NCBI GenBank assembly: GCA_047629435.1
Contig: JBLHXF010000014.1
Coordinates: forward strand, 801-64,800
From: Yoonia sp.
Lineage (GTDB): Bacteria; Pseudomonadota; Alphaproteobacteria; Rhodobacterales; Rhodobacteraceae
Direction of reading: 5' to 3'
DNA length: 64,000 nucleotides
The notes below the pieces were generated by a model. That model made no database searches. It saw only the letters and a program-made list of their open reading frames with translations, and was not told the DNA's origin. The translations under genes were made by a program, and so were the position numbers. Positions 1-64,000 of the stretch are shown here, piece by piece; positions within the stretch are counted from its first letter, which is position 1, and the number at the start of each line of letters is the position of its first letter.

Positions 1-1810
1 AATACTCGACGCCGTCTTTGGCCTCTTCTTTGGTCAAGATGTTATTGGCGCGCTTGAACCCTTGGATCAGGTTTTCACCGTCATCCGTGGCCAATGTAGC
101 CGCCAATGCCTTAGCGCGTTTGACCAACAACGTCAGATCGTCCGAGCGGTCCATCGCGATGCAAGCATCGATGATATCGTGGCGGATGCCTTGGTCTTTG
201 AGGTAAACCTTGAGGCGGTCGTGGAAGAAGGAGAGGAGGTCGACAGAAATAGTTGAATGAAGGCTAAGCTTAAGATGGGTGGGATGCATTGTTACAACCG
301 CACCCCACAGTTCATCCAATTTAGCAGAGATATCGTTATCCAAAATCAACCGAATAACACCCAACGCTGCTCGGCGCAGCGCAAACGGGTCTTTCGACCC
401 TGTTGGTTTCTCACCAATCGCCCAAAACCCTGTCAGCGTGTCAAGCTTATCTGCAAGCGCCACAGCAACAGACACGGGCGCGGTTGGCACGTCGTCTGAT
501 GGGCCAAGCGGCGAGTAATGCTCTTGGGCGGCGGCGGCGATGGCATCGGACAAGCCAGCCTTGGATGCGTACTTTCGCCCCATAAGCCCTTGAAGTTCGG
601 GGAATTCATAGACCATCTCGGACGACAGGTCGGCCTTGGCCACGCGCGCGGCCTCGGCCACTTCAGCCACATCAGCACCAACCAGCGGGGCGATTTCGGA
701 CGCCAATGCGATGATGCGGTCAATCCGGTCTTTTTGCGTGCCCAGTTTGTTGTGGAACGTCACGTTCGACAGGCTATCAAGCCACGGCTGCATGCCAGCA
801 TGCGCAATGCGCAGATCGTTTTCCCAAAAGAATTTTGCATCCGACAAACGCGCGAAAAGCACCTTTTGGTTGCCCTTTAAAATCGTCGCACCATTGTCCG
901 CCGTCACCGTATTGGCGACGGTGACAAAGCGTTCGATCTGGCCCGTCTTGGCATTGCGCACGGAAAAGAATTTCTGATGCTCTTTCATCGATGTCTGCAA
1001 AACTTCGTCTGGCAATTCATAGAACGACGGATCAATCTGGCCCAGCAAAACAACCGGCCATTCAACCAGCCCTGCGACCTCGGTCAAAAGCCCGCGATCC
1101 TCGACCACTTCCAAACCAAGCGCAAACGCCTGATTGGTCGCGTCGTTCCAGATCATATCGGCACGTTCATCCGCACGCAGCATGACGTGGGCGCGTTTCA
1201 GTTTCGCCTCGTAGTCTTCGAAATTCGTTACCAAAAATGCATCTGGGCTTAGGAAACGGTGACCGCGCGTCGTATTGCCCGAGTTAATCCCGTTGATATC
1301 AAGCGGCACGACTTCAGTACCCGCCTCGTCAGTCAGAATGCAAACGATGGAATGCAATGGGCGGACCCATTTCAATGTGCCAGTGCCCCAGCGCATGGAT
1401 TTCGGCCAAGGGAAATTGCGGACAGCCCCCTCAAGGACCTCTGCAATCACATCAGAAGCCATCCGGCCTGGTTTCTGGATCACGGCGAAATACACCTGAC
1501 CCTTTTTATCATCCCGGATTTCAAGATCGTCACGCGTGACGCCTGCGCCGCGCAAAAAGCCGTTAATCGCCTGATCAGGCGCGCCAACTTTGGGGCCTTT
1601 GCGTTCTTCGCGCACAGGTTTGCTTTCAGCCAGCAAGTCTTCCACAGACAATGTCAAACGGCGCGGCGTTGAGAACGCTGCGGCGGATTTATAGGTCAAA
1701 CCAGCCTCGACCAGCCCGTCAGTGATCAGCTTTTGCAGATCGCTCGCCGCTTTACCCTGCATACGCGCCGGAATTTCCTCGGAGAAAAGTTCAATCAGAA
1801 GATCAGGCAT
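1..1810 (-). CDS. glyS: Glycine--tRNA ligase beta subunit (3'-partial, runs off the window)
   Basis: Hand translation from ATG 1810: [72 protein letters not shown]. Frame is open to position 1. Missing from the ORF track because the stop is outside the window. Confidence 0.97.
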   Translation of the reverse strand, partial: MPDLLIELFSEEIPARMQGKAASDLQKLITDGLVEAGLTYKSAAAFSTPRRLTLSVEDLLAESKPVREERKGPKVGAPDQAINGFLRGAGVTRDDLEIRDDKKGQVYFAVIQKPGRMASDVIAEVLEGAVRNFPWPKSMRWGTGTLKWVRPLHSIVCILTDEAGTEVVPLDINGINSGNTTRGHRFLSPDAFLVTNFEDYEAKLKRAHVMLRADERADMIWNDATNQAFALGLEVVEDRGLLTEVAGLVEWPVVLLGQIDPSFYELPDEVLQTSMKEHQKFFSVRNAKTGQIERFVTVANTVTADNGATILKGNQKVLFARLSDAKFFWENDLRIAHAGMQPWLDSLSNVTFHNKLGTQKDRIDRIIALASEIAPLVGADVAEVAEAARVAKADLSSEMVYEFPELQGLMGRKYASKAGLSDAIAAAAQEHYSPLGPSDDVPTAPVSVAVALADKLDTLTGFWAIGEKPTGSKDPFALRRAALGVIRLILDNDISAKLDELWGAVVTMHPTHLKLSLHSTISVDLLSFFHDRLKVYLKDQGIRHDIIDACIAMDRSDDLTLLVKRAKALAATLATDDGENLIQGFKRANNILTKEEAKDGVEY

Positions 1811-2337
1811 TATTGCAGTCCTTGCGGTGCTGGGGGACATTCGGGCGGTACAGGGTTGCCGTCAAACACGACTTCGCCGCAGAAATTTATCTGGTGCCAC
1901 GAATACGCGCGGCCATCGGGGTACACAGCGATAACGCGATCGATCCCGTATTGGATGTTTTCTTGACCCATAAAGCCAAACGCGATGCCCGTGGATAAGT
2001 CTTCGCCAATCTGGGCTGCGTCAAAGCAGGCAAACCAACCGGGTGCGACGCGCGGCTCTGCATCGTCAGAGATCACATAGGTTTCTGTTAACAATGCTTG
2101 GGAAAGGCCCGTCGTGAAACATGACCGGAACCGCAATGGGCTGCTGTCGCTATCAATGGCCGTGAGATTTTCGAACAAAATACCCTCGGATTCACCTGTT
2201 GCGATCGAAATCATTTGCACTTCTTCAACCTGCGTCGAAACATCGTCGTAATAGGCATAGACCTGCAAATAATACAAAAGCCCACCTGCGAACAAAGCAA
2301 CCACAACCATCCCCAATATCGCTATGCGCGCAATCAT
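1810..2337 (-). CDS. Membrane-anchored conserved hypothetical protein (DUF6446-like) between glyQ and glyS
   Basis: 175 aa, N-terminal hydrophobic helix, several Cys. ATGA overlap with the glyQ stop and TAATG overlap with the glyS start. DUF name is from recall. Confidence 0.8.
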
Positions 2338-3254
2338 GCGGCGTATCCTCCCGCGCTGGTCTGCACAAATGCATCCGCGCAGGCCTTGGCCAAAGTACGC
2401 ACCCGTCCGATATACGCTTGGCGTTCAGTAACCGAAATCACGCCGCGTGCGTCGAGCAAGTTAAAGGCATGGCTTGCCTTGATGCATTGGTCATAAGCCG
2501 GATGCGCCATGATGATGCGGCGGCCCGTCTTTGGATCATCCGCAGGCATCGCCAAGATACGTCCACACTCGGCTTCGGCATCTTTAAAGTGCTGCAGCAA
2601 CGTATCGGTGTCGGCCACATCAAAGTTCCAACGGGCATATTCCTGCTCGGTTTGTAAAAACACGTCACCGTATGTCATCGCAATGTCAGCATCTGGATCG
2701 TTGAACGGCATGTCCATCACGTGGTCGCATTCAAGCACGTACATCGCGAGACGTTCCAACCCGTAGGTCAGCTCGCCGGACACAGGTTTGCAATCATGGC
2801 CGCCGACCTGCTGGAAATAGGTGAACTGGCTGACTTCCATGCCGTCACACCAGACTTCCCAGCCAAGCCCCCACGCGCCCAAGGTCGGGCTTTCCCAGTC
2901 GTCCTCGACAAAACGCAGGTCATGCATTGACGCATCAATCCCGATTGCCGCAAGCGAACCGAGGTAAAGCCCCTGCAAATCCGTTGGGCTTGGTTTGATA
3001 ATAACTTGGTATTGATAGTAATGCTGAAGACGGTTCGGGTTCTCGCCGTAGCGGCCATCAGTCGGGCGGCGTGACGGCTGCACATAGGCCGCAGCCCACG
3101 GCTTATCACCCAATGCACGTAAGGTTGTGGCAGGGTGAAATGTCCCTGCGCCAACTTCCATGTCGTAAGGCTGTAGAATAGCGCAGCCTTTGGCCGCCCA
3201 ATAATTCTGGAGCCGTAGGATGATTTCCTGAAAACTGCGTGGTTTATCGGCCAT
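2334..3254 (-). CDS. glyQ: Glycine--tRNA ligase alpha subunit
   Basis: [53 protein letters not shown]. Start taken as ATG 3254 (MADKP). Confidence 0.98.
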
Positions 3255-3436
3255 CTTTGCCCTCTTTGACTGGTTGATCAACTCATACGCAGATGGACCC
3301 AAAGGGTCAATTAGAACACGGGTGCTTAATTCTTCGCCCCTGCTGTATTTTCGGGGCTGCACTTTGGTACATCTCTGTTAACTTCCGCGACAATCCGCTT
3401 AGGCGGTCCTGTTTTTTCCAGATTCTGAGGCGTTCC

Positions 3437-5206
3437 ATGTTGCGGGCAATCATTTCAGTTCTTTTTCTTGGCCTTTGGCCAGTGACCACCTTAGCGCAAA
3501 ACGTTGTGTACGTTCAGGTCGAGGCACAACCAACGCTTTCATCTGCACAAGCACGGGCAAGGTTTTATGCGGGTCAGCTGGAAAACGTGAACGGCTATTT
3601 CCTTGGGGGTCGTTGGTACGGCGTCGTCTTAGGGCCATATGCACCCAATGATGCAAACACAGTTCTGCGCCAACTGCGCCGCGAAGGCAAAATCCCGAAC
3701 GACAGCTACATCGTCACCGGCGGCAATTTCAGACAGCAGTTTTGGCCGATTGGCGTCGGCGCTCAAACGACCGCTCAACCATTGCCAGAGACCACAACAC
3801 CGACTGTTGAAAACGACGCTCCGGTTGAAATTGCGCCGCTGGCCGAAGTTGCAGCGCCTGAAATTGACCCGATCGCGATCCCCGACGAGACACGCGCACA
3901 AGCACGCGCATCAGAAGCGCTTTTGGATCGCAACCAACGCAAGGATCTTCAAACTGCGTTGCAATGGGCGGATTTTTATACATCGGCTATCGACGGTGCC
4001 TACGGACGCGGCACCCGCGCTTCGATGCGTGCATGGCAAGAGGCCAACTTTGAAGACCCAACAGGTATTCTAACAACCGCACAGCGGGCAGCACTGCTTA
4101 CGTCGTATAATGCCGTGCTTGATGGCATGGAGCTGCAACTGGTCCGCGATGATGCATCTGGTATCGAAATGCTGATCCCAACGGGTATTGTCGCGTTTTC
4201 CGAATACGAGCCGCCATTCGCGCGTTTCGACCCCAAAAGTGATCTTAACGCCCGCGTCCTATTCATTTCGCAAGAAGGCGACCAAAACCGCTTGTTTGGT
4301 TTGTATGAAATCCTACAGACCCTCGCGATTGTCCCCCAAGAAGGGCCGCGCAAGCGCAATGACCGGTCGTTCGAGCTTGAAGGTATCAACGACGACATTC
4401 ATTCCTATACCTATGCCACACTAAAAAATGGCGAGATCAAGGGCTTTAGCCTGATTTGGCCAGCTGGTGATGACGAGCGACGGCGCCGCGTCTTGGGTGA
4501 AATGAAAGCCAGCTTTGTGGCATTGGACGGAACTTTGGACCCATCCCTTGCGACCCCGGGCGAAGACCAAGCCATCGATCTGGTCGCTGGGCTTGCCGTG
4601 CGAAAACCTAAACTATCGCGGTCCGGATTTTTCATCAATGATGCAGGCACCGTTCTGACGACGTCCGAAGCAGTTGGGTCATGCGACCGGATTTCGCTGA
4701 ACAATGAGCATAACGCGCAAGTGGTCCATCTGGACGAAACCCTAGGGCTGGCGGTTCTGCGCCCTGACGAGACGCTATCCCCACTAGGTGTTGCGATGTT
4801 TCAAACAGGCATTCCGCGTCTGCAAGCCGAAGTAGCCGTTGCAGGTTTTCCGTATGGCGGCGTTCTTGTGACACCGTCTCTGACGTTTGGACGCTTGGCC
4901 GATCTGCGCGGCTTGAACGGTGAAGAAGCGATAAAGCGACTGGCGCTGACCGCCCAACCTAGCGATGCGGGGGGGCCTGTGTTTGACAACGGCGGGTCCG
5001 TTCTGGGCATGTTATTGCCGCGCAAAGTCAGCGGCGGACAGGTTTTACCGCCAGAGGTGAATTTCTCAGTCGACAGCGACGAGATTTTGGCGTCGTTGAC
5101 TGCTGCTGGAATTGAAGCTCAGACCACTGATACATTGGCCTTCATGCCCCCTGAAACGCTGACCCTGCGGGCTGCTGACAGCACCGTATTGGTCAGCTGC
5201 TGGTAA
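3437..5206 (+). CDS. Secreted SPOR-like / peptidoglycan-binding / trypsin-fold protein (catalytic triad absent)
   Basis: Signal peptide MLRAIISVLFLGLWPVTTLA; PG_binding_1-like LQTALQ..IDGAYGRGT..WQ..TGILT; C-terminal trypsin-like SGFFI..GTVLT and AGGPV. Confidence 0.8.
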   Translation: MLRAIISVLFLGLWPVTTLAQNVVYVQVEAQPTLSSAQARARFYAGQLENVNGYFLGGRWYGVVLGPYAPNDANTVLRQLRREGKIPNDSYIVTGGNFRQQFWPIGVGAQTTAQPLPETTTPTVENDAPVEIAPLAEVAAPEIDPIAIPDETRAQARASEALLDRNQRKDLQTALQWADFYTSAIDGAYGRGTRASMRAWQEANFEDPTGILTTAQRAALLTSYNAVLDGMELQLVRDDASGIEMLIPTGIVAFSEYEPPFARFDPKSDLNARVLFISQEGDQNRLFGLYEILQTLAIVPQEGPRKRNDRSFELEGINDDIHSYTYATLKNGEIKGFSLIWPAGDDERRRRVLGEMKASFVALDGTLDPSLATPGEDQAIDLVAGLAVRKPKLSRSGFFINDAGTVLTTSEAVGSCDRISLNNEHNAQVVHLDETLGLAVLRPDETLSPLGVAMFQTGIPRLQAEVAVAGFPYGGVLVTPSLTFGRLADLRGLNGEEAIKRLALTAQPSDAGGPVFDNGGSVLGMLLPRKVSGGQVLPPEVNFSVDSDEILASLTAAGIEAQTTDTLAFMPPETLTLRAADSTVLVSCW

Positions 5207-5210
5207 GCAA

Positions 5211-5232
5211 AATGGGTTAAAACCCATCCTAC
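5211..5232 (-). repeat. GTAG-type REP-like palindrome (GTAGGATGGGTTTTAACCCATT)
   Basis: 22 nt, 5' GTAG plus ATGGGTT/AACCCAT hairpin, between convergent genes; related copies at 43551 and 43589. Confidence 0.7.
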
Positions 5233-5236
5233 TCCC

Positions 5237-6820
5237 CTAGCAAATTTCGGATGTCACATGAATGACGGTCGGTCCATTCGCGCCAAGAGCCGTGGCAACA
5301 GCAACCTTTAAATCATTCAGCGATTTGGGTGCAGCTGTCGCACATCCATAGGCGTCTGCCAGTTTCACAAAATCAGGGTTCTTTTGAATGACTGCGTTTG
5401 GCGCGATCTGCGCATGAACCATGCTGTCTTCGATCTCGCCTAGCTTACCGTTGTCCCAAATGATGATTGGAAGACAAAGGTTCAACTCGACAGCCACCAT
5501 TAATTCCTGCAGCGAGTATTGGAAACCGTAATCCCCAGCGATAGCCACAACGGGTTTGTCCCCTATTCCTATTTTACCACCGATTGCGGCAGGCAGCGCG
5601 TAACCAAGCGTGCCGAACCCATAAGGGTGATGCCAATGGCCAGGGCTATCCATCGGATACACCTCTTTGGCAGCATAGGCGAATTGGGTCATGTCTGAAA
5701 AAATCATGGTCTCCGGCGGCAACATTTCTTTCAGAGCGTCGACGACAGGCAGAATGCCAGGACGCTCTGCATTAATCTCGGCACGCATACGCGTGCGAAA
5801 GTCTGCGACTTCGGATACGGTCCAAGACGTCGCGGGCAAATGGATATCTAACTCCATAGAAAGCGTCCTGAAAAAATCGGCTGCATCCGTTCTTATTTGC
5901 AAATCGGCCGCATGGCGATCACGCAACACTTCGACGTCCAAATCTACGCGGATCAATTGCCCAGTATGACCTAAATTACTCCGCCAAAGATCAACTTCAG
6001 CCAACTCTGTGCCCACAGCAACGATGACGTCAGCGCGCGCAATCACATCTTCGCTAGCAGGCCGCGCCAAAGTAGATCCAAAATTCAGGGGATAATCATC
6101 CGCAACAATACCGCGTCCAGCATAGGTCATGAAACAAGCTGCGCCTGTTAGATCCAAGATTTCACGTACATGATGTGCTGATCGTGATGCACCGCCACCA
6201 AAGATGAAGAGTGGCCGTTTTGCATTTCGAAGAGCTGGAACCACATCAACCACAAGATCTAGGGCATTAGTATAAGAGGATGGGGAGGACTTATGGGAAG
6301 GAAAAGACTGCGTAACCTCTTCAAGCAGTTTGATCGGCACTATAAGAGACTTGGATCGTTTCCGTTCAATCTTGAACTCGGCCAAAGCCCGATCAATCAG
6401 CGCATATGCAGCATCAGCAGTGCGAGCGGTTTCGGACCAATCACAGACAGCAGCTCCTGCGGCCTCTTGATCTTTCATCTGATGTAACTGCCCGCGTGTG
6501 GCCGCTGTTTCATCCAGACACGACGAAATCACCAACATTGGCACACTGTCCGAATAGGCTTGCCCCATCGGGGTCATTATGTTGCAAAGCCCTGGTCCTG
6601 TGATGACATAAGCCACCCCTGGCTTGCCTGTAGCACGGGCATACCCATCGGCCATAAACCCTGCGCCCTGCTCATGGCGGGCGAGCACATGGGTCAACCC
6701 GGCCTCTTCGATGCCACGGTACATTTCTTGGTTATGCACACCCGGAATGCCAAAGATCACATCAACACCGCGATCTTTCAACATGTGGGAAATTTGGGCA
6801 CCGAGAGGGCGTTGGGTCAT
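5237..6820 (-). CDS. ThDP-dependent enzyme, acetolactate-synthase family (5-guanidino-2-oxopentanoate decarboxylase-like)
   Basis: VIFGIPGVHN, ARHEQGAGFMADGYAR, GPG motif; ThDP motif GDYGFQ..IIWDNG. Substrate uncertain. Confidence 0.85.
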   Translation of the reverse strand: MTQRPLGAQISHMLKDRGVDVIFGIPGVHNQEMYRGIEEAGLTHVLARHEQGAGFMADGYARATGKPGVAYVITGPGLCNIMTPMGQAYSDSVPMLVISSCLDETAATRGQLHQMKDQEAAGAAVCDWSETARTADAAYALIDRALAEFKIERKRSKSLIVPIKLLEEVTQSFPSHKSSPSSYTNALDLVVDVVPALRNAKRPLFIFGGGASRSAHHVREILDLTGAACFMTYAGRGIVADDYPLNFGSTLARPASEDVIARADVIVAVGTELAEVDLWRSNLGHTGQLIRVDLDVEVLRDRHAADLQIRTDAADFFRTLSMELDIHLPATSWTVSEVADFRTRMRAEINAERPGILPVVDALKEMLPPETMIFSDMTQFAYAAKEVYPMDSPGHWHHPYGFGTLGYALPAAIGGKIGIGDKPVVAIAGDYGFQYSLQELMVAVELNLCLPIIIWDNGKLGEIEDSMVHAQIAPNAVIQKNPDFVKLADAYGCATAAPKSLNDLKVAVATALGANGPTVIHVTSEIC

Positions 6821-8269
6821 TTAAGATCTCCAGAAAGATACGGTGAGAATTGTCAGCACAGCCATGATTTCCAGACGGCCAAAGAACATGGCGACAGATA
6901 AAATCCACTTGGCAGTGTCATTAAGCCCCGAGAAATTACCCGAAGGCCCAATCTCGGTACCAAGGCCGGGTCCAATGTTTGCAATCGCAGATGCAGCACC
7001 CGACACAGAGGTGATGAAATCCAGCCCTGTCAGCCCAAGCAGCGTCGCCGTAATCCCAAGCGCCAGAACAAAGGCCACAAAGAACGCCATGACCGAATTG
7101 AGAACATCCTCGGATACGGGCCGCCCGTCATAGCGCGGCACGAACAGGCCATGCGGCGAATGGATTTGGCGAATTTGGCTTTTGATCGACGCGACAAGTA
7201 ATTGGTACCGGAACACTTTAACTGAACAGGCAGTTGACCCCGCGCAACCACCAATTAGGCCAATGAAAAAGAACATCACGACAGGAAATGTACCCCACGT
7301 CATATAGTCCGCGTTTGAATATCCCGTTCCAGAAATAATCGATGTGACGTTGAACAACGCCTCGCGGAATGCCGTTTCGGTGATGATCCCGTCGCGTCCC
7401 CATATCCATGCCGAAATAAGCAGAACGCAAACACTTACGATCATGAAAAATGTGCGGATTTGGCTGTCGCGGTACATCGGTACAGCCGTCCCAGCCAGCA
7501 ACTGAACGTAGCGCACAAATGGCAATGCCGCTAAGATCATGAACACCACGGCTGTATAATGAACAGCCATACCGTAAACGCCGAACGATGCATCAGAATT
7601 GGCCATGCCCCCTGTGGAAACGGTCGTCATCGCGTGGGTCATGGCATCAAAGCCTGTCATCCCAAACGCCGAATACGCCAACGCGCAGGTGATGGTCAGC
7701 GACACATAAATCACCGCAATACGACTGGCGATTTCACCGGCGCGGGGCAGGATTTTGCCGTCAGTGTCAAACCCTTCGGTCCGGAAAATCTGCATACCGC
7801 CAACGCGCAGTTCCGGCAAGAACACCATCGCAACCACAATGATACCAACACCGCCAAGCCATTGCAGGATACCGCGCCACAGCTTGAGCCCTTCTGGTAG
7901 TGCTTCTAATCCGCTGAAAACTGTCGATCCTGTCGTCGTCAGCCCTGACATCGCCTCAAAGAATGCATCTGTGAAATTTGCGTTAGTGGCCCCAAGTACA
8001 AAGGGGATCGCACCAAATACGGGCAGCGTCAGCCAAACAAGCGAGGTCAACAAAAACGTCTGCCGCAACGTCAGCCCCGCCGTGACACCGTTTGCGCATG
8101 CGCCCGCGAGCAAACCACCCGTCAGGATCGTAATAATCGCGCTTTCCATGAAGACAGGCCAATGGCCGTTATCAGCCAACAGGTCAGCGGCCAAAGGCGC
8201 CAGCATGGTGATCCCAAGCGACGCCACAAGCAGTCCGATAACATATCCCACTGGGCGTAAATCAAGCAT
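6821..8269 (-). CDS. trkH: Trk system potassium uptake membrane protein
   Basis: Pore-loop motifs FFEAMSGLTTTGST, WLGGVGII, STGG, SGTGYS, GGCAGST, ANIGPGLG. Confidence 0.95.
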   Translation of the reverse strand: MLDLRPVGYVIGLLVASLGITMLAPLAADLLADNGHWPVFMESAIITILTGGLLAGACANGVTAGLTLRQTFLLTSLVWLTLPVFGAIPFVLGATNANFTDAFFEAMSGLTTTGSTVFSGLEALPEGLKLWRGILQWLGGVGIIVVAMVFLPELRVGGMQIFRTEGFDTDGKILPRAGEIASRIAVIYVSLTITCALAYSAFGMTGFDAMTHAMTTVSTGGMANSDASFGVYGMAVHYTAVVFMILAALPFVRYVQLLAGTAVPMYRDSQIRTFFMIVSVCVLLISAWIWGRDGIITETAFREALFNVTSIISGTGYSNADYMTWGTFPVVMFFFIGLIGGCAGSTACSVKVFRYQLLVASIKSQIRQIHSPHGLFVPRYDGRPVSEDVLNSVMAFFVAFVLALGITATLLGLTGLDFITSVSGAASAIANIGPGLGTEIGPSGNFSGLNDTAKWILSVAMFFGRLEIMAVLTILTVSFWRS

Positions 8270-8318
8270 AGGTCAGGGGTGGCCCGCCATTGCATCCATG
8301 TCAAGGATCGACGTGGGC

Positions 8319-9422
8319 TTAACCTGTGTGGAACAGCGTCTGGAACATGCGTGGATCGATGGATGCCGCGTCAAATGTCGGACCTTCCGTCAAGATCGAC
8401 ACCGCGTCATGGCTGTGCAGACTTTCTTGATGGCTCGCCACGATGCGGAAATCGCCAACGCGCTGGTCACTTAGCAATTGTTCGCAAAACAGGCGCGCCG
8501 CATCTTCGACAAAGATCGGGTTCGCGGCATTCAATTCAGCAAACGCCTGTTCATCTTCGCGTTTCACCATGACTTGGGTTTCTGTCGGCACAGCCGCGCG
8601 GGCCATGTCGATCACATCTTCAAACCACAAAATAGGCTGATCGGCTTCTACCACCAATGACATGCGGGCCACGGACCGTTGACTGTGCGGCGTTGCAAGC
8701 TGGCCGCGGAATTGGCGGGCATGCTCGGACAGTTCCAGCGAACATGGGCATGTGCTTGAATACACATAATCCAAATGCACGATTTTACGGCGGACGCCGT
8801 TCACTTCGATCAATTCCAGCGCGATGTCGTAATACTGATAGCCCGATAGGCCGGACCGCAGGCTATCGACCTTCATCGGGAACGAAAACCGCATCTGAAT
8901 GCGCGCGTCAAAGCTGTCTAGGTCGGTTTTATATGCATCTAGCGCACGCTCGATCACTTCAAAGCTAAACGTTTCCTCGGCATGCTTATAGAACGTGCGC
9001 ATGATACGGGACATGTTGATGCCCTTTTTCTCAGCCTCAAGGCTGACCGATCCTGTCACTGATGTCTCAAGCGTTAGATCACTGCCGCCACGGGTATGAA
9101 ATCGGATCGGCAGCCGGAAATTGCTGATACCAACATGCTGGATTTGCTGTTTGGCGCCGCGAATAAGGCTGCTTGGCCCGTTCTGCAGGTCGGGCATCGA
9201 CGCCTTATAGGCATCATCAACTTCAAATGCGTCGGGGTATGCGCGGGCCAAAGCGGGGTAATTGCCGACCTCTTGACCCGGGATAAGACGACTGACCAAC
9301 GGATCAAGCATCGACACCTCTTCTGGTGTCACATCGACAGCCCAGCGGCGTAGCAAAGCCAAAGCTGCTTCCGCCTCTTGGCGGGTTGGTTCACGGTCAA
9401 AATCGGTATCATGAGCGTTCAT
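8319..9422 (-). CDS. folE2: GTP cyclohydrolase IB (FolE2)
   Basis: QHVGISNFRLP, KGINMSRI, YSSTCPCSLELS, TPHSQRS, FVEDAAR, HQESLHSHDA. Start 9422 preferred; an in-frame ATG also exists at 9530. Confidence 0.93.
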   Translation of the reverse strand: MNAHDTDFDREPTRQEAEAALALLRRWAVDVTPEEVSMLDPLVSRLIPGQEVGNYPALARAYPDAFEVDDAYKASMPDLQNGPSSLIRGAKQQIQHVGISNFRLPIRFHTRGGSDLTLETSVTGSVSLEAEKKGINMSRIMRTFYKHAEETFSFEVIERALDAYKTDLDSFDARIQMRFSFPMKVDSLRSGLSGYQYYDIALELIEVNGVRRKIVHLDYVYSSTCPCSLELSEHARQFRGQLATPHSQRSVARMSLVVEADQPILWFEDVIDMARAAVPTETQVMVKREDEQAFAELNAANPIFVEDAARLFCEQLLSDQRVGDFRIVASHQESLHSHDAVSILTEGPTFDAASIDPRMFQTLFHTG

Positions 9423-9614
9423 ATCTATGGCCCCGTCTGGTGCATCACCCCCTTTTACATGGGGTGTCGCGTCGGAACTTCCATTATTTTCGTAATAGAG
9501 TCGTGACAATGTGGCCCGTAGATCAGTCATAACGCGGTCTCCTTGGGGCTAACCTATCAGATTAACAACCGCAGGGAGTGGTGAAAAACGCCACACCCTG
9601 CGTCATATCCGCAA

Positions 9615-10793
9615 TCAGATCGCGTCAAGCGCCTGTTTCAGGTCAGCAATCAGATCGACAGGGTCTTCCAGACCGACCGAAAGACGCACAAACCCCATTG
9701 AGATACCCAACATATCTTTTTGCTCCTGCGGGAGCCGCTGATGCGTAGTGGTGGCAGGATGGGTCACAATAGATTTGGCGTCTGCAAAGTTGTTCGAAAT
9801 CGTAAACAACTGCAGCGCATTCAAGAATTTGAAACAGGCATCACGGCCGCCATCAACTTCAAACGCCAACACAGTGCCACCGGATTCTGATTGGGACAAT
9901 GCCAATACCTGCTGAGGGTGATCTGCGTGGATCGGATAACGCACTGACGTAAGCTTTGGATGACCCGCCAAGGCATTTGCGACCTGCACCGAGGCTGCTG
10001 CCTGCGCGCGAACACGCAAATCGATTGTTTCCAATGATTTCAGATGCGTCCATGCGGTAAACGGGTTCATAGCACCACCCGTATGTTTGACATAAGCCTC
10101 AATTGGACCGCGGATCAGGTCACGTGATCCACAAATCGCACCGCCCAACATGCGGCCCTGCCCGTCCACGTGTTTCGTCGTTGAAATAATCGCAATGTCA
10201 GCACCGCAATCGGCAGCATACGAATAGATCGGCGTGGCCATCGCGTCATCCGCCAACACCAATGCGCCAACAGCATGCGCCGCTTTTACAATATGGCGAA
10301 TATCAACCACCTCTAGCGTCGGGTTCGAGATGCTTTCAAAGAATACCACCTTTGTATCAGGCCGAATGGCCGCATCCCAAGCCGCATTGTCAGTGCCGTC
10401 AACAAGCGTGATTTCCACACCAAACCGCGTAAGCACGTCTTCGAGGACATACAAACAAGACCCAAACAGCGCGCGCGACGACACGATATGGTCGCCCGAC
10501 TTCACCAGCGCCATCAACGCACCGCTTACCGCTGCCATGCCAGAATTACAGGCAAAGCAGTCTTCATAGCCCAGCATATCTGCCAAGCGATCTTCGAACA
10601 TGCGCACGGTCGGGTTGCCGTACCGTGCATAAATGAATTCGTCAGCCCCTGCTTTGATGAAACGGGCCTCTGCGGCCTCCGCTGTTTCATAAACAAAGCC
10701 TTGCGTCAGAAATATCGCCTCGGATACCTCGCCATATTGGCTGCGGCGGGTGCCTGTGTGGACGGCTTTGGTGCGTTTGCTCCAGGTGGTCAT
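9615..10793 (-). CDS. metZ: O-succinylhomoserine sulfhydrylase
   Basis: Cys/Met PLP family: YARYGNPT, SGMAA, STTKHVDGQGR, VRLSVGLED; SAM riboswitch upstream. Confidence 0.93.
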   Translation of the reverse strand: MTTWSKRTKAVHTGTRRSQYGEVSEAIFLTQGFVYETAEAAEARFIKAGADEFIYARYGNPTVRMFEDRLADMLGYEDCFACNSGMAAVSGALMALVKSGDHIVSSRALFGSCLYVLEDVLTRFGVEITLVDGTDNAAWDAAIRPDTKVVFFESISNPTLEVVDIRHIVKAAHAVGALVLADDAMATPIYSYAADCGADIAIISTTKHVDGQGRMLGGAICGSRDLIRGPIEAYVKHTGGAMNPFTAWTHLKSLETIDLRVRAQAAASVQVANALAGHPKLTSVRYPIHADHPQQVLALSQSESGGTVLAFEVDGGRDACFKFLNALQLFTISNNFADAKSIVTHPATTTHQRLPQEQKDMLGISMGFVRLSVGLEDPVDLIADLKQALDAI

Positions 10794-10823
10794 TAACTTT
10801 TCTCCAGTTGGCGATTGGCCAAC

Positions 10824-10856
10824 AAAAAACCCCGACACCGATCAAAGGTATCGGGG
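10824..10856 (-). terminator. Intrinsic terminator in the metZ leader
   Basis: Minus strand CCCCGATACC-TTTGATC-GGTGTCGGGG followed by T6. Confidence 0.8.
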
Positions 10857-10871
10857 CTACAACGCCCGTGA

Positions 10872-10927
10872 CCCTTTTTAGCGGCATATTTAACGTGGCC
10901 CGCAATCCGGTAACAAATCGCCACGTC
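10872..10927 (-). ncRNA. SAM-II (SAM-alpha) riboswitch
   Basis: CGTGG-CGATTT-GTTACCG-GATTGC-GGG-CCACG..GCTAAAAAGGG follows the SAM-II pseudoknot pattern and lies upstream of a methionine biosynthesis gene. Confidence 0.92.
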
Positions 10928-10930
10928 TAA

Positions 10931-10959
10931 GTCCTAGACCTGCTGCAGTGCAGCGTCAA
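10931..10959 (-). promoter_or_regulatory. Putative sigma70 promoter of metZ (TTGACG-N17-TAGGAC)
   Basis: Good -35 and 17-nt spacing; the predicted start falls at the 5' end of the riboswitch. Confidence 0.55.
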
Positions 10960-11038
10960 GCAAAGCGGTCGCTGGTCTGTAACGGATCCTTAAATATTTG
11001 GTGGTCTAGGTCTAGTTGGCCTAACCGAAAGCAAAACA

Positions 11039-11362
11039 ATGCAATACCGTCCGCATCGCTACCGCACTGAATTCCCAACCACCATGAAAACACCCTTTGG
11101 TCAGGCCAAGGCCGTGATTAACGATGTGAACGAAACTGGGGCACTAATGGAAACAACGGCACCTCTTGTACGCGGGCATAAAATAGAAATTACGTTTCTA
11201 AACAACCGGATCACTGGGATCGTGCAATGGGCGGCAGACGGGCGCTGCGGTGTCACATTTCGCCCGTTTCTGACAATCGCTCAGGTAGATTCTTTGCGGT
11301 ATAAGCAATCAGGCCATCGCGGTATGCGTCACAGCTCAACTGGTTATGCCGAAATGCGCTAA
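11039..11362 (+). CDS. Stand-alone PilZ-like domain protein
   Basis: N-terminal Arg cluster RPHRYR, DVNETGA (DxSxxG-like), GIVQWAADGRCGVTF beta-barrel signature. Confidence 0.75.
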   Translation: MQYRPHRYRTEFPTTMKTPFGQAKAVINDVNETGALMETTAPLVRGHKIEITFLNNRITGIVQWAADGRCGVTFRPFLTIAQVDSLRYKQSGHRGMRHSSTGYAEMR

Positions 11363-11961
11363 ACTTCTTCGGGCTCAATCAAGTATTTCTGAAGTGCGAC
11401 GATTTGAAACCATAAAAACGCGAAAAGCACGACAGGAAAAGCAAACGTTTCAAGTTTGACCCATAGATCGGTCGACTGCGTGCGCCAGATAAGCTCGTTG
11501 GCGACGGCCAAGCCCAAAAACATAAACGTCAAACGTCGTGTCAAAATCATCCAGCCTTCTTGTTGCATCGGTAGAAAATCTTCCATGATATAACGAAGAT
11601 AACTGCGACCACGAAGCAAACCGAAACCCAAAATTGCAGCAAAGCATCCGTAAACGATGCTGGTTTTCATCTTGAAAAACCGCTCGTCGTTAAACCAAGC
11701 CGTCAGCCCACCAAAAAAGATGACCATAAATGCGGTGAAAACCTGCATGCGACTCAGTTTTCCAGTCAACTGCCAAAGAATACCCATTGAGACCAACAAG
11801 ATCGGGACAAAAACAAGCGTTGCCGTGATGAACCCAGAATATTCAGTGCCACCAACCGTAAACACATCGTCCTTGATCCGCAGGTAAATCAGGAAGAAAA
11901 CCAACGTTGGACCAAGCTCCAGCACCTGTTTTAGTATCGGGTTAATCTGTTTTTCAGACAT
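11359..11961 (-). CDS. yciB: Inner membrane-spanning protein YciB (intracellular septation protein A)
   Basis: LELGPTLVFF, FFKMKTSIVY, W..LT.RL, WVKLETF; five TM segments. Confidence 0.88.
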   Translation of the reverse strand: MSEKQINPILKQVLELGPTLVFFLIYLRIKDDVFTVGGTEYSGFITATLVFVPILLVSMGILWQLTGKLSRMQVFTAFMVIFFGGLTAWFNDERFFKMKTSIVYGCFAAILGFGLLRGRSYLRYIMEDFLPMQQEGWMILTRRLTFMFLGLAVANELIWRTQSTDLWVKLETFAFPVVLFAFLWFQIVALQKYLIEPEEV

Positions 11962-11972
11962 CATGGTCTCCT

Positions 11973-12875
11973 TCATCCGCCCATTTCAACGATCACGGCG
12001 CCAAGTGCAACCAATGCCATCAAAAACAGGCGGCGCGGGCCCACTTTTTCACCCAAAATGAACCAGCCGATCAGGGCTGCGAATACAATTGATGTCTCTC
12101 GCAACACCGCCGCCTCGCCCACTTTATCAAGCCGTGTCGCCAGCATGACGCCGCCAAAACTCACCCATGCGATCAACGCACCTGCAAAACCGCGCCACAT
12201 CAATGGACCAAGCTTAGGCGGTGCGAGCATACGCCGATAGCGGATCGTGGCCAGAATTGGGAAATCTAATGCCGTCACAAAGAAAAACCATGCCAAAAAT
12301 GTAAACGGGTTCAGACTGGACCGAATGCCTTTTGCATCCCAGATTGTGTAAATCGCAACCATCACGCCACCAGCCACCGCCCACGCGATACCGACCTTAA
12401 GGGCACGCAAATCAATCGTTTCTTCCGACAGGTTGCGCAACGCCAAAAGCAAAATACCACCCGACAAACATGCCACGCCAACCCATTGCATCGCCGTAAA
12501 ATGTTCTTGGAAAAAGATGGTCGCCGCGATGACTGTCACGATCGGCCCTGTGCCACGCACAACGGGGTAAACAACTGTATACGCAGCCTTTTCATAGGCC
12601 GCCGCCATTGTATATTTATAGATAAAATGGATCACAACCGCGCCAGCCAGCATCCAGCCAGTAAATGCAGTGGGCCAAGGCACCAAAAACAGGGCCACAG
12701 GTGCAGATATAACTGCCAGCCAGCCATCAATCGCACCGCGCGTAAGCCATGGATCATACCGCCCCTTTTGCAACGCGCCAAATGCGGCGTGCGCAACAGC
12801 AGACATCAATGCCAACGCCGTCGCTAGCTGGGCCCCTTGCGGTGTTCCCGCAAGCTGAACGATCCAGTCACCCAC
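11973..12875 (-). CDS. DMT/EamA family transporter
   Basis: About 10 TM helices in two repeats; VYPVVRG and LRETSIVFAALIG motifs. Confidence 0.88.
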   Translation of the reverse strand: MGDWIVQLAGTPQGAQLATALALMSAVAHAAFGALQKGRYDPWLTRGAIDGWLAVISAPVALFLVPWPTAFTGWMLAGAVVIHFIYKYTMAAAYEKAAYTVVYPVVRGTGPIVTVIAATIFFQEHFTAMQWVGVACLSGGILLLALRNLSEETIDLRALKVGIAWAVAGGVMVAIYTIWDAKGIRSSLNPFTFLAWFFFVTALDFPILATIRYRRMLAPPKLGPLMWRGFAGALIAWVSFGGVMLATRLDKVGEAAVLRETSIVFAALIGWFILGEKVGPRRLFLMALVALGAVIVEMGG

Positions 12876-12889
12876 GTGGCGGTCGGTTG

Positions 12890-14248
<1,359 letters not shown>

Positions 14249-14422
14249 CGTGCGGCCTTTGAAAACTGAACACACGATACCTAGTCGCGATTGCAGGATA
14301 TTAAAAGAGGCCGCAATTTTACGGTGTTATGCAAAAATATGAAACAATTAGTCGCAGTATCAGGCACTGACGTCATAGAGATATCGTGCTACATCCTTCG
14401 AATGTTTCGTTTTTTAAACCCA

Positions 14423-15433
14423 ATGCGCCTTTTCACGCTCGCCACACTTATCCCGATCGCACTGATCGGTGCGGCCGCCGTGTTGGGTGGAGTTTGGATT
14501 TTTGCGAGCCTAATTTACCTCACTATTTTAACCGCCTGTCTGGATGAGGTCGTGCATCATGTCACGCCGCCGACAAAGGACAGCGAATTCCCCGCTGCAA
14601 TGGTTCTATCCATCGTGCTCGGCGTCGTTCACTTTGGACTTGTTGCTTTAGTCGTAAACGCTCTGGCGAATGGAAACAGTGGTTTGGTAGCAAAAATTGG
14701 CCTTTTTATCGCTGCTGGATTTTTCTTTGGCCAAATCAGCAATTCAAACGCGCATGAGCTTATTCATCGCGGAGGCCGCGGCCTGCACCTCTTGGGAAAG
14801 TGGGTATATATTTCGTTGCTCTTCGGGCATCACACGTCTGCCCACGTGCTTGTTCACCATCGGCATGTGGCAACTCGCATGGACCCATCAACATCACGGT
14901 CCGGCGAAAGTTACTACAAATTTGCGGCACGGGCTTGGCGTGGATCATTTCGCAAAGGGTTGGCCGCCGAAACAGAACGCCAGCGCCGCATCGGTGCTCC
15001 AGCTTACCGCCATCCCTATGTCACCTATGTCGGCGGAGCCGCAGGCTTTGTCGCGTTGGCTTGGATGATTGGCGGGCCAGTGGGGGCAGCAATTTACATT
15101 GCACTCGCCACATTTAGCACTTCGCAATTGTTACTTTCCGACTACATCCAGCACTACGGCCTGATGCGGTCAGAGATTGACGGCAAATATGAACCCGTCA
15201 ATGCACGCCATAGCTGGAACAGCCCGCATTGGTTTTCGTCTGCCGTAATGTTGAATGCACCCCGCCATTCGGACCACCACGCGCATCCATCACGGCCCTA
15301 TGACACCCTGATCATTCCAGATGGAAGCCCAACGCTGCCGCGATCATTGCCCGTAATGGCTTGCCTTGCATTAGCGCCCCGTCGTTGGCGTAAAGTCATG
15401 GACCCACTCGCCGCGCGATGGTCCGCCCAGTAA
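14423..15433 (+). CDS. AlkB-like membrane di-iron monooxygenase (fatty-acid desaturase superfamily)
   Basis: His boxes HELIH, HVLVHH, DYIQHYG, RHSDHHAHP; several TM helices. Alternative start at 14402. Confidence 0.85.
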   Translation: MRLFTLATLIPIALIGAAAVLGGVWIFASLIYLTILTACLDEVVHHVTPPTKDSEFPAAMVLSIVLGVVHFGLVALVVNALANGNSGLVAKIGLFIAAGFFFGQISNSNAHELIHRGGRGLHLLGKWVYISLLFGHHTSAHVLVHHRHVATRMDPSTSRSGESYYKFAARAWRGSFRKGLAAETERQRRIGAPAYRHPYVTYVGGAAGFVALAWMIGGPVGAAIYIALATFSTSQLLLSDYIQHYGLMRSEIDGKYEPVNARHSWNSPHWFSSAVMLNAPRHSDHHAHPSRPYDTLIIPDGSPTLPRSLPVMACLALAPRRWRKVMDPLAARWSAQ

Positions 15434-15480
15434 CTCGGATATGACTGGCTAACTGCGGCTATCTTAGGCACCCTAACCAA

Positions 15481-15870
15481 ATGCGATATTTGATCTTCCT
15501 TGTCTTGGCTGCCCCTGCATTTGCAGATGATGCCATGAACGCCACCGAATTTGACGCTTATACTAAGGGTAAAACCATAACGTTTGGCGTTGCTGGAGAT
15601 GACGCTTATGGCATTGAGCAGTACCAAGATAATCAGCGCGTCATTTGGTCATTTCTTGATGGTGAATGCAGTAATGGTGTTTGGTACGAAAGCAAAGGAA
15701 ACATTTGTTTTCGCTATGATTTTGATCCTGATCCGAAATGTTGGAAGTTCTACGACGAACCCAACGGCCTACGCGCAGTTTACATGAACAGGCCTAACAC
15801 TTCCGTGCTTTATGAAGCCCTAGAAAGCGGTAAACCGTTAATTTGCCCAGGGCCAAACTTAGGTTCCTAG
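15481..15870 (+). CDS. Small secreted hypothetical protein
   Basis: 129 aa, signal peptide ending AFA, four Cys. Confidence 0.75.
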   Translation: MRYLIFLVLAAPAFADDAMNATEFDAYTKGKTITFGVAGDDAYGIEQYQDNQRVIWSFLDGECSNGVWYESKGNICFRYDFDPDPKCWKFYDEPNGLRAVYMNRPNTSVLYEALESGKPLICPGPNLGS

Positions 15871-17280
15871 GGTGACGCGCCCATCTGTGAATTCAATCTC
15901 AATGGACTTTGCCGCCTTAGCATCTGCTGTAGCAGTAACAACGGCACCATCACCGCGTACAACGGCATAGCCGCGCTTAAGCGTTTCGACATACCCAAGC
16001 GTTTCACGCAAGCGGTCCAGTGACGCAAGCCGCGCCTCGCGTGCTGTTTGATCGCTTTGCGCACGTGCAGATAACCGCGCCATGACCGCATCAAGCCGCT
16101 CTCGTTTACGCACAACATCGCGAGCAATCACATCTGTACGCAATCCACGCGACACACCCTCAAGCTTATCTTTCGCACGCGCGATCCGCGTTTGTAAAAC
16201 ACTCGGCCGCAGCGGACCGGACGTATCCGACAGCGTCAGTTGTTTGGCCGCAATCGCATGGCGCAGCGCAGTTGGCAAACGATCCGCGATGTTGTCAAAC
16301 CGCTGACGTGGCCCATCAAGCAGGCTATCGCGGTTGGGCAATCCGCGCGACAAATCGCGAAGGCGCTGACCGCGCTGGGTCAATCCATTGCTGAGTGATT
16401 GGCTGAGCCGCGCACCTTGCTGATCGACCCAAGCCATCAATTCTATGCGAACAGGCACAGCCATTTCGGCAGCAGCCGTCGGCGTTGGCGCACGCATGTC
16501 AGATACGAAATCGATCAACGTCGTATCGGTTTCATGCCCAACAGCCGAAATCAGCGGAATGTCAGACGCGGCAACGGCACGGGCAACGATTTCTTCGTTA
16601 AAGCCCCAAAGATCCTCTAGCGACCCACCGCCACGCGCAACGATAATCAAATCCGGTCGCGGCAGCGCCCCACCTGCGGTCATCGCATTAAACCCACGCA
16701 CAGCATTCGCGACCTCGGGCGCACAGCGTTGTCCTTGCACGGCGACGGGCCAAATCAAAACCTTGCGTGGGAACCGGTCGCGCAGGCGGTGCAAGATATC
16801 GCGGATGACGGCACCGGATGGGGACGTCACAACGCCAATGACTTCGGGCAAATATGGCAATTCCTTCTTACGCTCTGGCGCGAACAGCCCTTCGGATGCC
16901 AGTTGCACCTTGCGCTTTTCAAGCATCGCCATCAACGCGCCAACACCCGCAGGCACGACACTTTCGATCACCATCTGATATTTCGATTGGCCAGGGAATG
17001 TCGTCAGCTTACCAGTTGCAATGACCTCCATCCCCTCTTCAGGGCGGGTGGCAAGTGCGGCGGCGCGGCCTTTCCAAATGACGCCAGCCAGCACAGACCG
17101 TTCATCTTTCAGGTCCATATAGATGTGACCAGATGCAGGTCGCGACACGCGTCCCACCTCTCCGCGCACGCGCACATGGGAAAACCCACCTTCAATCGCC
17201 TTTTTCACCGCACCCGAAATCTCGGATACGGAAAACTCTGGCGCGTTGTCGCCTGCGGGATCGTCGTCGAAAAGGTCCAT
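15859..17280 (-). CDS. xseA: Exodeoxyribonuclease VII large subunit
   Basis: VRGEVG..SGHIY, IGVVTSPSGAVIRD, RGGGSLEDLWGFN, SAVGHETD, PTPTAAAE. Confidence 0.97.
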   Translation of the reverse strand: MDLFDDDPAGDNAPEFSVSEISGAVKKAIEGGFSHVRVRGEVGRVSRPASGHIYMDLKDERSVLAGVIWKGRAAALATRPEEGMEVIATGKLTTFPGQSKYQMVIESVVPAGVGALMAMLEKRKVQLASEGLFAPERKKELPYLPEVIGVVTSPSGAVIRDILHRLRDRFPRKVLIWPVAVQGQRCAPEVANAVRGFNAMTAGGALPRPDLIIVARGGGSLEDLWGFNEEIVARAVAASDIPLISAVGHETDTTLIDFVSDMRAPTPTAAAEMAVPVRIELMAWVDQQGARLSQSLSNGLTQRGQRLRDLSRGLPNRDSLLDGPRQRFDNIADRLPTALRHAIAAKQLTLSDTSGPLRPSVLQTRIARAKDKLEGVSRGLRTDVIARDVVRKRERLDAVMARLSARAQSDQTAREARLASLDRLRETLGYVETLKRGYAVVRGDGAVVTATADAKAAKSIEIEFTDGRVTLGT

Positions 17281-17350
17281 GCTGCGCCCTTGTGATCAGC
17301 CTGCGCTAACCTTAGAACGCCAGCAGACGAAGGCCAAGCAGGAGACGACC

Positions 17351-18613
17351 ATGAATATCCTTATTTTGGGCAGCGGTGGGCGCGAACACAGCCTCGCTTG
17401 GGCAATTCAGCAAAATCCGAAATGTGACCGATTGATCGTGGCACCCGGTAACGCTGGAATCGCACAAATTTGCGACTGTGCGGACATCGATATTATGGAT
17501 GGCGATACGGTCGCATCGTTTGCCGAAGAAAACGCCATTGATTTTGTGATCATCGGGCCAGAAGCCCCCCTCGCTGCGGGCGTGGCCGACCGATTGCGTG
17601 ATGCGGGCCTGTTGGTTTTCGGACCTTCCAAGGCCGCAGCAGCACTCGAAGCGTCCAAATCTTTCACAAAAGCGATCTGCGACGCAGCGAATGCCCCAAC
17701 GGCGGGCTATGGCCATTTCCACGACGCAGACGCCGCCAAAGCCTATATCAAGGCGCAAGGCGCACCCATTGTTGTCAAAGCTGACGGGCTTGCCGCAGGC
17801 AAAGGCGTCATCGTCGCGATGACGGAAGCCGAGGCGCTGGACGCAATCGACGATATGTTCGACGGATCATTCGGTGACGCGGGCGCAGAGGTCGTAATCG
17901 AAGAATTCATGGACGGCGAAGAGGCATCATTCTTTGTCCTGTGCGACGGCACCAGCATTTTGCCCATTGGGACCGCTCAAGATCACAAACGGGTTGGCGA
18001 CGGCGACACTGGGCCGAACACAGGCGGTATGGGTGCTTATTCCCCTGCCCCAGTGATGACCGACAACGTAACCAAAAAGGCGATGGATGAAATCATCGGG
18101 CCGTGCATGGACGAGATGCGCAAACGCGGCACACCGTTTGAAGGCGTGCTGTTCGTGGGCTTAATGATCAAAGACGGACAACCACGGTTGGTCGAATACA
18201 ACGTGCGCTTTGGTGATCCCGAATGTCAGACGCTGATGATGCGGCTTGGGGGACAGATCTTGGACCTGTTACAAGCCTGCGCTGAGCACCGCTTGCATGA
18301 CATCAAGGCCAACTGGGCAGACGACCATGCGATCACCATCGTCATGGCGGCCAACGGATATCCGGGTTCTTATGAAAAAGGATCGGTGATCAACGGATTA
18401 GATGCGCTGCCTGCCGACAGTAAGAATATGGTGTTCCACGCAGGCACGACGGAAAAGGGCGGCGCTGTCACAGCAACAGGCGGTCGCGTTCTGGCGGTTA
18501 CAGCACGCGGCGAGACACTATCTGAGGCACGCGACCGGGCTTATGATATGACCAAATCAATCAATTGGCCCCAAGGTTTTTACAGAAACGATATTGGTTG
18601 GCGGGCGCTTTAA
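17351..18613 (+). CDS. purD: Phosphoribosylamine--glycine ligase
   Basis: MNILILGSGGREH, KADGLAAGKGV, GPNTGGMGAYSP, EYNVRFGDPECQ. Confidence 0.98.
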   Translation: MNILILGSGGREHSLAWAIQQNPKCDRLIVAPGNAGIAQICDCADIDIMDGDTVASFAEENAIDFVIIGPEAPLAAGVADRLRDAGLLVFGPSKAAAALEASKSFTKAICDAANAPTAGYGHFHDADAAKAYIKAQGAPIVVKADGLAAGKGVIVAMTEAEALDAIDDMFDGSFGDAGAEVVIEEFMDGEEASFFVLCDGTSILPIGTAQDHKRVGDGDTGPNTGGMGAYSPAPVMTDNVTKKAMDEIIGPCMDEMRKRGTPFEGVLFVGLMIKDGQPRLVEYNVRFGDPECQTLMMRLGGQILDLLQACAEHRLHDIKANWADDHAITIVMAANGYPGSYEKGSVINGLDALPADSKNMVFHAGTTEKGGAVTATGGRVLAVTARGETLSEARDRAYDMTKSINWPQGFYRNDIGWRAL

Positions 18614-18632
18614 ACGCCGTTCGTCCAGAAAC

Positions 18633-18673
18633 AAAAAAGGCCGATGCTGTTGTCAGCATCGGCCCCTTTTTTT
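18633..18673. terminator. Bidirectional intrinsic terminator between purD and carD
   Basis: A6-GGCCGATGCTG-TTGT-CAGCATCGGCC-CC-T tract: perfect 11-bp stem. Confidence 0.9.
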
Positions 18674-18691
18674 ATCAAAAGATAAAGCAAC

Positions 18692-19198
18692 TTATGCCGC
18701 GCGGGCAACAAGCACGCCTGTAATCTCGGCAACTGCCGCGTTTTCGTCGCTACCAGCAACAACAGCGATTTCGCGGGTCAAACGCTCTAACGCGGCTTCG
18801 TACAACTGACGCTCTGAATAGCTTTGCTCGCGCTGGTCGTCTTGACGGTGTAAGTCACGCACAACCTCGGCAATCGCGATCAAATCGCCAGAGTTGATCT
18901 TCTGCTCGTATTCCTGCGCACGGCGCGACCACATGGCTTTCTTAACCTTGGCCTTCCCGCGCAATGTCTTCATCGCGTGAGCAACGACATCAGGGGTCGC
19001 AAGCGACCGCATGCCAACATCGAGAGCTTTATGCGTCGGTACACGCAGGGTCATTTTGTCCTTTTCAAACGCAATGACGAACATTTCCAGCTCGAACCCA
19101 GCAACCTCTTGGGTTTCAACCGATACAACCTTGCCCACGCCGTGGGCTGGGTAGACGACGAAATCGTTCGGGCTAAAGTCTAGTTTCTTCTTACTCAT
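18692..19198 (-). CDS. carD: CarD/CdnL family transcription factor
   Basis: VVYPAHGVG, LRVP, WSRRAQEYEQKINSGD, EVVRDL, SYSERQLYE. Confidence 0.93.
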   Translation of the reverse strand: MSKKKLDFSPNDFVVYPAHGVGKVVSVETQEVAGFELEMFVIAFEKDKMTLRVPTHKALDVGMRSLATPDVVAHAMKTLRGKAKVKKAMWSRRAQEYEQKINSGDLIAIAEVVRDLHRQDDQREQSYSERQLYEAALERLTREIAVVAGSDENAAVAEITGVLVARAA

Positions 19199-19397
19199 GG
19201 TCGTCCTTTCAGGTGACATCGCAGACAAAAAATCCGGCGAGAACAACTTGTTCACGTCGGTGTCTTACGGATCGTCAGCACAGTATTTATTCTAAAACAT
19301 TAAACCTATCATAACACAAAATCGCGCCACAAAAAAGGGGCGCGATCATATCTCATTTTCTATATAAACAAGGGGCTTGCAACCAAAGGGTCGCGAA

Positions 19398-19733
19398 TCA
19401 GCCGCCCTCGCCCGGCTTTTCTGAAAACAGTTCCATCTTGCCTTCTTTGCCGTCCATCTCTTCGGCATTCGGCAGCTGTTCTTTTTTCGTGATGATGACT
19501 GGCCACAGCTCTGAATACTTGCGGTTAAACTCGACCCATTTTTCCATGTCAGGTTCAGTATCAGGGCGGATCGCGTCGGCGGGGCACTCCGGTTCGCACA
19601 CACCGCAGTCGATGCATTCATCAGGGTGAATCACCAGCATGTTTTCACCTTCGTAAAAACAGTCCACAGGGCAGACCTCCACGCAGTCGGTGAATTTACA
19701 GGCAATGCAGTTGTCGTTGACGATATAGGTCAT
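19398..19733 (-). CDS. fdxA: 7Fe ferredoxin FdxA
   Basis: [18 protein letters not shown] and [12 protein letters not shown]. Confidence 0.95.
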
Positions 19734-19781
19734 AGGCTCATCCGGAAAATTGTCTCGGCCTAGCTAGGCCAACCAGTCGCC

Positions 19782-20168
19782 TCAATCAAGGTCAAACGGG
19801 CCACCATCACGGGGATGAGACAGCATGTCCCGCCGATCCTTCTTAGTGGGGCGTCCTTTTCCCTCAAATTTGGGGTTTTTCGGAACAACAACCCTAGGTG
19901 GCGACATATCGTCGTACAGGGCTTGGGCCTCGGGCGCGGGGCCACGTCGCTTTCCACATGCAAGGATTTTAACGATCCGCACATCGGTTTGTTGGTGAAA
20001 TGTTAGAACGTCTCCTTCACCAACGGCGCGGGCGGGTTTCGCCGCCACATCGCCATTGATCCGCACTTTACTCGTCGTCACAGCGGTAGCAGCGATGGAG
20101 CGCGATTTAAAAAACCGCGCCTGCCATAACCATTTGTCTATCCGGATCGTGTCACGCTTGTCGTTCAA
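19782..20168 (-). CDS. hslR: S4-domain RNA-binding protein (Hsp15/HslR family)
   Basis: RIDKWLWQARFFKSRS, KPAR, GRPTKKDRR. Confidence 0.88.
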   Translation of the reverse strand: MNDKRDTIRIDKWLWQARFFKSRSIAATAVTTSKVRINGDVAAKPARAVGEGDVLTFHQQTDVRIVKILACGKRRGPAPEAQALYDDMSPPRVVVPKNPKFEGKGRPTKKDRRDMLSHPRDGGPFDLD

Positions 20169-22855
20169 CCTTTATTGAACCCTGCCAAAGCAGCGGCAAA
20201 CGGGTTGTCAGGATCGATTTTCTTTTCGACCTTCGGCTTGGCTGTGAACTTTTGACGCTCATCACCACCCGTTGCAGGACGCTTGCCTTTGCCCTTAGCA
20301 GGCTTGGCATTGTCACGCTTAGGTCGTGCATTTTCGCGTGCGGCCCGACCAGCCCAAGTGAACGTGTAAAACACCTCCATCTCTGGGGCTTCTTCAGCGA
20401 CCACTTCGGTCACAACGTCGACAACTTTCGCTGTTTCAGCAAGCTTTTCAGCATCATGTACAGCTTCAGGCTTGGGCGCTTTGACTTTTTCGCGCTCGGC
20501 TTTTTCGGCTTTATAACCAAGACCGGCCATCAAATCAGAGAACTGATCAAGCGTCATACCCGTGATCGACAGCATATCTGCGTTGGCTTCAAAACCACCG
20601 CGGCTGTCTTTGTCACGCAGCATGTCAGCCAGACGTTCCAACATATCAATGCGGATCGCACGGGTGCCTGCAGCGCGGTAGCCGGACATGGCGTAGAACC
20701 CATGCACAGCATCCTTGGCGGCGGGTACAGTGACCAAACCTGGGGGCGGGCTTTCTGGGAATTCTGACAGACCTTTGGACAAAGACCACAGCACCAGACG
20801 CAAACGTGTCGGCGCGGGCTTTAGCAAAAGCGGCATAAAGATCGTGAACTGACCAAAGCGAATACCATGCTTGCGCAGGCTGCCACGGGCGTCTTGATCA
20901 AGTGCTTTGACCTCGTCAGCCACATCACCACGCGGCACGATGCCAAAACCTTCAACCAGACGGAAAGCAAAGCCTTTGGCAGTGCCCACAAGCGTCTCGT
21001 CGTTTTTCAACGTCAAAAGTGTCTCCAACCCAGCGGCAATCTTGCGATCGATAAAGTGTTGCAAACGGCGCTGCACTTTGGCCATGACATCGGCACCAGC
21101 CTCGTCATCGACGAATGCCACAACTTCAGGCTTGAGCGGATCAGATCCAGCAGTCAGTTTCCCGACAGCCGCATCGCCCCACATCAGGCCACCCTGTTCT
21201 GTGAAATCCAATTCAGGATCAGGTGCGTTATAAAACCGGTCAGCCAGCAGATGAAACTGCGGCATCAGCGCCTGCGTTGAAGCCTGACGCAATGTCTTGG
21301 CCTCATCGGGGCTACCAGCTTTGTCCATGCGAAAGCGGAAGCCTTCGATTTTGCCTACAAATTCACCTTCTACGGTGACTTCGCCTTTGTCGTTTACGTC
21401 AGCCAACAGGCTCTCCTTCTGTTTGAGCCGGCGAAGCAAAATGCTTGTCCGCCGGTCCACAAATCTTTGCGTCAATGCACCGTGTAGCGCATCTGATAGT
21501 CGGTCTTCTACCGCACGTGTTTCTTCGCGCCAATGGTTTTCGTCACGCAGCCACCCTTTGCGCTGAGCGACATAAGTCCACGTTCGGATATAGGCCAGCC
21601 GTTTGGACAGCGTGTCAATATCCCCGTCAGTGCGGTCAATACGGCGCATTTGCAGCCCAAACCAGTTCGACGACACATGCCCATCTTGGTGCAAGTCTGT
21701 GAAAATCTGGGTCAAAAGCCCCGCATGTTCGCCGCGACTGATACCACGAAAATCTGGAATACGGCACACATCCCACAAAAGTTTAACTGATGGGCCATCT
21801 TTCGCCCGTGCCGCAATAATTTCGTCTGCGGCCAACGCCTTCAGGGCAGCCAAATCGTCGCTTTCGCGCACTCGGGTTAGCAGCGGATCATTGGTGCGTT
21901 CTTCTAACGTTTGGATCAGCCGTTTGGCCGAACCGTATTGTAACCGGCTGTTACGCCAATGTAATTTCTGCACTGGCCGGAACTTATGTTCCATAATTGC
22001 CCGTGCAACCATATCATCCAGCGGCGGTGCCTCGCCTGTCACACCAAAGGTACCGTTTTCCTTAAACCGGCCCGCACGCCCTGCAATCTGAGCCAGCTCC
22101 TCGGGTGCTAAATACCGCATCCTTTGGCCATCAAACTTAGACAGGCTTGAAAAAGAAACATGGGAAATATCAAGGTTCAGCCCCATCCCAATCGCATCGG
22201 TGGCCACCAAATAATCAACGTCGCCATTTTGATACATCTCGACCTGCGCGTTGCGTGTGCGCGGGGAAAGCGCGCCCATAACAACCGCCGCACCACCTTT
22301 TTGACGGCGCAGTAATTCAGCGATCGCATAGACATTTTCAACCGAAAATCCGACAATTGCAGCCCGCGCTGGCATCCGAGACAGCTTTTTTGACCCAGAA
22401 TACGTCAACGTCGACATGCGTTCGCGCCGAATAAACTCCGCCTGTGGAATCATCTGCGCGATTGCGGGTTTCATTGTTTCGGCACCGAGAAACAGCGTCT
22501 CGCGCAGCCCACGGGCATGCAGCAAGCGGTCGGTAAATATATGGCCGCGTTCAGGATCAGCGCAAAGTTGGATTTCATCAACAGCCAGAAAATCGCAGCC
22601 CATGCCATCTGGCATCGCTTCGACCGTGCAAACCCAATACGCGGCACGCGGCGGCACAATACGTTCCTCGCCCGTGATCATCGCAACCACGCCAGGACCT
22701 TTGACAGCGACAATCCGGTCGTAGACCTCACGCGCAAGCAGACGCAGCGGCAGGCCAATCACACCCGTGCGGTGCGACAGCATGCGTTCAATCGCATAAT
22801 GGGTTTTGCCGGTATTTGTCGGCCCAAGAACGGCCGTCACGCGGGAATTTTGCAT
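20165..22855 (-). CDS. SUV3/MgpS-like superfamily 2 helicase
   Basis: LGPTNTGKT, PLRLLAREVY, DEIQ, ATDAIGMGLN, QIAGRAGR. Confidence 0.92.
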   Translation of the reverse strand: MQNSRVTAVLGPTNTGKTHYAIERMLSHRTGVIGLPLRLLAREVYDRIVAVKGPGVVAMITGEERIVPPRAAYWVCTVEAMPDGMGCDFLAVDEIQLCADPERGHIFTDRLLHARGLRETLFLGAETMKPAIAQMIPQAEFIRRERMSTLTYSGSKKLSRMPARAAIVGFSVENVYAIAELLRRQKGGAAVVMGALSPRTRNAQVEMYQNGDVDYLVATDAIGMGLNLDISHVSFSSLSKFDGQRMRYLAPEELAQIAGRAGRFKENGTFGVTGEAPPLDDMVARAIMEHKFRPVQKLHWRNSRLQYGSAKRLIQTLEERTNDPLLTRVRESDDLAALKALAADEIIAARAKDGPSVKLLWDVCRIPDFRGISRGEHAGLLTQIFTDLHQDGHVSSNWFGLQMRRIDRTDGDIDTLSKRLAYIRTWTYVAQRKGWLRDENHWREETRAVEDRLSDALHGALTQRFVDRRTSILLRRLKQKESLLADVNDKGEVTVEGEFVGKIEGFRFRMDKAGSPDEAKTLRQASTQALMPQFHLLADRFYNAPDPELDFTEQGGLMWGDAAVGKLTAGSDPLKPEVVAFVDDEAGADVMAKVQRRLQHFIDRKIAAGLETLLTLKNDETLVGTAKGFAFRLVEGFGIVPRGDVADEVKALDQDARGSLRKHGIRFGQFTIFMPLLLKPAPTRLRLVLWSLSKGLSEFPESPPPGLVTVPAAKDAVHGFYAMSGYRAAGTRAIRIDMLERLADMLRDKDSRGGFEANADMLSITGMTLDQFSDLMAGLGYKAEKAEREKVKAPKPEAVHDAEKLAETAKVVDVVTEVVAEEAPEMEVFYTFTWAGRAARENARPKRDNAKPAKGKGKRPATGGDERQKFTAKPKVEKKIDPDNPFAAALAGFNKG

Positions 22856-22888
22856 CTTTATCCCGATTATATACGGGGGCAACGGCGC

Positions 22889-23443
22889 TTAAAGCGCCTG
22901 CCCCTCCAGTTCCAATTCAAGCCGGTCTGCGGCCTCTTGTATGTCTATGGACCCTGGATTCAACGCCAAAATGGCACGGTACACGTCTAATGCATCTTTC
23001 GGGCGACCCAAATCCTCGAGGATCACGCCAACGCCGCGCATTGCGCCAAAATGCCGGGGGTTTAAAACAAGCGTCTGGCGCAAATCATCCAATGCTGGCC
23101 CCGTCATGCCCAGCAGGAAATACGCAGTTGCGCGGCCATTATACCCTGCGGCAAAATCTGGGGCGTGATCAACCAAGGCGCTGAAATGATCAAGCGCAAC
23201 ATCAGGCGCGCCTGCGCTCAAAGCATCCTTGCCGCGACGCAAAAGCATATCAAAACTCGGTGACCCGCTTTTTTCCCAAATACCCACGATCTGCCGTTCA
23301 ATGCGAGCACCGCCCCCATCCTCGGCGGCAGCCAAGTCATCAAACAATTCGTCCAGCGTGGCACCAACGGCAGGTAAGGAATACCCGACTGTCAGCACAA
23401 GTGCCGTAACGATACATTTGAAGCTGTCTGTTTGCGTGCCCAT
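22889..23443 (-). CDS. Secreted tetratricopeptide-repeat protein
   Basis: Signal-like N-terminus; TPR patterns ALDHFSAL..APDFAAGYNGRATAYF, LVLNPRHFGA. Confidence 0.82.
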   Translation of the reverse strand: MGTQTDSFKCIVTALVLTVGYSLPAVGATLDELFDDLAAAEDGGGARIERQIVGIWEKSGSPSFDMLLRRGKDALSAGAPDVALDHFSALVDHAPDFAAGYNGRATAYFLLGMTGPALDDLRQTLVLNPRHFGAMRGVGVILEDLGRPKDALDVYRAILALNPGSIDIQEAADRLELELEGQAL

Positions 23444-23514
23444 ACTGTTAATGTAGCGTAACAATCGCCACACACCAGAGGGTGCGGGGCGCATATCTAA
23501 TCAAAGGACTAAAA

Positions 23515-23805
23515 ATGACCGACGTCATCACCGAAGCCGTAGCGGCATTAAACGAAAAAATGGGCGGAACCGGCTTTGATGGCTCAGCAAAATTCGTCAT
23601 TGAAGACGAAGGCGCGATCATTATTGATGAAAACGGTGCGCGCGCAGGCGACGATGATACAGACGTCACGCTAACTGCCAGCACCGAGACTTTCAAAGCG
23701 ATTTTAGAGGGTGAACAAAACCCAACAGCGGCCTTTATGACAGGCAAACTGACGGTCGACGGTGACATGGGTCTTGCCATGAAGCTGTCCGGCGTATTGT
23801 CATAA
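23515..23805 (+). CDS. SCP2 sterol-carrier domain protein
   Basis: NPTAAFMTGKLTVDGDMGLAMKL signature. Confidence 0.9.
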   Translation: MTDVITEAVAALNEKMGGTGFDGSAKFVIEDEGAIIIDENGARAGDDDTDVTLTASTETFKAILEGEQNPTAAFMTGKLTVDGDMGLAMKLSGVLS

Positions 23806-23808
23806 GCC

Positions 23809-24744
23809 ATGGAAAACGCGCCTTTCTTTGAAGATATCGCTCAAGGGCCCATCGGTGGCGCCGCACATTGGCTGACAACAGCTGATGGGCTGCGCATTCG
23901 CGTAGGTCACTGGACGGGACTTCATGTGAAAGGCACGGTCCTGCTGTTTCCGGGTCGGACAGAATACATCGAAAAATATGGACCTGCGGCGGCTGATTTT
24001 CTGGCGCGGGGCTATGCGACAGTTGCAATTGACTGGCGCGGCCAAGGTCTTTCTGATCGGACGAGCGATACCTACGCCATGGGTGATGTTGTACGGTTCA
24101 CTGACTATCAACATGATGTGACCGCTGCCGTGGACCATGCCCGCGCGCTTGGCCTGCCAGAACCATTTTACCTCGTAGCCCATTCTATGGGTGGCTGCAT
24201 CGGCCTGCGTGCGCTGCTTAATGGCTTACCAGTAAAGGCCGTTTCGTTCTCTGCCCCGATGTGGGGTATTATGATGCATCCTTTGACACGTCCCATCGCT
24301 TGGTTGGCCTCGGGAGTGTCGCGCAAAATCGGAATGGATCAACGATTTTCCCCGGGTCAAGTTCAGCAAAGCTATGTGACGCGTGTGTCCCATGCGGAAA
24401 ATACGCTGACATCCGATCAGTCGATGTTTGAATTTATGCAAATGCAGATGCGCGAAGAGCCCAAGTTATCAATGGGTGGCGCATCAATGCGCTGGCTCAA
24501 CGAAGCGCTGCGCGAAATGCGGGTATTGTCCCAAATGCCGTCGCCAAATATGCCGTGCTGCACGTTCCTTGGATCAAACGAATCTATTGTGGACCCGTCC
24601 CGCATCCGCGACCGCATGGCCAATTGGACAGATGGCGCGCTTCACCTGCTCGAAGGCGCGCAACACGAGGTCCTGTTGGAAACGCTTGAATTACGGACCA
24701 GTGTTTTCGACACCACAACAGCGCTCTTTGATCGGCACCGCTAA
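23809..24744 (+). CDS. Alpha/beta hydrolase, lysophospholipase L2-like
   Basis: PGRTEYIEKY, DWRGQGLS, AHSMGG nucleophile elbow, HEVLLE. Confidence 0.9.
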   Translation: MENAPFFEDIAQGPIGGAAHWLTTADGLRIRVGHWTGLHVKGTVLLFPGRTEYIEKYGPAAADFLARGYATVAIDWRGQGLSDRTSDTYAMGDVVRFTDYQHDVTAAVDHARALGLPEPFYLVAHSMGGCIGLRALLNGLPVKAVSFSAPMWGIMMHPLTRPIAWLASGVSRKIGMDQRFSPGQVQQSYVTRVSHAENTLTSDQSMFEFMQMQMREEPKLSMGGASMRWLNEALREMRVLSQMPSPNMPCCTFLGSNESIVDPSRIRDRMANWTDGALHLLEGAQHEVLLETLELRTSVFDTTTALFDRHR

Positions 24745-24762
24745 CGCCCTATCTTGGCCCTT

Positions 24763-25761
24763 ATGAGCGATATTTTAACCTTCACCGATCGTGGCATCTA
24801 TTGCCCTGCTGGCGATTTCTACATTGATCCGTGGGAACCAGTGCCGCGTGCGCTGATCACCCACGGGCATGCAGACCACGCGCGCGACGGCATGGGTGCT
24901 TATCTAGCGACCAAAAGTGCAGCGCCCGTGATGCGCCACAGGCTTGGTGATATCAGGCTTGATACAATTGAGTATGGCGAGACACGCCAGATTGGCGGGG
25001 CAGCGGTCTCGTTTCACCCCGCAGGTCACGTGCCCGGATCAGCGCAAATCAGGGTCGAGGTCGGCGGACAGGTTTGGGTCGCATCTGGAGATTACAAAAC
25101 CGTCGACGACGGGCTGTCCGAACCATTCTGCCCCGTTAAATGCCACGCTTTCATCACGGAAACGACGTTTGGCCTACCCATTTTTCGATGGACACCCCAA
25201 GAAATTTTGGCGGATCAAATCAACACATGGTGGGCAACCAATGCTGCAGAAGGGCGATTTTCGATCCTAAACGCCTATGCGCTGGGTAAAGCCCAGCGGC
25301 TGATGCGCGCTGTGAACCCTGACATCGGTCCAATCCTGACGCATGGTGCAATTGAGAACACCAACGACATTTTGCGTGCCCAAGGGATCGCCCTGCCCGA
25401 CACCATTCGCGTCACACCCGATGTAAATGTCAAAGACTACACAGGCGGATTGGTCCTTGCGACGCCGTCTGCGATGTCTGGCACATGGGCGCGGCAATTT
25501 GGGCCTGCGGCCACCGCATTCGCCAGCGGTTGGATGGCCCTGCGCGGTGTGCGCCGCAGACGCGGAATGGAACGCGGTTTCATTATGTCCGATCATGCTG
25601 ATTGGGATGGATTGAACAACGCGATTGCCGCAACCGGTGCCGAGAAGATATTTGTCACCCATGGTTATACCGCACAATTCCAGCGTTGGCTGACCGACCA
25701 AGGCTATGACGCCCATGTTGTATCAACAGATTACGCAAGCGACGGCGAGGATGAGGCATGA
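24763..25761 (+). CDS. DNA ligase-associated metallo-beta-lactamase exonuclease
   Basis: ALITHGHADHAR, AGHVPGSAQ, ETTFGLP, YALGKAQR, SGWM, SDHADW. Confidence 0.92.
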   Translation: MSDILTFTDRGIYCPAGDFYIDPWEPVPRALITHGHADHARDGMGAYLATKSAAPVMRHRLGDIRLDTIEYGETRQIGGAAVSFHPAGHVPGSAQIRVEVGGQVWVASGDYKTVDDGLSEPFCPVKCHAFITETTFGLPIFRWTPQEILADQINTWWATNAAEGRFSILNAYALGKAQRLMRAVNPDIGPILTHGAIENTNDILRAQGIALPDTIRVTPDVNVKDYTGGLVLATPSAMSGTWARQFGPAATAFASGWMALRGVRRRRGMERGFIMSDHADWDGLNNAIAATGAEKIFVTHGYTAQFQRWLTDQGYDAHVVSTDYASDGEDEA

Positions 25762-27347
25762 AACACTTTGCCGCCCTTTACGCCCGTATAGATGAGACCA
25801 CGCGCACCAGTCTGAAAACCGCCGCCCTTGCCGATTATTTCCGGACAGCTCCTGATGACGACAAGCTATGGACCATCGCGTTGTTCACCGGACGCCGTCC
25901 CAAACGGACAATCACGGCAGCCAGGCTACGGGCATGGGCAGGTGAAGTTGCACAAATCGAACCTTGGCTGTTTGACGAGAGTTATGCGATTGTGGGTGAC
26001 TTGGCGGAAACCATCAGTCTTGTATTGCCACCGCCTAAGCAACATCAAGATCGTAACCTGACCCATTGGATTACATACATAAAATCCCTGAAGAGGCTGG
26101 ATGATGGTGGCCGTAAGGCAGGTATTCTTGCTGCATGGGACAGCCTCCCAGACATGCAGCGGTTCTTGTTCACAAAGCTGCTAACTGGCGGGTTTCGGGT
26201 TGGTGTCAGTGCCAAACTGATCACCAAAGCGCTCGCGCAAGCAACCAACCAAGACGCGGCTCAGTTGACCCACAAACTGATGGGCGGTTGGACACCGGAT
26301 ACAACGACGTTTACCAACCTTGTGCTTGCGGATAACCCGCTTGCTGATCTCTCAAAACCATACCCGTTCTACCTCGCACATGGCGTCGGTAATATAGATG
26401 AACTTGGCACCCCAAGCGACTGGAATGCCGAGCGAAAATGGGATGGAATTCGAGGGCAGTTCATCTTACGCGGCGGCACACACCACATTTGGTCGCGTGG
26501 CGAAGACCTGATGACTGACCGCTTCCCAGAGATCGCACAGCTCACTGATTATTTGCCCGATGGGACAGTGATCGATGGAGAAATTCTGGGATTCTTGGAT
26601 GAGAAACCGCTCTCGTTCAACGCATTACAGAAACGGATCGGGCGCAAAACCGTTCCGAAAAAAATACTAACGGATGCACCTGTGATCATCATGGCTTACG
26701 ACTTGCTTGAACATCAGGGTAACGACATACGGCAAACCCCCTTAAAGGTGCGTCGCAAAATTCTGAACGAATTGATTGCAGAAATTCCAACCACCGTACC
26801 GATCAGGTTATCGCAACACGTCACATTTGCAACATGGGACGACCTGCTGATCGAACGGGCCCGCAGCCGCGCATTGAACGCCGAAGGCATCATGCTCAAA
26901 CGCCTTGATAGCCCCTATCTGGCAGGGCGCAAACGCGGCGACTGGTGGAAATGGAAAGTAGATCCGCTTACGATCGATGCCGTGATGATCTATGCCCAAG
27001 CCGGATCGGGGCGGCGTGCCAATTTGTTCGCCGACTACACATTCGCAGTCTGGAACGGCAATGAGCTGACACCATTTACCAAAGCATATTCCGGCCTGAC
27101 CGACGCCGAGTTCAAACAAATCACCGCATGGGTGCGCAAGAACACGCTGCAAAAATTCGGGCCCGTGCGCCAAGTTCCCCCGGAACATGTGTTCGAGATT
27201 GCATTTGAAGGCATTCAGGCCAGTCCGCGTCATAAATCCGGTATCGCCCTGCGGTTTCCGCGCATGCTACGTTGGCGGCACGATAAACCCGTGTCGGAGG
27301 CGAATACATTGGATGATTTGAAAGAGATGCTCGCAACCTATGGCTAA
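25758..27347 (+). CDS. ATP-dependent DNA ligase (PP_1105/cisplatin-response family)
   Basis: Motif I ERKWDG, IDGE, EGIMLK, WWKWK, FEIAFEG, ALRFPR; ATGA overlap with the exonuclease. Confidence 0.93.
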   Translation: MKHFAALYARIDETTRTSLKTAALADYFRTAPDDDKLWTIALFTGRRPKRTITAARLRAWAGEVAQIEPWLFDESYAIVGDLAETISLVLPPPKQHQDRNLTHWITYIKSLKRLDDGGRKAGILAAWDSLPDMQRFLFTKLLTGGFRVGVSAKLITKALAQATNQDAAQLTHKLMGGWTPDTTTFTNLVLADNPLADLSKPYPFYLAHGVGNIDELGTPSDWNAERKWDGIRGQFILRGGTHHIWSRGEDLMTDRFPEIAQLTDYLPDGTVIDGEILGFLDEKPLSFNALQKRIGRKTVPKKILTDAPVIIMAYDLLEHQGNDIRQTPLKVRRKILNELIAEIPTTVPIRLSQHVTFATWDDLLIERARSRALNAEGIMLKRLDSPYLAGRKRGDWWKWKVDPLTIDAVMIYAQAGSGRRANLFADYTFAVWNGNELTPFTKAYSGLTDAEFKQITAWVRKNTLQKFGPVRQVPPEHVFEIAFEGIQASPRHKSGIALRFPRMLRWRHDKPVSEANTLDDLKEMLATYG

Positions 27348-28209
27348 ACCCATCAGCCCCCTACCGCCCGCACCAACGCCACCCATACACGCAGCCCCAG
27401 TTGGGGCATGTGACACCCACGTGCATCTTCTGGCCGCACCAGAAGAATCGCCGCTTTATGCGGGCCGGACTGAAGACACAACTACAACATACGCTGACTA
27501 TTTGGACCGTTACCGTGCGCATCTGACCAACTTGGGTTGTACGCGCTGCGTCATTGTCCAATCGATCTTTTACGGCACTGACAACACCATCACAGCGCGG
27601 GCTGTCGCCGATATGGGTGATGGTTTTAAAGGGATTGGCCTCTTGCCCGACGGCGCAAGTGAACAGGACTTTGATGATTTCGCCGATTGGAACATGAAAG
27701 GGGTTCGCCTGAACTATGTACACGGTGGCGTTCTGACGTGGGACGGCGCGCGGGCCATGGCCCCTGCGTTGGCAGACAGGAACATGCACATCCAAATACT
27801 GATGAACACGGACAAACATATGGCTGGATTAGCGACTGATATTGCTGCCCTGCCCGTCCCTGTTGTTTTTGACCACATCGGTTGGCCCAATCTGACCAAA
27901 GGGGTAAACGACGCAGGCTTTCAAACCCTGTGCAACGCGCTTAAAGATGGCAACGTCTATGTCAAATTGTCCGGCCTCTACCGGTTGTGCGATGCGCCTT
28001 ACAACGACGTGGACGAATTTGTCGCAGCGTTAGTTGAAGCAAACCCAGAACGATGCCTATGGGGGTCTGACTGGCCACACATCATGCTAAACGGGGCGCA
28101 AATGCCCCAAGCATCCACCCTTTGGGACGCCTTCCACCGCGTCGTCACAAATACCGACACACGGACACGTGTCCTTGTGGACAATCCAGCGGCTCTTTAC
28201 GGGTTCTAA
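27340..28209 (+). CDS. Amidohydrolase_2 family lactonase (LigI / sugar-lactone-like)
   Basis: CDTHVH, VVFDHIG, YVKLSG, WGSDWPH. Confidence 0.85.
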   Translation: MAKPISPLPPAPTPPIHAAPVGACDTHVHLLAAPEESPLYAGRTEDTTTTYADYLDRYRAHLTNLGCTRCVIVQSIFYGTDNTITARAVADMGDGFKGIGLLPDGASEQDFDDFADWNMKGVRLNYVHGGVLTWDGARAMAPALADRNMHIQILMNTDKHMAGLATDIAALPVPVVFDHIGWPNLTKGVNDAGFQTLCNALKDGNVYVKLSGLYRLCDAPYNDVDEFVAALVEANPERCLWGSDWPHIMLNGAQMPQASTLWDAFHRVVTNTDTRTRVLVDNPAALYGF

Positions 28210-28263
28210 AGCGACCCATGCGCCACTATATCCAAGTAGATACAACAGATAAGGTTCACGATT

Positions 28264-30081
28264 ATGCGCACCCAAAAGCCCGTTTATGATGCAACAACCA
28301 GCGGCGGCCGTGCCTTTGGCAACCTGCCCGAATGGGACCTGACGGACCTTTACCCAGGCGAAGATAGCCCAGAGTTGATCCGCGATATGGAATGGCTCGA
28401 CACGGCTTGCGCTGAATTCGCAACTGATTTTGAAGGTAAACTTGCGTCCCTTGACGCAGCTGGCATACTGAGCGCCGTACACCGTTACGAGGCGATCGAC
28501 ATCATAGCTGGGCGGATCATGTCCTATGCTGGGTTGCGGTATTACCAGATCACGACCGACAGCGATCGCGCAAAATTCATGGCCGACGCGCAAGATAAAA
28601 TCACCGCCTACACCACGCCGCTGGTGTTTTATGGTCTGGAGTTTAATCGCTTAGATGACGCACACCTGACGTCGCTTCTTGATGCGAACGCGGACCTTGC
28701 ACGCTACAAACCTGTCTTTGACCGGATGCGCGCGATGAAACCCCACCAGTTGTCTGACGAGTTGGAAAAATTCCTGCATGATCAATCAACCGTCGGGTCT
28801 GCCGCATGGAATCGCCTGTTTGATGAAACCATGGCTGGGCTGGAATTTGAGATCGACGGCGAGACGCTGAACCTTGAGGCCACACTGAACTTCATGACCG
28901 ACCAAGACCGGTCCAAACGCGAGGCGGCATCACATGCCCTTGCGGACGTATTCCAAGAGAACATCAAAATCTTTGCCCGCGTACACAACACGTTGGCCAA
29001 AGAAAAAGAGATCGAAGATCGCTGGCGCAAAATGCCAACCCCGCAAACCGGACGGCACCTGTCCAACCACGTTGAACCAGAAGTCGTCGAGGCGCTGCGC
29101 AATGCTGTCGTCGCAGCCTACCCGCGCCTGTCGCACCGCTATTACGCGCTGAAAGCGAAATGGTTGGGTCTCGAACGGATGCAAACATGGGACCGTAACG
29201 CCCCGCTACCGATGGAACACACCCGCACCGTAAGCTGGGACGAAGCACAAAAAACCGTCATGGATGCCTACGCTGACTTTGACCCCAAAATGGCCGAAAT
29301 CGCCAAGCCGTTCTTTACCGATGGCTGGATCGATGCAGGCGTCAAACCGGGAAAAGCACCCGGCGCATTTGCGCACCCAACCGTCACAACCGTGCACCCC
29401 TATGTGATGCTTAATTATTTGGGAAAACCACGTGATGTGATGACATTGGCGCATGAATTGGGCCACGGCGTGCACCAAGTATTGGCCGCTGAGCAAGGCG
29501 AATTGCTATCATCGACCCCGCTGACATTGGCCGAAACGGCGTCTGTTTTTGGGGAAATGCTGACCTTCCAGAAACTGCTTGAAGGGGCCACGACCAAAGA
29601 AGAACGCAAAGTCCTGCTGGCTGGCAAAGTCGAGGACATGATCAACACGGTCGTGCGCCAAATCGCATTCTACGATTTCGAATGCAAATTGCATGCGGCA
29701 CGCAGCATCGGCGAATTGACGCCAGACGACATCAACGCGCTTTGGATGTCCGTTCAGGCGGAATCGTTAGGTGAAGTATTCGATTACGCCCCTGGTTATG
29801 AAACATTCTGGGCCTACATCCCGCACTTCGTGCACTCACCCTTTTACGTCTACGCTTATGCGTTCGGTGACGGGCTCGTGAATGCGCTTTACGCAGTATA
29901 TTCCGAAGGTGATCCTGACTTCAAGGAAAAGTACTTTGATATGCTGCGCGCTGGTGGATCCAAGCACCATTCAGAATTGCTGGCACCTTTCGGATTAGAC
30001 GCATCTGACCCCAAATTCTGGGACAAGGGTCTATCGATGATCGAAGGTATGATCGACGAACTCGAAGCGATGGAGGACTGA
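28264..30081 (+). CDS. pepF: M3 family oligoendopeptidase F
   Basis: LPEWDLTDLY, GKAPGAF, Zn motif HELGH, ETAS, HFVHSPFYVYAY. Confidence 0.93.
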   Translation: MRTQKPVYDATTSGGRAFGNLPEWDLTDLYPGEDSPELIRDMEWLDTACAEFATDFEGKLASLDAAGILSAVHRYEAIDIIAGRIMSYAGLRYYQITTDSDRAKFMADAQDKITAYTTPLVFYGLEFNRLDDAHLTSLLDANADLARYKPVFDRMRAMKPHQLSDELEKFLHDQSTVGSAAWNRLFDETMAGLEFEIDGETLNLEATLNFMTDQDRSKREAASHALADVFQENIKIFARVHNTLAKEKEIEDRWRKMPTPQTGRHLSNHVEPEVVEALRNAVVAAYPRLSHRYYALKAKWLGLERMQTWDRNAPLPMEHTRTVSWDEAQKTVMDAYADFDPKMAEIAKPFFTDGWIDAGVKPGKAPGAFAHPTVTTVHPYVMLNYLGKPRDVMTLAHELGHGVHQVLAAEQGELLSSTPLTLAETASVFGEMLTFQKLLEGATTKEERKVLLAGKVEDMINTVVRQIAFYDFECKLHAARSIGELTPDDINALWMSVQAESLGEVFDYAPGYETFWAYIPHFVHSPFYVYAYAFGDGLVNALYAVYSEGDPDFKEKYFDMLRAGGSKHHSELLAPFGLDASDPKFWDKGLSMIEGMIDELEAMED

Positions 30082-30085
30082 TCGC

Positions 30086-30157
30086 AATGGCGGCGGTGCG
30101 GACAAAGTTAACGTTCGTCTTTTGAATTTCAATGACCGCTTCCAGGTGAGCGTCATT
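30086..30157. repeat. Degenerate 30-nt palindromic units with 15-nt spacer, cluster 1
   Basis: AATGGCGGCGGTGCGGACAAAGTTAACGTT (30086-30115) and AATGACCGCT..AGCGTCATT (30131-30157). Confidence 0.6.
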
Positions 30158-30199
30158 TAAGTAATCGTTGTGAATTTCTCACTTCTGGCACAAGTACAA

Positions 30200-31102
30200 C
30201 TATGTCTCAACTTGAATACCTGCCTTAAAATGCTCACCCGCAAAGGCCATGAACTTGCGGATTGCAGGGCGCACATAGCTTTCTTTCGAGGCGACGAGCC
30301 AGAGCGTGTGATAGAGTTCGTCATGGTGAAAGCACCGTACTAAACCGGGCGTTGCATCACCCGTAACACAGGGCAGCAAACCCAACCCTGCAACGGATTG
30401 GAGGGCTGCGACCATACTGGTGACAGCATTGACTTGATAGAGAATATTCCCGGAGTCGATTTGCCCGTTGAGCCAATCAACCGCTTTCATGCCACTGGCG
30501 ACTTCGTCGGAAAAGACCACGAATTTACGGCCTTTCGCCTCGTTCAATGATCGTGGCGCACCGTATTTTTGGTGATAGGCCGTATTACAATAGATCCCAA
30601 GAGGAATCCGCGCCAGTTTTTTGGCGATTAGCGTATCTCCGGTAAGTTCGTCCAACGGCCGAAGCGCCAAATCGGCTTTGCCCGCTTCTAGTGGTGGTTG
30701 GCTCTTGTCCCAAGCGACGTCAATCGTCAGTTCGAATGAAACATCGGGGTTCTTTTCTCTAAATCTTGAGGCGAGTCCGACACCAAATCGCTGCATCGCC
30801 TCGGCATTTCCAGTAAACCGGATCACACCTTCATCATCACGTGCCAACTGGTCAGCAGCGGTCAGGAGGGATGCTGCAGAAACGCGCATTTCTTTCGCAA
30901 CATCCAAAAGCACCAAGCCTTGCGCCGTCAATTGATAACCACGATTTGTACGTTCAAAGAGTTCGAGATTGAGCGCATGTTCCAAAGCGTCGATACGGCG
31001 CGCAACTGTTGTGTGGTTCATCCCGATGATACTGGCCGCCGCAAGCGACGACCCTTCTTCGGCGACCGTCAGAAACACGCGGATATCGTTCCAGTTGAAC
31101 AT
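30200..31102 (-). CDS. LysR family transcriptional regulator
   Basis: HTH WNDIRVFLTVAEEGSSLAAA..TVARRIDALE..LFER; divergent from the sulfotransferase. Confidence 0.93.
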   Translation of the reverse strand: MFNWNDIRVFLTVAEEGSSLAAASIIGMNHTTVARRIDALEHALNLELFERTNRGYQLTAQGLVLLDVAKEMRVSAASLLTAADQLARDDEGVIRFTGNAEAMQRFGVGLASRFREKNPDVSFELTIDVAWDKSQPPLEAGKADLALRPLDELTGDTLIAKKLARIPLGIYCNTAYHQKYGAPRSLNEAKGRKFVVFSDEVASGMKAVDWLNGQIDSGNILYQVNAVTSMVAALQSVAGLGLLPCVTGDATPGLVRCFHHDELYHTLWLVASKESYVRPAIRKFMAFAGEHFKAGIQVET

Positions 31103-31128
31103 GAGAGCCTCCCGTTCTGATGACACTG

Positions 31129-31171
31129 TGCACGAATGCAGAGCCGCAGGCTACTATTGTGTATTTATGCA
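31129..31171. promoter_or_regulatory. Putative paired LysR operator boxes
   Basis: TGCACGAATGCA (31129-31140) and TGTATTTATGCA (31160-31171), 31 bp apart, in the divergent intergenic region. Confidence 0.4.
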
Positions 31172-31228
31172 AATGGCAGACGCGCCTAACCTAGCGTCAA
31201 GACATTCAAGCCTCAAAGGAATTTCATA

Positions 31229-32122
31229 ATGCATGCTTTGCCAACAAAAACCCGCGACATACATAGCCATCATTTTGACAGCACAATCTGGGACGACATT
31301 CAGTTTCGCGACGATGACATTATCATCGGAACTTATGGGAAAACTGGAACGACATGGATGCAGCAAATCATCAGCCAACTTATATTTAACGGTGAAGAAG
31401 GCCTGCCTGTTTCGGAGATGGGCCATTGGGTTGATTTACGCATTCCGCCCAAAGAGATGAAATTGCCCATGATTGAGGCCCAGACTCATCGCCGCTTTCT
31501 GAAGACGCATCTTCCCGTCGATGCGCTCGTTTTCTCAGAAAAGGCAAAATACATTTACGTCGCGCGCGATGGGCGTGACATTGCTTGGTCTCTCCACAAC
31601 CACCACCTAAACGCCAATGATGCGTGGTACGACGCGCTGAATAACACGCCTGGACGTGTTGGCCCTCCCATTGAGCCACCAGTTGGCACCACGCAAGATT
31701 ATTTTGAGAGCTGGCTCGACAATGATGGTGCGCCTTTCTGGCCTTTCTGGGAAAACGTCCGTTCTTGGTGGGCCATTCGCGACCTTCCAAATGTGATGTT
31801 GGTGCATTTCGCGGATCTGAAATCCGACATGGAAGGTCAAATTCACCGCATTGCCGAATTCATTGATGTGCCAACCGATCAGGTAACCATGGACCGCGTG
31901 CTTGAGCACTGCTCGTTCGACTATATGAAAGAAAACGCTGCGCAAACTGTTCCGCTGGGTGGTGCATTCTGGGATGGCGGCGCAAAAACCTTCATTCACA
32001 AGGGTAAGAATGGCCGTTGGAATGACGAGTTGCCGCAAGCGTTGAGTGAGCGGTATGAACAAACAGCCGTCATCCAACTGGGCGAAACCTGCGCAGAATG
32101 GCTCAAGAACGGCGCATCATAA
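31229..32122 (+). CDS. PAPS-dependent sulfotransferase (Sulfotransfer_1 family)
   Basis: 5'-PSB loop TYGKTGTTW, LKTHLP, 3'-PB RDGRD, C-terminal HKGKNGRW. Confidence 0.9.
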   Translation: MHALPTKTRDIHSHHFDSTIWDDIQFRDDDIIIGTYGKTGTTWMQQIISQLIFNGEEGLPVSEMGHWVDLRIPPKEMKLPMIEAQTHRRFLKTHLPVDALVFSEKAKYIYVARDGRDIAWSLHNHHLNANDAWYDALNNTPGRVGPPIEPPVGTTQDYFESWLDNDGAPFWPFWENVRSWWAIRDLPNVMLVHFADLKSDMEGQIHRIAEFIDVPTDQVTMDRVLEHCSFDYMKENAAQTVPLGGAFWDGGAKTFIHKGKNGRWNDELPQALSERYEQTAVIQLGETCAEWLKNGAS

Positions 32123-32182
32123 GCGCCAACTAGAGCGCAGACGCCACAATCTAACATCAATTTCGTTAGGGGATTTTTGCAG

Positions 32183-32536
32183 ATGTCACATTCAATCTTT
32201 CGCTCATTAACAATCTCAACCGCTCTGACATTAGGATCATGTCAGAGCGCGGCTGCCCAGGAAGCGGTCATGATCGTACAGCATCAAGTTGCCGATTTTG
32301 CGGAATGGAAGTCCATTTTTGACGGGGCACTTGCAACCAGACAAAGCGTCGGAGAAACCGCATTCGAAATTTTGCAAGACCCCGATGACTCCAACTCAGT
32401 TACCGTCGTCTTCCAATGGGATACGCTTGATCGTGCAAAGGCGTTCGCGGAAGATCCGGTGCTGGAAAATGGGATGCGCGCTGCTGGGGTGATATCCACG
32501 CCGGGTTTTACGTTCTGCAGGATTGCGAACTATTAA
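32183..32536 (+). CDS. Signal-peptide-bearing ABM-like (dimeric alpha-beta barrel) protein
   Basis: HQVADFAEWKSIFD..DPDDSNSVTVVFQWD..AKAF..L..M..AGV pattern after a Sec-like signal. Confidence 0.7.
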   Translation: MSHSIFRSLTISTALTLGSCQSAAAQEAVMIVQHQVADFAEWKSIFDGALATRQSVGETAFEILQDPDDSNSVTVVFQWDTLDRAKAFAEDPVLENGMRAAGVISTPGFTFCRIANY

Positions 32537-32573
32537 ATTCTCTAAATGCATGGCACCGTTCCTGCCAGTAACA

Positions 32574-32764
32574 GCGTTCGCGTCCAAACTCAAAACCGTC
32601 GTTTGTGCGCCGTGCAGCATTGGTCGGATTGGGCTCACTGCCGACCTTCGCTACGTTTGCACACGAAACCAACGCCAAACCGGACGGCGAGCGGCGGCAC
32701 TGCGGGCTTTTTTGCCGTTCGCGTTTCAATTGTCGACGGCTGCTTTTGGTTTTACAAGCGCTCG
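32574..32764. repeat. Degenerate 30-nt palindromic units with 15-nt spacers, cluster 2
   Basis: Units at 32574-32603, 32619-32648 (GGTCGG..CCGACC), 32690-32719 and 32735-32764. Confidence 0.65.
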
Positions 32765-32855
32765 ATAATATTAAATCAAAAAATCATGAGTTCGTGCGAC
32801 GGAACACAGCTGCTACGGCGTTTAATACTCGATAAATCTTTTAAGGAATCCCAAA

Positions 32856-33497
32856 ATGAAACCTATTCTCGCCTCGTTGGCTCTACTGGCCACATCGGCG
32901 CTGCCACTCTCAGCCGAAACCCTGTCTGCCGATGTTTGGGCCGACAATTGGTTCGAGATGCGCATTGACGGTGCGCAGGTTGCAGAAGACAGCGTGTCGA
33001 TCTCCACCGAGCGGTCTTTTAACGCTGAAAGCTTCACTTTTGAGGCCGAGCGCCCGTTTGTGATCGGTTTAGTCGCAAAAGATTTCAAGGAAAACGATAC
33101 CGGCTTAGAATATATCGGGGCACGTAATCAGCAGATGGGCGATGGTGGCGTGATCTTACAGATTATGGATGAAACGGGCGAGCTTGTGGCGGTGAGCAAC
33201 GATGGCTGGCAGTGCCTCGTTATCCATTCCGCACCTTTGGACAAATCCTGTGAAGGATCATCCAATCCTGTTGCCGGTGAAGGGGCCTGTGCATTTGAGG
33301 CATCCGACGAACCCGACGGTTGGGACACGGCTGATTTTGACGCCTCCGATTGGCCGCAAGCTGATGTTTATTCCGCGCGCGATGTGGGGCCAAAGGACGG
33401 CTACGATGAAATCACTTGGGCTGACGACGCCGCACTGATTTGGGGCCCGGATCTTGAGCAAAGCAATACAATTCTGTGCCGCCTGACTGTCGAGTAA
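32856..33497 (+). CDS. Secreted acidic lectin-like beta-sandwich protein (CBM67-like by motif)
   Basis: Signal peptide; WADNW..RIDG, GDGG, SNDGW, PDGW..DFDASDWPQA, ALIW. Confidence 0.7.
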   Translation: MKPILASLALLATSALPLSAETLSADVWADNWFEMRIDGAQVAEDSVSISTERSFNAESFTFEAERPFVIGLVAKDFKENDTGLEYIGARNQQMGDGGVILQIMDETGELVAVSNDGWQCLVIHSAPLDKSCEGSSNPVAGEGACAFEASDEPDGWDTADFDASDWPQADVYSARDVGPKDGYDEITWADDAALIWGPDLEQSNTILCRLTVE

Positions 33498-33519
33498 TCA
33501 TTTATAAAGGAGCCTGAAT

Positions 33520-34482
33520 ATGGCTTTTTCAAAACCTATCGCCATCACCGCCCTAACGGTGATCTCCTTCCCAACTTTTGCCCTCGCACACGAGGACCAT
33601 TGCAGCGCGGTTACGGCCTCGGTCGCGGACGCGGGGTTTGACGGCGAGGTGGTTGTGAGCTGTACCGACAGCCATGCGACCCTGACGTCGGACACCTATC
33701 CAGATCACGACCTGATGACCGGAATAGTCGGCACAAACGAACAGGTACCAGTGCCCGCAGAGTACGGCGCGCCAATTTTTCTGGCACCAGTCCTCAGCGG
33801 CACGCCCCTGACACGCGATGCGGCCTTAGGCGTCGCCGTCAACGGCGTGCCTATTTATGACTACACAGGCGGCGGCGAAATGAGCCAATCCGACCTCGCG
33901 CACCATCAAGCACAGCACGACACAATCCAGACCGGGCAACTTGACGTTTGTGGTGGCCATGCCGGGCGCGGTGACGACTACCATTATCACGCTGAACCGA
34001 CGTGTATGATTGAGCAGATGGCCAATGCGGGCGATGCCGCTATCATCGGTTGGGCCTTTGACGGGTTCCCGATTTACGGCGATGCAAACCCTGACGGCAC
34101 TGCAATTGCGGACGGGGCATTGGATGTCTGCAATGGTCAGGCCGACGACACCTTTGGCTACCGCTATCATACGTCGCCAGATGCGCCCTACATAGTGCAA
34201 TGCCTGATGGGTGAAGTCCCTGATTTTGACGCGTTGCCGCGTGTGCGCCCACTATCCGCAGCGACTGGCGGCGGTGCAGCACCCGGTCGCCCGCCCAGCG
34301 GTGGCGTTGAAGACCTTGTGTTCACCCAAAACGGCGATGACACCCGCAGCATGGATTATACCTACGAGGGTAATGCTTACTTCATCCGTTACACTCCGGC
34401 GGATGCGGATGGGTGTTACGCCTTCACGACACAAACAGTCACCAACGACGGTGAACTGATGACGGGCGAGTTTTGCAGATGA
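33520..34482 (+). CDS. Secreted YHYH-domain protein
   Basis: Signal peptide; GVAVNGVPIY, CGGHAGRGDDYHYH, GWAFDGFPIYG, LDVCNG, YRYH. Confidence 0.88.
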   Translation: MAFSKPIAITALTVISFPTFALAHEDHCSAVTASVADAGFDGEVVVSCTDSHATLTSDTYPDHDLMTGIVGTNEQVPVPAEYGAPIFLAPVLSGTPLTRDAALGVAVNGVPIYDYTGGGEMSQSDLAHHQAQHDTIQTGQLDVCGGHAGRGDDYHYHAEPTCMIEQMANAGDAAIIGWAFDGFPIYGDANPDGTAIADGALDVCNGQADDTFGYRYHTSPDAPYIVQCLMGEVPDFDALPRVRPLSAATGGGAAPGRPPSGGVEDLVFTQNGDDTRSMDYTYEGNAYFIRYTPADADGCYAFTTQTVTNDGELMTGEFCR

Positions 34483-35033
34483 GCCGGTACACCGCCATAT
34501 GCACCATCGCATCGATCTGCGCATTACTGGCAACCGCCAGTATGGCGCAGGACACCTTCACCCTATCCAGTCCTGAAATTGTGGATGGGGGCGTGCTCCC
34601 GGCTGCGCTGAAATGCACCCGCGATGGTGGCGATGGCGTATCACCTGCGCTGGCGTGGTCGGACGTTCCTGCTGGGACTGAAAGCCTTGCAGTGATCATG
34701 CACCATTATCCAAGAGGCGCAGTGGCTGGGCGCGATACCCCCAGTCAATACTGGCTGTTGTGGAACATCCCACCAAACACGTTCGAACTCGAACGTGCCA
34801 ACCCGCTTTCTATCGGGGACGAAGGCGCTGACAAAGACAAACGGCACACAGGCTATACGCCGCCGTGTTCGCCAGCAGGTTCTGCGCATGAATACACAGT
34901 CACTGTTTATGCATTGGATGCGCCACTCACCAGCCTACCAGAAAACAACGACATTTCTGTCGATTGGGAAACGTTGACTGCGGCCATGGCTGACAAAGTA
35001 GTCGCAAGCTCACAAATCAGTTTTAAGAATTAG
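34479..35033 (+). CDS. Secreted YbhB/YbcL (PEBP/RKIP-like) protein with atypical pocket
   Basis: FTLSSP..G, SPALAWSDVPAGTESLAVIM, WNIP, YTPPC..HEY..VYALD; ATGA overlap with the YHYH gene. Confidence 0.88.
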   Translation: MSRYTAICTIASICALLATASMAQDTFTLSSPEIVDGGVLPAALKCTRDGGDGVSPALAWSDVPAGTESLAVIMHHYPRGAVAGRDTPSQYWLLWNIPPNTFELERANPLSIGDEGADKDKRHTGYTPPCSPAGSAHEYTVTVYALDAPLTSLPENNDISVDWETLTAAMADKVVASSQISFKN

Positions 35034-35051
35034 AAAATTCTTGGCATCGGG

Positions 35052-35126
35052 CCCGCGCCAAACAGCTCCAAAGCTGCCGTTCGTTGCGGCGCAGAAGAAT
35101 TGCACTTTGGGCTCTGAACCGACTTT
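35052..35126. repeat. Degenerate 30-nt palindromic units with 15-nt spacer, cluster 3
   Basis: ..CAAAGCTGCCGTT (35052-35081), spacer CGTTGCGGCGCAGAA, ..CTTTGGGCTCTGAACCGACTTT (35097-35126). Confidence 0.6.
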
Positions 35127-35394
35127 AATCCAACTCAGTCCACGGCCAGGGTTTTACTTCTGATGCCGCGGTCTGATACCGCACAGATTTGGCCATCCAA
35201 ACGCCCATCGTTGTGCCAAACTCGGCCAATTGCTCATTTGGCTGACGTTTGTTCACCACCATAATGATGAACTGAATAACCGCGATGATCCAAAACAGGC
35301 TTTGTGCAAAACTAAGCAACACACCTATGATGATCATGCTGACCAGACGCATCCAAAGGCTTTCGTAATCGCTGGGGGTTTCTTCATCATTCAT
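35125..35394 (-). CDS. DUF4389-like small membrane protein
   Basis: WMRLVSMII..QFI..NEQLAEFG..W..Y..KPWPW pattern; family name from recall. Confidence 0.75.
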   Translation of the reverse strand: MNDEETPSDYESLWMRLVSMIIIGVLLSFAQSLFWIIAVIQFIIMVVNKRQPNEQLAEFGTTMGVWMAKSVRYQTAASEVKPWPWTELD

Positions 35395-36355
35395 GTGCGT
35401 TTCCTGCGGTAAATACCATATCCATCATCTCTTGTGTGCCACGAGAGAACGACAGCGGGCAAGGATAAGCTGCACCAGTGGCAACGGACCTCTCAAAATT
35501 CTCAACCTGAAGCACATATTGGTTCACCGCAGGCCAACGCTCAGTTACAACCCGCTGGCCATCATTTTCCAAGATCAGCTCTGCGATATTATGCACATTC
35601 GCGTTAAACGGACAGGTCAGGGTCAAGAACCCCGTGTCGCCATGAAACGTGACTGACTGGCGTGGCTGCATACGGATTGACACCGTCGCACCATAGGTGA
35701 AATCTGGAAATTCAGCAGCGACATGGGCGAAAACATCAACATCATTCTCAAACGTCAAATTGGCATAGGGGATGCTGACAGGGTCTTGCCCACTGACAAA
35801 CCGCGCGGCACCAAAGGCATAAACGCCAATATCCCGCAGTCCGCCGCCACCCGTCTCAGGCTTATTACGAATATCGCCGACGGCATCTGCATTGTTAAAA
35901 CTGAACACGCAATCCACATGGCGCAAGCGACCAATCGCACCGCCCTGCACCAATTCGCGTGCGCGGATGAACTGCGGATGATGCACAATCATATAGGCCT
36001 CTGCACACAGCTTGCCCGTAGCATCGGCAGCTGCCTGCAACTGGTCAAACTCTGATGCCTGCATTGTAATCGGCTTTTCACACAGCACATGTTTGCCAGC
36101 AGCCAAGGCTTTTAGCGTCCAAGGCACATGCAGATGGTTCGGCAACGGGATATAAACCGCATCAATCGCAGGATCGGCCAACAACGCGTCGTAGGTGTCA
36201 AATACCTGCAGGTCCGGCGCGATGGCTGTAAACGGCGCGGCCTTTGCAGGATCAGATGTTGCCAATGCGACTAACTGCGCACCACGTGCCGTATGAATGG
36301 CTGGCGCCATATGATTTGACGCAAATCGCGACGCCCCTAGAATCCCCCAACGCAT
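35387..36355 (-). CDS. Gfo/Idh/MocA family oxidoreductase
   Basis: RWGILGAS, DAVYIPLPNHLH, KHVLCEKP, GGGLRDIGVY. Confidence 0.92.
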   Translation of the reverse strand: MRWGILGASRFASNHMAPAIHTARGAQLVALATSDPAKAAPFTAIAPDLQVFDTYDALLADPAIDAVYIPLPNHLHVPWTLKALAAGKHVLCEKPITMQASEFDQLQAAADATGKLCAEAYMIVHHPQFIRARELVQGGAIGRLRHVDCVFSFNNADAVGDIRNKPETGGGGLRDIGVYAFGAARFVSGQDPVSIPYANLTFENDVDVFAHVAAEFPDFTYGATVSIRMQPRQSVTFHGDTGFLTLTCPFNANVHNIAELILENDGQRVVTERWPAVNQYVLQVENFERSVATGAAYPCPLSFSRGTQEMMDMVFTAGNAHE

Positions 36356-36472
36356 GATAATCCCTTCAAAAACCTAAAACTGATGTTAGCGCCAACATTT
36401 CGACATGCAATCGGTTGTCGGCACTTGTGCCCTTAATTACCGCCAAAGGACGCATCACGTTTGATTCCCCAT

Positions 36473-36498
36473 AAAAAAAGGCCCCGCACAGCGGAGCC
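36473..36498 (-). terminator. Intrinsic terminator after rpoH
   Basis: GGCTCCGC-TGT-GCGGGGCC followed by T7 on the minus strand. Confidence 0.8.
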
Positions 36499-36523
36499 CT
36501 TCTAATTCAATTACACATCAGCG

Positions 36524-37420
36524 TTATGCATCAGCAAACATCCCGCGCTTGCGCGCCAATTCTTGCATCCGCACCTGCAGTTTTTCAAACGCGCGCACTT
36601 CAATCTGACGAATGCGTTCGCGGCTAACATTGTACTGCCCGCTCAAATCCTCAAGCGTGATCGTTTCCTCGGCCAAACGGCGCTGCATCAAAATGTCCTT
36701 TTCACGATCATTCAGCACATCCATCGATTCAGCCAACATCTCGCGGCGCACAGTCATCTCATCGGACGATTCATAGTCTTGGGCCGTGTTTACGCTTTCG
36801 TCTTCAAGCCAATCCTGCCACTGCGTGGCGCTATCACCGTCAGACCCGACCATCGCATTCAGCGACGCATCCCCGCCAGACAAACGGCGATTCATCGACA
36901 CGACTTCTTTTTCGGTCACGCCAAGGTCGGTCGCAATCCGTGTCACATTTTCTGGACGCAAATCGCCCTCTTCCAATGCGCCAATCCGATTTTTGGCTTT
37001 GCGCAGGTTGAAAAACAACTTCTTTTGAGCAGATGTTGTGCCAAGCTTGACCATCGACCAAGACCGCAGAACATATTCCTGAATTGACGCACGGATCCAC
37101 CACATGGCATAGGTCGCCAGACGGAAACCCTTTTCAGGATCAAACTTTTTAACAGCTTGCATCAGGCCCACATTGGCCTCTGAAATCACTTCAGCCTGCG
37201 GCAAACCGTACCCACGGTACCCCATGGCGATTTTGGCCGCGAGACGCAGGTGCGACGTGACCATCTGGTGCGCAGCATCCGTGTCTTCATGGTCGACCCA
37301 GCGTTTGGCCAACATATATTCCTGTTCCGGCTCAAGCATCGGAAATTTCCGAATGTCCTGCATATAGCGGTTCAGACCTTGCTCCGGTGACGGTGCAGGT
37401 AGATTTTTTAAATTACTCAT
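36524..37420 (-). CDS. rpoH: RNA polymerase sigma-32 factor
   Basis: HLRLAAKIAMGYRGYGLP, GFRLATYAMWWIRA, RpoH box [19 protein letters not shown]. Confidence 0.97.
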   Translation of the reverse strand: MSNLKNLPAPSPEQGLNRYMQDIRKFPMLEPEQEYMLAKRWVDHEDTDAAHQMVTSHLRLAAKIAMGYRGYGLPQAEVISEANVGLMQAVKKFDPEKGFRLATYAMWWIRASIQEYVLRSWSMVKLGTTSAQKKLFFNLRKAKNRIGALEEGDLRPENVTRIATDLGVTEKEVVSMNRRLSGGDASLNAMVGSDGDSATQWQDWLEDESVNTAQDYESSDEMTVRREMLAESMDVLNDREKDILMQRRLAEETITLEDLSGQYNVSRERIRQIEVRAFEKLQVRMQELARKRGMFADA

Positions 37421-37459
37421 GTCTCTTATCCCCTCCCAATGTTTAAGGTCTTAACATGG

Positions 37460-37488
37460 ATATGGGCCTTACTGTGATCCGTTTCAAG
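37460..37488 (-). promoter_or_regulatory. Putative sigma32-type promoter upstream of rpoH (CTTGAA-N15-GCCCATAT)
   Basis: Close to the CTTGAA-N13-15-CCCCATNT consensus, 40 nt upstream of the rpoH ATG. Confidence 0.6.
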
Positions 37489-37582
37489 ACCACTTAGGCA
37501 ATAACCATGAATCAAATATGAATAAGACAGTCGGCATTTTGAAGAGCTATGTCAGTGCGCTCACGCACATGGGACGTTTGTT

Positions 37583-38614
37583 TCAGACAGTCCCGCCAAG
37601 GCCCGTGATCAAAGCGACCATATCAGCTGGCAGCTTCGCTTCAAATTCCATGAATTCTTCGGTGACAGGATGCACAAACCCCAGTGACGCCGCATGCAAC
37701 GCCTGACGTTTGAACGCATCAACGGCAGCAATACCCACCTCGCCCACAGCTTTAGGCGACAGTTTGCGCTTGCCACCATAAGTTGGGTCACCAATCAACG
37801 AATGGCCGCAATGGGCCATATGAACGCGAATTTGGTGAGTGCGGCCCGTTTCCAGCCAACATTCGATTAATGCAGCGACCGGTACCGCGCCAAGCGGCTG
37901 CAACGTCCGACTACGCGTAATTGCATGGCGACCAACAGTAAACGACACGGCCTGACGCTGGCGATCCGTTTTATGACGACCCAAGAACGTCTGGACTTTC
38001 AAAATATTGCCCAGTTCAAAAGACGTGCCCTTGATCCCGCGCAAACGCGGATCATTCGCCTCTGGGACTCCGTAACAAACCGCCATGTAACGCCGCTCCA
38101 CCGTATGATCGGCAAACTGCTTGGCCAGACTATGGTGCGCACGGTCCGACTTTGCCGCGATCAGCAGTCCAGTGGTTTCTTTATCAATTCGGTGCACAAT
38201 TCCGGGGCGCTTCATGCCACCAACACCCGAAAGGGTATCGCCGCAATGATGGATCAACGCATTGACCAAGGTGCCGCTCGGCGTGCCGGGAGCCGGATGC
38301 ACAACCATGCCAGACGGTTTATTGATCACGATCAGATCATCGTCTTCATACACAACGTCCAGTGGAATATCTTCAGGACCAATGTGGCTTTCCTCAGCGA
38401 CATCTACTGTGACAGAAATCTGGGCACCAGCCACAACGCGAAACCGCGGGTCAGTGACAACAACACCATCAACGGCAACGGACCCCGCCTCAATCAGCTT
38501 AGCCAATCGGGATCGAGACAAGGATGCATCCATAGGCACATCGCGGCCCAACGCTTTATCCAAACGGGGCGGCGGCGCATCTGCGATCTCGAATGATACA
38601 ATTGTCTGACCCAT
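37583..38614 (-). CDS. rluD: RluA/RluD family pseudouridine synthase
   Basis: S4 domain, NKPSGMVVHP, GIVHRIDKETTG, LETGRTHQIRVH, QALHA. Start 38614 (or 38623). Confidence 0.93.
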   Translation of the reverse strand: MGQTIVSFEIADAPPPRLDKALGRDVPMDASLSRSRLAKLIEAGSVAVDGVVVTDPRFRVVAGAQISVTVDVAEESHIGPEDIPLDVVYEDDDLIVINKPSGMVVHPAPGTPSGTLVNALIHHCGDTLSGVGGMKRPGIVHRIDKETTGLLIAAKSDRAHHSLAKQFADHTVERRYMAVCYGVPEANDPRLRGIKGTSFELGNILKVQTFLGRHKTDRQRQAVSFTVGRHAITRSRTLQPLGAVPVAALIECWLETGRTHQIRVHMAHCGHSLIGDPTYGGKRKLSPKAVGEVGIAAVDAFKRQALHAASLGFVHPVTEEFMEFEAKLPADMVALITGLGGTV

Positions 38615-38656
38615 GGGGGACATCCTTTTTAATCGGCAAAACTGATCAGAGGAGGA

Positions 38657-38733
38657 TGGTACCGCCTCCCCGGCTTGAACGGGGGACCTCTGGTTCCACA
38701 AACCAGCGCTCTAACCAACTGAGCTAAGGCGGC
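38657..38733 (-). tRNA. tRNA-His(GUG)
   Basis: 77-nt cloverleaf: acceptor GCCGCCT/AGGCGGT, anticodon arm CTGGT-TTGTGGA-ACCAG, T arm CCCCG-TTCAAGC-CGGGG, A73, encoded CCA. Confidence 0.97.
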
Positions 38734-38862
38734 ATTGAGGTCGATTTAGCGGGATGCGGATTTGAATGCAATACCCAAGGGTGCGAAAATCGTGCCCGTT
38801 TGCTTGCCATTGTGCAGCGACACAGGCTAGATCAGCCAAAGTCCAACCAAATGAGGGTCCCC

Positions 38863-39054
38863 ATGGGTATCAATGACGAACGCGACGTAGAAGCAAACAT
38901 GCAGATCGGCCCAACCGAAGCAGGCATGGTGCGTATTTTCATCGAAGCCGGCGGCACCGAAATCCCGATGGATTTTGAACCCGAAGAAGCCGAAGAAATC
39001 GCGGAAGAGCTACGGGCTGGCGCAATGGCGGCGCGGGCGATTAAGAAGCGTTGA
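38863..39054 (+). CDS. Small acidic conserved protein (DUF6324-like)
   Basis: MGIND..NMQIGPT..GMVRIFIE..PMDFEPEEAEEIAEEL; family name from recall. Confidence 0.75.
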   Translation: MGINDERDVEANMQIGPTEAGMVRIFIEAGGTEIPMDFEPEEAEEIAEELRAGAMAARAIKKR

Positions 39055-39238
39055 TTCATTCGCTTTTTAGCTGAAGTATTTCACAGATGTGGGGCCCAAA
39101 CTTAGCCTTTTTTCGTCAGGTAATATCTGCGAAACCCTGCGGCAGAAAATGACGGTCAACAGCTGAAAAAACTCGATGACATTTCATTGCCTCAAACAAG
39201 AACTAGGTTCTTTAATTTCGGCGTAGAAACATGCTTGG

Positions 39239-39880
39239 TTAGAACATCTCTAGATCCAAAAGAGATGACTTTGTTCTCAGGTGGTTTCGCAATGCTCTGT
39301 CAGGTCGTAGTTTCCCAGTACGGGCAGTTATGCACGAATCTAACAGAACAGATTTCTCGTGTTCATCTGCAGTATCAAATTGCTTGAGAGCCACATGCTT
39401 CAGAAATTTAAACCTTTCTTGCGATCTAGTTGCAGAAGTCAGCAGTGCAAATGAACTAGCGGCTCGAATGCACGAATCTCCCCAATCTTTATACCGCCAC
39501 TCCGATAGCACTGATTTAAGTTCTGCTTCAAATTCAGCGGCGGCATTCCAGTAATTGCACACTGCCGTTATAATCGCTGCGCGCCTGTCGTCTAAAACAG
39601 TTAAAGTGTCATGCTGCCTAAAAAGCCAAAATAGCTCACGGTACCTCTCGAGCGAACTCTCTTCCTTTGGGGAAATTAAGGCGAACGAAAGAAGCGCAAA
39701 GTACGTCTGATTGTCAATCGGCCCCAAAAGGCGTTTTCTAATTCTGTTCGCTTCTAACTCACTGACATTGGCACCGACTTTAAGCGCTTGGTAAATGTCT
39801 ACGGAAGTTCTTTCCATTACTCTCAATCCACCATTTTTTGAAGAAAACTGTCGCAACGTTACTATGTCAAATATTCGCAA
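39239..39880 (-). CDS. Low-GC orphan hypothetical protein (start uncertain, possibly 39817)
   Basis: 213-codon ORF alone in an AT-rich intergenic segment; no motif recognised. Confidence 0.6.
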   Translation of the reverse strand: MRIFDIVTLRQFSSKNGGLRVMERTSVDIYQALKVGANVSELEANRIRKRLLGPIDNQTYFALLSFALISPKEESSLERYRELFWLFRQHDTLTVLDDRRAAIITAVCNYWNAAAEFEAELKSVLSEWRYKDWGDSCIRAASSFALLTSATRSQERFKFLKHVALKQFDTADEHEKSVLLDSCITARTGKLRPDRALRNHLRTKSSLLDLEMF

Positions 39881-39980
39881 ATAAAATCCAATTTACCTTT
39901 CTTCACGGCGCCTGTCTCTCTTACCATTTCAATGCTTTACTCCACCATGGCTAAATCTGCTAACCGACTGCTCACCCACC

Positions 39981-40026
39981 TTCTTCTGGTCAAAAATCCC
40001 TCGGGGGTGCGGGGGCTGGTCCCCGC
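39981..40026. repeat. G-rich extragenic hairpin element (REP-like)
   Basis: TTCTTCTGGTCAAAAATCCCTCGGGGGTGCGGGGGCTGGTCCCCGC with a GCGGGG/CCCCGC stem. Single copy here; resembles Roseobacter intergenic repeats from recall. Confidence 0.4.
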
Positions 40027-40056
40027 CCTGTCGCGCAAGCTTGGGCTTGGGCGAAA

Positions 40057-40503
40057 CTAAATCCTCGGATCGCGCTCAGCTTGTGATCGCCTTGCTGCAT
40101 GTCGCGCAAACTTAATCAACATCTGTTTGCGGCGCGCGCCCGACAGCGTGGTTTGCGGCCCCATACGGATAACTTCGGCGTCATATTCGTCTGCGATGAT
40201 CAGGCCGGTGTCATCGGGCAGCAGCTCTGTCGGGAAATCCTGATCAACGGCCCAGAAAAACTGGTCCGCCCATTCCAGATAGCCCTGCCATTTATTGTCG
40301 GTCTGAAAATCCACCCGCGATGATTTACATTCAATGATCCAAATCTCGCCCTTGGGGCCAAGCGCCATGACATCCACGCGCAATCCGCGCACGGGAACCA
40401 GCTCTTCAACACTCGCAAAATCCAGCGTGTGCAAGTGTCGTGCGACGCCGCGCGCAAGCAATTGGCCGGGCATCAGTGTAGGCAGGTTCAGATCATCAGG
40501 CAT
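40057..40503 (-). CDS. mmcB: MmcB family DNA-repair endonuclease (PD-(D/E)xK)
   Basis: LARGVAR, RVDVMALGPKGEIWIIECKSS..DF..D.KWQGYLEW; LexA-like boxes upstream. Confidence 0.88.
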   Translation of the reverse strand: MPDDLNLPTLMPGQLLARGVARHLHTLDFASVEELVPVRGLRVDVMALGPKGEIWIIECKSSRVDFQTDNKWQGYLEWADQFFWAVDQDFPTELLPDDTGLIIADEYDAEVIRMGPQTTLSGARRKQMLIKFARHAARRSQAERDPRI

Positions 40504-40529
40504 GAATCAGGTATGAACAAACCATAAAC
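40504..40529. promoter_or_regulatory. Tandem alphaproteobacterial LexA (SOS) box-like sites at mmcB
   Basis: GAAT-N7-GAAC-N7-AAAC versus the GAAC-N7-GAAC consensus, abutting the mmcB ATG. Confidence 0.55.
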
Positions 40530-40544
40530 ATCGGTCAAGACCCC

Positions 40545-40573
40545 TTGCCCCAAGCCCCACACAAGCCTATCTA
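40545..40573 (+). promoter_or_regulatory. Putative 6S RNA promoter (TTGCCC-N17-TATCTA)
   Basis: 17-nt spacing; the predicted start matches the 5' closing stem at about 40579. Confidence 0.45.
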
Positions 40574-40578
40574 GTGTG

Positions 40579-40747
40579 GTGGCGGGCTTCTGCTCTTCTC
40601 GATCACTATAGGGGTTACATTCCAGTGGCCTTAAGCAAATCCCAGGGAGCTGGCTCTGTTTGGACCTTGGTTCATTTACCTGGCGCCCACCTGTACATAC
40701 AGGTCCTCGGGAATAAATCCCTGAACGGATGCTGCGGTTCCCGCCAC
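40579..40747 (+). ncRNA. ssrS: 6S RNA
   Basis: Intergenic 169-nt element closed by GTGGCGGG/CCCGCCAC; internal GGGAGCTGGC and GGCGCCCACCTGT-loop-ACAGGT resemble alphaproteobacterial 6S. Ends approximate. Confidence 0.75.
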
Positions 40748-40761
40748 TTTCACCCCAGCAA

Positions 40762-41307
40762 TTAGGCCGCGCGCGACAACGCCACAAACGCAATGCCGGA
40801 CGTCAAAAAGTTCAATCCTAAGAACAAACCGACAGCCCACAACGCGGTACCCGGCAGTCCAGCAACCAGCAAAATGCCCAGTACCAGCGTTACGGCACCG
40901 TTAAACGCCAACCAGCCCCACCCCTTTTGCGGGCGGTGTTGTGCGGCCATCACCGCCTCAAACCCACCTTGGATCAAAAATACGACACCCATCAAAAGCG
41001 TCAGCCCGACCAATCCGGTCAGTGCAAAGAAGCTCAAATAAACGCCAAGTGCGATATGCATCACCGCGATTAGCGCCGACCAAATGCCCGACTTCCACCC
41101 CTTGGCCTGAAATGCGTGGTAAAGCAGGGCAGCGCCCGTCAACAAAAACACCCACCCAAGAAGGGCTTTTGCCGCGATTGAAAACACCAGTGGGAACAAA
41201 ATCGCCAAAACGCCAAGCGCAATCAGGACGTAACCTGAATTACGGAACTTGCCGCGAAATTCGCGCACCGCGTTCATAATATCGGTATTTGGTGTGGGGT
41301 TTGACAT
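40762..41307 (-). CDS. HdeD/DUF308 family membrane protein
   Basis: Six TM helices; GVLAILFP, GWGW..FNG, GLFLGLNFLTSG. Confidence 0.85.
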   Translation of the reverse strand: MSNPTPNTDIMNAVREFRGKFRNSGYVLIALGVLAILFPLVFSIAAKALLGWVFLLTGAALLYHAFQAKGWKSGIWSALIAVMHIALGVYLSFFALTGLVGLTLLMGVVFLIQGGFEAVMAAQHRPQKGWGWLAFNGAVTLVLGILLVAGLPGTALWAVGLFLGLNFLTSGIAFVALSRAA

Positions 41308-41361
41308 CGGATGGTCCTTTTGCGGTAAGTTCACCCTACTTTAGCAAAGAACTGACCAAGA

Positions 41362-41829
41362 TCAAAATTCTTCTGGTCGCGCCTCGCGCGCCATATGGTC
41401 CAGCACAGCGTTCACAAACTTTGGCTCTTTGCCGTCGTGCGAAAACGCGTCGGATACTTGAACAAACTCGGAAATGACAACCTTAGGCGGGGTGTCTTTT
41501 TCCAACAATTCGGCGCCAGCAGCACGGAATAGCGCACGCCATGTTGGGTCAATCCGGCCGATCGGCCATTTCGCAACCAGCGCACGGTCGGTCATTTGGT
41601 CAATCGTGGCTTGATTATCCACAGCCTTTTCCATCAACGAGCGGAACGTATCAACGTCACCTTCTTGCATTTCCATTTCGTCAAAGGCTTCACCAAACCG
41701 GTGGTCTTCAAATTCGCGCACGATCTGATCAACCATCTGGCCGGATGCTTCCATCTGGAACAGCGCCTGCACCGCATAAAGGCGGGAGGCTGATTTCATT
41801 TTGCGCAATTGGTTGTTCGAAATGGTCAT
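41362..41829 (-). CDS. nusB: Transcription antitermination factor NusB
   Basis: SASRLYAVQALFQ, WPIGRID, VISEFV, FVNAVLD. Confidence 0.95.
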   Translation of the reverse strand: MTISNNQLRKMKSASRLYAVQALFQMEASGQMVDQIVREFEDHRFGEAFDEMEMQEGDVDTFRSLMEKAVDNQATIDQMTDRALVAKWPIGRIDPTWRALFRAAGAELLEKDTPPKVVISEFVQVSDAFSHDGKEPKFVNAVLDHMAREARPEEF

Positions 41830-42359
41830 GCTGTGGACGTGCCGCCTTGCGCCAATAGAATTTCTGATGTGAACCCGACACCGTTATCAGGACGGCCCCA
41901 CTTACGGCTGGTTGCAATCAGGTGCAAGGCCGCAGCGGCCGCTCCCGCACCTTTATTCATCTGCGCCGGATCAGCGCGTTCAACTGCTTGATCATGGTTT
42001 TCAACCGTTAGGATACCGTTACCGATGCAAATACCCTGCAAGCCCATCATTTGAAGCGCACGGCTACTGTCATTGCACACCGTATCATAATGTGTCGTGG
42101 CCCCACGAATTACGCAGCCAAGGGCGACGTAACCATCAAAATTGGACATGCGTTCAGCAATGGCAATGGATGTCGGAATCTCCAGTGCACCCGTCACATC
42201 AATTAAATCATGCGTCGCACCTACGGCTTCGATCTCGGCCAAAGCCCCAGAAACCTGCATATCATAGATGTCTTTGTAATATGGAGACGCGACAATCAAC
42301 AGCTTGACCGGTTTGTCAAAGCTGGGGCGCGGCATGATGTAATGCGAAGGTCCGGCCAT
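41826..42359 (-). CDS. ribH: 6,7-dimethyl-8-ribityllumazine synthase
   Basis: GALEIP, VALGCVIRGATTHYD, GNGILT, NKG. Confidence 0.95.
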   Translation of the reverse strand: MAGPSHYIMPRPSFDKPVKLLIVASPYYKDIYDMQVSGALAEIEAVGATHDLIDVTGALEIPTSIAIAERMSNFDGYVALGCVIRGATTHYDTVCNDSSRALQMMGLQGICIGNGILTVENHDQAVERADPAQMNKGAGAAAAALHLIATSRKWGRPDNGVGFTSEILLAQGGTSTA

Positions 42360-43489
42360 TATGCGACCTCTGAAATATTTTGCGTGCCAACGATCTCAAG
42401 CCCGTAGGCATCAAGGCCAACAACCTTTGGCTGCGGTGAATTGGTCAGTAACGTGATCTTGTTCAAGCCCAAGCTCGACAAAATCTGCGCACCTACACCG
42501 TACTGGCGCAACGTCTTAGGTGCGGCTTCGCCCTCTGGATCAAGCTCCATGTGCACATCGCGCAGCAGAACCAAAACACCACGTCCCGCGTCACCAATCA
42601 GTTTCATCGCATCACCAAATTCATCGCGGCGGCCATTTTCACCCGTTCCAATGATATCCAACATCGGGTCCATGCCATGCATGCGGGTCAGCACAGGGGC
42701 GTCGGTGGTGATATCACCCTTAATCAGCGCGATATGTTCGGCACCTTGGGTTTCATCTGCATAGATACGCATTTCCCATTCGCCACCAAATTCAGATGTA
42801 ATCTGCTCGGATTTGCGCATTTTGATCAGGTTATCATGGCGGCGGCGATAGGCGATCAAATCGCTGATCGTGCCAATTTTCAAGGCATGAAGCTGCGCAA
42901 AGGCAACCAGGTCAGGCAAACGGGCCATTTCGCCGTCTTCGCGCATGATTTCGCAGATCACGCCAGACGGGTTTAAGCCAGCAAGGCGAGAAATATCAAC
43001 AGCGGCCTCGGTATGACCGGCACGCACAAGCACGCCACCATCGCGGGCGCGCAGCGGGAAAACGTGGCCAGGTGTGGCAATATCAGCAGCGCCATTGGAC
43101 GCATCAATCGCAACTGACACCGTGCGCGCGCGATCAGCAGCCGAGATACCAGTTGTGACACCGTCGCGGGCTTCAATGGAAATGGTGAACGCAGTTTCAT
43201 GGCGCGACGAGTTATGCGTCGCCATAAGCGGAAGGCCCAATGCATCGATCCGGTCCGACGTCAACGTCAGGCAAATCAGGCCACGGCCATGCTTGGCCAT
43301 AAAGTTGATCGCATCAGGCGTAGCCATTTGGGCCGGAATAACAAGATCGCCCTCATTTTCACGGTCTTCGTGGTCCACCAAAACAAACATCCGACCATTA
43401 CGGGCATCGTCAATGATATCTTCAATCGGGCTGATGGCGTCGGCCCAGTCTTGTTCTACTTGGCCGGGTTTCTCAAAAGTCTGTGTCAT
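42359..43489 (-). CDS. ribB: 3,4-dihydroxy-2-butanone-4-phosphate synthase with RibA-like C-terminal domain (RibBX type)
   Basis: DHEDRENEGD, TAFTISI, PGHVFPL, RAGHTEA, ICEIM; C-terminal domain ends RQYGVGAQIL and lacks the Zn-binding Cys of GTP cyclohydrolase II. Confidence 0.93.
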   Translation of the reverse strand: MTQTFEKPGQVEQDWADAISPIEDIIDDARNGRMFVLVDHEDRENEGDLVIPAQMATPDAINFMAKHGRGLICLTLTSDRIDALGLPLMATHNSSRHETAFTISIEARDGVTTGISAADRARTVSVAIDASNGAADIATPGHVFPLRARDGGVLVRAGHTEAAVDISRLAGLNPSGVICEIMREDGEMARLPDLVAFAQLHALKIGTISDLIAYRRRHDNLIKMRKSEQITSEFGGEWEMRIYADETQGAEHIALIKGDITTDAPVLTRMHGMDPMLDIIGTGENGRRDEFGDAMKLIGDAGRGVLVLLRDVHMELDPEGEAAPKTLRQYGVGAQILSSLGLNKITLLTNSPQPKVVGLDAYGLEIVGTQNISEVA

Positions 43490-43550
43490 GGGCGCCTCTG
43501 ATGCATGCTGCCTCTGCAGTATCGGTTTGGGCCTGCGTTGAAAAGGGGGC

Positions 43551-43610
43551 GGTAGGTCAAGACCCACCCGACATCGCGTCGCAGTGCTGTCGGATGGGTT
43601 TTAACCCATC
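43551..43610. repeat. Head-to-head doublet of GTAG-type (GTCG variant) REP-like palindromes
   Basis: 43551-43572 (minus: GTCGGGTGGGTCTTGACCTACC), 16-nt spacer, 43589-43610 (plus: GTCGGATGGGTTTTAACCCATC). Confidence 0.75.
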
Positions 43611-43616
43611 AGTCCT

Positions 43617-44213
43617 TTAGTCAAACTCACGCAAACGGGCGACATAACGGGCCATGGTATCAATCTCAAGGTTCACAAAATCGCCAACAACATTGTCTGC
43701 CCATGTGGTCACGTCTTTGGTATGCGGGATAATATTCACGCCAAAGTCACAACCATCCACCTTATTCACAGTCAATGAAGTGCCATTCAGTGCAACCGAT
43801 CCTTTGGGCGCAATAAATTTGGCCAAAGCTTCTGGTGCGCGAAACGTAAACCGCGTGCTGTCACCCTCGTCTTCCATCGCAACAATCTCGGCAGTGCCGT
43901 CAACATGGCCAGACACGATATGCCCACCCAGTTCGTCACCAATCTTCAGCGCGCGCTCAAGGTTAATATGGCGACCTTCCGACCACGTCTTAATATTAGT
44001 CGCCTCAACACTTTCCGCAGAGATATCAACGTCAAACCAGTTACCGCCATCGGCGCCTAAGGCAACAACGGTTAGGCAAACACCGTCACACGCAATGGAC
44101 GCACCCAGATCAATACCTGCGATGTCATAGCCAGTCCCGATACGCGCGCGCAGATCGCCGCGCTTATCCAATGCACGCAAAACACCCAAATCTGTGACAA
44201 TACCTGTAAACAT
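43617..44213 (-). CDS. ribC: Riboflavin synthase (alpha chain)
   Basis: MFTGI, ASIACDGVCLTV, NLERAL, GGHIVSGHVD, SVALNGTSLTV, NLEID. Confidence 0.97.
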   Translation of the reverse strand: MFTGIVTDLGVLRALDKRGDLRARIGTGYDIAGIDLGASIACDGVCLTVVALGADGGNWFDVDISAESVEATNIKTWSEGRHINLERALKIGDELGGHIVSGHVDGTAEIVAMEDEGDSTRFTFRAPEALAKFIAPKGSVALNGTSLTVNKVDGCDFGVNIIPHTKDVTTWADNVVGDFVNLEIDTMARYVARLREFD

Positions 44214-44350
44214 GGCGCGACCTTTCTGTCTTTCCCCTGACGTAGCGCGTTGGATTGCGGCAATCAAGCCACAGGACCAACTGCGCCATATTACTGCCCC
44301 GAAGGTATGTGATAGGACTTTGTTAGTCATCAATAGGAAACGACCGCCCC

Positions 44351-45637
44351 GTGAACGACCCAATCAGCCGCAACTTTTTGTTCCTACAGGGACCGCACGG
44401 GCCGTATTTTCACAGGCTCGCCAAAATGCTGCGTGCGGCTGGTGGTGAAGTTTGGCGCGTTGGTTTCAACGCGGGCGACCGCGCATTCTGGTTTGGTGGC
44501 GCCGGCTACATCCCCTATCGCGGCACGATCGAAGACTGGCCTGGCACATTTACATCGCTTGTGGCCGAACACAGCATCACTGACATCGTGCTTTATGGCG
44601 ACACGCGGCCCATTCACGCCGATGCAATTGCGGTGGCCACAGCGGCAGGTCTGAAAATCCATGTCTTTGAAGAAGGGTATATGCGCCCCTACTGGGTGAC
44701 CTACGAGCGTGGCGGCACAAACGGCAATTCCAAACTAATGGACCTGACCGTGGCGCAAATGCAAACCGCATTGGCGTTGTCAGACCTCGAAGTCCCGACG
44801 CCTCCTGCCCATTGGGGCGACATGCGGCACCACGTCTTCTACGGGGCACTCTACCACTGGTTTGTGCTGTTTCGTAACGGGCATTACCGCAAAATGGTGC
44901 GGCACCGCGAGCTGCCTGTCTTCACCGAAACCATGCTTTACACCAAGCGACTTCTGCTCATGCCATTCACGGCACTTGACCGAATGGTCGCGACAGCGCG
45001 TATTCGGTACGGAGGTTTTCCGTACCACCTTGTGCTGATGCAGCTTGAACATGACGCCAGTTTTCAGACCCATTCACCGTTTACGCGTATGGCAGAGTTC
45101 ATCGAGGTCGTGATGGAAGGGTTTGCCAAAGGCACGCCGCGCCACCACCATCTTGTATTCAAAGCGCACCCTTTGGAAAATGGACGGTCCCCTTTAAAAA
45201 GGATCATCCGTGAACAGGCGCGTAAACATGATGTCGAGGCACGCGTGCACTATGTGCGTGGCGGCAAACTCGCGCGGCTGTTGGATCATGCGCGCACCGC
45301 AGTGACAGTCAATTCTACCGCCGGACAACAAGTCCTGTGGCGCGGTATCCCGCTCAAGGTGTTTGGTGCGGCCGTCTATGCCAAACCAGAATTCGTATCT
45401 GAGCAAACTATCGCAGACTTCTTTACAAGCCCCACACGGCCTGACAGCAAAGCCTACAAAGATTACCGGCGGTTTCTTTTGGAAACAAGCCAAGTACCGG
45501 GCGGGTTTTACGCAGCGCATGGGCGCAGACAGCTGATGCGGCAGGTTGTGGATATGATGCTGGCGGACGAAGATCCGTACGATGCGCTCAAATCTGGTAA
45601 AATCCCACCACGCCAGCCCTTGCGGGTCGTGAACTAA
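44351..45637 (+). CDS. kpsS: Capsule polysaccharide modification protein, KpsS-like
   Basis: FLFLQGPHGPYF, FEEGYMRP, QLEHD, KAHP, VNSTAG. Confidence 0.85.
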   Translation: MNDPISRNFLFLQGPHGPYFHRLAKMLRAAGGEVWRVGFNAGDRAFWFGGAGYIPYRGTIEDWPGTFTSLVAEHSITDIVLYGDTRPIHADAIAVATAAGLKIHVFEEGYMRPYWVTYERGGTNGNSKLMDLTVAQMQTALALSDLEVPTPPAHWGDMRHHVFYGALYHWFVLFRNGHYRKMVRHRELPVFTETMLYTKRLLLMPFTALDRMVATARIRYGGFPYHLVLMQLEHDASFQTHSPFTRMAEFIEVVMEGFAKGTPRHHHLVFKAHPLENGRSPLKRIIREQARKHDVEARVHYVRGGKLARLLDHARTAVTVNSTAGQQVLWRGIPLKVFGAAVYAKPEFVSEQTIADFFTSPTRPDSKAYKDYRRFLLETSQVPGGFYAAHGRRQLMRQVVDMMLADEDPYDALKSGKIPPRQPLRVVN

Positions 45638-45803
45638 ATACACACAACACCTAGCGTCGCTCGGAAAAGGCGCGGCATCCACGCAACACATATTGTGGCG
45701 GATCAGGAAACATCGACAGGGCAATCTAGCTTTTGTCAGGGGATTCCCGTACTTTAAAAAGAAAACTTGAGGCACAACAACAATAGGTCGAGGAGACCGA
45801 GCA

Positions 45804-46937
45804 GTGATTTCTCTGACATTGCGCTTTGCAAAAGGCGCGGCCCTAGTGGTGACCCTTGGCCTCGTGGCCTCGTGTGGTTTGCCACGTTCAGGACCGAACA
45901 AGGCTGAAATTTTCTCTGGCTCCGTGCTGGAAGATGGCGATGCATTCGTGTTGACGGTCGATGACCGGATCAACCGGATTGCGGCTGTGACACCCGCACT
46001 TGGGTTCTCATCTGGTTTCAAAAACGCCAGCGTCGTGGGGTCTGATACGATCCGCGCAGGTGACGTACTTGGGCTTACAATTTGGGAAAACGTCGATGAC
46101 GGCTTGCTTGTCCCGCAAGGACAGAACGCCACTGTGCTCGAAGAAGTCCAAGTTGACGGATCAGGCTTTATCTTTGTGCCATATGCAGGCCGGATCAAAG
46201 CAGCTGGCAACACACCAGAAGGCATCCGCCGGACGATATCTGCAAAACTCGAGGACCAGACCCCTGATCCACAGGTCCAAGTCCGCCGTTTGGCCGGTGA
46301 TGGTTCAACCGTTTCCATCGTTGGTGCTGTTGGCGCACAGGGTGTCTATCCGATTGAACGCCCGACACGGACATTGGCCGCCATGCTGGCCGCTGCAGGC
46401 GGCGTTGCTATTCAACCAGAGATCGCCCAAGTGACCGTCGTACGCGGTGACCATTCCGGATCCATTTGGTTTGAGGACCTTTATGATCACCCCGGCCACG
46501 ACATCGCGTTGCGCGCCGGCGATCGGATCATCGTGGAACAAGACACACGTACATTCACCGCACTTGGTGCAACTGGCACGCAAAACCGTGTCACATTCGA
46601 GAGCCAAACAATCTCGGCGATAGAAGCCATCGCCCAAGTTGGCGGCTTGGCATCAAATGTGGCGGACCCGACTGGCGTCTTTGTATTCCGCAATGAACCA
46701 GAAGCGATTGCGCAGCAATTGCTGGGCCGTACGGATATCACGGGCACGCAGCGCATGATCTATGTGCTCGACTTGACACGGCCCAACGGCATGTTCATGG
46801 CACGCGACTTTGCGATCCGTGATGAAGATACCGTTTACGTGACAGAAGCCCCATTCACGCAGTTCAACAAAGCAATTGCAGCGGCAACAGGTACATTGTC
46901 AGCGGCGTCTGCCGTCGGCACAGCTTCCGGCATTTAA
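45804..46937 (+). CDS. Outer-membrane polysaccharide export lipoprotein (Wza/KpsD/CtrA family)
   Basis: Lipobox VASC-GLPRSGP; Poly_export GDVLGLTIWE, VDGSGFIFVPYAG; SLBB repeats. Confidence 0.9.
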   Translation: MISLTLRFAKGAALVVTLGLVASCGLPRSGPNKAEIFSGSVLEDGDAFVLTVDDRINRIAAVTPALGFSSGFKNASVVGSDTIRAGDVLGLTIWENVDDGLLVPQGQNATVLEEVQVDGSGFIFVPYAGRIKAAGNTPEGIRRTISAKLEDQTPDPQVQVRRLAGDGSTVSIVGAVGAQGVYPIERPTRTLAAMLAAAGGVAIQPEIAQVTVVRGDHSGSIWFEDLYDHPGHDIALRAGDRIIVEQDTRTFTALGATGTQNRVTFESQTISAIEAIAQVGGLASNVADPTGVFVFRNEPEAIAQQLLGRTDITGTQRMIYVLDLTRPNGMFMARDFAIRDEDTVYVTEAPFTQFNKAIAAATGTLSAASAVGTASGI

Positions 46938-46957
46938 TCTTGGCCACACATGACAAC

Positions 46958-48952
46958 ATGGATGCCGCGGGTGAAAGCTCGCGGCATCTTTACGTTTATA
47001 ACGGTGGTTTTCTGACAAACGGACGTGTGCGGCGCATCTTGTCGCTGTCTGGTTATGACATCAAACTGGGCAAACCCAGCGACGGTGATTTGGTAGGTGT
47101 TTGGGGACATTCACCCACATCGCCACGCGGCGAGGCAGTCGCCGCCAAAACCGATACCCCCATTCTACGAGTTGAAGATGCATTCCTGCGGTCTGTCTTG
47201 ACAGGACGCGATGGAGACGAGCCAATCGGGCTCCATCTGGACACACGCGGCGTCCATTTCGACCCAACACAGCCATCCGACCTAGAAATGATCTTGCGCG
47301 AAGACCCGCTTGACGATGCAGTCCTCTTGGGGCGCGCACGCGACGGGATTGAAACGCTCAAGCGAAACCACCTATCCAAATACAACGCTTACCTTCCAAC
47401 CACCCCTGCTCCGAACGCAGGTTACGTGGTTGTCATCGATCAAACCCGTGGCGATGCATCTATTAAGGCTAGCGGCGCAGACAGCAACACCTTCAAAGAA
47501 ATGCTATTCTACGCCCAAACCGAACATCCCATGTCGCGGATCGTGATCAAAACACACCCCGAAACCCAAGCCGGACACCGGACGGGGTATTACACCGACG
47601 CCGACACGTCCGACCAGATCAGCCTGCTGGATACGCCAATATCGCCCTACACGCTGTTTGACGGGGCTATCGCAGTTTATACGGTCAGCAGCCAAATGGG
47701 ATTTGAGGCGATCCTGACAGGGCATAAACCCGTCATTTTTGGACAACCTTTCTACATAGGTTGGGGGCTGACAGACGACCGCAAGCCACTTGACCGCAGG
47801 CAACGCAAATTAACGCGGAACCAACTGTTTGCGGGCGCGATGCTGCTCTATCCGAAATGGTACGACCCGTTCACCGACAAACTGTGCAGTTTTGAGGCCG
47901 CAACAGCGACTCTGACCGCAAGTGCACGTGCTTGGCGCGACGACCACGCAGGTTGGGATGCACACGGTATGCGCATGTGGAAGCGCAAGCCACTGCAGAA
48001 GTTTTTTGGGCATTATGCCCCTGTGACTTTCACCGATACCCTCGGAACGCGGCCACAAATGGTCTGGGCGGGCACAATAACTGACGTGCAGCGAGATCAC
48101 GGCGTGACACAGGTCGAAGACGGTTTTTTGCGGTCGCGCGGACTGGGCGCCGATTTGATCCCGCCATTATCGCTCGTTTTGGATGATATTGGCATTTATT
48201 ACGACCCAACACGGCCAAGCCGGTTGGAAACGTTGATCGAGGCCTCAGTCCACTTGCCTGACGGAGCTCAGCGACGGGCTGAGCGGCTCATCAAGGCGCT
48301 GCTCGACAACCGCTTATCCAAATACAATCTTACCGCCAAAACACCTGACAAAATCCCACAAGGACGCCGTATTCTGGTCCCTGGTCAAGTCGAAGACGAC
48401 GCATCCATCCGGTTGGGTGCGGGCGATGTGAACACAAATCAAGCATTGCTAGAAGCCGCCCGTGCGGCAAACCCTGCCGCCATCCTGATCTACAAACCGC
48501 ACCCCGATGTTGAGGCTGGCCTCCGGCCAGGCGGCGTTACAAACGTCGGCACATTGGCCGATGTGGTAGCAACAAAAACTGACCCAATCGCAATGTTAGA
48601 TACAGTTGATGAAGTCTGGACAATGACTTCCTTGCTGGGGTTCGAAGCATTATTGCGCGGCAAGAAAGTCACCTGCCTTGGTGCGCCATTTTATGCGGGA
48701 TGGGGCCTAACTGATGATCGGGCAATGCCCGTGACACGGCGCGTCGCGACACCATCTTTGGCACAATTGGCCCACGCAGTTCTGATCGGCTATCCGCGCT
48801 ATTTCGATCCGAAAACAGGCTTACCCTGCCCCGTCGAAGCCATCGTGAACAGGTTAGCAACAGGCGACATCCCCAAACTAGGTCCGTTCAACCGGACGAC
48901 AGCAAAACTGCAAGGATTATTCGCCAGCTACGCCCATCTTTGGCGCCGCTAA
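46958..48952 (+). CDS. kpsC: Capsule polysaccharide biosynthesis protein KpsC
   Basis: Two repeats: RVEDAFLRS / QVEDGFLRS, KTHP / KPHP, SSQMGFEA / TSLLGFEA, FYIGWGLT / FYAGWGLT. Confidence 0.9.
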   Translation: MDAAGESSRHLYVYNGGFLTNGRVRRILSLSGYDIKLGKPSDGDLVGVWGHSPTSPRGEAVAAKTDTPILRVEDAFLRSVLTGRDGDEPIGLHLDTRGVHFDPTQPSDLEMILREDPLDDAVLLGRARDGIETLKRNHLSKYNAYLPTTPAPNAGYVVVIDQTRGDASIKASGADSNTFKEMLFYAQTEHPMSRIVIKTHPETQAGHRTGYYTDADTSDQISLLDTPISPYTLFDGAIAVYTVSSQMGFEAILTGHKPVIFGQPFYIGWGLTDDRKPLDRRQRKLTRNQLFAGAMLLYPKWYDPFTDKLCSFEAATATLTASARAWRDDHAGWDAHGMRMWKRKPLQKFFGHYAPVTFTDTLGTRPQMVWAGTITDVQRDHGVTQVEDGFLRSRGLGADLIPPLSLVLDDIGIYYDPTRPSRLETLIEASVHLPDGAQRRAERLIKALLDNRLSKYNLTAKTPDKIPQGRRILVPGQVEDDASIRLGAGDVNTNQALLEAARAANPAAILIYKPHPDVEAGLRPGGVTNVGTLADVVATKTDPIAMLDTVDEVWTMTSLLGFEALLRGKKVTCLGAPFYAGWGLTDDRAMPVTRRVATPSLAQLAHAVLIGYPRYFDPKTGLPCPVEAIVNRLATGDIPKLGPFNRTTAKLQGLFASYAHLWRR

Positions 48953-50025
48953 TCGGTACGTGTCCAGCGGTGCATGATGTCTGCCCCAACGACACGCACA
49001 TCAGCCAACTCGAACCTTGGGGCATCCACCAAAGCCTGTACCCCAAGGCCAGCCAAGGATGCTGTCCCGTCATTTCCGATCACGCATCCCGCGTCAAACA
49101 CGACCAAATCATCAACCAGACCAGCCGACAACAAAGACGCGGCCAATGCGCCGCCACCTTCGCAAAACACACGCGTGATACCGCGATCCGCAAGGGCGGC
49201 CATAGCAGCAGACATATCAATTGTACCATCAGTCGCAGGGCAAGGAATACTGATTGCCCAGTCAGGCACAGCAACATCTGACCCATGGCATTGCCAAACG
49301 GGAGCATCAACCGCACTGGCCTGCAAGTTTGGCGCAACCAGCGCCGCATTCGATACAATCACACGTACGGGCTGTCGAGACACACCCACCCCACGCACGG
49401 TCAACGTTGGATCGTCAGCACGAACCGTCCCACCACCAACCATCACAGCATCATGGCGCGCACGCATCATATGCACAGCGCGGCGTGCCTCAGGGCCCGT
49501 AATCCACTGGCTTTCACCCGTCGCAGTCGCAATACGTCCGTCCAGAGTGCTTGCTATTTTGAGGGTAAGGAAGGGACGTTTCTGCGTGATACGCGAAAAG
49601 AAACCAGCGTGATCAGCATTTGCTTGCTTGGCACAAACGCCAACATCAACCTGCACGCCAGCTGCGCGCAACATGGCAATCCCCTGCCCGCCTACACGCG
49701 GATCGGGGTCAGTTGTGGCAACAACGACACGGGTAACACCAGCATCAATCAGTGCCTGCGCACAGGGGCCGGTCTGACCAGTATGGGAACACGGTTCGAG
49801 CGTGACATAAGCAGTGGCAAAGCGGGCATCACCAGCTTGGGCCAAGGCCACAACCTCGGCATGCGGACGACCGCCATCAGCAGTACGACCACGGCCAAGA
49901 ACCGCGCCCTTACGGGCCAAAACACACCCCACGGCAGGGTTGGGCCAAACACGGCCCATCCCCCGCCGGCCCAACATCAGGGCCAGCGCCATAAAGCGGG
50001 TGTCAGTCTTCTTCTGGTTTTGCAT
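48949..50025 (-). CDS. ribD: Bifunctional deaminase/reductase RibD
   Basis: [37 protein letters not shown]. Start 50025 or 49992. Confidence 0.95.
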
Positions 50026-50473
50026 CCGGACGCAATTCGGAAACGAATTTGTCGAAATCATCAGCGGCTTGGAAGTTTTTATACACTGACGCAAACCGGA
50101 CATAGGCCACCGTATCAATCCGTGCGAGGCTTTCCATCACGATCTCACCGATTGAGGTGGATTGGATATCCGTCTCGCCCATGCTTTCCAAACGGCGCAC
50201 GATACCAGAAATCATCTGATCCATACGTTCTGGTTCTACGGGGCGTTTTTGTAGGCTGATCCGGATTGATCGTTCAAGCTTATCACGGTCGAAATCTTCG
50301 CGGCGTCCGTTTGATTTGATAACAACCAAATCGCGCAATTGGACGCGCTCATATGTTGTGAAACGTCCGCCACAGGCGGGGCAAAAACGACGGCGCCTGA
50401 TGGCAACGTGATCTTCAGCTGGGCGGGAATCTTTGACTTGTGTGTCAACGTTTCCGCAAAAGGGGCAACGCAT
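50003..50473 (-). CDS. nrdR: Transcriptional repressor NrdR
   Basis: [26 protein letters not shown]; ATP-cone; [10 protein letters not shown]. Confidence 0.98.
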
Positions 50474-50526
50474 GGGCCAGTCCTCGTTTTTTTATTATAT
50501 ACTGCCGATCGTGGGTATTTTCCCAC

Positions 50527-50597
50527 TTATCCACAGCCACTATAGGATGCGTAGCAGAGTTTGGGTAGCCGCAAATCGCAGCCACTAAATGGTGTGT
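50527..50597. promoter_or_regulatory. Consensus DnaA box plus two NrdR-box-like sites upstream of nrdR
   Basis: TTATCCACA 50527-50535; CCACTATAGGATGCGT 50537-50552 (11/16) and CCACTAAATGGTGTGT 50582-50597 (12/16) versus ACACWATATATWGTGT. Confidence 0.5.
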
Positions 50598-52144
50598 CAG
50601 TTGGGACTCACTGGAATGTGCCAATCGCGCCCACGCGCAGTATCTACATATTCCGGCCAAGCAAAATTGATGGGCGGCTCATAATCACAAAGTGGTGGAA
50701 TATCAGTAGTTTGCTTACGCTTCTCGAACTCACGCATCGCGGAATTGCGAGCTTTGTCATCTTCTAAAATACGCAACGCTGACACGGCCAAAACCTGTGC
50801 TGCGGCCTGTACCATCGGATCAATCGTCGACGGAATTCCGCCTAATGCGTTCATCGCCCACGCGGGGTATGGGCCACCACGCATCGCAGGGCGCGCCATA
50901 TAGAACCGCGCAGTGGGCGCATGCCATGTCATATCAGTGTAATCATCCGACGTGGAATTAAGCTGCGAAGGCGGCAAACCACGACGCAAAATTGCCTCTG
51001 CCTCCTGCGGGTCAATCAACGCAGCACAGGCATCCAATAGCGGATCATCCATCGGGTCGACGCTGCAAGCCAATTGCACCTTACGCATCACATCTCGCGC
51101 GACTTCATCCCATTGCGGGGCACCTACTTGCTGAATGCCATCCCAAACAACCCGCGCCATCGCGTGGTTCGCCAGGCCCGGGCGCGATTTACACACCCAA
51201 TGTCGGGTCACCGTGCATCCGGTCATCGCAGCAATCGCATCTGCTTGGCGGTCAAGTGCGGCCGTGACCTGTTCGGCCATCTGCACTGTCGGGACACGCA
51301 TCATATATTGAATTTCAGCCAAGCCCGCAGGCAGATTATCCGCCGTCGCTTGTCCTGCGCTGATGATCGTCTCAGAGATCGACCAGCCACCTTGATGTGG
51401 CAACATCGTATCACGCAGAAACCGACCCGCCTGATACATCTGGATCAGCGCGTCATTGGCACCGGGTGCCCGGACATCAGAATGGCTTTGCGGGATTGGG
51501 GCGCCGTCGGTTGCACCCCATGTTTGCGGATCATCACAGCGAAAGCGGTAAATCATTGAATAGGCAGCCCCACAGTGGGTGTCCCAGCGCACGGTATTAC
51601 ACATCGGCAGCATATAAAATGGATGGAACGACAGCATCGCAGCAAGCCCATCATAATAGCCCTTTGCTGCATGGATCGGCTTGGACCCTCGAACTTTTTC
51701 GGCAGGCTCGCCAGTGAACCGCAAGCCGCCCCTGATCCCATGATGTTCCATCGCAGCCTTGGTCGCGAGCAATCCACCAAGCCCAGCGATCCCCAACGCT
51801 GAATGCGGATCAGTATGGCCTGCCGCCTGAAAGCCTAATTCATCACGCGGTGCGCGAATGGGCACAGCGGCCTGACAATTCGCAGGAACAGCATCATATT
51901 CGGCGTACATGCCAACCGTAGGACCAGCCCCATTGGACCATTCAGCGCAAAACGCAGTTGGCATACCACCAGAACCTTCTTCAACGGTGAACCCAGCCTT
52001 GCGCAACTCGGTCACATACCAAGCCGCAGACCGATATTCCCGCCAAGCGGGTTCGGCATAGTCAAAAATGGTCGCGCAGCCCCGCGACAAATAGTCGGCG
52101 TTGGCTACAATATGGGCACGGGCGGTGTGGATGGCATCGGTCAT
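50597..52144 (-). CDS. M20 family amidohydrolase, AbgB-like
   Basis: AEYDA, GHTDPH, GEPAEK, FHP, STSDD. Confidence 0.82.
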   Translation of the reverse strand: MTDAIHTARAHIVANADYLSRGCATIFDYAEPAWREYRSAAWYVTELRKAGFTVEEGSGGMPTAFCAEWSNGAGPTVGMYAEYDAVPANCQAAVPIRAPRDELGFQAAGHTDPHSALGIAGLGGLLATKAAMEHHGIRGGLRFTGEPAEKVRGSKPIHAAKGYYDGLAAMLSFHPFYMLPMCNTVRWDTHCGAAYSMIYRFRCDDPQTWGATDGAPIPQSHSDVRAPGANDALIQMYQAGRFLRDTMLPHQGGWSISETIISAGQATADNLPAGLAEIQYMMRVPTVQMAEQVTAALDRQADAIAAMTGCTVTRHWVCKSRPGLANHAMARVVWDGIQQVGAPQWDEVARDVMRKVQLACSVDPMDDPLLDACAALIDPQEAEAILRRGLPPSQLNSTSDDYTDMTWHAPTARFYMARPAMRGGPYPAWAMNALGGIPSTIDPMVQAAAQVLAVSALRILEDDKARNSAMREFEKRKQTTDIPPLCDYEPPINFAWPEYVDTARGRDWHIPVSPN

Positions 52145-52175
52145 GCTGCCATTGGGCGCAATCACGACCCCCAAG

Positions 52176-52574
52176 TCAATCCGACATATGCGCAATCACG
52201 CGACGGGTGTGCGGGGCATCGCGATGTTCGAAAAGATACATCCCTTGCCACGTTCCCAGCTGTATCCGCCCATTCAGCACAGGAATAGACAAATGTGTCG
52301 GCATCATCGCAGCCTTAATATGGGCGGGCATATCGTCAGGTCCTTCATAAGTATGGGTCAAATACGCCATCGACGGATCAGTTGTCGGTGGGACCAAGCG
52401 CGCAAAGAAATTCTGTAAATCCGCTTGCACCTCTGGGTCCGCATTTTCTTGGATCAACAGGCTACACGACGTGTGTTGAACAAATAGGGTCAGCAGACCC
52501 GTGCCGTGAACCTGCACCTGATCAGTAAATTCATAGAGTCCGGCGCCAGTAGTCACGATCTGGATCGTCTGCAT
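52176..52574 (-). CDS. yjbQ: YjbQ/UPF0047 family protein
   Basis: HTSCSL..ENADP, HTYEGPDDMPAHIK, LGTWQG. Confidence 0.92.
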   Translation of the reverse strand: MQTIQIVTTGAGLYEFTDQVQVHGTGLLTLFVQHTSCSLLIQENADPEVQADLQNFFARLVPPTTDPSMAYLTHTYEGPDDMPAHIKAAMMPTHLSIPVLNGRIQLGTWQGMYLFEHRDAPHTRRVIAHMSD

Positions 52575-52720
52575 CGCAACTCCCCCTACGGCAAAGCGAA
52601 CGGCCCTGCCGATCAATCTATTGTTAGGCTTTTATAATCGCAGAAGAAGGTTGGCACAAATTGGAAACCATAAACTTTGACGACCAATAATGTGTCCCTC
52701 GAAACTAACCTTGGTCGATT

Positions 52721-53230
52721 TCAATCAGGCAATTCAACCCATTCACGCGTGTTATCGACCCAAACAAACCCGAGGCTCTCTTTAATCTTCCAAATATCAT
52801 CAGCCCAAATGAACTCAATCTTCGAACGATCACAATCAAGATCCATGAAAATTTCACCATAGCGAGCGACACTCACCGCGCCAAAGTTACGGTTTGGAAC
52901 GTCCTCATAAGTCTCGTCACCCCACGGGCGCTCATACCCGCCGTGAACCGAATAGGCATAATTCCCATTCTCAAAGCTAATCTCTTCCCAAATGTCTTTC
53001 CCGAGGCCATTCCATGGGCGGTAATCAAGATCGGCAATCGAAGCTGTTAGCGCGAGTTCAGGCACCTGCCCTGCAATACCAAACCGGTAATATGCGTTGG
53101 TATCGTCGTAGCAGACATCCAACGTCTTGCTGCTATCTTCAATCTGGCATGACATGAATGTTAGTTCGGCATCAGAGCAACCCGCCACAGCAGGATTCGC
53201 AAACACGACAAAAGCAAAAAGGTATTTCAT
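52721..53230 (-). CDS. Secreted hypothetical protein
   Basis: MKYLFAFVVFANPAVAG signal, four Cys, acidic; patchy lower GC. Confidence 0.7.
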   Translation of the reverse strand: MKYLFAFVVFANPAVAGCSDAELTFMSCQIEDSSKTLDVCYDDTNAYYRFGIAGQVPELALTASIADLDYRPWNGLGKDIWEEISFENGNYAYSVHGGYERPWGDETYEDVPNRNFGAVSVARYGEIFMDLDCDRSKIEFIWADDIWKIKESLGFVWVDNTREWVELPD

Positions 53231-53310
53231 CAAAGTATTCCTCTGGAAATATGTGGATCTCGCCTGCGCGCAACCAAAACATACTCTTTCCAAAAAAAGT
53301 TGCCCAATCT

Positions 53311-53580
53311 CTATTTACGAAACAGCGTTTTGCCTTGCTCATCAATCACTTGTTTGGCTTTCGCCAAAGAGATTGCAGTCGCTTGTTCAAGATCATCGAA
53401 CGTATCCGCACGAATGACCTGTTGAATCAATATTTCACCCTCAACATCTTTTTCAATGCGGGCGGCCAAACGGTACTTTGATCCTTCTGGTACAGGAGCA
53501 ACAAAAATGCGGAAACCGTTGTAGGTTTCCGCAAGTTCTTCTGCTTTTTTGCCGCCAAATAGCCGCTTTAGCAAAGACAT
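53311..53580 (-). CDS. HlyU-family small protein (alphaproteobacterial type)
   Basis: MSLLKRLFG, Y.GFRI..P..EG..YRLA..I.K, IRAD, DEQG; 2 nt downstream of rpoD. Confidence 0.75.
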   Translation of the reverse strand: MSLLKRLFGGKKAEELAETYNGFRIFVAPVPEGSKYRLAARIEKDVEGEILIQQVIRADTFDDLEQATAISLAKAKQVIDEQGKTLFRK

Positions 53581-53582
53581 CT

Positions 53583-55562
53583 TTACTGATCCAAGAAGCT
53601 ACGCAATTTGCGCGAACGGCTTGGGTGTTTCAACTTACGCAGTGCCTTGGCTTCGATCTGGCGAATACGCTCGCGCGTCACGCTGAACTGCTGGCCCACT
53701 TCTTCGAGAGTGTGGTCGGTGTTCATGCCGATACCAAAACGCATGCGCAGCACACGTTCTTCACGCGGCGTAAGCGACGCCAGAACACGTGTCGTGGTTT
53801 CCTTCAGATTTTCCTGAATGGCAGAATCCAGCGGCAGAATCGCGTTCTTGTCTTCGATGAAGTCGCCCAGCTGGCTGTCTTCCTCGTCGCCAATTGGCGT
53901 TTCCAAGGATATAGGTTCCTTGGCAATCTTCATAACCTTGCGGACTTTTTCCAAAGGCATCTGCAGCTTTTCTGCCAATTCCTCTGGTGTCGGCTCGCGA
54001 CCAATTTCGTGCAACATCTGGCGACCCGTGCGGACCAGCTTGTTAATCGTCTCGATCATATGAACCGGAATACGGATCGTACGGGCCTGATCGGCAATAG
54101 AACGCGTGATCGCTTGACGGATCCACCACGTGGCGTAAGTCGAGAACTTATACCCACGGCGATATTCAAACTTATCCACTGCCTTCATTAGGCCAATGTT
54201 ACCTTCTTGAATAAGATCAAGGAATTGCAGGCCACGGTTCGTATATTTTTTAGCGATCGAAATAACCAAACGCAGGTTTGCTTCGACCATTTCTTTCTTG
54301 GCCTGACGGGCTTCTTTTTCGCCCTTTTGAACCTGCTGCACAATGCGGCGAAATTCTGTGATATCAACGCCGACATACTGTCCAACTTGGGCCATATCGC
54401 CGCGTAGTTCTTCGATCTTGTCCAGTGACCGCTCAATAAGCGCTTGCCAACCACGACCCGACTTCTGGCCCATTTCGCCGATCCAATTCGGATCCAACTC
54501 GCGTCCTTTATATTCGTCGATGAATTCGCGGCGGTTGATACGGGCTTGGTCAGCCAGTTTAACCATCGCGCTATCGATCGACATGATACGACGGTTGATG
54601 CCGTACAATTGGTCAATCAACGCCTCAATCCGGTTGTTATGCAGGTGAAGCGAATTCACCAAAACAACAATTTCAGACCGCAGTTTTTGATACTTCTTTT
54701 CTTCTTTTTCAGTGAACGATGAATCCTCGTTCAACGTGGCAGACATACGCGCGTCTTGCATATCAGACAGCTTACCAAACCCACGGGCGATCACCTCAAG
54801 GGTCTCCAACACGCGTGGCTTTAGTGCAGCTTCCATCGCGGCCAGCGACATGTTGGCCTGATCGTCCTCGTCGTCGTCGTCGTCCTTAGCAATTGGATTG
54901 CCGTCGGCGTCCAATTCCTGAGCAGTCTCTTTTTCAACAGCCGGGGCGCCAGCCACAATTGGCGCAACAACAGCGGCTTCGCCCTCTTCTTCAAGCTGAT
55001 CACTAAACGTGGTCTCAAGGTCGATCACGTCGCGCAGCAAAATATCTTCTGACAGCAATTCGTCGCGCCAGATCGTGATCGCTTGGAATGTCAGCGGGCT
55101 TTCGCACAGCCCAAGGATCATCGTGTTTCGGCCAGCCTCGATACGCTTGGCAATCGCAATTTCGCCCTCACGGGACAACAACTCGACGCTGCCCATCTCG
55201 CGCAGATACATGCGGACAGGGTCATCAGTGCGGTCAAGCTTTTCAGCTTCAGCACCGCCCAAGATCACTTCGCGCGATCCCGCAACAGTGGCAACATCAG
55301 TGCCGCCCTGCGGATCTTCGGATTCTTCAGATTCTTCCTGCTCGGTTACCTGAATGCCCATTTCGGACAGCATCGACATGACATCTTCGATTTGATCCGA
55401 CGACACCTGCTCTGGCGGCAGAACCGCGTTCAGCTGGTCATATGTGATGTAACCACGCTCGCGCGCGTCCGCGATCATCTTTTTGACTGCCGCTTGGGAC
55501 ATATCAAGGCTGATGTCGCCGTCCTGGTCGTCCTTGCGGTCGTCGTTGTCTTTAGCGGCCAT
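53583..55562 (-). CDS. rpoD: RNA polymerase sigma-70 factor
   Basis: [60 protein letters not shown]. Confidence 0.99.
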
Positions 55563-55582
55563 GAGCAGGTTCCTTCAAGATA

Positions 55583-55646
55583 GAATCACTCGCAAGTGAT
55601 TCGACTGATTCGGTTCGTTCGAATCAATCCCGATTCGGGGTGATTC
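55583..55646. promoter_or_regulatory. Array of six GANTC (CcrM) sites upstream of rpoD
   Basis: GAWTC at 55583, 55598, 55607, 55621, 55632 and 55642; five fit YGAKTCG on one strand. Confidence 0.75.
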
Positions 55647-55687
55647 GCAACCGTAACAGCCATTGTTTTTAAATTATGTTGCGCGCC

Positions 55688-57661
55688 CTATGACTTAGGG
55701 CCATTCTCGTCTTTGCCAAAGCCGATCCGGCCAAGTAAATCATCCAATGCGCTACGTTCGTCTTTCTTGATCAGCGCGCCGTTTTCACCCTTGTCGTATT
55801 CGGCACTATCATCATCATCTTGGCGGATTGTTGTATCCACGGACGCGGCTGCACGTGACAGTCGCCAGGTCACGCCCTCGTCCACAAGCCCCGCCATATC
55901 GTCCATCCCATCACTCAGCTCTCGCAGGTGACCGCGGCGCGACATTAATTTCCCTAATTCCTCCGTCAAAGACTGCGTTGCAATCTCCACGTTCCCTGCC
56001 TTGCGTACTGACGGGGCCAACTGCAAATGAGGACTGCGCATTAGCTTTTCAAGGGCATCCGGCCCAACATCTGCAACAACATCCGCCATCACGTCAGCGG
56101 CCAGCGCATGACGCAAGATCGCAGCCCGCAAATGGGCATGATCTGGGTCGCGGCATTCCATACGCTCAATATCTGGCTCGAACGCAGAAATCACCGCAGG
56201 TGTGTTCAGCAACGTCGCCAAAATCACCGCCTCACGCATATGATCCGCGTCCGCAGCACCCGATCCAAGCGCAGACATCTTGCTTGCTGCCATCGGCGAA
56301 ATATCCCGCTGCCAGGTTTCTTGATTGCGCGACCAAGCAGCCCGCTGACCGCGCTGTTGCGCAGGCCCCGTTTGCTTGCGGGTGCTAAATAGGTCCCAGC
56401 GCATCTGCTTGATCGCCTCGCCGTAATGACTCCGGATCGACGGGTCCGCGATCAATTTAATCTTTTCGCGCAACACTCTATCCAGCCCAGCTTTACGCTC
56501 TGGGCTATCAAACACCTTGCCATCCGTCTCGCGACGCCACAGCAATTGCACCATCGGGATGGCATTATCCAACAGCTCTTGCATCGCGGCCTTACCCTTC
56601 GATTTTAGCACATCATCAGGGTCCATACCCTCTGGCATTAACGCAAACCGCAACGATTGACCCGCCTCTAACAACGGCAGCGCAATATCAATCACCCGCA
56701 TGGCCGCACGCACACCTGCGGTATCACCATCAAGTGCGATGATCGGTTCAGGGGCTATTCGCCACATCAAACGTAACTGATCCTCGGTAATTGCTGTCCC
56801 TAACGGGGCAACAGTCGCGCCAAACCCAGACTCCGACAGCGCAATAACATCCATGTACCCCTCGGCCACAACAAGCGGGGCACCCTTCCCCGCCGCCTCA
56901 CGTGCAGGACCGTGATTGTACAAACTACGGCCCTTATCGAACAAAGGCGTTTCTGGAGAGTTAAGATACTTCGCACGCGCATTCGGATCCATCGCACGGC
57001 CACCAAGACCAACCGGTCGGCTCCGCCCATCGCGAATGGGAAAGATAATACGACCACGAAACCGGTCATAAGGGCTGCCACCACGGTCACTTTCGGCGGC
57101 CAACCCAGCCTCGATGACCAGCTTTGGATCAACGCCCTTGCCCACAAGATGGGCCATCACGCCGCCATTCGCAGGGGCAAACCCAATATCCCAACGGTCC
57201 AAACTCGTCGCATCAAACCCGCGACGGACCAAATATTCACGCGCCTCAGCGGCCATGCCAGTGTTCAACTGCATCCGGTGCCATTGCACCGCTTGCTCCA
57301 TCACGTCCGTCAGTTGGGTCCGTTTATCAGACTTCTCTTGGGCGCGCGGATCATTGGCAGGCACTGGCAATCCAGCCTCGCCAGCCAAAATCTTAACCGC
57401 CTCCATGAAATCCACATTCTCGGTTTCGCGCACAAACGTAATCGCGTCACCCTTCGCGTGACAGCCAAAGCAGTAATAAAAACCCTTACGGTCATCGACA
57501 TGGAAACTGGCAGATTTTTCCTGATGGAACGGGCACGGGGCCCAAAGGTCGCCCTTACCCTGATTGGACTTGCGCGTGTCCCATATGACTTTGCGGCCCA
57601 CAACCTGTCCTAACGACAGGCGGGTGCGTAACTCGTCTAAGAATCCGGGGGGCAAGCTCAT
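55688..57661 (-). CDS. dnaG: DNA primase
   Basis: CPFHQEKSASF..YYCFGC Zn finger, DRFRGRIIFPI, AKYLNSPET, EGYMDV, DGDTAG, DPDD. Confidence 0.98.
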   Translation of the reverse strand: MSLPPGFLDELRTRLSLGQVVGRKVIWDTRKSNQGKGDLWAPCPFHQEKSASFHVDDRKGFYYCFGCHAKGDAITFVRETENVDFMEAVKILAGEAGLPVPANDPRAQEKSDKRTQLTDVMEQAVQWHRMQLNTGMAAEAREYLVRRGFDATSLDRWDIGFAPANGGVMAHLVGKGVDPKLVIEAGLAAESDRGGSPYDRFRGRIIFPIRDGRSRPVGLGGRAMDPNARAKYLNSPETPLFDKGRSLYNHGPAREAAGKGAPLVVAEGYMDVIALSESGFGATVAPLGTAITEDQLRLMWRIAPEPIIALDGDTAGVRAAMRVIDIALPLLEAGQSLRFALMPEGMDPDDVLKSKGKAAMQELLDNAIPMVQLLWRRETDGKVFDSPERKAGLDRVLREKIKLIADPSIRSHYGEAIKQMRWDLFSTRKQTGPAQQRGQRAAWSRNQETWQRDISPMAASKMSALGSGAADADHMREAVILATLLNTPAVISAFEPDIERMECRDPDHAHLRAAILRHALAADVMADVVADVGPDALEKLMRSPHLQLAPSVRKAGNVEIATQSLTEELGKLMSRRGHLRELSDGMDDMAGLVDEGVTWRLSRAAASVDTTIRQDDDDSAEYDKGENGALIKKDERSALDDLLGRIGFGKDENGPKS

Positions 57662-57711
57662 GCGCACATTATCTGCCGATCCATCACCAGAGTCGACCCA
57701 ACAACATCTAA

Positions 57712-58221
57712 CTAACCGCGCGCAGCAATCGCCTCAGCAGCAGTTGTCAGATCGTGCACCAACGTCCGCGCCATCGACCGCATAACCATCACCTCAAATC
57801 GATCATCGGCAACACAGGTAATATGCGCCGTCATATGCCCGATAAGCGTGCGCATCACAGCCCCCGCAGGCACCCACAAATCAACCGGCACCAGCCGCGC
57901 CAACACGGCCTGCGCATCTCCTGACACCGCGACCACAGCCCAAGCATCACTTTGGTCGGTCACAGCGGCAGGCATATCCGGCACGGTATCCGCAAATACG
58001 ATGACCTGATCCAACCCAAACCAAACAGCATGCGGTAACAGTTGACCAACGTCGGGCCAAACAATGTCGACCTTCTTTAACGCGGCCATACAAGCCTTCT
58101 CTGACCCAACAAACGGCGACACAGACCACATCGGTCCTTTATCCACCTCGGCCAAGGTCACAGACCCAATCGTGACAGGCAACAGCCCAGCGCAGGCACT
58201 CATTGCTTTCAACTCAACCAC
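57712..58221 (-). CDS. soxG: Sarcosine oxidase subunit gamma
   Basis: DQSDAW, LARLVPVDL, RT, VMRSMA; GTG start overlapping the soxA stop. Confidence 0.85.
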   Translation of the reverse strand: MVELKAMSACAGLLPVTIGSVTLAEVDKGPMWSVSPFVGSEKACMAALKKVDIVWPDVGQLLPHAVWFGLDQVIVFADTVPDMPAAVTDQSDAWAVVAVSGDAQAVLARLVPVDLWVPAGAVMRTLIGHMTAHITCVADDRFEVMVMRSMARTLVHDLTTAAEAIAARG

Positions 58222-61066
58222 GAACACGACCTCCCTCAGGGTCAAAGAACACAGGATCACAGACTTCAACTTGCGCATCCAATCCACGCATATGGTCCAC
58301 CATGCGGATCACCTCGCCGTGCCGCGCGCGACCCCGCTCCAAGAACCCCAACGCCAGCATCGACCCAATCGTCGGCGAGAATCCAACAGACGTGATATAC
58401 CCCTGCCCGTTCACGCGCACTGGGTCCGCACCGCTCTCAAACAAATGCGCGCCAGCGCTCAATTGCTTCACCGCACCAACAGGTTTTAATCCAACCAATT
58501 GGGCGCGGTCAGAATCAAGCAACCCAATGCGGCGCGACATCGCCTGACCCACACAATCCTTCTTCATGTTGACCATCCGGTCCATACCAATATCAAACGC
58601 AGTCACACGGCCATGGATTTCGGCGTGGGTGATGAAACCCTTTTCAATGCGCAGCACATTCAGCGCCTCCATCCCATAAGGACCACCGCCCTGCGCTGCT
58701 GCACGATCAACCAAAGTATCATAAAGCGCAGCCCCAAACCGCGCAGGAACTGCCAACTCAAACGCCATCTCACCTGAAAACGAAATACGGAATACGCGGG
58801 CCTTCACTTCACCAATCGTGACATCAGCACAGCCCATAAACGGCAGCTCATCAATCCCTTGGTCCAACACCCCGTTTAACAATTCCCGAGACGTCGGCCC
58901 AGCAACCCCAAACTGCGCCCACTGCTCAGTCACGCTGATCACACGGGCATCCAACTCGGGGCGCAAAACCTGCAACACAAACTCCAAATGCCGCATGACC
59001 AAACCGGCAGCCGCCGTCGTCGTGGTCATGACATAGTGGTTTTCACCCAACCGCGCAGTAGTACCGTCATCCAACACATGCCCATCTTCGCGCAGCATCA
59101 AACCATAGCGCGCGCGCCCGACCTTCAGCGTCGAAAACGTATTGGCATAAACGAAATCAAGCAGTGCCGCGGCATGAGGCCCCTGAATATCAATCTTACC
59201 CAGCGTGGACACGTCAACAACACCAACGGCCTCGCGAACCATGTTGACCTCGCGGTCACACGACTGACGCCAGTTCTTTTCGCCCTCAACGGGGAAATAA
59301 CTCGGTCGGTACCACAACCCCGCCTCGATCATCGGAGCCTTCATGCCAACCGATGCGTCATGCGACGTCGTATATCGCTGCGGCGCAAACCCCATGCCAG
59401 CGGCGCCGGCCCCCATCGCCGCAATCGGCACGGGCACAAACGGCGGACGAAACGTGGTTGTCCCTGTCTCTGGTATCCCGCGCCCCGTGACATCGGCCAA
59501 AATAGCCAAAGCCACTACATTCGACGACTTCCCTTGATCAGGGGCCATGCCTTGGGTCGTATACCGCTTCATATGCTCGACTGATTGGAAATTCTCACGT
59601 GCAGCCAGCTCAATGTCTTTCACATGCACATCGTTCTGATAGTCGATCCACTTACGCCCCTTCCCAGCAACCGACCACACAGGCGTGATAACATATGGGG
59701 TGTCATCCGCATCCGGCAACGCAACAGGTTTGGCCTTCAATCCAAGGTTCTTAACGACAGCCTCCGCAATCTGCGTAGCATCAGCCAAACAACCCAACGT
59801 GTCAAAAACACCGTGGCACGCACCAGCAGTCACCAAATTAGGCACAGCCCCCGCACTTGGCACAAACGATGCAATCTTCTCGTCCCAAATCGGGCGGCCA
59901 TTCATATGGCAGGTCAGATGCACAGTCGGGTTCCAACCACCAGTGACAGCCAAACAGTCCACATTGATCTGTTCCACCACGCCGTCCCGGTCCACAGTAA
60001 TTGACGTCAAACCATGGCGGCCCTTGGTGCCAATCACGCGATCCCCAGCAACGGCATCGATCTGGGCCACCACGTCTATCCCAGCATCTGTCAAATCCCG
60101 CGTAGTCCGCGCCACATCCCCCGTATTGCCAAACACAGCAACACGCGCGCCAGTGGCAACACCCCAACGGTTAACATATGCACGCACAGCCCCCGCCATC
60201 ATCACACCCGGTCGGTCATTGTTCGCAAACGCAATCCCGCGCTCCAACGCACCAGCACACAGCACGGTCCGTTTGGCGACAATGCGCCAGAAACACGCCT
60301 TCAGCCCCGCGCGATCAACACGTTCAAACGCGCCAAACGTCCCTTGATCATAAACACCCGTCACCGCCGTACGGGTCATCACACGAACATTGGGCATGGC
60401 AAGCAACTTGGCCTCAGCTGCGGCGACCCACTCCATCGCAGGCCGACCATCAATATCCTCAACCTCAGACATCAACCGCCCGCCCAGCGCACTATCTTCC
60501 TCAGCCAAAATAACATCAGCCCCCGCATCGGCAGCAACCATTGCAGCCATCAACCCAGCAGGGCCAGCACCAATCACTAACACATCACAAAACGCAAAAG
60601 CCTTCTCATACGTCTCCGGATCAGCCTTACCGCTCAGGCCACCAAGCCCAGCAGCACGGCGAATAATCGGCTCGTAAACCTTTTCCCAAAACGCCTTTGG
60701 CCACATGAACGTTTTATAATAGAACCCAGCTCCCAAGAACGGCGACACCAGATCGTTCACAGCCATCACATCGGCCTTCAGCGACGGCCAAGCATTTTGC
60801 GAAAACGCCTCCAGTCCCTCAAAAACCTCTTGCACAGTCGCACGCACATTCGGCTCGGCAACATCGCCACAGCCAATCGTAACAAGCGCATTTGGCTCCT
60901 CAGACCCCGATCCCATCACTCCACGGGGGCGATGATACTTAAACGAACGGGCCACCATTTTCACATCATTGGCGATCAAAGCCGCAGCCAAAGTCTCCCC
61001 CTCAACGCCGCGATACGTCACCCCATCAAATGTAAACGGAACGGTCTGAACCTCGCGCAATCTCAC
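58214..61066 (-). CDS. soxA: Sarcosine oxidase subunit alpha
   Basis: FTFDG..G.TLAAAL, RSFKYHRPRG, GAGPAG, KRYTT.GM..DQGK, TTFRPP, GcvT-like DVSTLGKI. True start taken as GTG 61066 overlapping the soxD stop. Confidence 0.95.
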   Translation of the reverse strand: MRLREVQTVPFTFDGVTYRGVEGETLAAALIANDVKMVARSFKYHRPRGVMGSGSEEPNALVTIGCGDVAEPNVRATVQEVFEGLEAFSQNAWPSLKADVMAVNDLVSPFLGAGFYYKTFMWPKAFWEKVYEPIIRRAAGLGGLSGKADPETYEKAFAFCDVLVIGAGPAGLMAAMVAADAGADVILAEEDSALGGRLMSEVEDIDGRPAMEWVAAAEAKLLAMPNVRVMTRTAVTGVYDQGTFGAFERVDRAGLKACFWRIVAKRTVLCAGALERGIAFANNDRPGVMMAGAVRAYVNRWGVATGARVAVFGNTGDVARTTRDLTDAGIDVVAQIDAVAGDRVIGTKGRHGLTSITVDRDGVVEQINVDCLAVTGGWNPTVHLTCHMNGRPIWDEKIASFVPSAGAVPNLVTAGACHGVFDTLGCLADATQIAEAVVKNLGLKAKPVALPDADDTPYVITPVWSVAGKGRKWIDYQNDVHVKDIELAARENFQSVEHMKRYTTQGMAPDQGKSSNVVALAILADVTGRGIPETGTTTFRPPFVPVPIAAMGAGAAGMGFAPQRYTTSHDASVGMKAPMIEAGLWYRPSYFPVEGEKNWRQSCDREVNMVREAVGVVDVSTLGKIDIQGPHAAALLDFVYANTFSTLKVGRARYGLMLREDGHVLDDGTTARLGENHYVMTTTTAAAGLVMRHLEFVLQVLRPELDARVISVTEQWAQFGVAGPTSRELLNGVLDQGIDELPFMGCADVTIGEVKARVFRISFSGEMAFELAVPARFGAALYDTLVDRAAAQGGGPYGMEALNVLRIEKGFITHAEIHGRVTAFDIGMDRMVNMKKDCVGQAMSRRIGLLDSDRAQLVGLKPVGAVKQLSAGAHLFESGADPVRVNGQGYITSVGFSPTIGSMLALGFLERGRARHGEVIRMVDHMRGLDAQVEVCDPVFFDPEGGRVRG

Positions 61067-61326
61067 CGCGCTACCTCGCGTGCCAAAACAACATCCGACA
61101 CCACATGCGAAACAGTATCGCGGGTCACAATCAACCAAGCCCCACAACCTGCCTCGTGATGCCAAAGATCACGGGTTATGCCCGCCGGATTATCCCGCAA
61201 ATGCAAATACTCATCCCAAACGTCCAAATCCGCAGCGCGATCAGGACGGTCCAACGCAACAGCATCGCCAACATAATAAAACTCGCGGCGATCCCGCTCT
61301 CCACACACCGGACACTTAATGCGCAT
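61063..61326 (-). CDS. soxD: Sarcosine oxidase subunit delta
   Basis: CPVCGER..EF, RDNP.G, WHHEAGCGAW..RDT. Confidence 0.93.
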   Translation of the reverse strand: MRIKCPVCGERDRREFYYVGDAVALDRPDRAADLDVWDEYLHLRDNPAGITRDLWHHEAGCGAWLIVTRDTVSHVVSDVVLAREVAR

Positions 61327-61358
61327 TCACCCACCTCGCTTTTTCCAAAATACTCATC

Positions 61359-62612
61359 TTAATGCAGATTATGCTGGGCGCCCGTGCCCTCTTCATCCAT
61401 CAGGCCAATGCCATCACGGAACCTATCCAACCGAAATCCAGCCGCAGGAGCATGATGCTGACCCGTCGCCAACAAATGGGCAAACGAATATCCCGATCCC
61501 GGCACAGCCTTGAACCCGCCGTAACACCACCCGCAATCCAGATAGAGGCCTTCAATATGCGTCTTATCAATAATCGGGCTGCCATCAGGCGTCATATCCA
61601 TAATGCCGCCCCATGACCGCAACACGCGGGCCTTACCGATCATCGGCATTAAGGTCATCGCGGCCTCCATCACATGCTCTTTCATAGGCAAATTACCACG
61701 CGCAGCATAAGACGCGTAAAAATCAAGGTCGCCGCCAAACACAAGGCCACCCTTATCCGACTGACTAATATAGAAATGGCCCATACCAAAGCTGACGACA
61801 TGATCAATCACAGGCTTTAGGCCCTCGGTGACAAACGCCTGCAACACATGGCTTTCAATCGGCAACCGCATACCTGCCATGGCAGCAACCTGCCCAGACC
61901 GACCAGCAGTCACAATCGCGACCTTCTTGGCACGAATGGCACCGCGCGTGGTTTGAACGCCCTTCACAACACCCGCCTCAATATCAATCCCCGTGACTTC
62001 ACAATTTTGGATCAAGTCAACACCGCGCTGGTCGGCACCGCGCGCATAGCCCCACGCAACAGCATCATGTCGGGCAGTCCCACCGCGACGGTGCAACAAC
62101 CCGCCATAGATCGGAAATCGGCCATTTTCAAAATCCAGATACGGCAAATGCTTGCGCACACCCGCAACATCCAGCAACTCGGCATCATCACCTTGATTAA
62201 CCATGGCATTGCCGCGACGGGCAAAAGCATCGCGCTGACCATCCGAATGGAACAAATTGATCACGCCACGCTGTGACATCATCGTGTTGTAATTCAGCTC
62301 CTGCTCCATACCTTCCCACAGGTTCAGCGAGTGGGAATAAAACTCGGAATTTCCTGGCAAAAAGTAATTGGCACGCACAATCGTGGTATTCCGCCCCACG
62401 TTGCCACCGCCCAAATATCCCTTTTCCAGCACGGCGATATTTGTCATGCCATGTTCTTTCGCAAGGTAAAACGCAGTCGACAACCCGTGACCACCGCCAC
62501 CAATAATGACGATGTCATATTCATCCTTGGGATCAGGATTACGCCATTGTGGGGTCCAGCCCTTCTGGCCAAACAACCCTTCCTTTAAGACACGAAAGCC
62601 CGAAAATCCCAT
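61359..62612 (-). CDS. soxB: Sarcosine oxidase subunit beta
   Basis: GGGGHGLSTAFYL, GGGNVGRNTTIVRANY, RHDAVAWGY, GWCYGGFKA. Confidence 0.96.
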   Translation of the reverse strand: MGFSGFRVLKEGLFGQKGWTPQWRNPDPKDEYDIVIIGGGGHGLSTAFYLAKEHGMTNIAVLEKGYLGGGNVGRNTTIVRANYFLPGNSEFYSHSLNLWEGMEQELNYNTMMSQRGVINLFHSDGQRDAFARRGNAMVNQGDDAELLDVAGVRKHLPYLDFENGRFPIYGGLLHRRGGTARHDAVAWGYARGADQRGVDLIQNCEVTGIDIEAGVVKGVQTTRGAIRAKKVAIVTAGRSGQVAAMAGMRLPIESHVLQAFVTEGLKPVIDHVVSFGMGHFYISQSDKGGLVFGGDLDFYASYAARGNLPMKEHVMEAAMTLMPMIGKARVLRSWGGIMDMTPDGSPIIDKTHIEGLYLDCGWCYGGFKAVPGSGYSFAHLLATGQHHAPAAGFRLDRFRDGIGLMDEEGTGAQHNLH

Positions 62613-62747
62613 AGCCCAATCCCTCATAGCGTAACATTGACGCTATGCGGACAAACCACAGATGAAAAGCCGCGCGACCATAAAAAATGGCCCGGAACAA
62701 TCTGCTCCGCGCCACTCAAAATGTCATGCGCGCAGCGCGCATTTAGG

Positions 62748-64000
62748 TCAAAGCCCCTTAGCTTGGTAACTCATGGCAACCTTACCGATCGACACAATAT
62801 AGGCGGCAGTCCGCAAATCCTTCACATCATCGCGTGCATGCCAAACTTTACGCATCGACTGATAAGCCGACCGCATCGTGTCATCCAAACCGGACCGCAC
62901 CAGCTCCAATTCGTCAGCGCCGCGCAGGTACTTTTCTTTAAAGTCCTTTGACATCGACCAATCCGCACCCAAATAGCGGTCCAAACGCTGCAATTCGTCA
63001 ACTAACACCTGATGACGGGCTTCCTCAGCACGACGCTGCATACGGCCAAAACGGATATGGCTTAGGTTCTTGACCCATTCGAAATATGACACGGTCACAC
63101 CGCCCGCATTGGCGTACATATCGGGAATAATGACACAGCCCTTGTCGCGCAAAATATCATCGGCACCCGCAGTAACAGGGCCATTCGCAGCCTCAATAAT
63201 CAACGGGGCCTTAATGCGGTCAGCGTTCGTCAAATTGATCACAGCTTCCAACGCAGCAGGGATCAGGATGTCACATTCGGTTTCCAACAACAGGGCACCG
63301 TCAGCATGGTGGTTCGCATCCGGATAACCAGAAACGCCGCCATGTTTGGCGATCCAAGCATGTACGGCCTCAACATCCAATCCGTCTTCATTATGTAAGG
63401 CACCATCGCGTTCAATAATACCCGTGATGATTGACCCATCTTCTTCCGACAGAAACTTGGCGGCGTGATAGCCCACATTGCCAAGGCCTTGAACAATAAC
63501 GCGTTTGCCCTCCAACGTGCCCGTTAATCCAGCAGCGGCTTTATCCTCATCATACCGGAAAAACTCGCGCAAGGCGTATTGGACACCGCGACCCGTAGCC
63601 TCGGTACGGCCTTGAATACCGCCCGCATTAATCGGCTTACCAGTGACACAAGCAGCCCCATTAATATCGGTCGTATTCATGCGCTTATACTGATCGGCAA
63701 TCCATGCCATCTCACGCTCACCAGTGCCCATATCAGGGGCCGGCACGTTTTGGGCTGGGTGGATCAGGTCACGCTTGATCAGCTCATAAGCAAACCGGCG
63801 GGTAATCTGTTCGAGCTCATGGGGCTCCCACTCTGACGGATCAATGCGCAAACCGCCCTTTGACCCACCAAACGGGGCCTCAACCAATGCACATTTGAAC
63901 GTCATCAACGCAGCCAGTGCTTCGACTTCATCCTGATGCACGTTCGGGGCGAAACGAATCCCGCCTTTGACTGGCTCCATATGTTCGGAATGCACGGACC
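62748..64000 (-). CDS. gdhA: Glu/Leu/Phe/Val dehydrogenase (glutamate dehydrogenase), 5'-partial
   Basis: KGGIRF, MTFKCA..PFGGSKGG, PAPDMGT, TGKP..GG..GR.EATG, QGLGNVG, EAANGP, NAGGVTVSYFEW. Confidence 0.93.
   Translation of the reverse strand, partial: SVHSEHMEPVKGGIRFAPNVHQDEVEALAALMTFKCALVEAPFGGSKGGLRIDPSEWEPHELEQITRRFAYELIKRDLIHPAQNVPAPDMGTGEREMAWIADQYKRMNTTDINGAACVTGKPINAGGIQGRTEATGRGVQYALREFFRYDEDKAAAGLTGTLEGKRVIVQGLGNVGYHAAKFLSEEDGSIITGIIERDGALHNEDGLDVEAVHAWIAKHGGVSGYPDANHHADGALLLETECDILIPAALEAVINLTNADRIKAPLIIEAANGPVTAGADDILRDKGCVIIPDMYANAGGVTVSYFEWVKNLSHIRFGRMQRRAEEARHQVLVDELQRLDRYLGADWSMSKDFKEKYLRGADELELVRSGLDDTMRSAYQSMRKVWHARDDVKDLRTAAYIVSIGKVAMSYQAKGL

Follow-up and report, generated by a model that had tools for sequence, protein, structure and literature searches.

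A modular intergenic repeat at the edges of two portable gene modules between pepF and a DUF4389 gene in Yoonia

We analysed a 64-kb stretch of a Yoonia sp. contig (the window), in which a 5-kb block (30082-35124) lies between two core genes, pepF and a gene for a DUF4389 protein (Table 1). This block is an accessory insertion, because pepF and DUF4389 are adjacent in many relatives. The synteny downstream of pepF (pepF, DUF4389, GFO, rpoH-like sigma) is kept in 80 relatives, and DUF4389 adjoins pepF in L004, L009, L011, L017, L018, L044 and L069. The gap after pepF ranges from 6 nt to 7.5 kb in 65 genomes; one of the 64 other gaps carries a copy of the repeat described below, and most other inserts at the site are without such repeats. 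Pfam assignments confirmed the gene content and order given in an earlier note on this DNA, and the empty site that it had proposed to look for in relatives was found. From left to right come pepF / L / LysR-sulfotransferase / R-linker-L / lectin-like-YHYH-PEBP / R / DUF4389, where L and R are two types of repeat. The stop codons of pepF and DUF4389 are at 30079-30081 and 35125-35127.

Table 1. Features of the pepF-DUF4389 locus (positions in the window).
Feature	Position	Strand	Remarks
pepF (oligoendopeptidase F)	28264..30081	+	Core gene left of insertion; Pfam Peptidase_M3 and M3_N
R1, L-type half-element (right part of full element)	30084..30141	+	Abuts pepF stop; similarity and profile match
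Module 1	30200..32536	mixed	LysR regulator 30200-31126 (-), sulfotransferase 31229-32122 (+), small ORF 32177-32536 (+); Pfam
R2, full R-type repeat	32594..32654	+	Profile match
Conserved centre of R-linker-L composite	32630..32705	+	High-copy in sea-ice metagenomes
R3, L-type repeat	32695..32746	+	L-type family, profile match
Promoter-/operator-like motif GCGACGGAAC-N13-CGTTTAAT of module 2	32796..32826	+	
Module 2	32856..35033	+	Lectin-like secreted protein 32856-33497, YHYH 33520-34482, PEBP 34473-35033; Pfam
R4, R-type repeat, short form	35053..35126	+	Ends on DUF4389 stop codon; similarity and profile match
DUF4389 gene	35125..35394	-	Core gene right of insertion; Pfam

The three clusters of repeats, one at each boundary of the block and its modules, consist of two pairs of direct repeats of roughly 55-75 nt, an L-type pair (30091-30141 and 32695-32746) and an R-type pair (32594-32654 and 35072-35126). 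The pairs emerged only under permissive gapped scoring, with z values of 5.3-6.9 for R2 and R4 (32578-32648 against R4) and 3.8-5.1 for R1 and R3 (R1 against 32681-32746). Cross pairs between L-type and R-type showed no significant similarity in gapped alignment. The repeat pairs were not significant in strict local alignment (+2/-3), and neither a search for ungapped repeats nor a blastn-short comparison of the clusters rose above chance. Profiles built solely from other genomes were then run on the window. They matched at exactly four places: 30091-30140 (R1, E = 9.5e-6), 32596-32652 (R2, E = 5.9e-12), 32695-32744 (R3, E = 1.2e-6) and 35072-35126 (R4, E = 6.4e-8). The next-best match had an E value of 0.23. 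The repeats are confined to the module boundaries of the window, with no further copy anywhere in it, and the places of the clusters were as claimed before: the first begins no more than 10 nt from the stop codon of pepF, the last has its end on that of DUF4389, and together they divide the block into two modules. The first and last 16 nt of R2 are the same core motif, and the 45-nt period within R-type repeats is this motif of about 16 nt, AGCnGnCnTTCGnnGC, repeated 45 nt apart.

The earlier note had described the clusters differently, as 30-nt palindromes separated by 15-nt spacers, and this description failed. Its consensus, AAYGGCNGCWWTGNGSNCAAAGCNGMCRTT, had 0 matches at up to 3 mismatches. 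The eight units had 58% mean column identity, and their similarity (6.79) was barely higher than that of shuffles (6.30 ± 0.25); without a single alignable family, the proposed covariance model could not be based on them. Two of the eight, U2 and U4, folded better than shuffles. RNAalifold gave zero conserved base pairs for the R-type and one weak 6-bp consensus stem for the L-type, and folding of the full element was indistinguishable from that of shuffles (z of 0.05 and -0.65). The sole weak palindrome, in R3, consists of GCCGTTCG and CGACGGC around a loop at 32720-32731, and what had been read as a 15-nt spacer after U5 is this loop. A conserved hairpin, expected for hairpin recombination sites, was absent from the RNAalifold and shuffle-fold tests. 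A search of Rfam returned zero matches at the gathering threshold and also at E ≤ 5, and a scan for terminator and promoter consensus sequences found nothing remarkable. Exact counts of the core motif showed an intergenic enrichment of just 1.3-3.5-fold, which is uninformative alone.

The full element is about 150 nt long (32594-32746) and has three segments: R (about 61 nt), a well-conserved linker and L (about 50 nt). Its core motif, AGCnGCCGTTCG (12-16 nt), has three direct occurrences and one inverted, the latter resulting in putative imperfect terminal inverted repeats of about 11 nt. In an alignment of 3-4 full copies read by eye, 5' AGCnGCCGTTCG was the complement of 3' CGACGGCnGCT. Both ends covary in the window, L118 and L175, as judged by eye and not by statistics, and L183 is a weak case. 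The centre is better conserved than the arms. TGGGCTC and TTCGCTGC are almost invariant, and the R-linker-L centre is common to the window and L118, where 5733-5808 is 76% identical to 32630-32705. Six R copies share one end point, ...GnCnTT. Each outer junction carries only a half-element, which abuts a stop codon, and a 35-nt central piece is absent from both.

In 2.2 Mb of loci, nhmmer found 25 copies at E ≤ 1e-3 (17 R-type and 8 L-type), and the reversed-sequence control gave 0 matches. The repeats are, as the earlier note had supposed, a genuine family. Eleven of the first 14 R-type copies were free of long ORFs and three overlapped possibly spurious ORFs. One mRNA contig of a relative spans the sulfotransferase and the small ORF and extends into an R-type motif. 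The centre was over-represented about 130-fold in sea-ice metagenome contigs, with a contig depth of about 650 in run X17 against a baseline of 4-5, and many metagenome contigs start or stop within it. The composite had no blastn match among PLSDB plasmids. Some lectin-YHYH loci, among them that of plasmid pSC52_2, are copy-free. Our literature search found no such repeats described in Rhodobacterales, and we know of no named repeat family that they resemble. This is a repeat family of marine Rhodobacterales, apparently without a name so far.

Both modules occur elsewhere in roseobacters, in unrelated contexts, as discrete blocks with the same repeat types at their edges, a point in favour of the earlier note's reading. 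Module 1 was found at 81-84% DNA identity in four unrelated contexts. Its homologues include L173, L175 (Sulfitobacter sp. SK012) and L176, where homology starts at 30097, in L, and stops at 32636-32648, in R; in these three loci the flank is homologous to R1 and an R part precedes the L part. The sulfotransferase and the small ORF share one metatranscriptome contig. Module 2 has more than 2500 homologues in many contexts, mostly adjoining YHYH and with or without PEBP, and the motif upstream of it keeps its spacing to the start codon in 14 or more unrelated loci. Homology to L150 extends from 32718 to 35123, and homology to L090 and L149 begins at the L part. All three loci retain R3 at the left border of module 2, and sequence homologous to R4 follows PEBP in L150. 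For module 1 and one module 2 locus, homology ends in an R copy. L149 and L150 appear to part from each other at the L part and are 100% identical downstream of it; this could reflect assembly across a repeat, and we did not count it as evidence. The GC content is 0.51 in module 1 and 0.57 in module 2.

No recombinase came to light in the window, in line with the earlier note: none was found among 30 scanned ORFs (about half of its ORFs) or in Pfam lists within 10 kb on either side. A suggested search for co-occurring recombinases gave a negative result, with no integrase, HUH or other recombinase consistently beside copies in eight annotated loci. Genes adjoining copies in IMG/VR contigs were ordinary and included no recombinases. 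An IS5-family element in L090 was considered as a parent of the repeat and rejected, as its ends do not match.

In the source population, metagenome contigs with the block have their breaks near 29.64 and 35.44 kb. Presence or absence of the islet traces to crossovers located within pepF and at the junction of DUF4389 and GFO, rather than to the repeats. Population haplotypes have identical flanks and differ between these two points; in X5 (about 70% of it read, as contigs) the identical flanks had a depth of about 165, with nothing comparable over the block. Contigs from 8 DNA runs, a form of data that hides rare variants, contained no joint that would bypass a module, and an empty site of the L001 type was not found as an alternative haplotype in X5 or X1 at ≥90% identity. 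The islet appears to be exchanged within the population by homologous recombination in the flanking core genes, as in flexible genomic islets, which likewise form a variable gap between conserved genes. In contrast to those, the islet here consists of two repeat-bounded modules that also occur elsewhere.

On balance, we judge it probable that the element is a mosaic repeat like MITEs or BIMEs and that it provides shared breakpoints for the shuffling of the two portable modules. The three clusters contain four whole or half copies of a modular repeat that is dispersed in intergenic DNA, and the islet is made up of two portable modules, each a self-contained transcription unit with an L part on its left and an R part on its right. 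The repeats would serve as portable homology: recombination in the conserved centre of flanking elements would move a module from one context to another, which would explain why homology of the modules begins in L and stops in R. The elements probably spread in the manner of MITE- or BIME-type repeats, and are also transcribed, within 3' untranslated regions of the genes next to them. Gain and loss of the islet in the source population would come from ordinary homologous recombination in the core genes on either side. The data show the repeat family and its positions, the insertion, the portability of the modules and the excess of copies; we infer the role in recombination and the mode of spread. 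The first insertion at the site is left unexplained by the favoured reading, because a single homologous crossover into a resident element would leave full elements, and the outer junctions have halves. Spread as a MITE is unproven, because the element could be tied neither to a target-site duplication nor to a parent IS whose ends match. The putative terminal inverted repeat is short, and the placement of all copies on one strand in L173 and L175 is unexpected for simple MITEs. The copy-free lectin-YHYH loci also speak against the favoured reading.

The likeness to both classes is partial. BIMEs of E. coli, RIMEs of Sinorhizobium and the pneumococcal BOX A-B-C elements are likewise short, non-coding, multi-copy and intergenic; they consist of a few conserved modules and variable linkers, with partial copies common, and are transcribed with their neighbours, often at the 3' ends of operons. 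In contrast to these, the units here are not palindromic REP hairpins, do not alternate in orientation, and have half-elements that coincide with the edges of portable modules. MITEs such as Correia/NEMIS and RUP are similarly short, non-coding and multi-copy, at about 150 nt, with very high copy numbers in some genomes or communities and contigs that break there, and the putative imperfect terminal inverted repeats of about 11 nt described above (by eye, 3-4 full copies) would add to the likeness. The absence of an identified target-site duplication or parent IS, a centre conserved above the ends, and a core motif that also occurs internally in direct orientation set the element apart from MITEs.

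Roseobacters are a major marine group, in which gene content differs greatly among strains. To our knowledge, the movement of small accessory modules is little understood beyond plasmids, gene transfer agents and large islands. In roseobacters, a repeat of modular build and high copy number at the edges of portable modules of two or three genes would provide a concrete, testable handle on this shuffling, and a practical marker of module boundaries and of assembly breaks in polar metagenomes.

A rather unlikely alternative is that the modules are cassettes mobilised in trans. L and R would be their ends, or half-sites like attL and attR, for a recombinase or transposase encoded elsewhere, and R-linker-L would be the joined form (a tandem or an excised circle), cut between R and L. 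The arrangement L-M1-R.L-M2-R mirrors the attL-element-attP-element-attR order of tandem integrants. Half-elements exactly at both outer junctions, the common end point of six R copies, and the array-like, one-strand copies of L173 and L175 also fit, as does the L-cargo-R layout, seen for three cargoes (modules 1 and 2 and, after pepF in L041, a small membrane-protein gene). This layout is, however, a trivial consequence of co-oriented R.L elements between genes. The breakpoints inside the element differ: R1 starts at the equivalent of about 32684, while the break with L150 is at about 32706, and the central 35 nt are gone from both outer junctions. The very high copy number of the centre suits a burst of repeats better than att sites, and the lack of recombinases in the scanned ORFs of the window or consistently near copies in the annotated loci, of a conserved hairpin or core-site structure, and of module-skipping joints in the 8 DNA runs also argues against cassettes. 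If the repeats were sites of a dedicated recombinase, they would represent a new gene-cassette system, unrelated to integrons, in which modules of several genes, with promoters of their own, would move from one intergenic site to another by a cut in the conserved centre.

It is unlikely that the repeats are cis elements without a role in mobility, acting as RNA or DNA in 3'-UTRs or between genes (for example as stabilisers of mRNA ends, processing sites or protein-binding sites), that travel with their operons. Such a function is suggested by the sulfotransferase mRNA of a relative, which includes the R-type motif at its end, by the near-invariance of TGGGCTC and TTCGCTGC, and by a centre conserved above the arms. 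Eleven of the 17 R copies were downstream of, and co-oriented with, the preceding gene; the other six were not, and the L part of module 2 sits upstream of the module 2 promoter. The fold tests gave no conserved structure, and Rfam had nothing similar even at E ≤ 5. Homology of modules that ends inside the element, and half-elements at the junctions, would be left unexplained.

That the repeats belong to a known family of hairpin sites, as the earlier note had suggested (integron attC sites, or REP/BIME sequences mobilised by a RAYT (HUH) transposase), is very improbable, even though the copies are intergenic, multi-copy and at accessory-gene boundaries and the L part has a weak 6-7-bp palindrome. 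Tests of the defining features of attC and REP gave no support for such machinery. Integron cassette arrays likewise have repeats between small accessory units, co-oriented in some loci, and cassettes free of recombinases. Sites of the attC type are imperfect palindromes with R''-L''/L'-R' core sites (RYYYAAC...GTTRRRY) and fold as hairpins when single-stranded. In contrast, the element alignments show no attC fold or core sites, and neither intI, attI nor Pc was found, the integrase having been sought in the same 30 ORFs and Pfam lists. Most integron cassettes are lone ORFs without promoters, all pointing the same way; here, the LysR and sulfotransferase genes of module 1 are divergent, the three genes of module 2 form an operon that has a conserved promoter-like motif of its own, and the boundary is mid-element and not at one end. 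REP sequences and REPINs, mobilised by RAYT (an HUH Y1 transposase), are likewise abundant, extragenic and possibly moved in trans, and the 25 copies found in 2.2 Mb, most of them outside long ORFs, agree with this. REPs are, however, imperfect palindromes of 20-40 nt, and the R-type here has no conserved pairs, with two of eight units folding above shuffles; the copies are without a 5' GTAG-type head, and no RAYT gene was found in the 64 kb or in loci extending 10 kb to each side. The ends of IS200/IS605-type (HUH) elements and PATEs have distinct subterminal hairpins, which are not conserved here, and their cargo-less form reads LE then RE, while the composite here reads R then L. A CRISPR array, in which repeats of 28-37 nt are nearly identical and the unique spacers have a similar length, is also a poor match, because the units here have 58% mean column identity and 15-nt spacers, with at most four units per cluster.

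Chance likeness among GC-rich terminator regions, with no true repeat, would agree with the failed consensus, the 30-nt units that barely exceed shuffles and the blank blastn-short search between clusters, and is scarcely credible given gapped z values of up to 6.9, independent profiles that find exactly the four sites (E values of 1e-5 to 6e-12) and 0 matches in the reversed control.

Two minor observations concern single copies. In the window, R1 is followed by a hairpin at 30131-30157 (hairpin unit U2, z of -2.65). In L041, an 89-aa gene beside an R copy was considered as a DUF4389 gene and rejected; it is a TraR/DksA zinc-finger gene.

The repeat sites at the edges of the two modules between pepF and DUF4389 were compared by gapped, permissive alignment, in which 32578-32648 matched 35053-35126 (z 5.3-6.9) and 30078-30141 matched 32681-32746 (z 3.8-5.1), whereas the four cross comparisons stayed at the chance level. 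There are therefore two types of repeat in direct orientation, L and R, and the layout is pepF, L, module 1, R, linker, L, module 2, R, DUF4389. Iterated nhmmer searches of 2.2 Mb of fetched Rhodobacterales loci gave 17 R-type and 8 L-type copies (E<=1e-3) and none in the reversed database. Profiles built without the window copies scored far above this control and picked out just four sites across the 64 kb (see the table); the fifth-ranked match had an E value of 0.23. The repeats are real and, within the window, restricted to module boundaries. On this point the earlier note was right, as it was in reporting no copy between core genes, and Pfam agreed with its gene list. Overall, its observation is confirmed in part and its interpretation supported in part. 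The R-type consensus is AGCnGnCGTTCG-tGC...G.GCAGCATTGG..A...TGGGCTC..AGCnGnCnTTCGCTGC, in which the initial 16 nt return as the final 16-nt motif, 45 nt apart. A literature search found no description of such repeats, and the mosaic family is apparently undescribed.

Genes, repeat sites and reconstructed palindrome units in the window (E values from profiles without window copies)
Feature	Coordinates	Strand	Basis
pepF	28264-30081		Pfam
LysR regulator	30200-31126	minus	Pfam
Sulfotransferase	31229-32122		Pfam
Small ORF	32177-32536		without Pfam match
Lectin-like ORF	32856-33497		without Pfam match
YHYH	33520-34482		Pfam
PEBP	34473-35033		Pfam
DUF4389	35125-35394	minus	Pfam
GFO/IDH/MocA oxidoreductase and rpoH-like sigma factor	downstream, beyond DUF4389		Pfam
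L-type site (R1)	30091-30140		E 9.5e-6
R-type site (R2)	32596-32652		E 5.9e-12
L-type site (R3)	32695-32744		E 1.2e-6
R-type site (R4)	35072-35126		E 6.4e-8
Units U1, U2 (cluster 1)	30086-30115, 30131-30157		reconstructed
Units U3, U4, U5, U6 (cluster 2)	32574-32603, 32619-32648, 32690-32719, 32735-32764		reconstructed
Units U7, U8 (cluster 3)	35052-35081, 35097-35126		reconstructed

The description of the repeats as 30-nt palindromes with 15-nt spacers failed. The proposed consensus had no match in the window with three mismatches allowed, and only two of the eight reconstructed units (U2 and U4) folded better than their own shuffles. Mean pairwise similarity among the units was 6.79, compared with 6.30 +- 0.25 for shuffles, and nothing was shared between clusters by ungapped repeat search or blastn-short. 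RNAalifold predicted zero pairs for the R-type, the full stretch 32590-32750 folded at the shuffle level on either strand, and Rfam gave no match at E<=5. The 30+15 period of the earlier note is the 45-nt recurrence of the R-type terminal motif. The CG noted after the units is the tail of the core GCCGTTCG. In the L-type this core occurs in both orientations, with one copy of each (GCCGTTCG, loop, CGACGGC), resulting in the sole palindrome, a weak one, whose loop is the supposed spacer after U5. By membership tests the repeats belong neither to integron attC sites nor to REP sequences; they are not hairpin sites.

The order R-linker-L, with a variable linker, was also found in five loci from other genomes (L118, L173, L175, L176 and L183). 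By visual inspection of the alignment, this composite carries AGCnGCCGTTCG at the 5′ terminus and the complementary CGACGGCnGCT at the 3′ terminus. In the sea-ice metagenome run X17, contig depth rose from 4-5 to ~650 across 32630-32705 and many contigs began or ended there; the composite centre is therefore a repeat present at high copy number in that community. In IMG/VR, a pattern scan gave 13 matches, 11 of them full R-type copies in predicted viral or prophage contigs (L177-L189), several lying 20-800 nt from a contig end. Since these copies adjoin ordinary genes, they may represent host flanks or assembly breaks caused by the repeats.

The order pepF, (DUF4389), GFO, sigma factor, pseudouridine synthase is conserved in most of 80 relatives. 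The adjacency of pepF and DUF4389 raised in the earlier note was seen in seven loci, at 20-100 nt in L004, L009, L011, L017, L018 and L044 and with only a few bases between them in L069. The gap after pepF ranged from 6 nt to 7.5 kb in 65 genomes, and none of the 80 loci had the six block genes near pepF or any DNA similar to 30100-35100. The block is an insertion at a variable spot. Only one of the 64 other pepF gaps (L072) had a repeat copy, so the repeats are not general to insertions there. In the five pepF loci with copies (L006, L041, L047, L056 and L072), all six copies lay 67-3463 nt downstream of pepF, a clustering with a probability of ~5e-4 by our own post hoc estimate. In L041 the order is pepF, L copy, one small membrane-protein gene, R copy.

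Contigs encoding identical proteins all kept the full arrangement. Module 1 occurred elsewhere at 81-84% DNA identity, with different neighbours each time, in L173/L174, L175 (Sulfitobacter sp. SK012) and L176. Homology with L175 and L176 ran from 30097, inside R1, to 32636-32648, at the end of R2; with L173 it was shorter by blastn (30218-32516). In L173, L175 and L176, loci rich in repeat copies, an R part lies ahead of the L part, in the position where the window has the pepF stop. All 12 R-type and L-type copies in L173 10-8716 and L175 8787-17285 were on the same strand, with intervening genes in both directions, a polarity that could reflect an array-like structure or replication direction. 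Module 2 is an operon found widely among roseobacters; its homology with L150 ran from 32718, inside R3, to 35123, at the end of R4, and with L090 and L149 it began at the L part. Both modules are portable and retain their repeat edges. GC content in 30000-35000 was ~0.51 for module 1, ~0.57 for module 2 and ~0.54 for the flanks, consistent with separate origins.

We cautiously favor, as somewhat probable, MITE/BIME-like elements whose conserved centre is a shared recombination breakpoint; recombination within this centre would shuffle modules. The half-elements abutting both stop codons are unaccounted for by this model. A cassette system mobilised in trans, as the earlier note proposed but with no hairpin sites, is a live rival that we consider unlikely. 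No recombinase was found in a scan of 30 ORFs, about half of those in the window, in agreement with that note, or in Pfam lists for +-10 kb, and none consistently adjoined copies in other loci. Break positions inside the element vary among loci, the central 35-nt piece is absent from both outer junctions, and the arrangement L-genes-R results trivially from co-oriented R.L elements between genes. Joints skipping the block or a single module were absent from eight DNA runs, a weak result because contigs hide rare variants. An IS5-family transposase in L090, the sole mobile-element gene seen near copies, was rejected as the element source by its mismatching ends. This DDE transposase gene (4938-6338, minus strand), missed by the source gene caller, has an AAA ATPase gene on one side and, on the other, the L copy that precedes module 2.

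A purely cis-functional element ranks third and is improbable. One metatranscriptome contig from a ~92% identical relative spans 31212-32581 and continues into an R-type motif; the sulfotransferase and small ORF are therefore co-transcribed there, with the R part in the 3′ untranslated region. A metagenome gene caller predicts an 88-aa product for the small ORF.

Block-bearing metagenome contigs start at ~29629-29660 and stop at ~35409-35452. With ~70% of metagenome run X5 read, contigs identical to the window flanks had a depth of ~165 and nothing comparable covered 29752-35422. This suggests a second haplotype between the break points and agrees with swapping of the entire islet through homologous recombination in pepF and at the DUF4389/GFO junction rather than at the repeats. 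An empty site of the L001 type was rejected as the alternative form, with no match in X5 or X1 at >=90% identity. In X5, one contig of a relative with 81% identity passes directly from the pepF stop (30083) to 35949.

The lectin-like gene has >2500 homologues, named 'PEBP family protein' by NCBI. A YHYH gene usually adjoins them and a true PEBP gene often does, in varying order, and the three look like a conserved, secreted three-protein unit. About 55 nt upstream of the lectin-like gene, at 32796-32826, lies the conserved sequence GCGACGGAAn-N13-CGTWTAA, whose distance to the gene is unchanged across 14 or more unrelated roseobacter loci. This putative promoter- or operator-like motif has a shorter spacing than the EcfG-type motif, GGAAC-N16-CGTT.

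The window belongs to Yoonia/Loktanella-like Rhodobacteraceae; the nearest pepF, in the closest genome among those compared, is 97% identical in protein and ~86% in DNA. A tRNA-His gene (38657-38733, minus strand) lies 3.3 kb from the islet, with neither repeat copy nor integrase beside it. A Cys/Met-metabolism PLP enzyme gene (9615-10838) has a SAM_alpha (SAM-II) riboswitch (10856-10934, minus strand) immediately upstream. The window sequence was detected in ~20 metagenome runs from sea ice, seawater and sediment.

Follow-up and report, generated by a model that had tools for sequence, protein, structure and literature searches.

Within the window, the whole 64-kb stretch of DNA that was analysed, the gene for the primary sigma factor, rpoD (53583..55562 on the - strand, 659 aa; NF004208, 907 bits), is immediately preceded by the co-oriented DNA primase gene dnaG (55688..57667, - strand; TIGR01391). 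No terminator-like site was found between the two genes on the - strand. The centre of the 125-bp dnaG-rpoD spacer is occupied by an array of GANTC sites, whose starts lie at 55583, 55598, 55607, 55621, 55632, and 55642 on the + strand, all six being GAWTC. Direct site search thus bore out the sequence-only reading of this DNA, which had counted six GAWTC sites in 64 bp at spacings of 15, 9, 14, 11, and 10 bp, and the rpoD coordinates agreed with its placement of the array 21-84 nt before the rpoD ATG. The same reading had seen YGATTCG at five sites on one strand and had named YGAKTCG as the sequence preferred by GcrA, which is the GcrA motif as defined in PMC9976885 and PMC5887438. Five of the six sites do match YGAKTCG on one strand, four of them as TGATTCG: the matches begin at 55597 (TGATTCG), 55606 (TGATTCG), 55620 (CGAATCA, which is TGATTCG on the - strand), 55631 (CGATTCG), and 55641 (TGATTCG), and the site at 55583 is the sole non-match. 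TGATTCG is also the DNA in the crystal of the GcrA DNA-binding domain, in which R42 contacts the flanking G/C (PMC5887438).

Three of the sites make up a core (55607..55647, - strand) that reads CGAATC (A)-N15-TGATTCG (B)-N7-CGAATC (C) on the rpoD strand. Site A (55642..55646, -84 from the ATG) is TGATTCG on the + strand (55641-55647), and just before it on the rpoD strand stands GGTTGC, which is weakly -35-like (TTGCGA). Site B (55621..55625, -63), TGATTCG on the rpoD strand, is the best-conserved site and is preceded by a -10-like GCTAT-T in most relatives and by GGGAT-T in the window. Site C (55607..55611, -49), TGATTCG on the + strand, is the final conserved element ahead of a variable leader. 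Accessory site A' (55632..55636, -74) is a CGATTCG within the palindrome CCCGAATCGGG, and accessory sites D (55598..55602, -40; TGATTCG on the + strand) and E (55583..55587, -25; TAGAATCAC) form the two arms of an inverted repeat. Upstream of site A, the A/T-rich tract ATAATTTAAAAACAA (55663..55677, - strand) is the counterpart of a conserved aAAGAAAAc tract in relatives and might have an UP-like role. A Shine-Dalgarno-like GAAGGAA, read from the sequence (55570..55576, - strand), lies 8-14 nt ahead of the rpoD ATG.

GANTC is otherwise scarce in the window, where 59 sites were observed versus 222.8 +/- 13 expected from dinucleotide shuffles; this 3.8-fold depletion (observed/expected 0.26) is the strongest among the 16 XYNY'X' palindromes in the window. 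The density was 0.76/kb in coding DNA versus 3.68/kb in intergenic DNA, and an intergenic-over-coding pattern is reported for CcrM-bearing Alphaproteobacteria in PMC7987155, which cites Gonzalez 2014 for it. The extended motif YGAKTCG was found at five of the six array sites versus 2 of the 53 remaining GANTC sites of the window. General intergenic enrichment of GANTC, and nothing more, could in principle make the array a chance or compositional artefact without function. However, when 59 sites were placed at random in 64 kb, 4 of 200,000 trials gave five sites within 64 bp and no trial gave six, in keeping with the earlier claim that chance would yield well under one site in 64 bp. The Poisson expectation for at least six sites is about 1e-4 per window even with the undepleted GANTC rate.

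Conservation at rpoD, a check named by the sequence-only reading, was found in an unbiased set of 23 Rhodobacterales species that had been picked via the RpoD protein only: all 23 have 3-7 GANTC sites within 300 nt upstream of rpoD. GANTC density in these loci was 14.6/kb upstream of rpoD versus 1.12/kb in the rest, and YGAKTCG accounted for 86% of the upstream GANTC sites versus 17% elsewhere. Many Rhodobacterales loci share a fixed core in which 21 bp separate site A from site B and 14 bp separate site B from site C. When 17 loci (16 fetched loci and the window) were aligned on site B, the A-B distance was 21-22 bp in 15 of them; seven had a B-C distance of exactly 14 bp, and in several more it came to about 11-16 bp. 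The conservation of the core reaches past GANTC to CGAATCAcc, and its distance to the ATG varies between loci from 26 to about 190 nt. Since this distance is variable, the core seems to behave as a promoter module and not as a leader or translation element. The sequence-only reading had spoken of conservation in rpoD leaders; the conservation upstream of rpoD stands, but the conserved unit is the three-site core, which has the character of a promoter module.

The remaining sites are less constant. Eight of 61 metagenome promoters have an additional site, of either orientation, 11-13 bp ahead of site B. In the relative L149 the central base of site A' is flipped and GANTC is kept; site D is shared by L145 and L107 but has been lost from L149. 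Among close relatives, spacers diverge and sites persist. By sequence comparison, the three boxes of the window array beyond A, B, and C are best described as accessory copies that are gained and lost between lineages. The same A-B-C module is also present in cultured relatives, namely Loktanella fryxellensis DSM 16213, Ruegeria lacuscaerulensis, and Pelagimonas phthalicica.

The regular geometry of the core might point to another sequence-specific regulator that reads CGAATCA half-sites in a fixed arrangement, with the GANTC match being incidental. The fixed A-21-B-14-C spacing with alternating orientation is typical of oligomeric regulators, the conservation extends beyond GANTC as far as CGAATCAcc, and GcrA is a monomer for which one box is usually enough (PMC9976885). 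On the other hand, the motif is identical to the published GcrA motif, the accessory sites differ in how many there are, where they lie, and which way they point, and one site flips its central base yet stays GANTC. Moreover, in the Paracoccus/Rhodobacter branch most boxes share one orientation and are spaced 13 bp apart. Searches with the consensus sequences for CtrA (TTAA-N7-TTAA), alphaproteobacterial LexA (GTTC-N7-GTTC), FNR, and DnaA boxes found none in the spacer. We consider control by such a regulator improbable.

The core is largely confined to rpoD. A metagenome scan with the 41-bp pattern CGAATC-N15-TGATTCG-N7-CGAATC, which has 19 defined bases, returned 80 loci, 75 of which are on the same strand as rpoD and 26-69 nt ahead of it. 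The other five comprise three chance matches in or near unrelated ORFs, one GATTC/GAGTC-rich eukaryote-like element, and one phage-like contig. In 1.4 Mb of fetched DNA, 120 of 130 arrays of at least three boxes adjoin rpoD, and most of the ten others are rpoD arrays cut by the locus end. dnaG lies upstream of rpoD in nearly all related loci. Order-wide conservation, together with the concentration of pattern matches at rpoD, refutes a chance origin and leaves that explanation a negligible probability. These results support the view that rpoD has in the array a genuine and markedly non-random cis element, which is conserved in Rhodobacterales.

The sequence-only reading had also described a perfect inverted repeat. 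This repeat is present as GAATCACT-N4-AGTGATTC at 55583-55590 and 55595-55602 (8-bp arms and a 4-nt gap in 55583..55602, formed by sites E and D), but it is not conserved beyond the closest relatives, and a relative with a 97% identical RpoD already lacks one arm. As a perfect 8-bp stem with a 4-nt loop, 21-40 nt ahead of the ATG, it could form a hairpin in the 5'-UTR that controls translation or stability of the rpoD mRNA. However, the predicted fold is ordinary (z = -0.25, equalled by 77 of 200 shuffles), most relatives lack the repeat, and the sites that are conserved stand upstream of it, at a distance to the ATG that varies. Control at the RNA level is already largely refuted and is very improbable. 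Rfam gave no relevant match, the nearest being a sub-threshold CD-box snoRNA model (21 bits versus a gathering threshold of 39) at 55770-55819 inside dnaG.

The sigma factor encoded in the window has as its best PDB match the C. crescentus sigma-70 of the GcrA activation complex (7ye1_F). In the alignment to 7ye1_F, 15 of the 18 GcrA-contact residues listed in PMC5887438 are identical, including L128, L129, G133, A136, A143, K139, R140, and R462, and three are changed (D146N, T403Q, and K298N). All eight contact residues that are essential by mutagenesis are identical, and E. coli sigma-70 differs at two of these eight, the equivalents of A136 and A143. Judging from this alignment, the window sigma-70 retains the GcrA-docking surface, which is made up of region 1.2 and the non-conserved-region coiled coil of domain 2.

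A six-frame motif search found neither ccrM nor gcrA in the 64-kb window or in any of 186 loci, and the 25 of 104 Pfam families listed for the 66 window ORFs included no GcrA or methyltransferase family. When C. crescentus GcrA (PDB 7ye1_G) was searched against 5.8 billion proteins, the 120 matches listed were all Caulobacter-like and none was tied to the metagenome-assembled genome of the window. Both genes are stated in the literature to be conserved in Alphaproteobacteria including Rhodobacterales, and PacBio sequencing detected GANTC m6A in Dinoroseobacter shibae and in every sequenced Sulfitobacter genome (PMC9025767, PMC5786225). The literature on relatives and the depletion of GANTC in the window speak for ccrM and gcrA in this genome, and the depletion, the intergenic enrichment, and the m6A reports lend indirect support to methylation of the sites. 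Extensive rewiring of the GcrA regulon is reported even among close relatives (PMC7987155).

A consensus scan of 55400-56000 for -35 TTGACA and -10 TATAAT-like hexamers 16-18 bp apart found no canonical sigma-70 promoter on the - strand, as is expected for an activator-dependent promoter. Weak hexamer candidates can be seen by eye in TTGCGA at site A and in GATTGA (TATTGA in relatives) running up to and into site B. Several manual -35/-10 registrations of a canonical promoter were also tried, and none was convincing. A sigma-32 promoter at rpoD is unlikely, since the bacterium's own rpoH shows CTTGAAAC-N14-CCCATATCC, unlike the rpoD array. With the conserved (gc)TAT-T ahead of site B as a guide, transcription was tentatively modelled to begin near 55617, about 8 nt beyond the first base of site B. 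This low-confidence placement would put A at about -27, A' at about -17, B at about -6, C at about +9, and D at about +18. Published GcrA boxes lie at -20+/-1, at -30+/-2, and from +5 to +30 (PMC9976885), which is compatible with the promoter model; site B, at about -6 in a start placement that is itself inferred, falls at no reported GcrA box position. Metatranscriptome contigs of L152, a related roseobacter from an estuary, end within dnaG and resume 5 nt after site C, with a gap between, a weak hint that is compatible with the modelled start. None of four metatranscriptomes had contigs over 55420-56400, and the sequence was present in metagenome DNA runs only.

We favour, with a probability of roughly 0.55, the reading that the 64-bp array forms the central part of the rpoD promoter region in an uncultured, marine, Loktanella-like Rhodobacterales bacterium and consists of predicted CcrM-methylated, GcrA-type boxes. 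In the proposed mechanism, CcrM would methylate the adenines of the six GANTC sites, and GcrA, carried on sigma-70 domain 2 in RNA polymerase, would recognise the methylated TGATTCG boxes around -35, -10, and +1. GcrA at these boxes would raise promoter occupancy and opening, and rpoD transcription would track the GcrA level and the methylation state. Since sigma-70 is the obligatory partner of GcrA, a positive loop acting on the GcrA-sigma-70 holoenzyme is proposed. What we infer here is that the sites are methylated and bound by GcrA, which way the effect goes, and where transcription starts. The sequence-only reading had likewise proposed a replication-timed epigenetic control element, possibly with a GcrA-sigma70 feedback loop; its proposal gains partial support, from the reality of the cis element, its conservation, its motif, and the docking surface on sigma-70. 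The three-site core recurs before rpoD across Rhodobacterales, and the array therefore probably ties housekeeping transcription capacity to DNA methylation in this order.

Methylation could also act at this promoter without GcrA, by directly altering the binding of RNA polymerase-sigma or promoter melting. Full methylation would then dampen the promoter, and the hemi-methylated sites left behind by a passing replication fork would give a pulse of rpoD transcription. A precedent is the gcrA promoter of A. tumefaciens (PG), in which 250 bp hold 6 GANTC sites and which full methylation represses, even when the host is E. coli engineered to methylate GANTC (PMC11514494). In addition, site B overlaps the presumed -10/discriminator, where adenine methylation could affect melting, and in Rhizobiaceae and Mesorhizobium a GANTC site sits exactly at the expected -10, 17 nt after a canonical TTGAC. 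However, in 86% of the upstream sites GANTC is extended to the longer GcrA motif, in which the flanking C/G and the central W are conserved. Since CcrM needs only GANTC, this longer motif would be left unexplained if methylation alone mattered. We regard direct action of methylation as unlikely, although with a real minority chance.

PG resembles the rpoD array in that GANTC sites are dense at the promoter of a central regulator (PMC11514494). It has been interpreted as a replication-linked switch between full and hemi-methylation that acts without needing GcrA, and methylation represses it (PMC11514494). The rpoD array differs in being about four times denser, in its GcrA-specific flanks, in the gene that it precedes, and in its order-wide conservation.

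The reading of the array as GcrA-type boxes is closest to the GcrA promoters of Caulobacter crescentus, which have the same m6A-GANTC/YGAKTCG site type, with methylation being predicted in the rpoD array. There, too, the boxes closely flank the start (-20 in PcsM; +4 and +12 in PmipZ), as they would in the modelled rpoD array, and the sigma-70 docking surface for GcrA is shared with the window sigma-70. On the other hand, GcrA-activated promoters of Caulobacter mostly have one box (PMC9976885), whereas 3-7 boxes with a fixed three-box core are found here, one of them over the presumed -10/discriminator and the target being rpoD. The paper that defines the GcrA regulon of Caulobacter does not mention rpoD in its main text (Haakonsen et al. 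2015). In the Caulobacterales loci, at most three scattered GANTC sites were found within 600 nt upstream of rpoD and none within 300 nt, and the arrangement is absent. Because known GcrA promoters have one or two boxes, the rpoD array would, if our reading is correct, be the strongest multi-box GcrA promoter that nature offers for studies of mechanism.

GANTC sites are linked to rpoD outside Rhodobacteraceae as well, since several families of Rhizobiales have their own version. The distal rpoD promoters of Rhizobium, Shinella, Martelella, Mesorhizobium, and Daeguia contain embedded GANTC/GcrA-type boxes; TTGAC-N17-GGAATCA(CC) was found at rpoD in ten Rhizobiales loci, and the Mesorhizobium and Daeguia promoters have 4-5 sites in 120 bp. 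These promoters differ from the Rhodobacterales array in their canonical -35, their location 270-380 nt from the ATG, and another box layout, often with only 1-2 sites. No description of GANTC sites in the rpoD promoters of Rhizobiales was found in the literature.

In E. coli, rpoD belongs to the rpsU-dnaG-rpoD macromolecular-synthesis operon and has internal promoters inside dnaG, one of which is a sigma-32 promoter. The window is similar in that dnaG and rpoD are adjacent and co-oriented, the regulatory region of rpoD lies at the dnaG end, and no obvious terminator separates the genes; unlike in E. coli, the gene upstream is soxG-like and not rpsU. We know of no role for methylation at the E. 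coli rpoD operon. E. coli also has clusters of Dam GATC sites at oriC and at the dnaA promoter, which SeqA sequesters when they are hemi-methylated. As an analogy only, these clusters likewise mark the promoter of a master growth gene with methylation sites and give a read-out of replication, but methyltransferase, site, and reader all differ from those proposed for the rpoD array, and to our knowledge Alphaproteobacteria lack SeqA.

As a rule, rpoD is taken to be a constitutive reference gene, and it is a common qPCR normaliser, including in Alphaproteobacteria. We found no description of a GANTC array at rpoD in the literature, an absence there that is no proof of absence. If the proposed mechanism is true, Rhodobacter, Paracoccus, and the marine roseobacters would have the supply of their primary sigma factor linked to the CcrM/GcrA system of the cell cycle, and a feedback arm would be added to the GcrA-sigma-70 partnership. 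A broader and more tentative possibility, to which we give clearly less than even odds, is that rpoD is under dedicated epigenetic control in Rhodobacterales and, with another layout, in some Rhizobiales, and that a self-reinforcing GcrA-sigma-70 loop couples total transcription capacity to the chromosome replication cycle. In practical terms, the core provides a compact DNA signature for Rhodobacterales rpoD loci in metagenomes, with a specificity of about 94%.

The dnaG (55688..57667, minus strand; TIGR01391) and rpoD (53583..55562, minus strand; NF004208, 907 bits) genes lie on the same strand, with dnaG directly upstream, and are separated by a 125-bp spacer (55563-55687) in which six GANTC sites start at 55583, 55598, 55607, 55621, 55632 and 55642. 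A sequence-only reading had placed six sites 21-84 nt before the rpoD ATG at spacings of 15, 9, 14, 11 and 10 bp, and these positions match. Its perfect inverted repeat, GAATCACT-N4-AGTGATTC, was located at 55583-55590 / 55595-55602; the possibility that this repeat forms a hairpin in the 5' UTR was rejected. The extended motif YGAKTCG was present in five of the six sites (TGATTCG in four), the ATG-proximal site being the exception. We distinguish three core sites, A (55646-55642), B (55625-55621) and C (55611-55607), from the accessory sites A' (55636-55632), D (55602-55598) and E (55587-55583). Two more GATTC sites, 9 bp apart and neither of them YGAKTCG, were found within rpoD (55321-55334); they fall in the stretch encoding the acidic E-E-S-E-E-S repeat of region 1.1 and are probably a by-product of GAA-TC(N) codon pairs.

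GANTC was the most depleted of the 16 interrupted pentamer palindromes in the window, with 59 sites observed against 222.8 +/- 13 expected from dinucleotide-preserving shuffles (observed/expected 0.26). When the 59 sites were placed at random, six of them never fell within 64 bp in 200,000 trials, and even at the undepleted GANTC rate only about 1e-4 six-site clusters are expected per window. Chance origin of the array was therefore rejected, as the sequence-only reading had anticipated. GANTC density was 0.76/kb within ORFs versus 3.68/kb between ORFs (2.05/kb without the array), and only two of the remaining 53 sites matched YGAKTCG, so that the extended motif is largely a feature of the array. 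CCNGG was depleted nearly as strongly as GANTC (78 observed versus 265 expected, ratio 0.29), and the ratios of the other 14 palindromes ranged from 0.73 to 1.16. This lineage may thus have a second system, for methylation or restriction, that targets CCNGG or CCWGG.

Conservation was analyzed in 80 rpoD loci fetched from one-genome-per-species contigs with the RpoD protein alone as query, of which 23 were counted as Rhodobacterales because of their record titles, an RpoD identity of 70% or more, or both. Each of these 23 loci contained three to seven GANTC sites in the 300 nt preceding rpoD, so the array is kept across this set. In these loci GANTC density was 14.6/kb upstream of rpoD versus 1.12/kb in the remaining locus DNA, the share of YGAKTCG was 86% of upstream sites versus 17% elsewhere, and the central base was A or T in 98 of 101 upstream sites. 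The Caulobacterales and Sphingomonadales loci lacked GANTC in the 300 nt before rpoD; in the 600 nt before it they had at most three sites and no comparable array. Many loci share a core which reads, on the rpoD strand, A (cGAATC), 21 bp, B ((gc)tatTGATTCg), 14 bp and C (cGAATC); when 17 loci were aligned on B, 15 had 21-22 bp between A and B, and the exact 21/14 spacing occurred in 7 of 24 loci, the window included. In relatives whose RpoD is 89-97% identical, the sites were retained and the DNA between them had diverged. In one such relative, L149, the central base of site A' was flipped yet GANTC was retained, and site D was missing; other relatives carried an additional site at a differing place. 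Site C lay between 26 and about 190 nt from the ATG, and the A-B-C unit thus behaves as a promoter module rather than a translation signal.

The nearest species genome by RpoD was that of Loktanella fryxellensis (91% identity). The exact RpoD protein was found on contigs of JGI metagenomes only, and near-identical DNA in ice, sediment and seawater metagenomes, indicating that the organism is an uncultured Rhodobacterales bacterium. L. fryxellensis, its closest cultured relative, has the three core sites only (L001, 2815-3000), and its leader from site C to the ATG is GC-rich and about 146 nt long versus 44 nt in the window; the extra length would be an insertion that might contain a further regulatory element.

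Public metagenome contigs were then scanned for CGAATC-N15-TGATTCG-N7-CGAATC (19 specified bases), giving 102 matching stretches, for which 80 loci were returned. In 74 of them the module preceded a same-strand rpoD by 26-69 nt, and in one more the rpoD start was truncated by the locus end. The other five comprised three chance matches in or near unrelated ORFs, one eukaryote-like element and one phage-like contig. The 61 distinct module promoters had three (24), four (27), five (8) or six (2) sites, placing the window at the upper end of the range. Throughout 1.4 Mb of fetched DNA, 120 of 130 arrays of at least three boxes adjoined rpoD, and six of the other ten were rpoD arrays at locus ends. 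We are highly confident that the array is a functional cis-regulatory promoter module. The phage-like contig (L151, Ga0193742_1045936, 66% GC) carries seven GcrA-type boxes (TGATTCG/CGAATCA) in 139 bp (491-629) with no rpoD or dnaG near them, and may be a phage or prophage using the same boxes; its neighboring 297-aa ORF (929-1822, minus strand) has conserved motifs that, by eye, look like those of a family A (phage-type) DNA polymerase in its C-terminal part. The eukaryote-like element (L097, Ga0307476_10083638, 47% GC) has very dense tandem GATTC/GAGTC/GAATC repeats (449-889; 14 GANTC per kb contig-wide) upstream of a proline-/glutamine-rich ORF resembling a retroelement gag; its match to the pattern is a chance one, and it is probably eukaryotic.

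GcrA is a monomer that binds domain 2 of sigma-70 and recognizes a subset of m6A-GANTC sites with the consensus YGAKTCG, the sequence of five of the six array sites. The DNA in its crystal structure was TGATTCG, with R42 in contact with the flanking G and C, and the promoters that it activates have boxes close to the start, on either side. When the window RpoD was aligned to Caulobacter crescentus sigma-70 of the GcrA activation complex (7ye1_F, E = 6e-252), 15 of the 18 listed GcrA-contact residues were identical, among them all eight at which mutation abolished binding; the changes were D146N, T403Q and K298N. Escherichia coli sigma-70 differs at the equivalents of A136 and A143, two of those eight. 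CcrM and GcrA are described as conserved in Alphaproteobacteria, Rhodobacterales included, and CcrM-type methylation is documented by PacBio sequencing for Sulfitobacter and Dinoroseobacter. Neither ccrM nor gcrA lies within the 64-kb window, neither could be traced to the metagenome-assembled genome of this lineage, and for this organism the system is predicted from GANTC depletion and intergenic enrichment. The earlier interpretation as an epigenetic control element was partly supported: a conserved regulatory module of GcrA-type boxes stands on strong comparative evidence, reading of the array by GcrA on methylated DNA would have a probability of about 0.55, and replication timing and feedback are hypothetical.

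A methylation-sensitive promoter that works without GcrA would fit the replication timing proposed in the sequence-only reading and has its nearest precedent for a dense array in the gcrA promoter of Agrobacterium tumefaciens (six GANTC in 250 bp), which is repressed by full methylation even in GANTC-methylating E. coli and is proposed to fire once the fork renders it hemi-methylated (PMC11514494); it leaves the GcrA-specific flanks of the sites unexplained, and we consider it unlikely. The fixed A-21-B-14-C geometry could instead reflect another regulator recognizing CGAATCA half-sites. This is quite improbable, given that the array motif is identical to the GcrA motif, that accessory sites turn over and change orientation and that the Paracoccus/Rhodobacter branch is laid out differently. 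No CtrA, LexA, FNR or DnaA consensus was found in the spacer.

Relatives also share an A-rich tract (aAAGAAAAc), a GGGTAAACGGGTGKSC block just upstream of site A and GCTAT-T just before site B, the last of which we take to resemble the CTAT core of alphaproteobacterial -10 elements. In the window, which represents a second variant, site A follows GGTTGC (giving a -35-like TTGCGA) and site B follows GGGAT-T. A consensus scan detected neither a sigma-70 promoter nor a terminator on the rpoD strand. With the T-A of (gc)TAT-T set as -12/-11, a tentative transcription start would fall near 55617, about 8 nt downstream of where site B begins, and the boxes might then be placed near -27 for A, -17 for A', -6 for B, +9 for C and +18 for D. 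Compared with reported GcrA box positions of -30+/-2, -20+/-1 and +5 to +30 (PMC9976885), most boxes fit in this registration and site B does not. In L152, the locus of a related estuarine roseobacter, metatranscriptome contigs stop inside dnaG at 4747 and restart 5 nt past site C, at 4856, and run X34 has none between these points, contig ends being poor proxies for RNA ends.

Beyond Rhodobacterales, the 600 nt upstream of rpoD were examined in Rhizobiales. TTGAC-N17-GGAATCA(CC) was found 270-380 nt before the rpoD ATG in ten loci of Rhizobium, Shinella, Martelella and Mesorhizobium (L024, L031, L036, L041, L044, L047, L049, L052, L053 and L063), GANTC occupying the place expected for the -10 element of a canonical promoter. 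Mesorhizobium and Daeguia (L043) had four to five GANTC sites in 120 bp. Whereas the fixed three-box form is confined to Rhodobacterales, several Rhizobiales have their own version, and rpoD may therefore have been linked to GANTC boxes before Rhodobacterales arose. Conserved TTAA-rich motifs (gtggttaatc...ttaa) were also seen further downstream in Rhizobiales rpoD loci. In the literature, our coverage of which was incomplete, no account of GANTC or GcrA-box arrays at rpoD was found, so that an earlier description elsewhere is possible; the paper on the Caulobacter GcrA regulon does not mention rpoD in its main text, and binding of the rpoD promoter by CtrA has been reported for Brucella. We regard the array as a predicted CcrM/GcrA-type promoter that is unusual in box number, fixed architecture and target.

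An 89-aa ORF (53314-53580, minus strand), identified as HlyU (PF10115) by Pfam match in metagenome gene calls, begins 3 nt past the rpoD stop codon and is present in all four contigs encoding the identical RpoD, and is therefore probably co-transcribed with rpoD. GC skew of the plus strand was negative throughout the window, indicating that rpoD is co-oriented with replication, and reached unusual strength (-0.18 to -0.24) across dnaG and the sarcosine-oxidase genes (within 52001-64000), namely a soxG-like gene (57715-58287) and a soxA-family gene (58214-61165). The second sigma factor gene, rpoH (sigma-32; 36527-37420, minus strand; NF005143, 410 bits), is preceded by a classical sigma-32-type promoter, CTTGAAAC-N14-CCCATATCC, about 45-75 nt before its start (upstream region 37440-37510), which suggests autoregulation. 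One GANTC site (37509) lies just upstream of rpoH and three lie within the gene.
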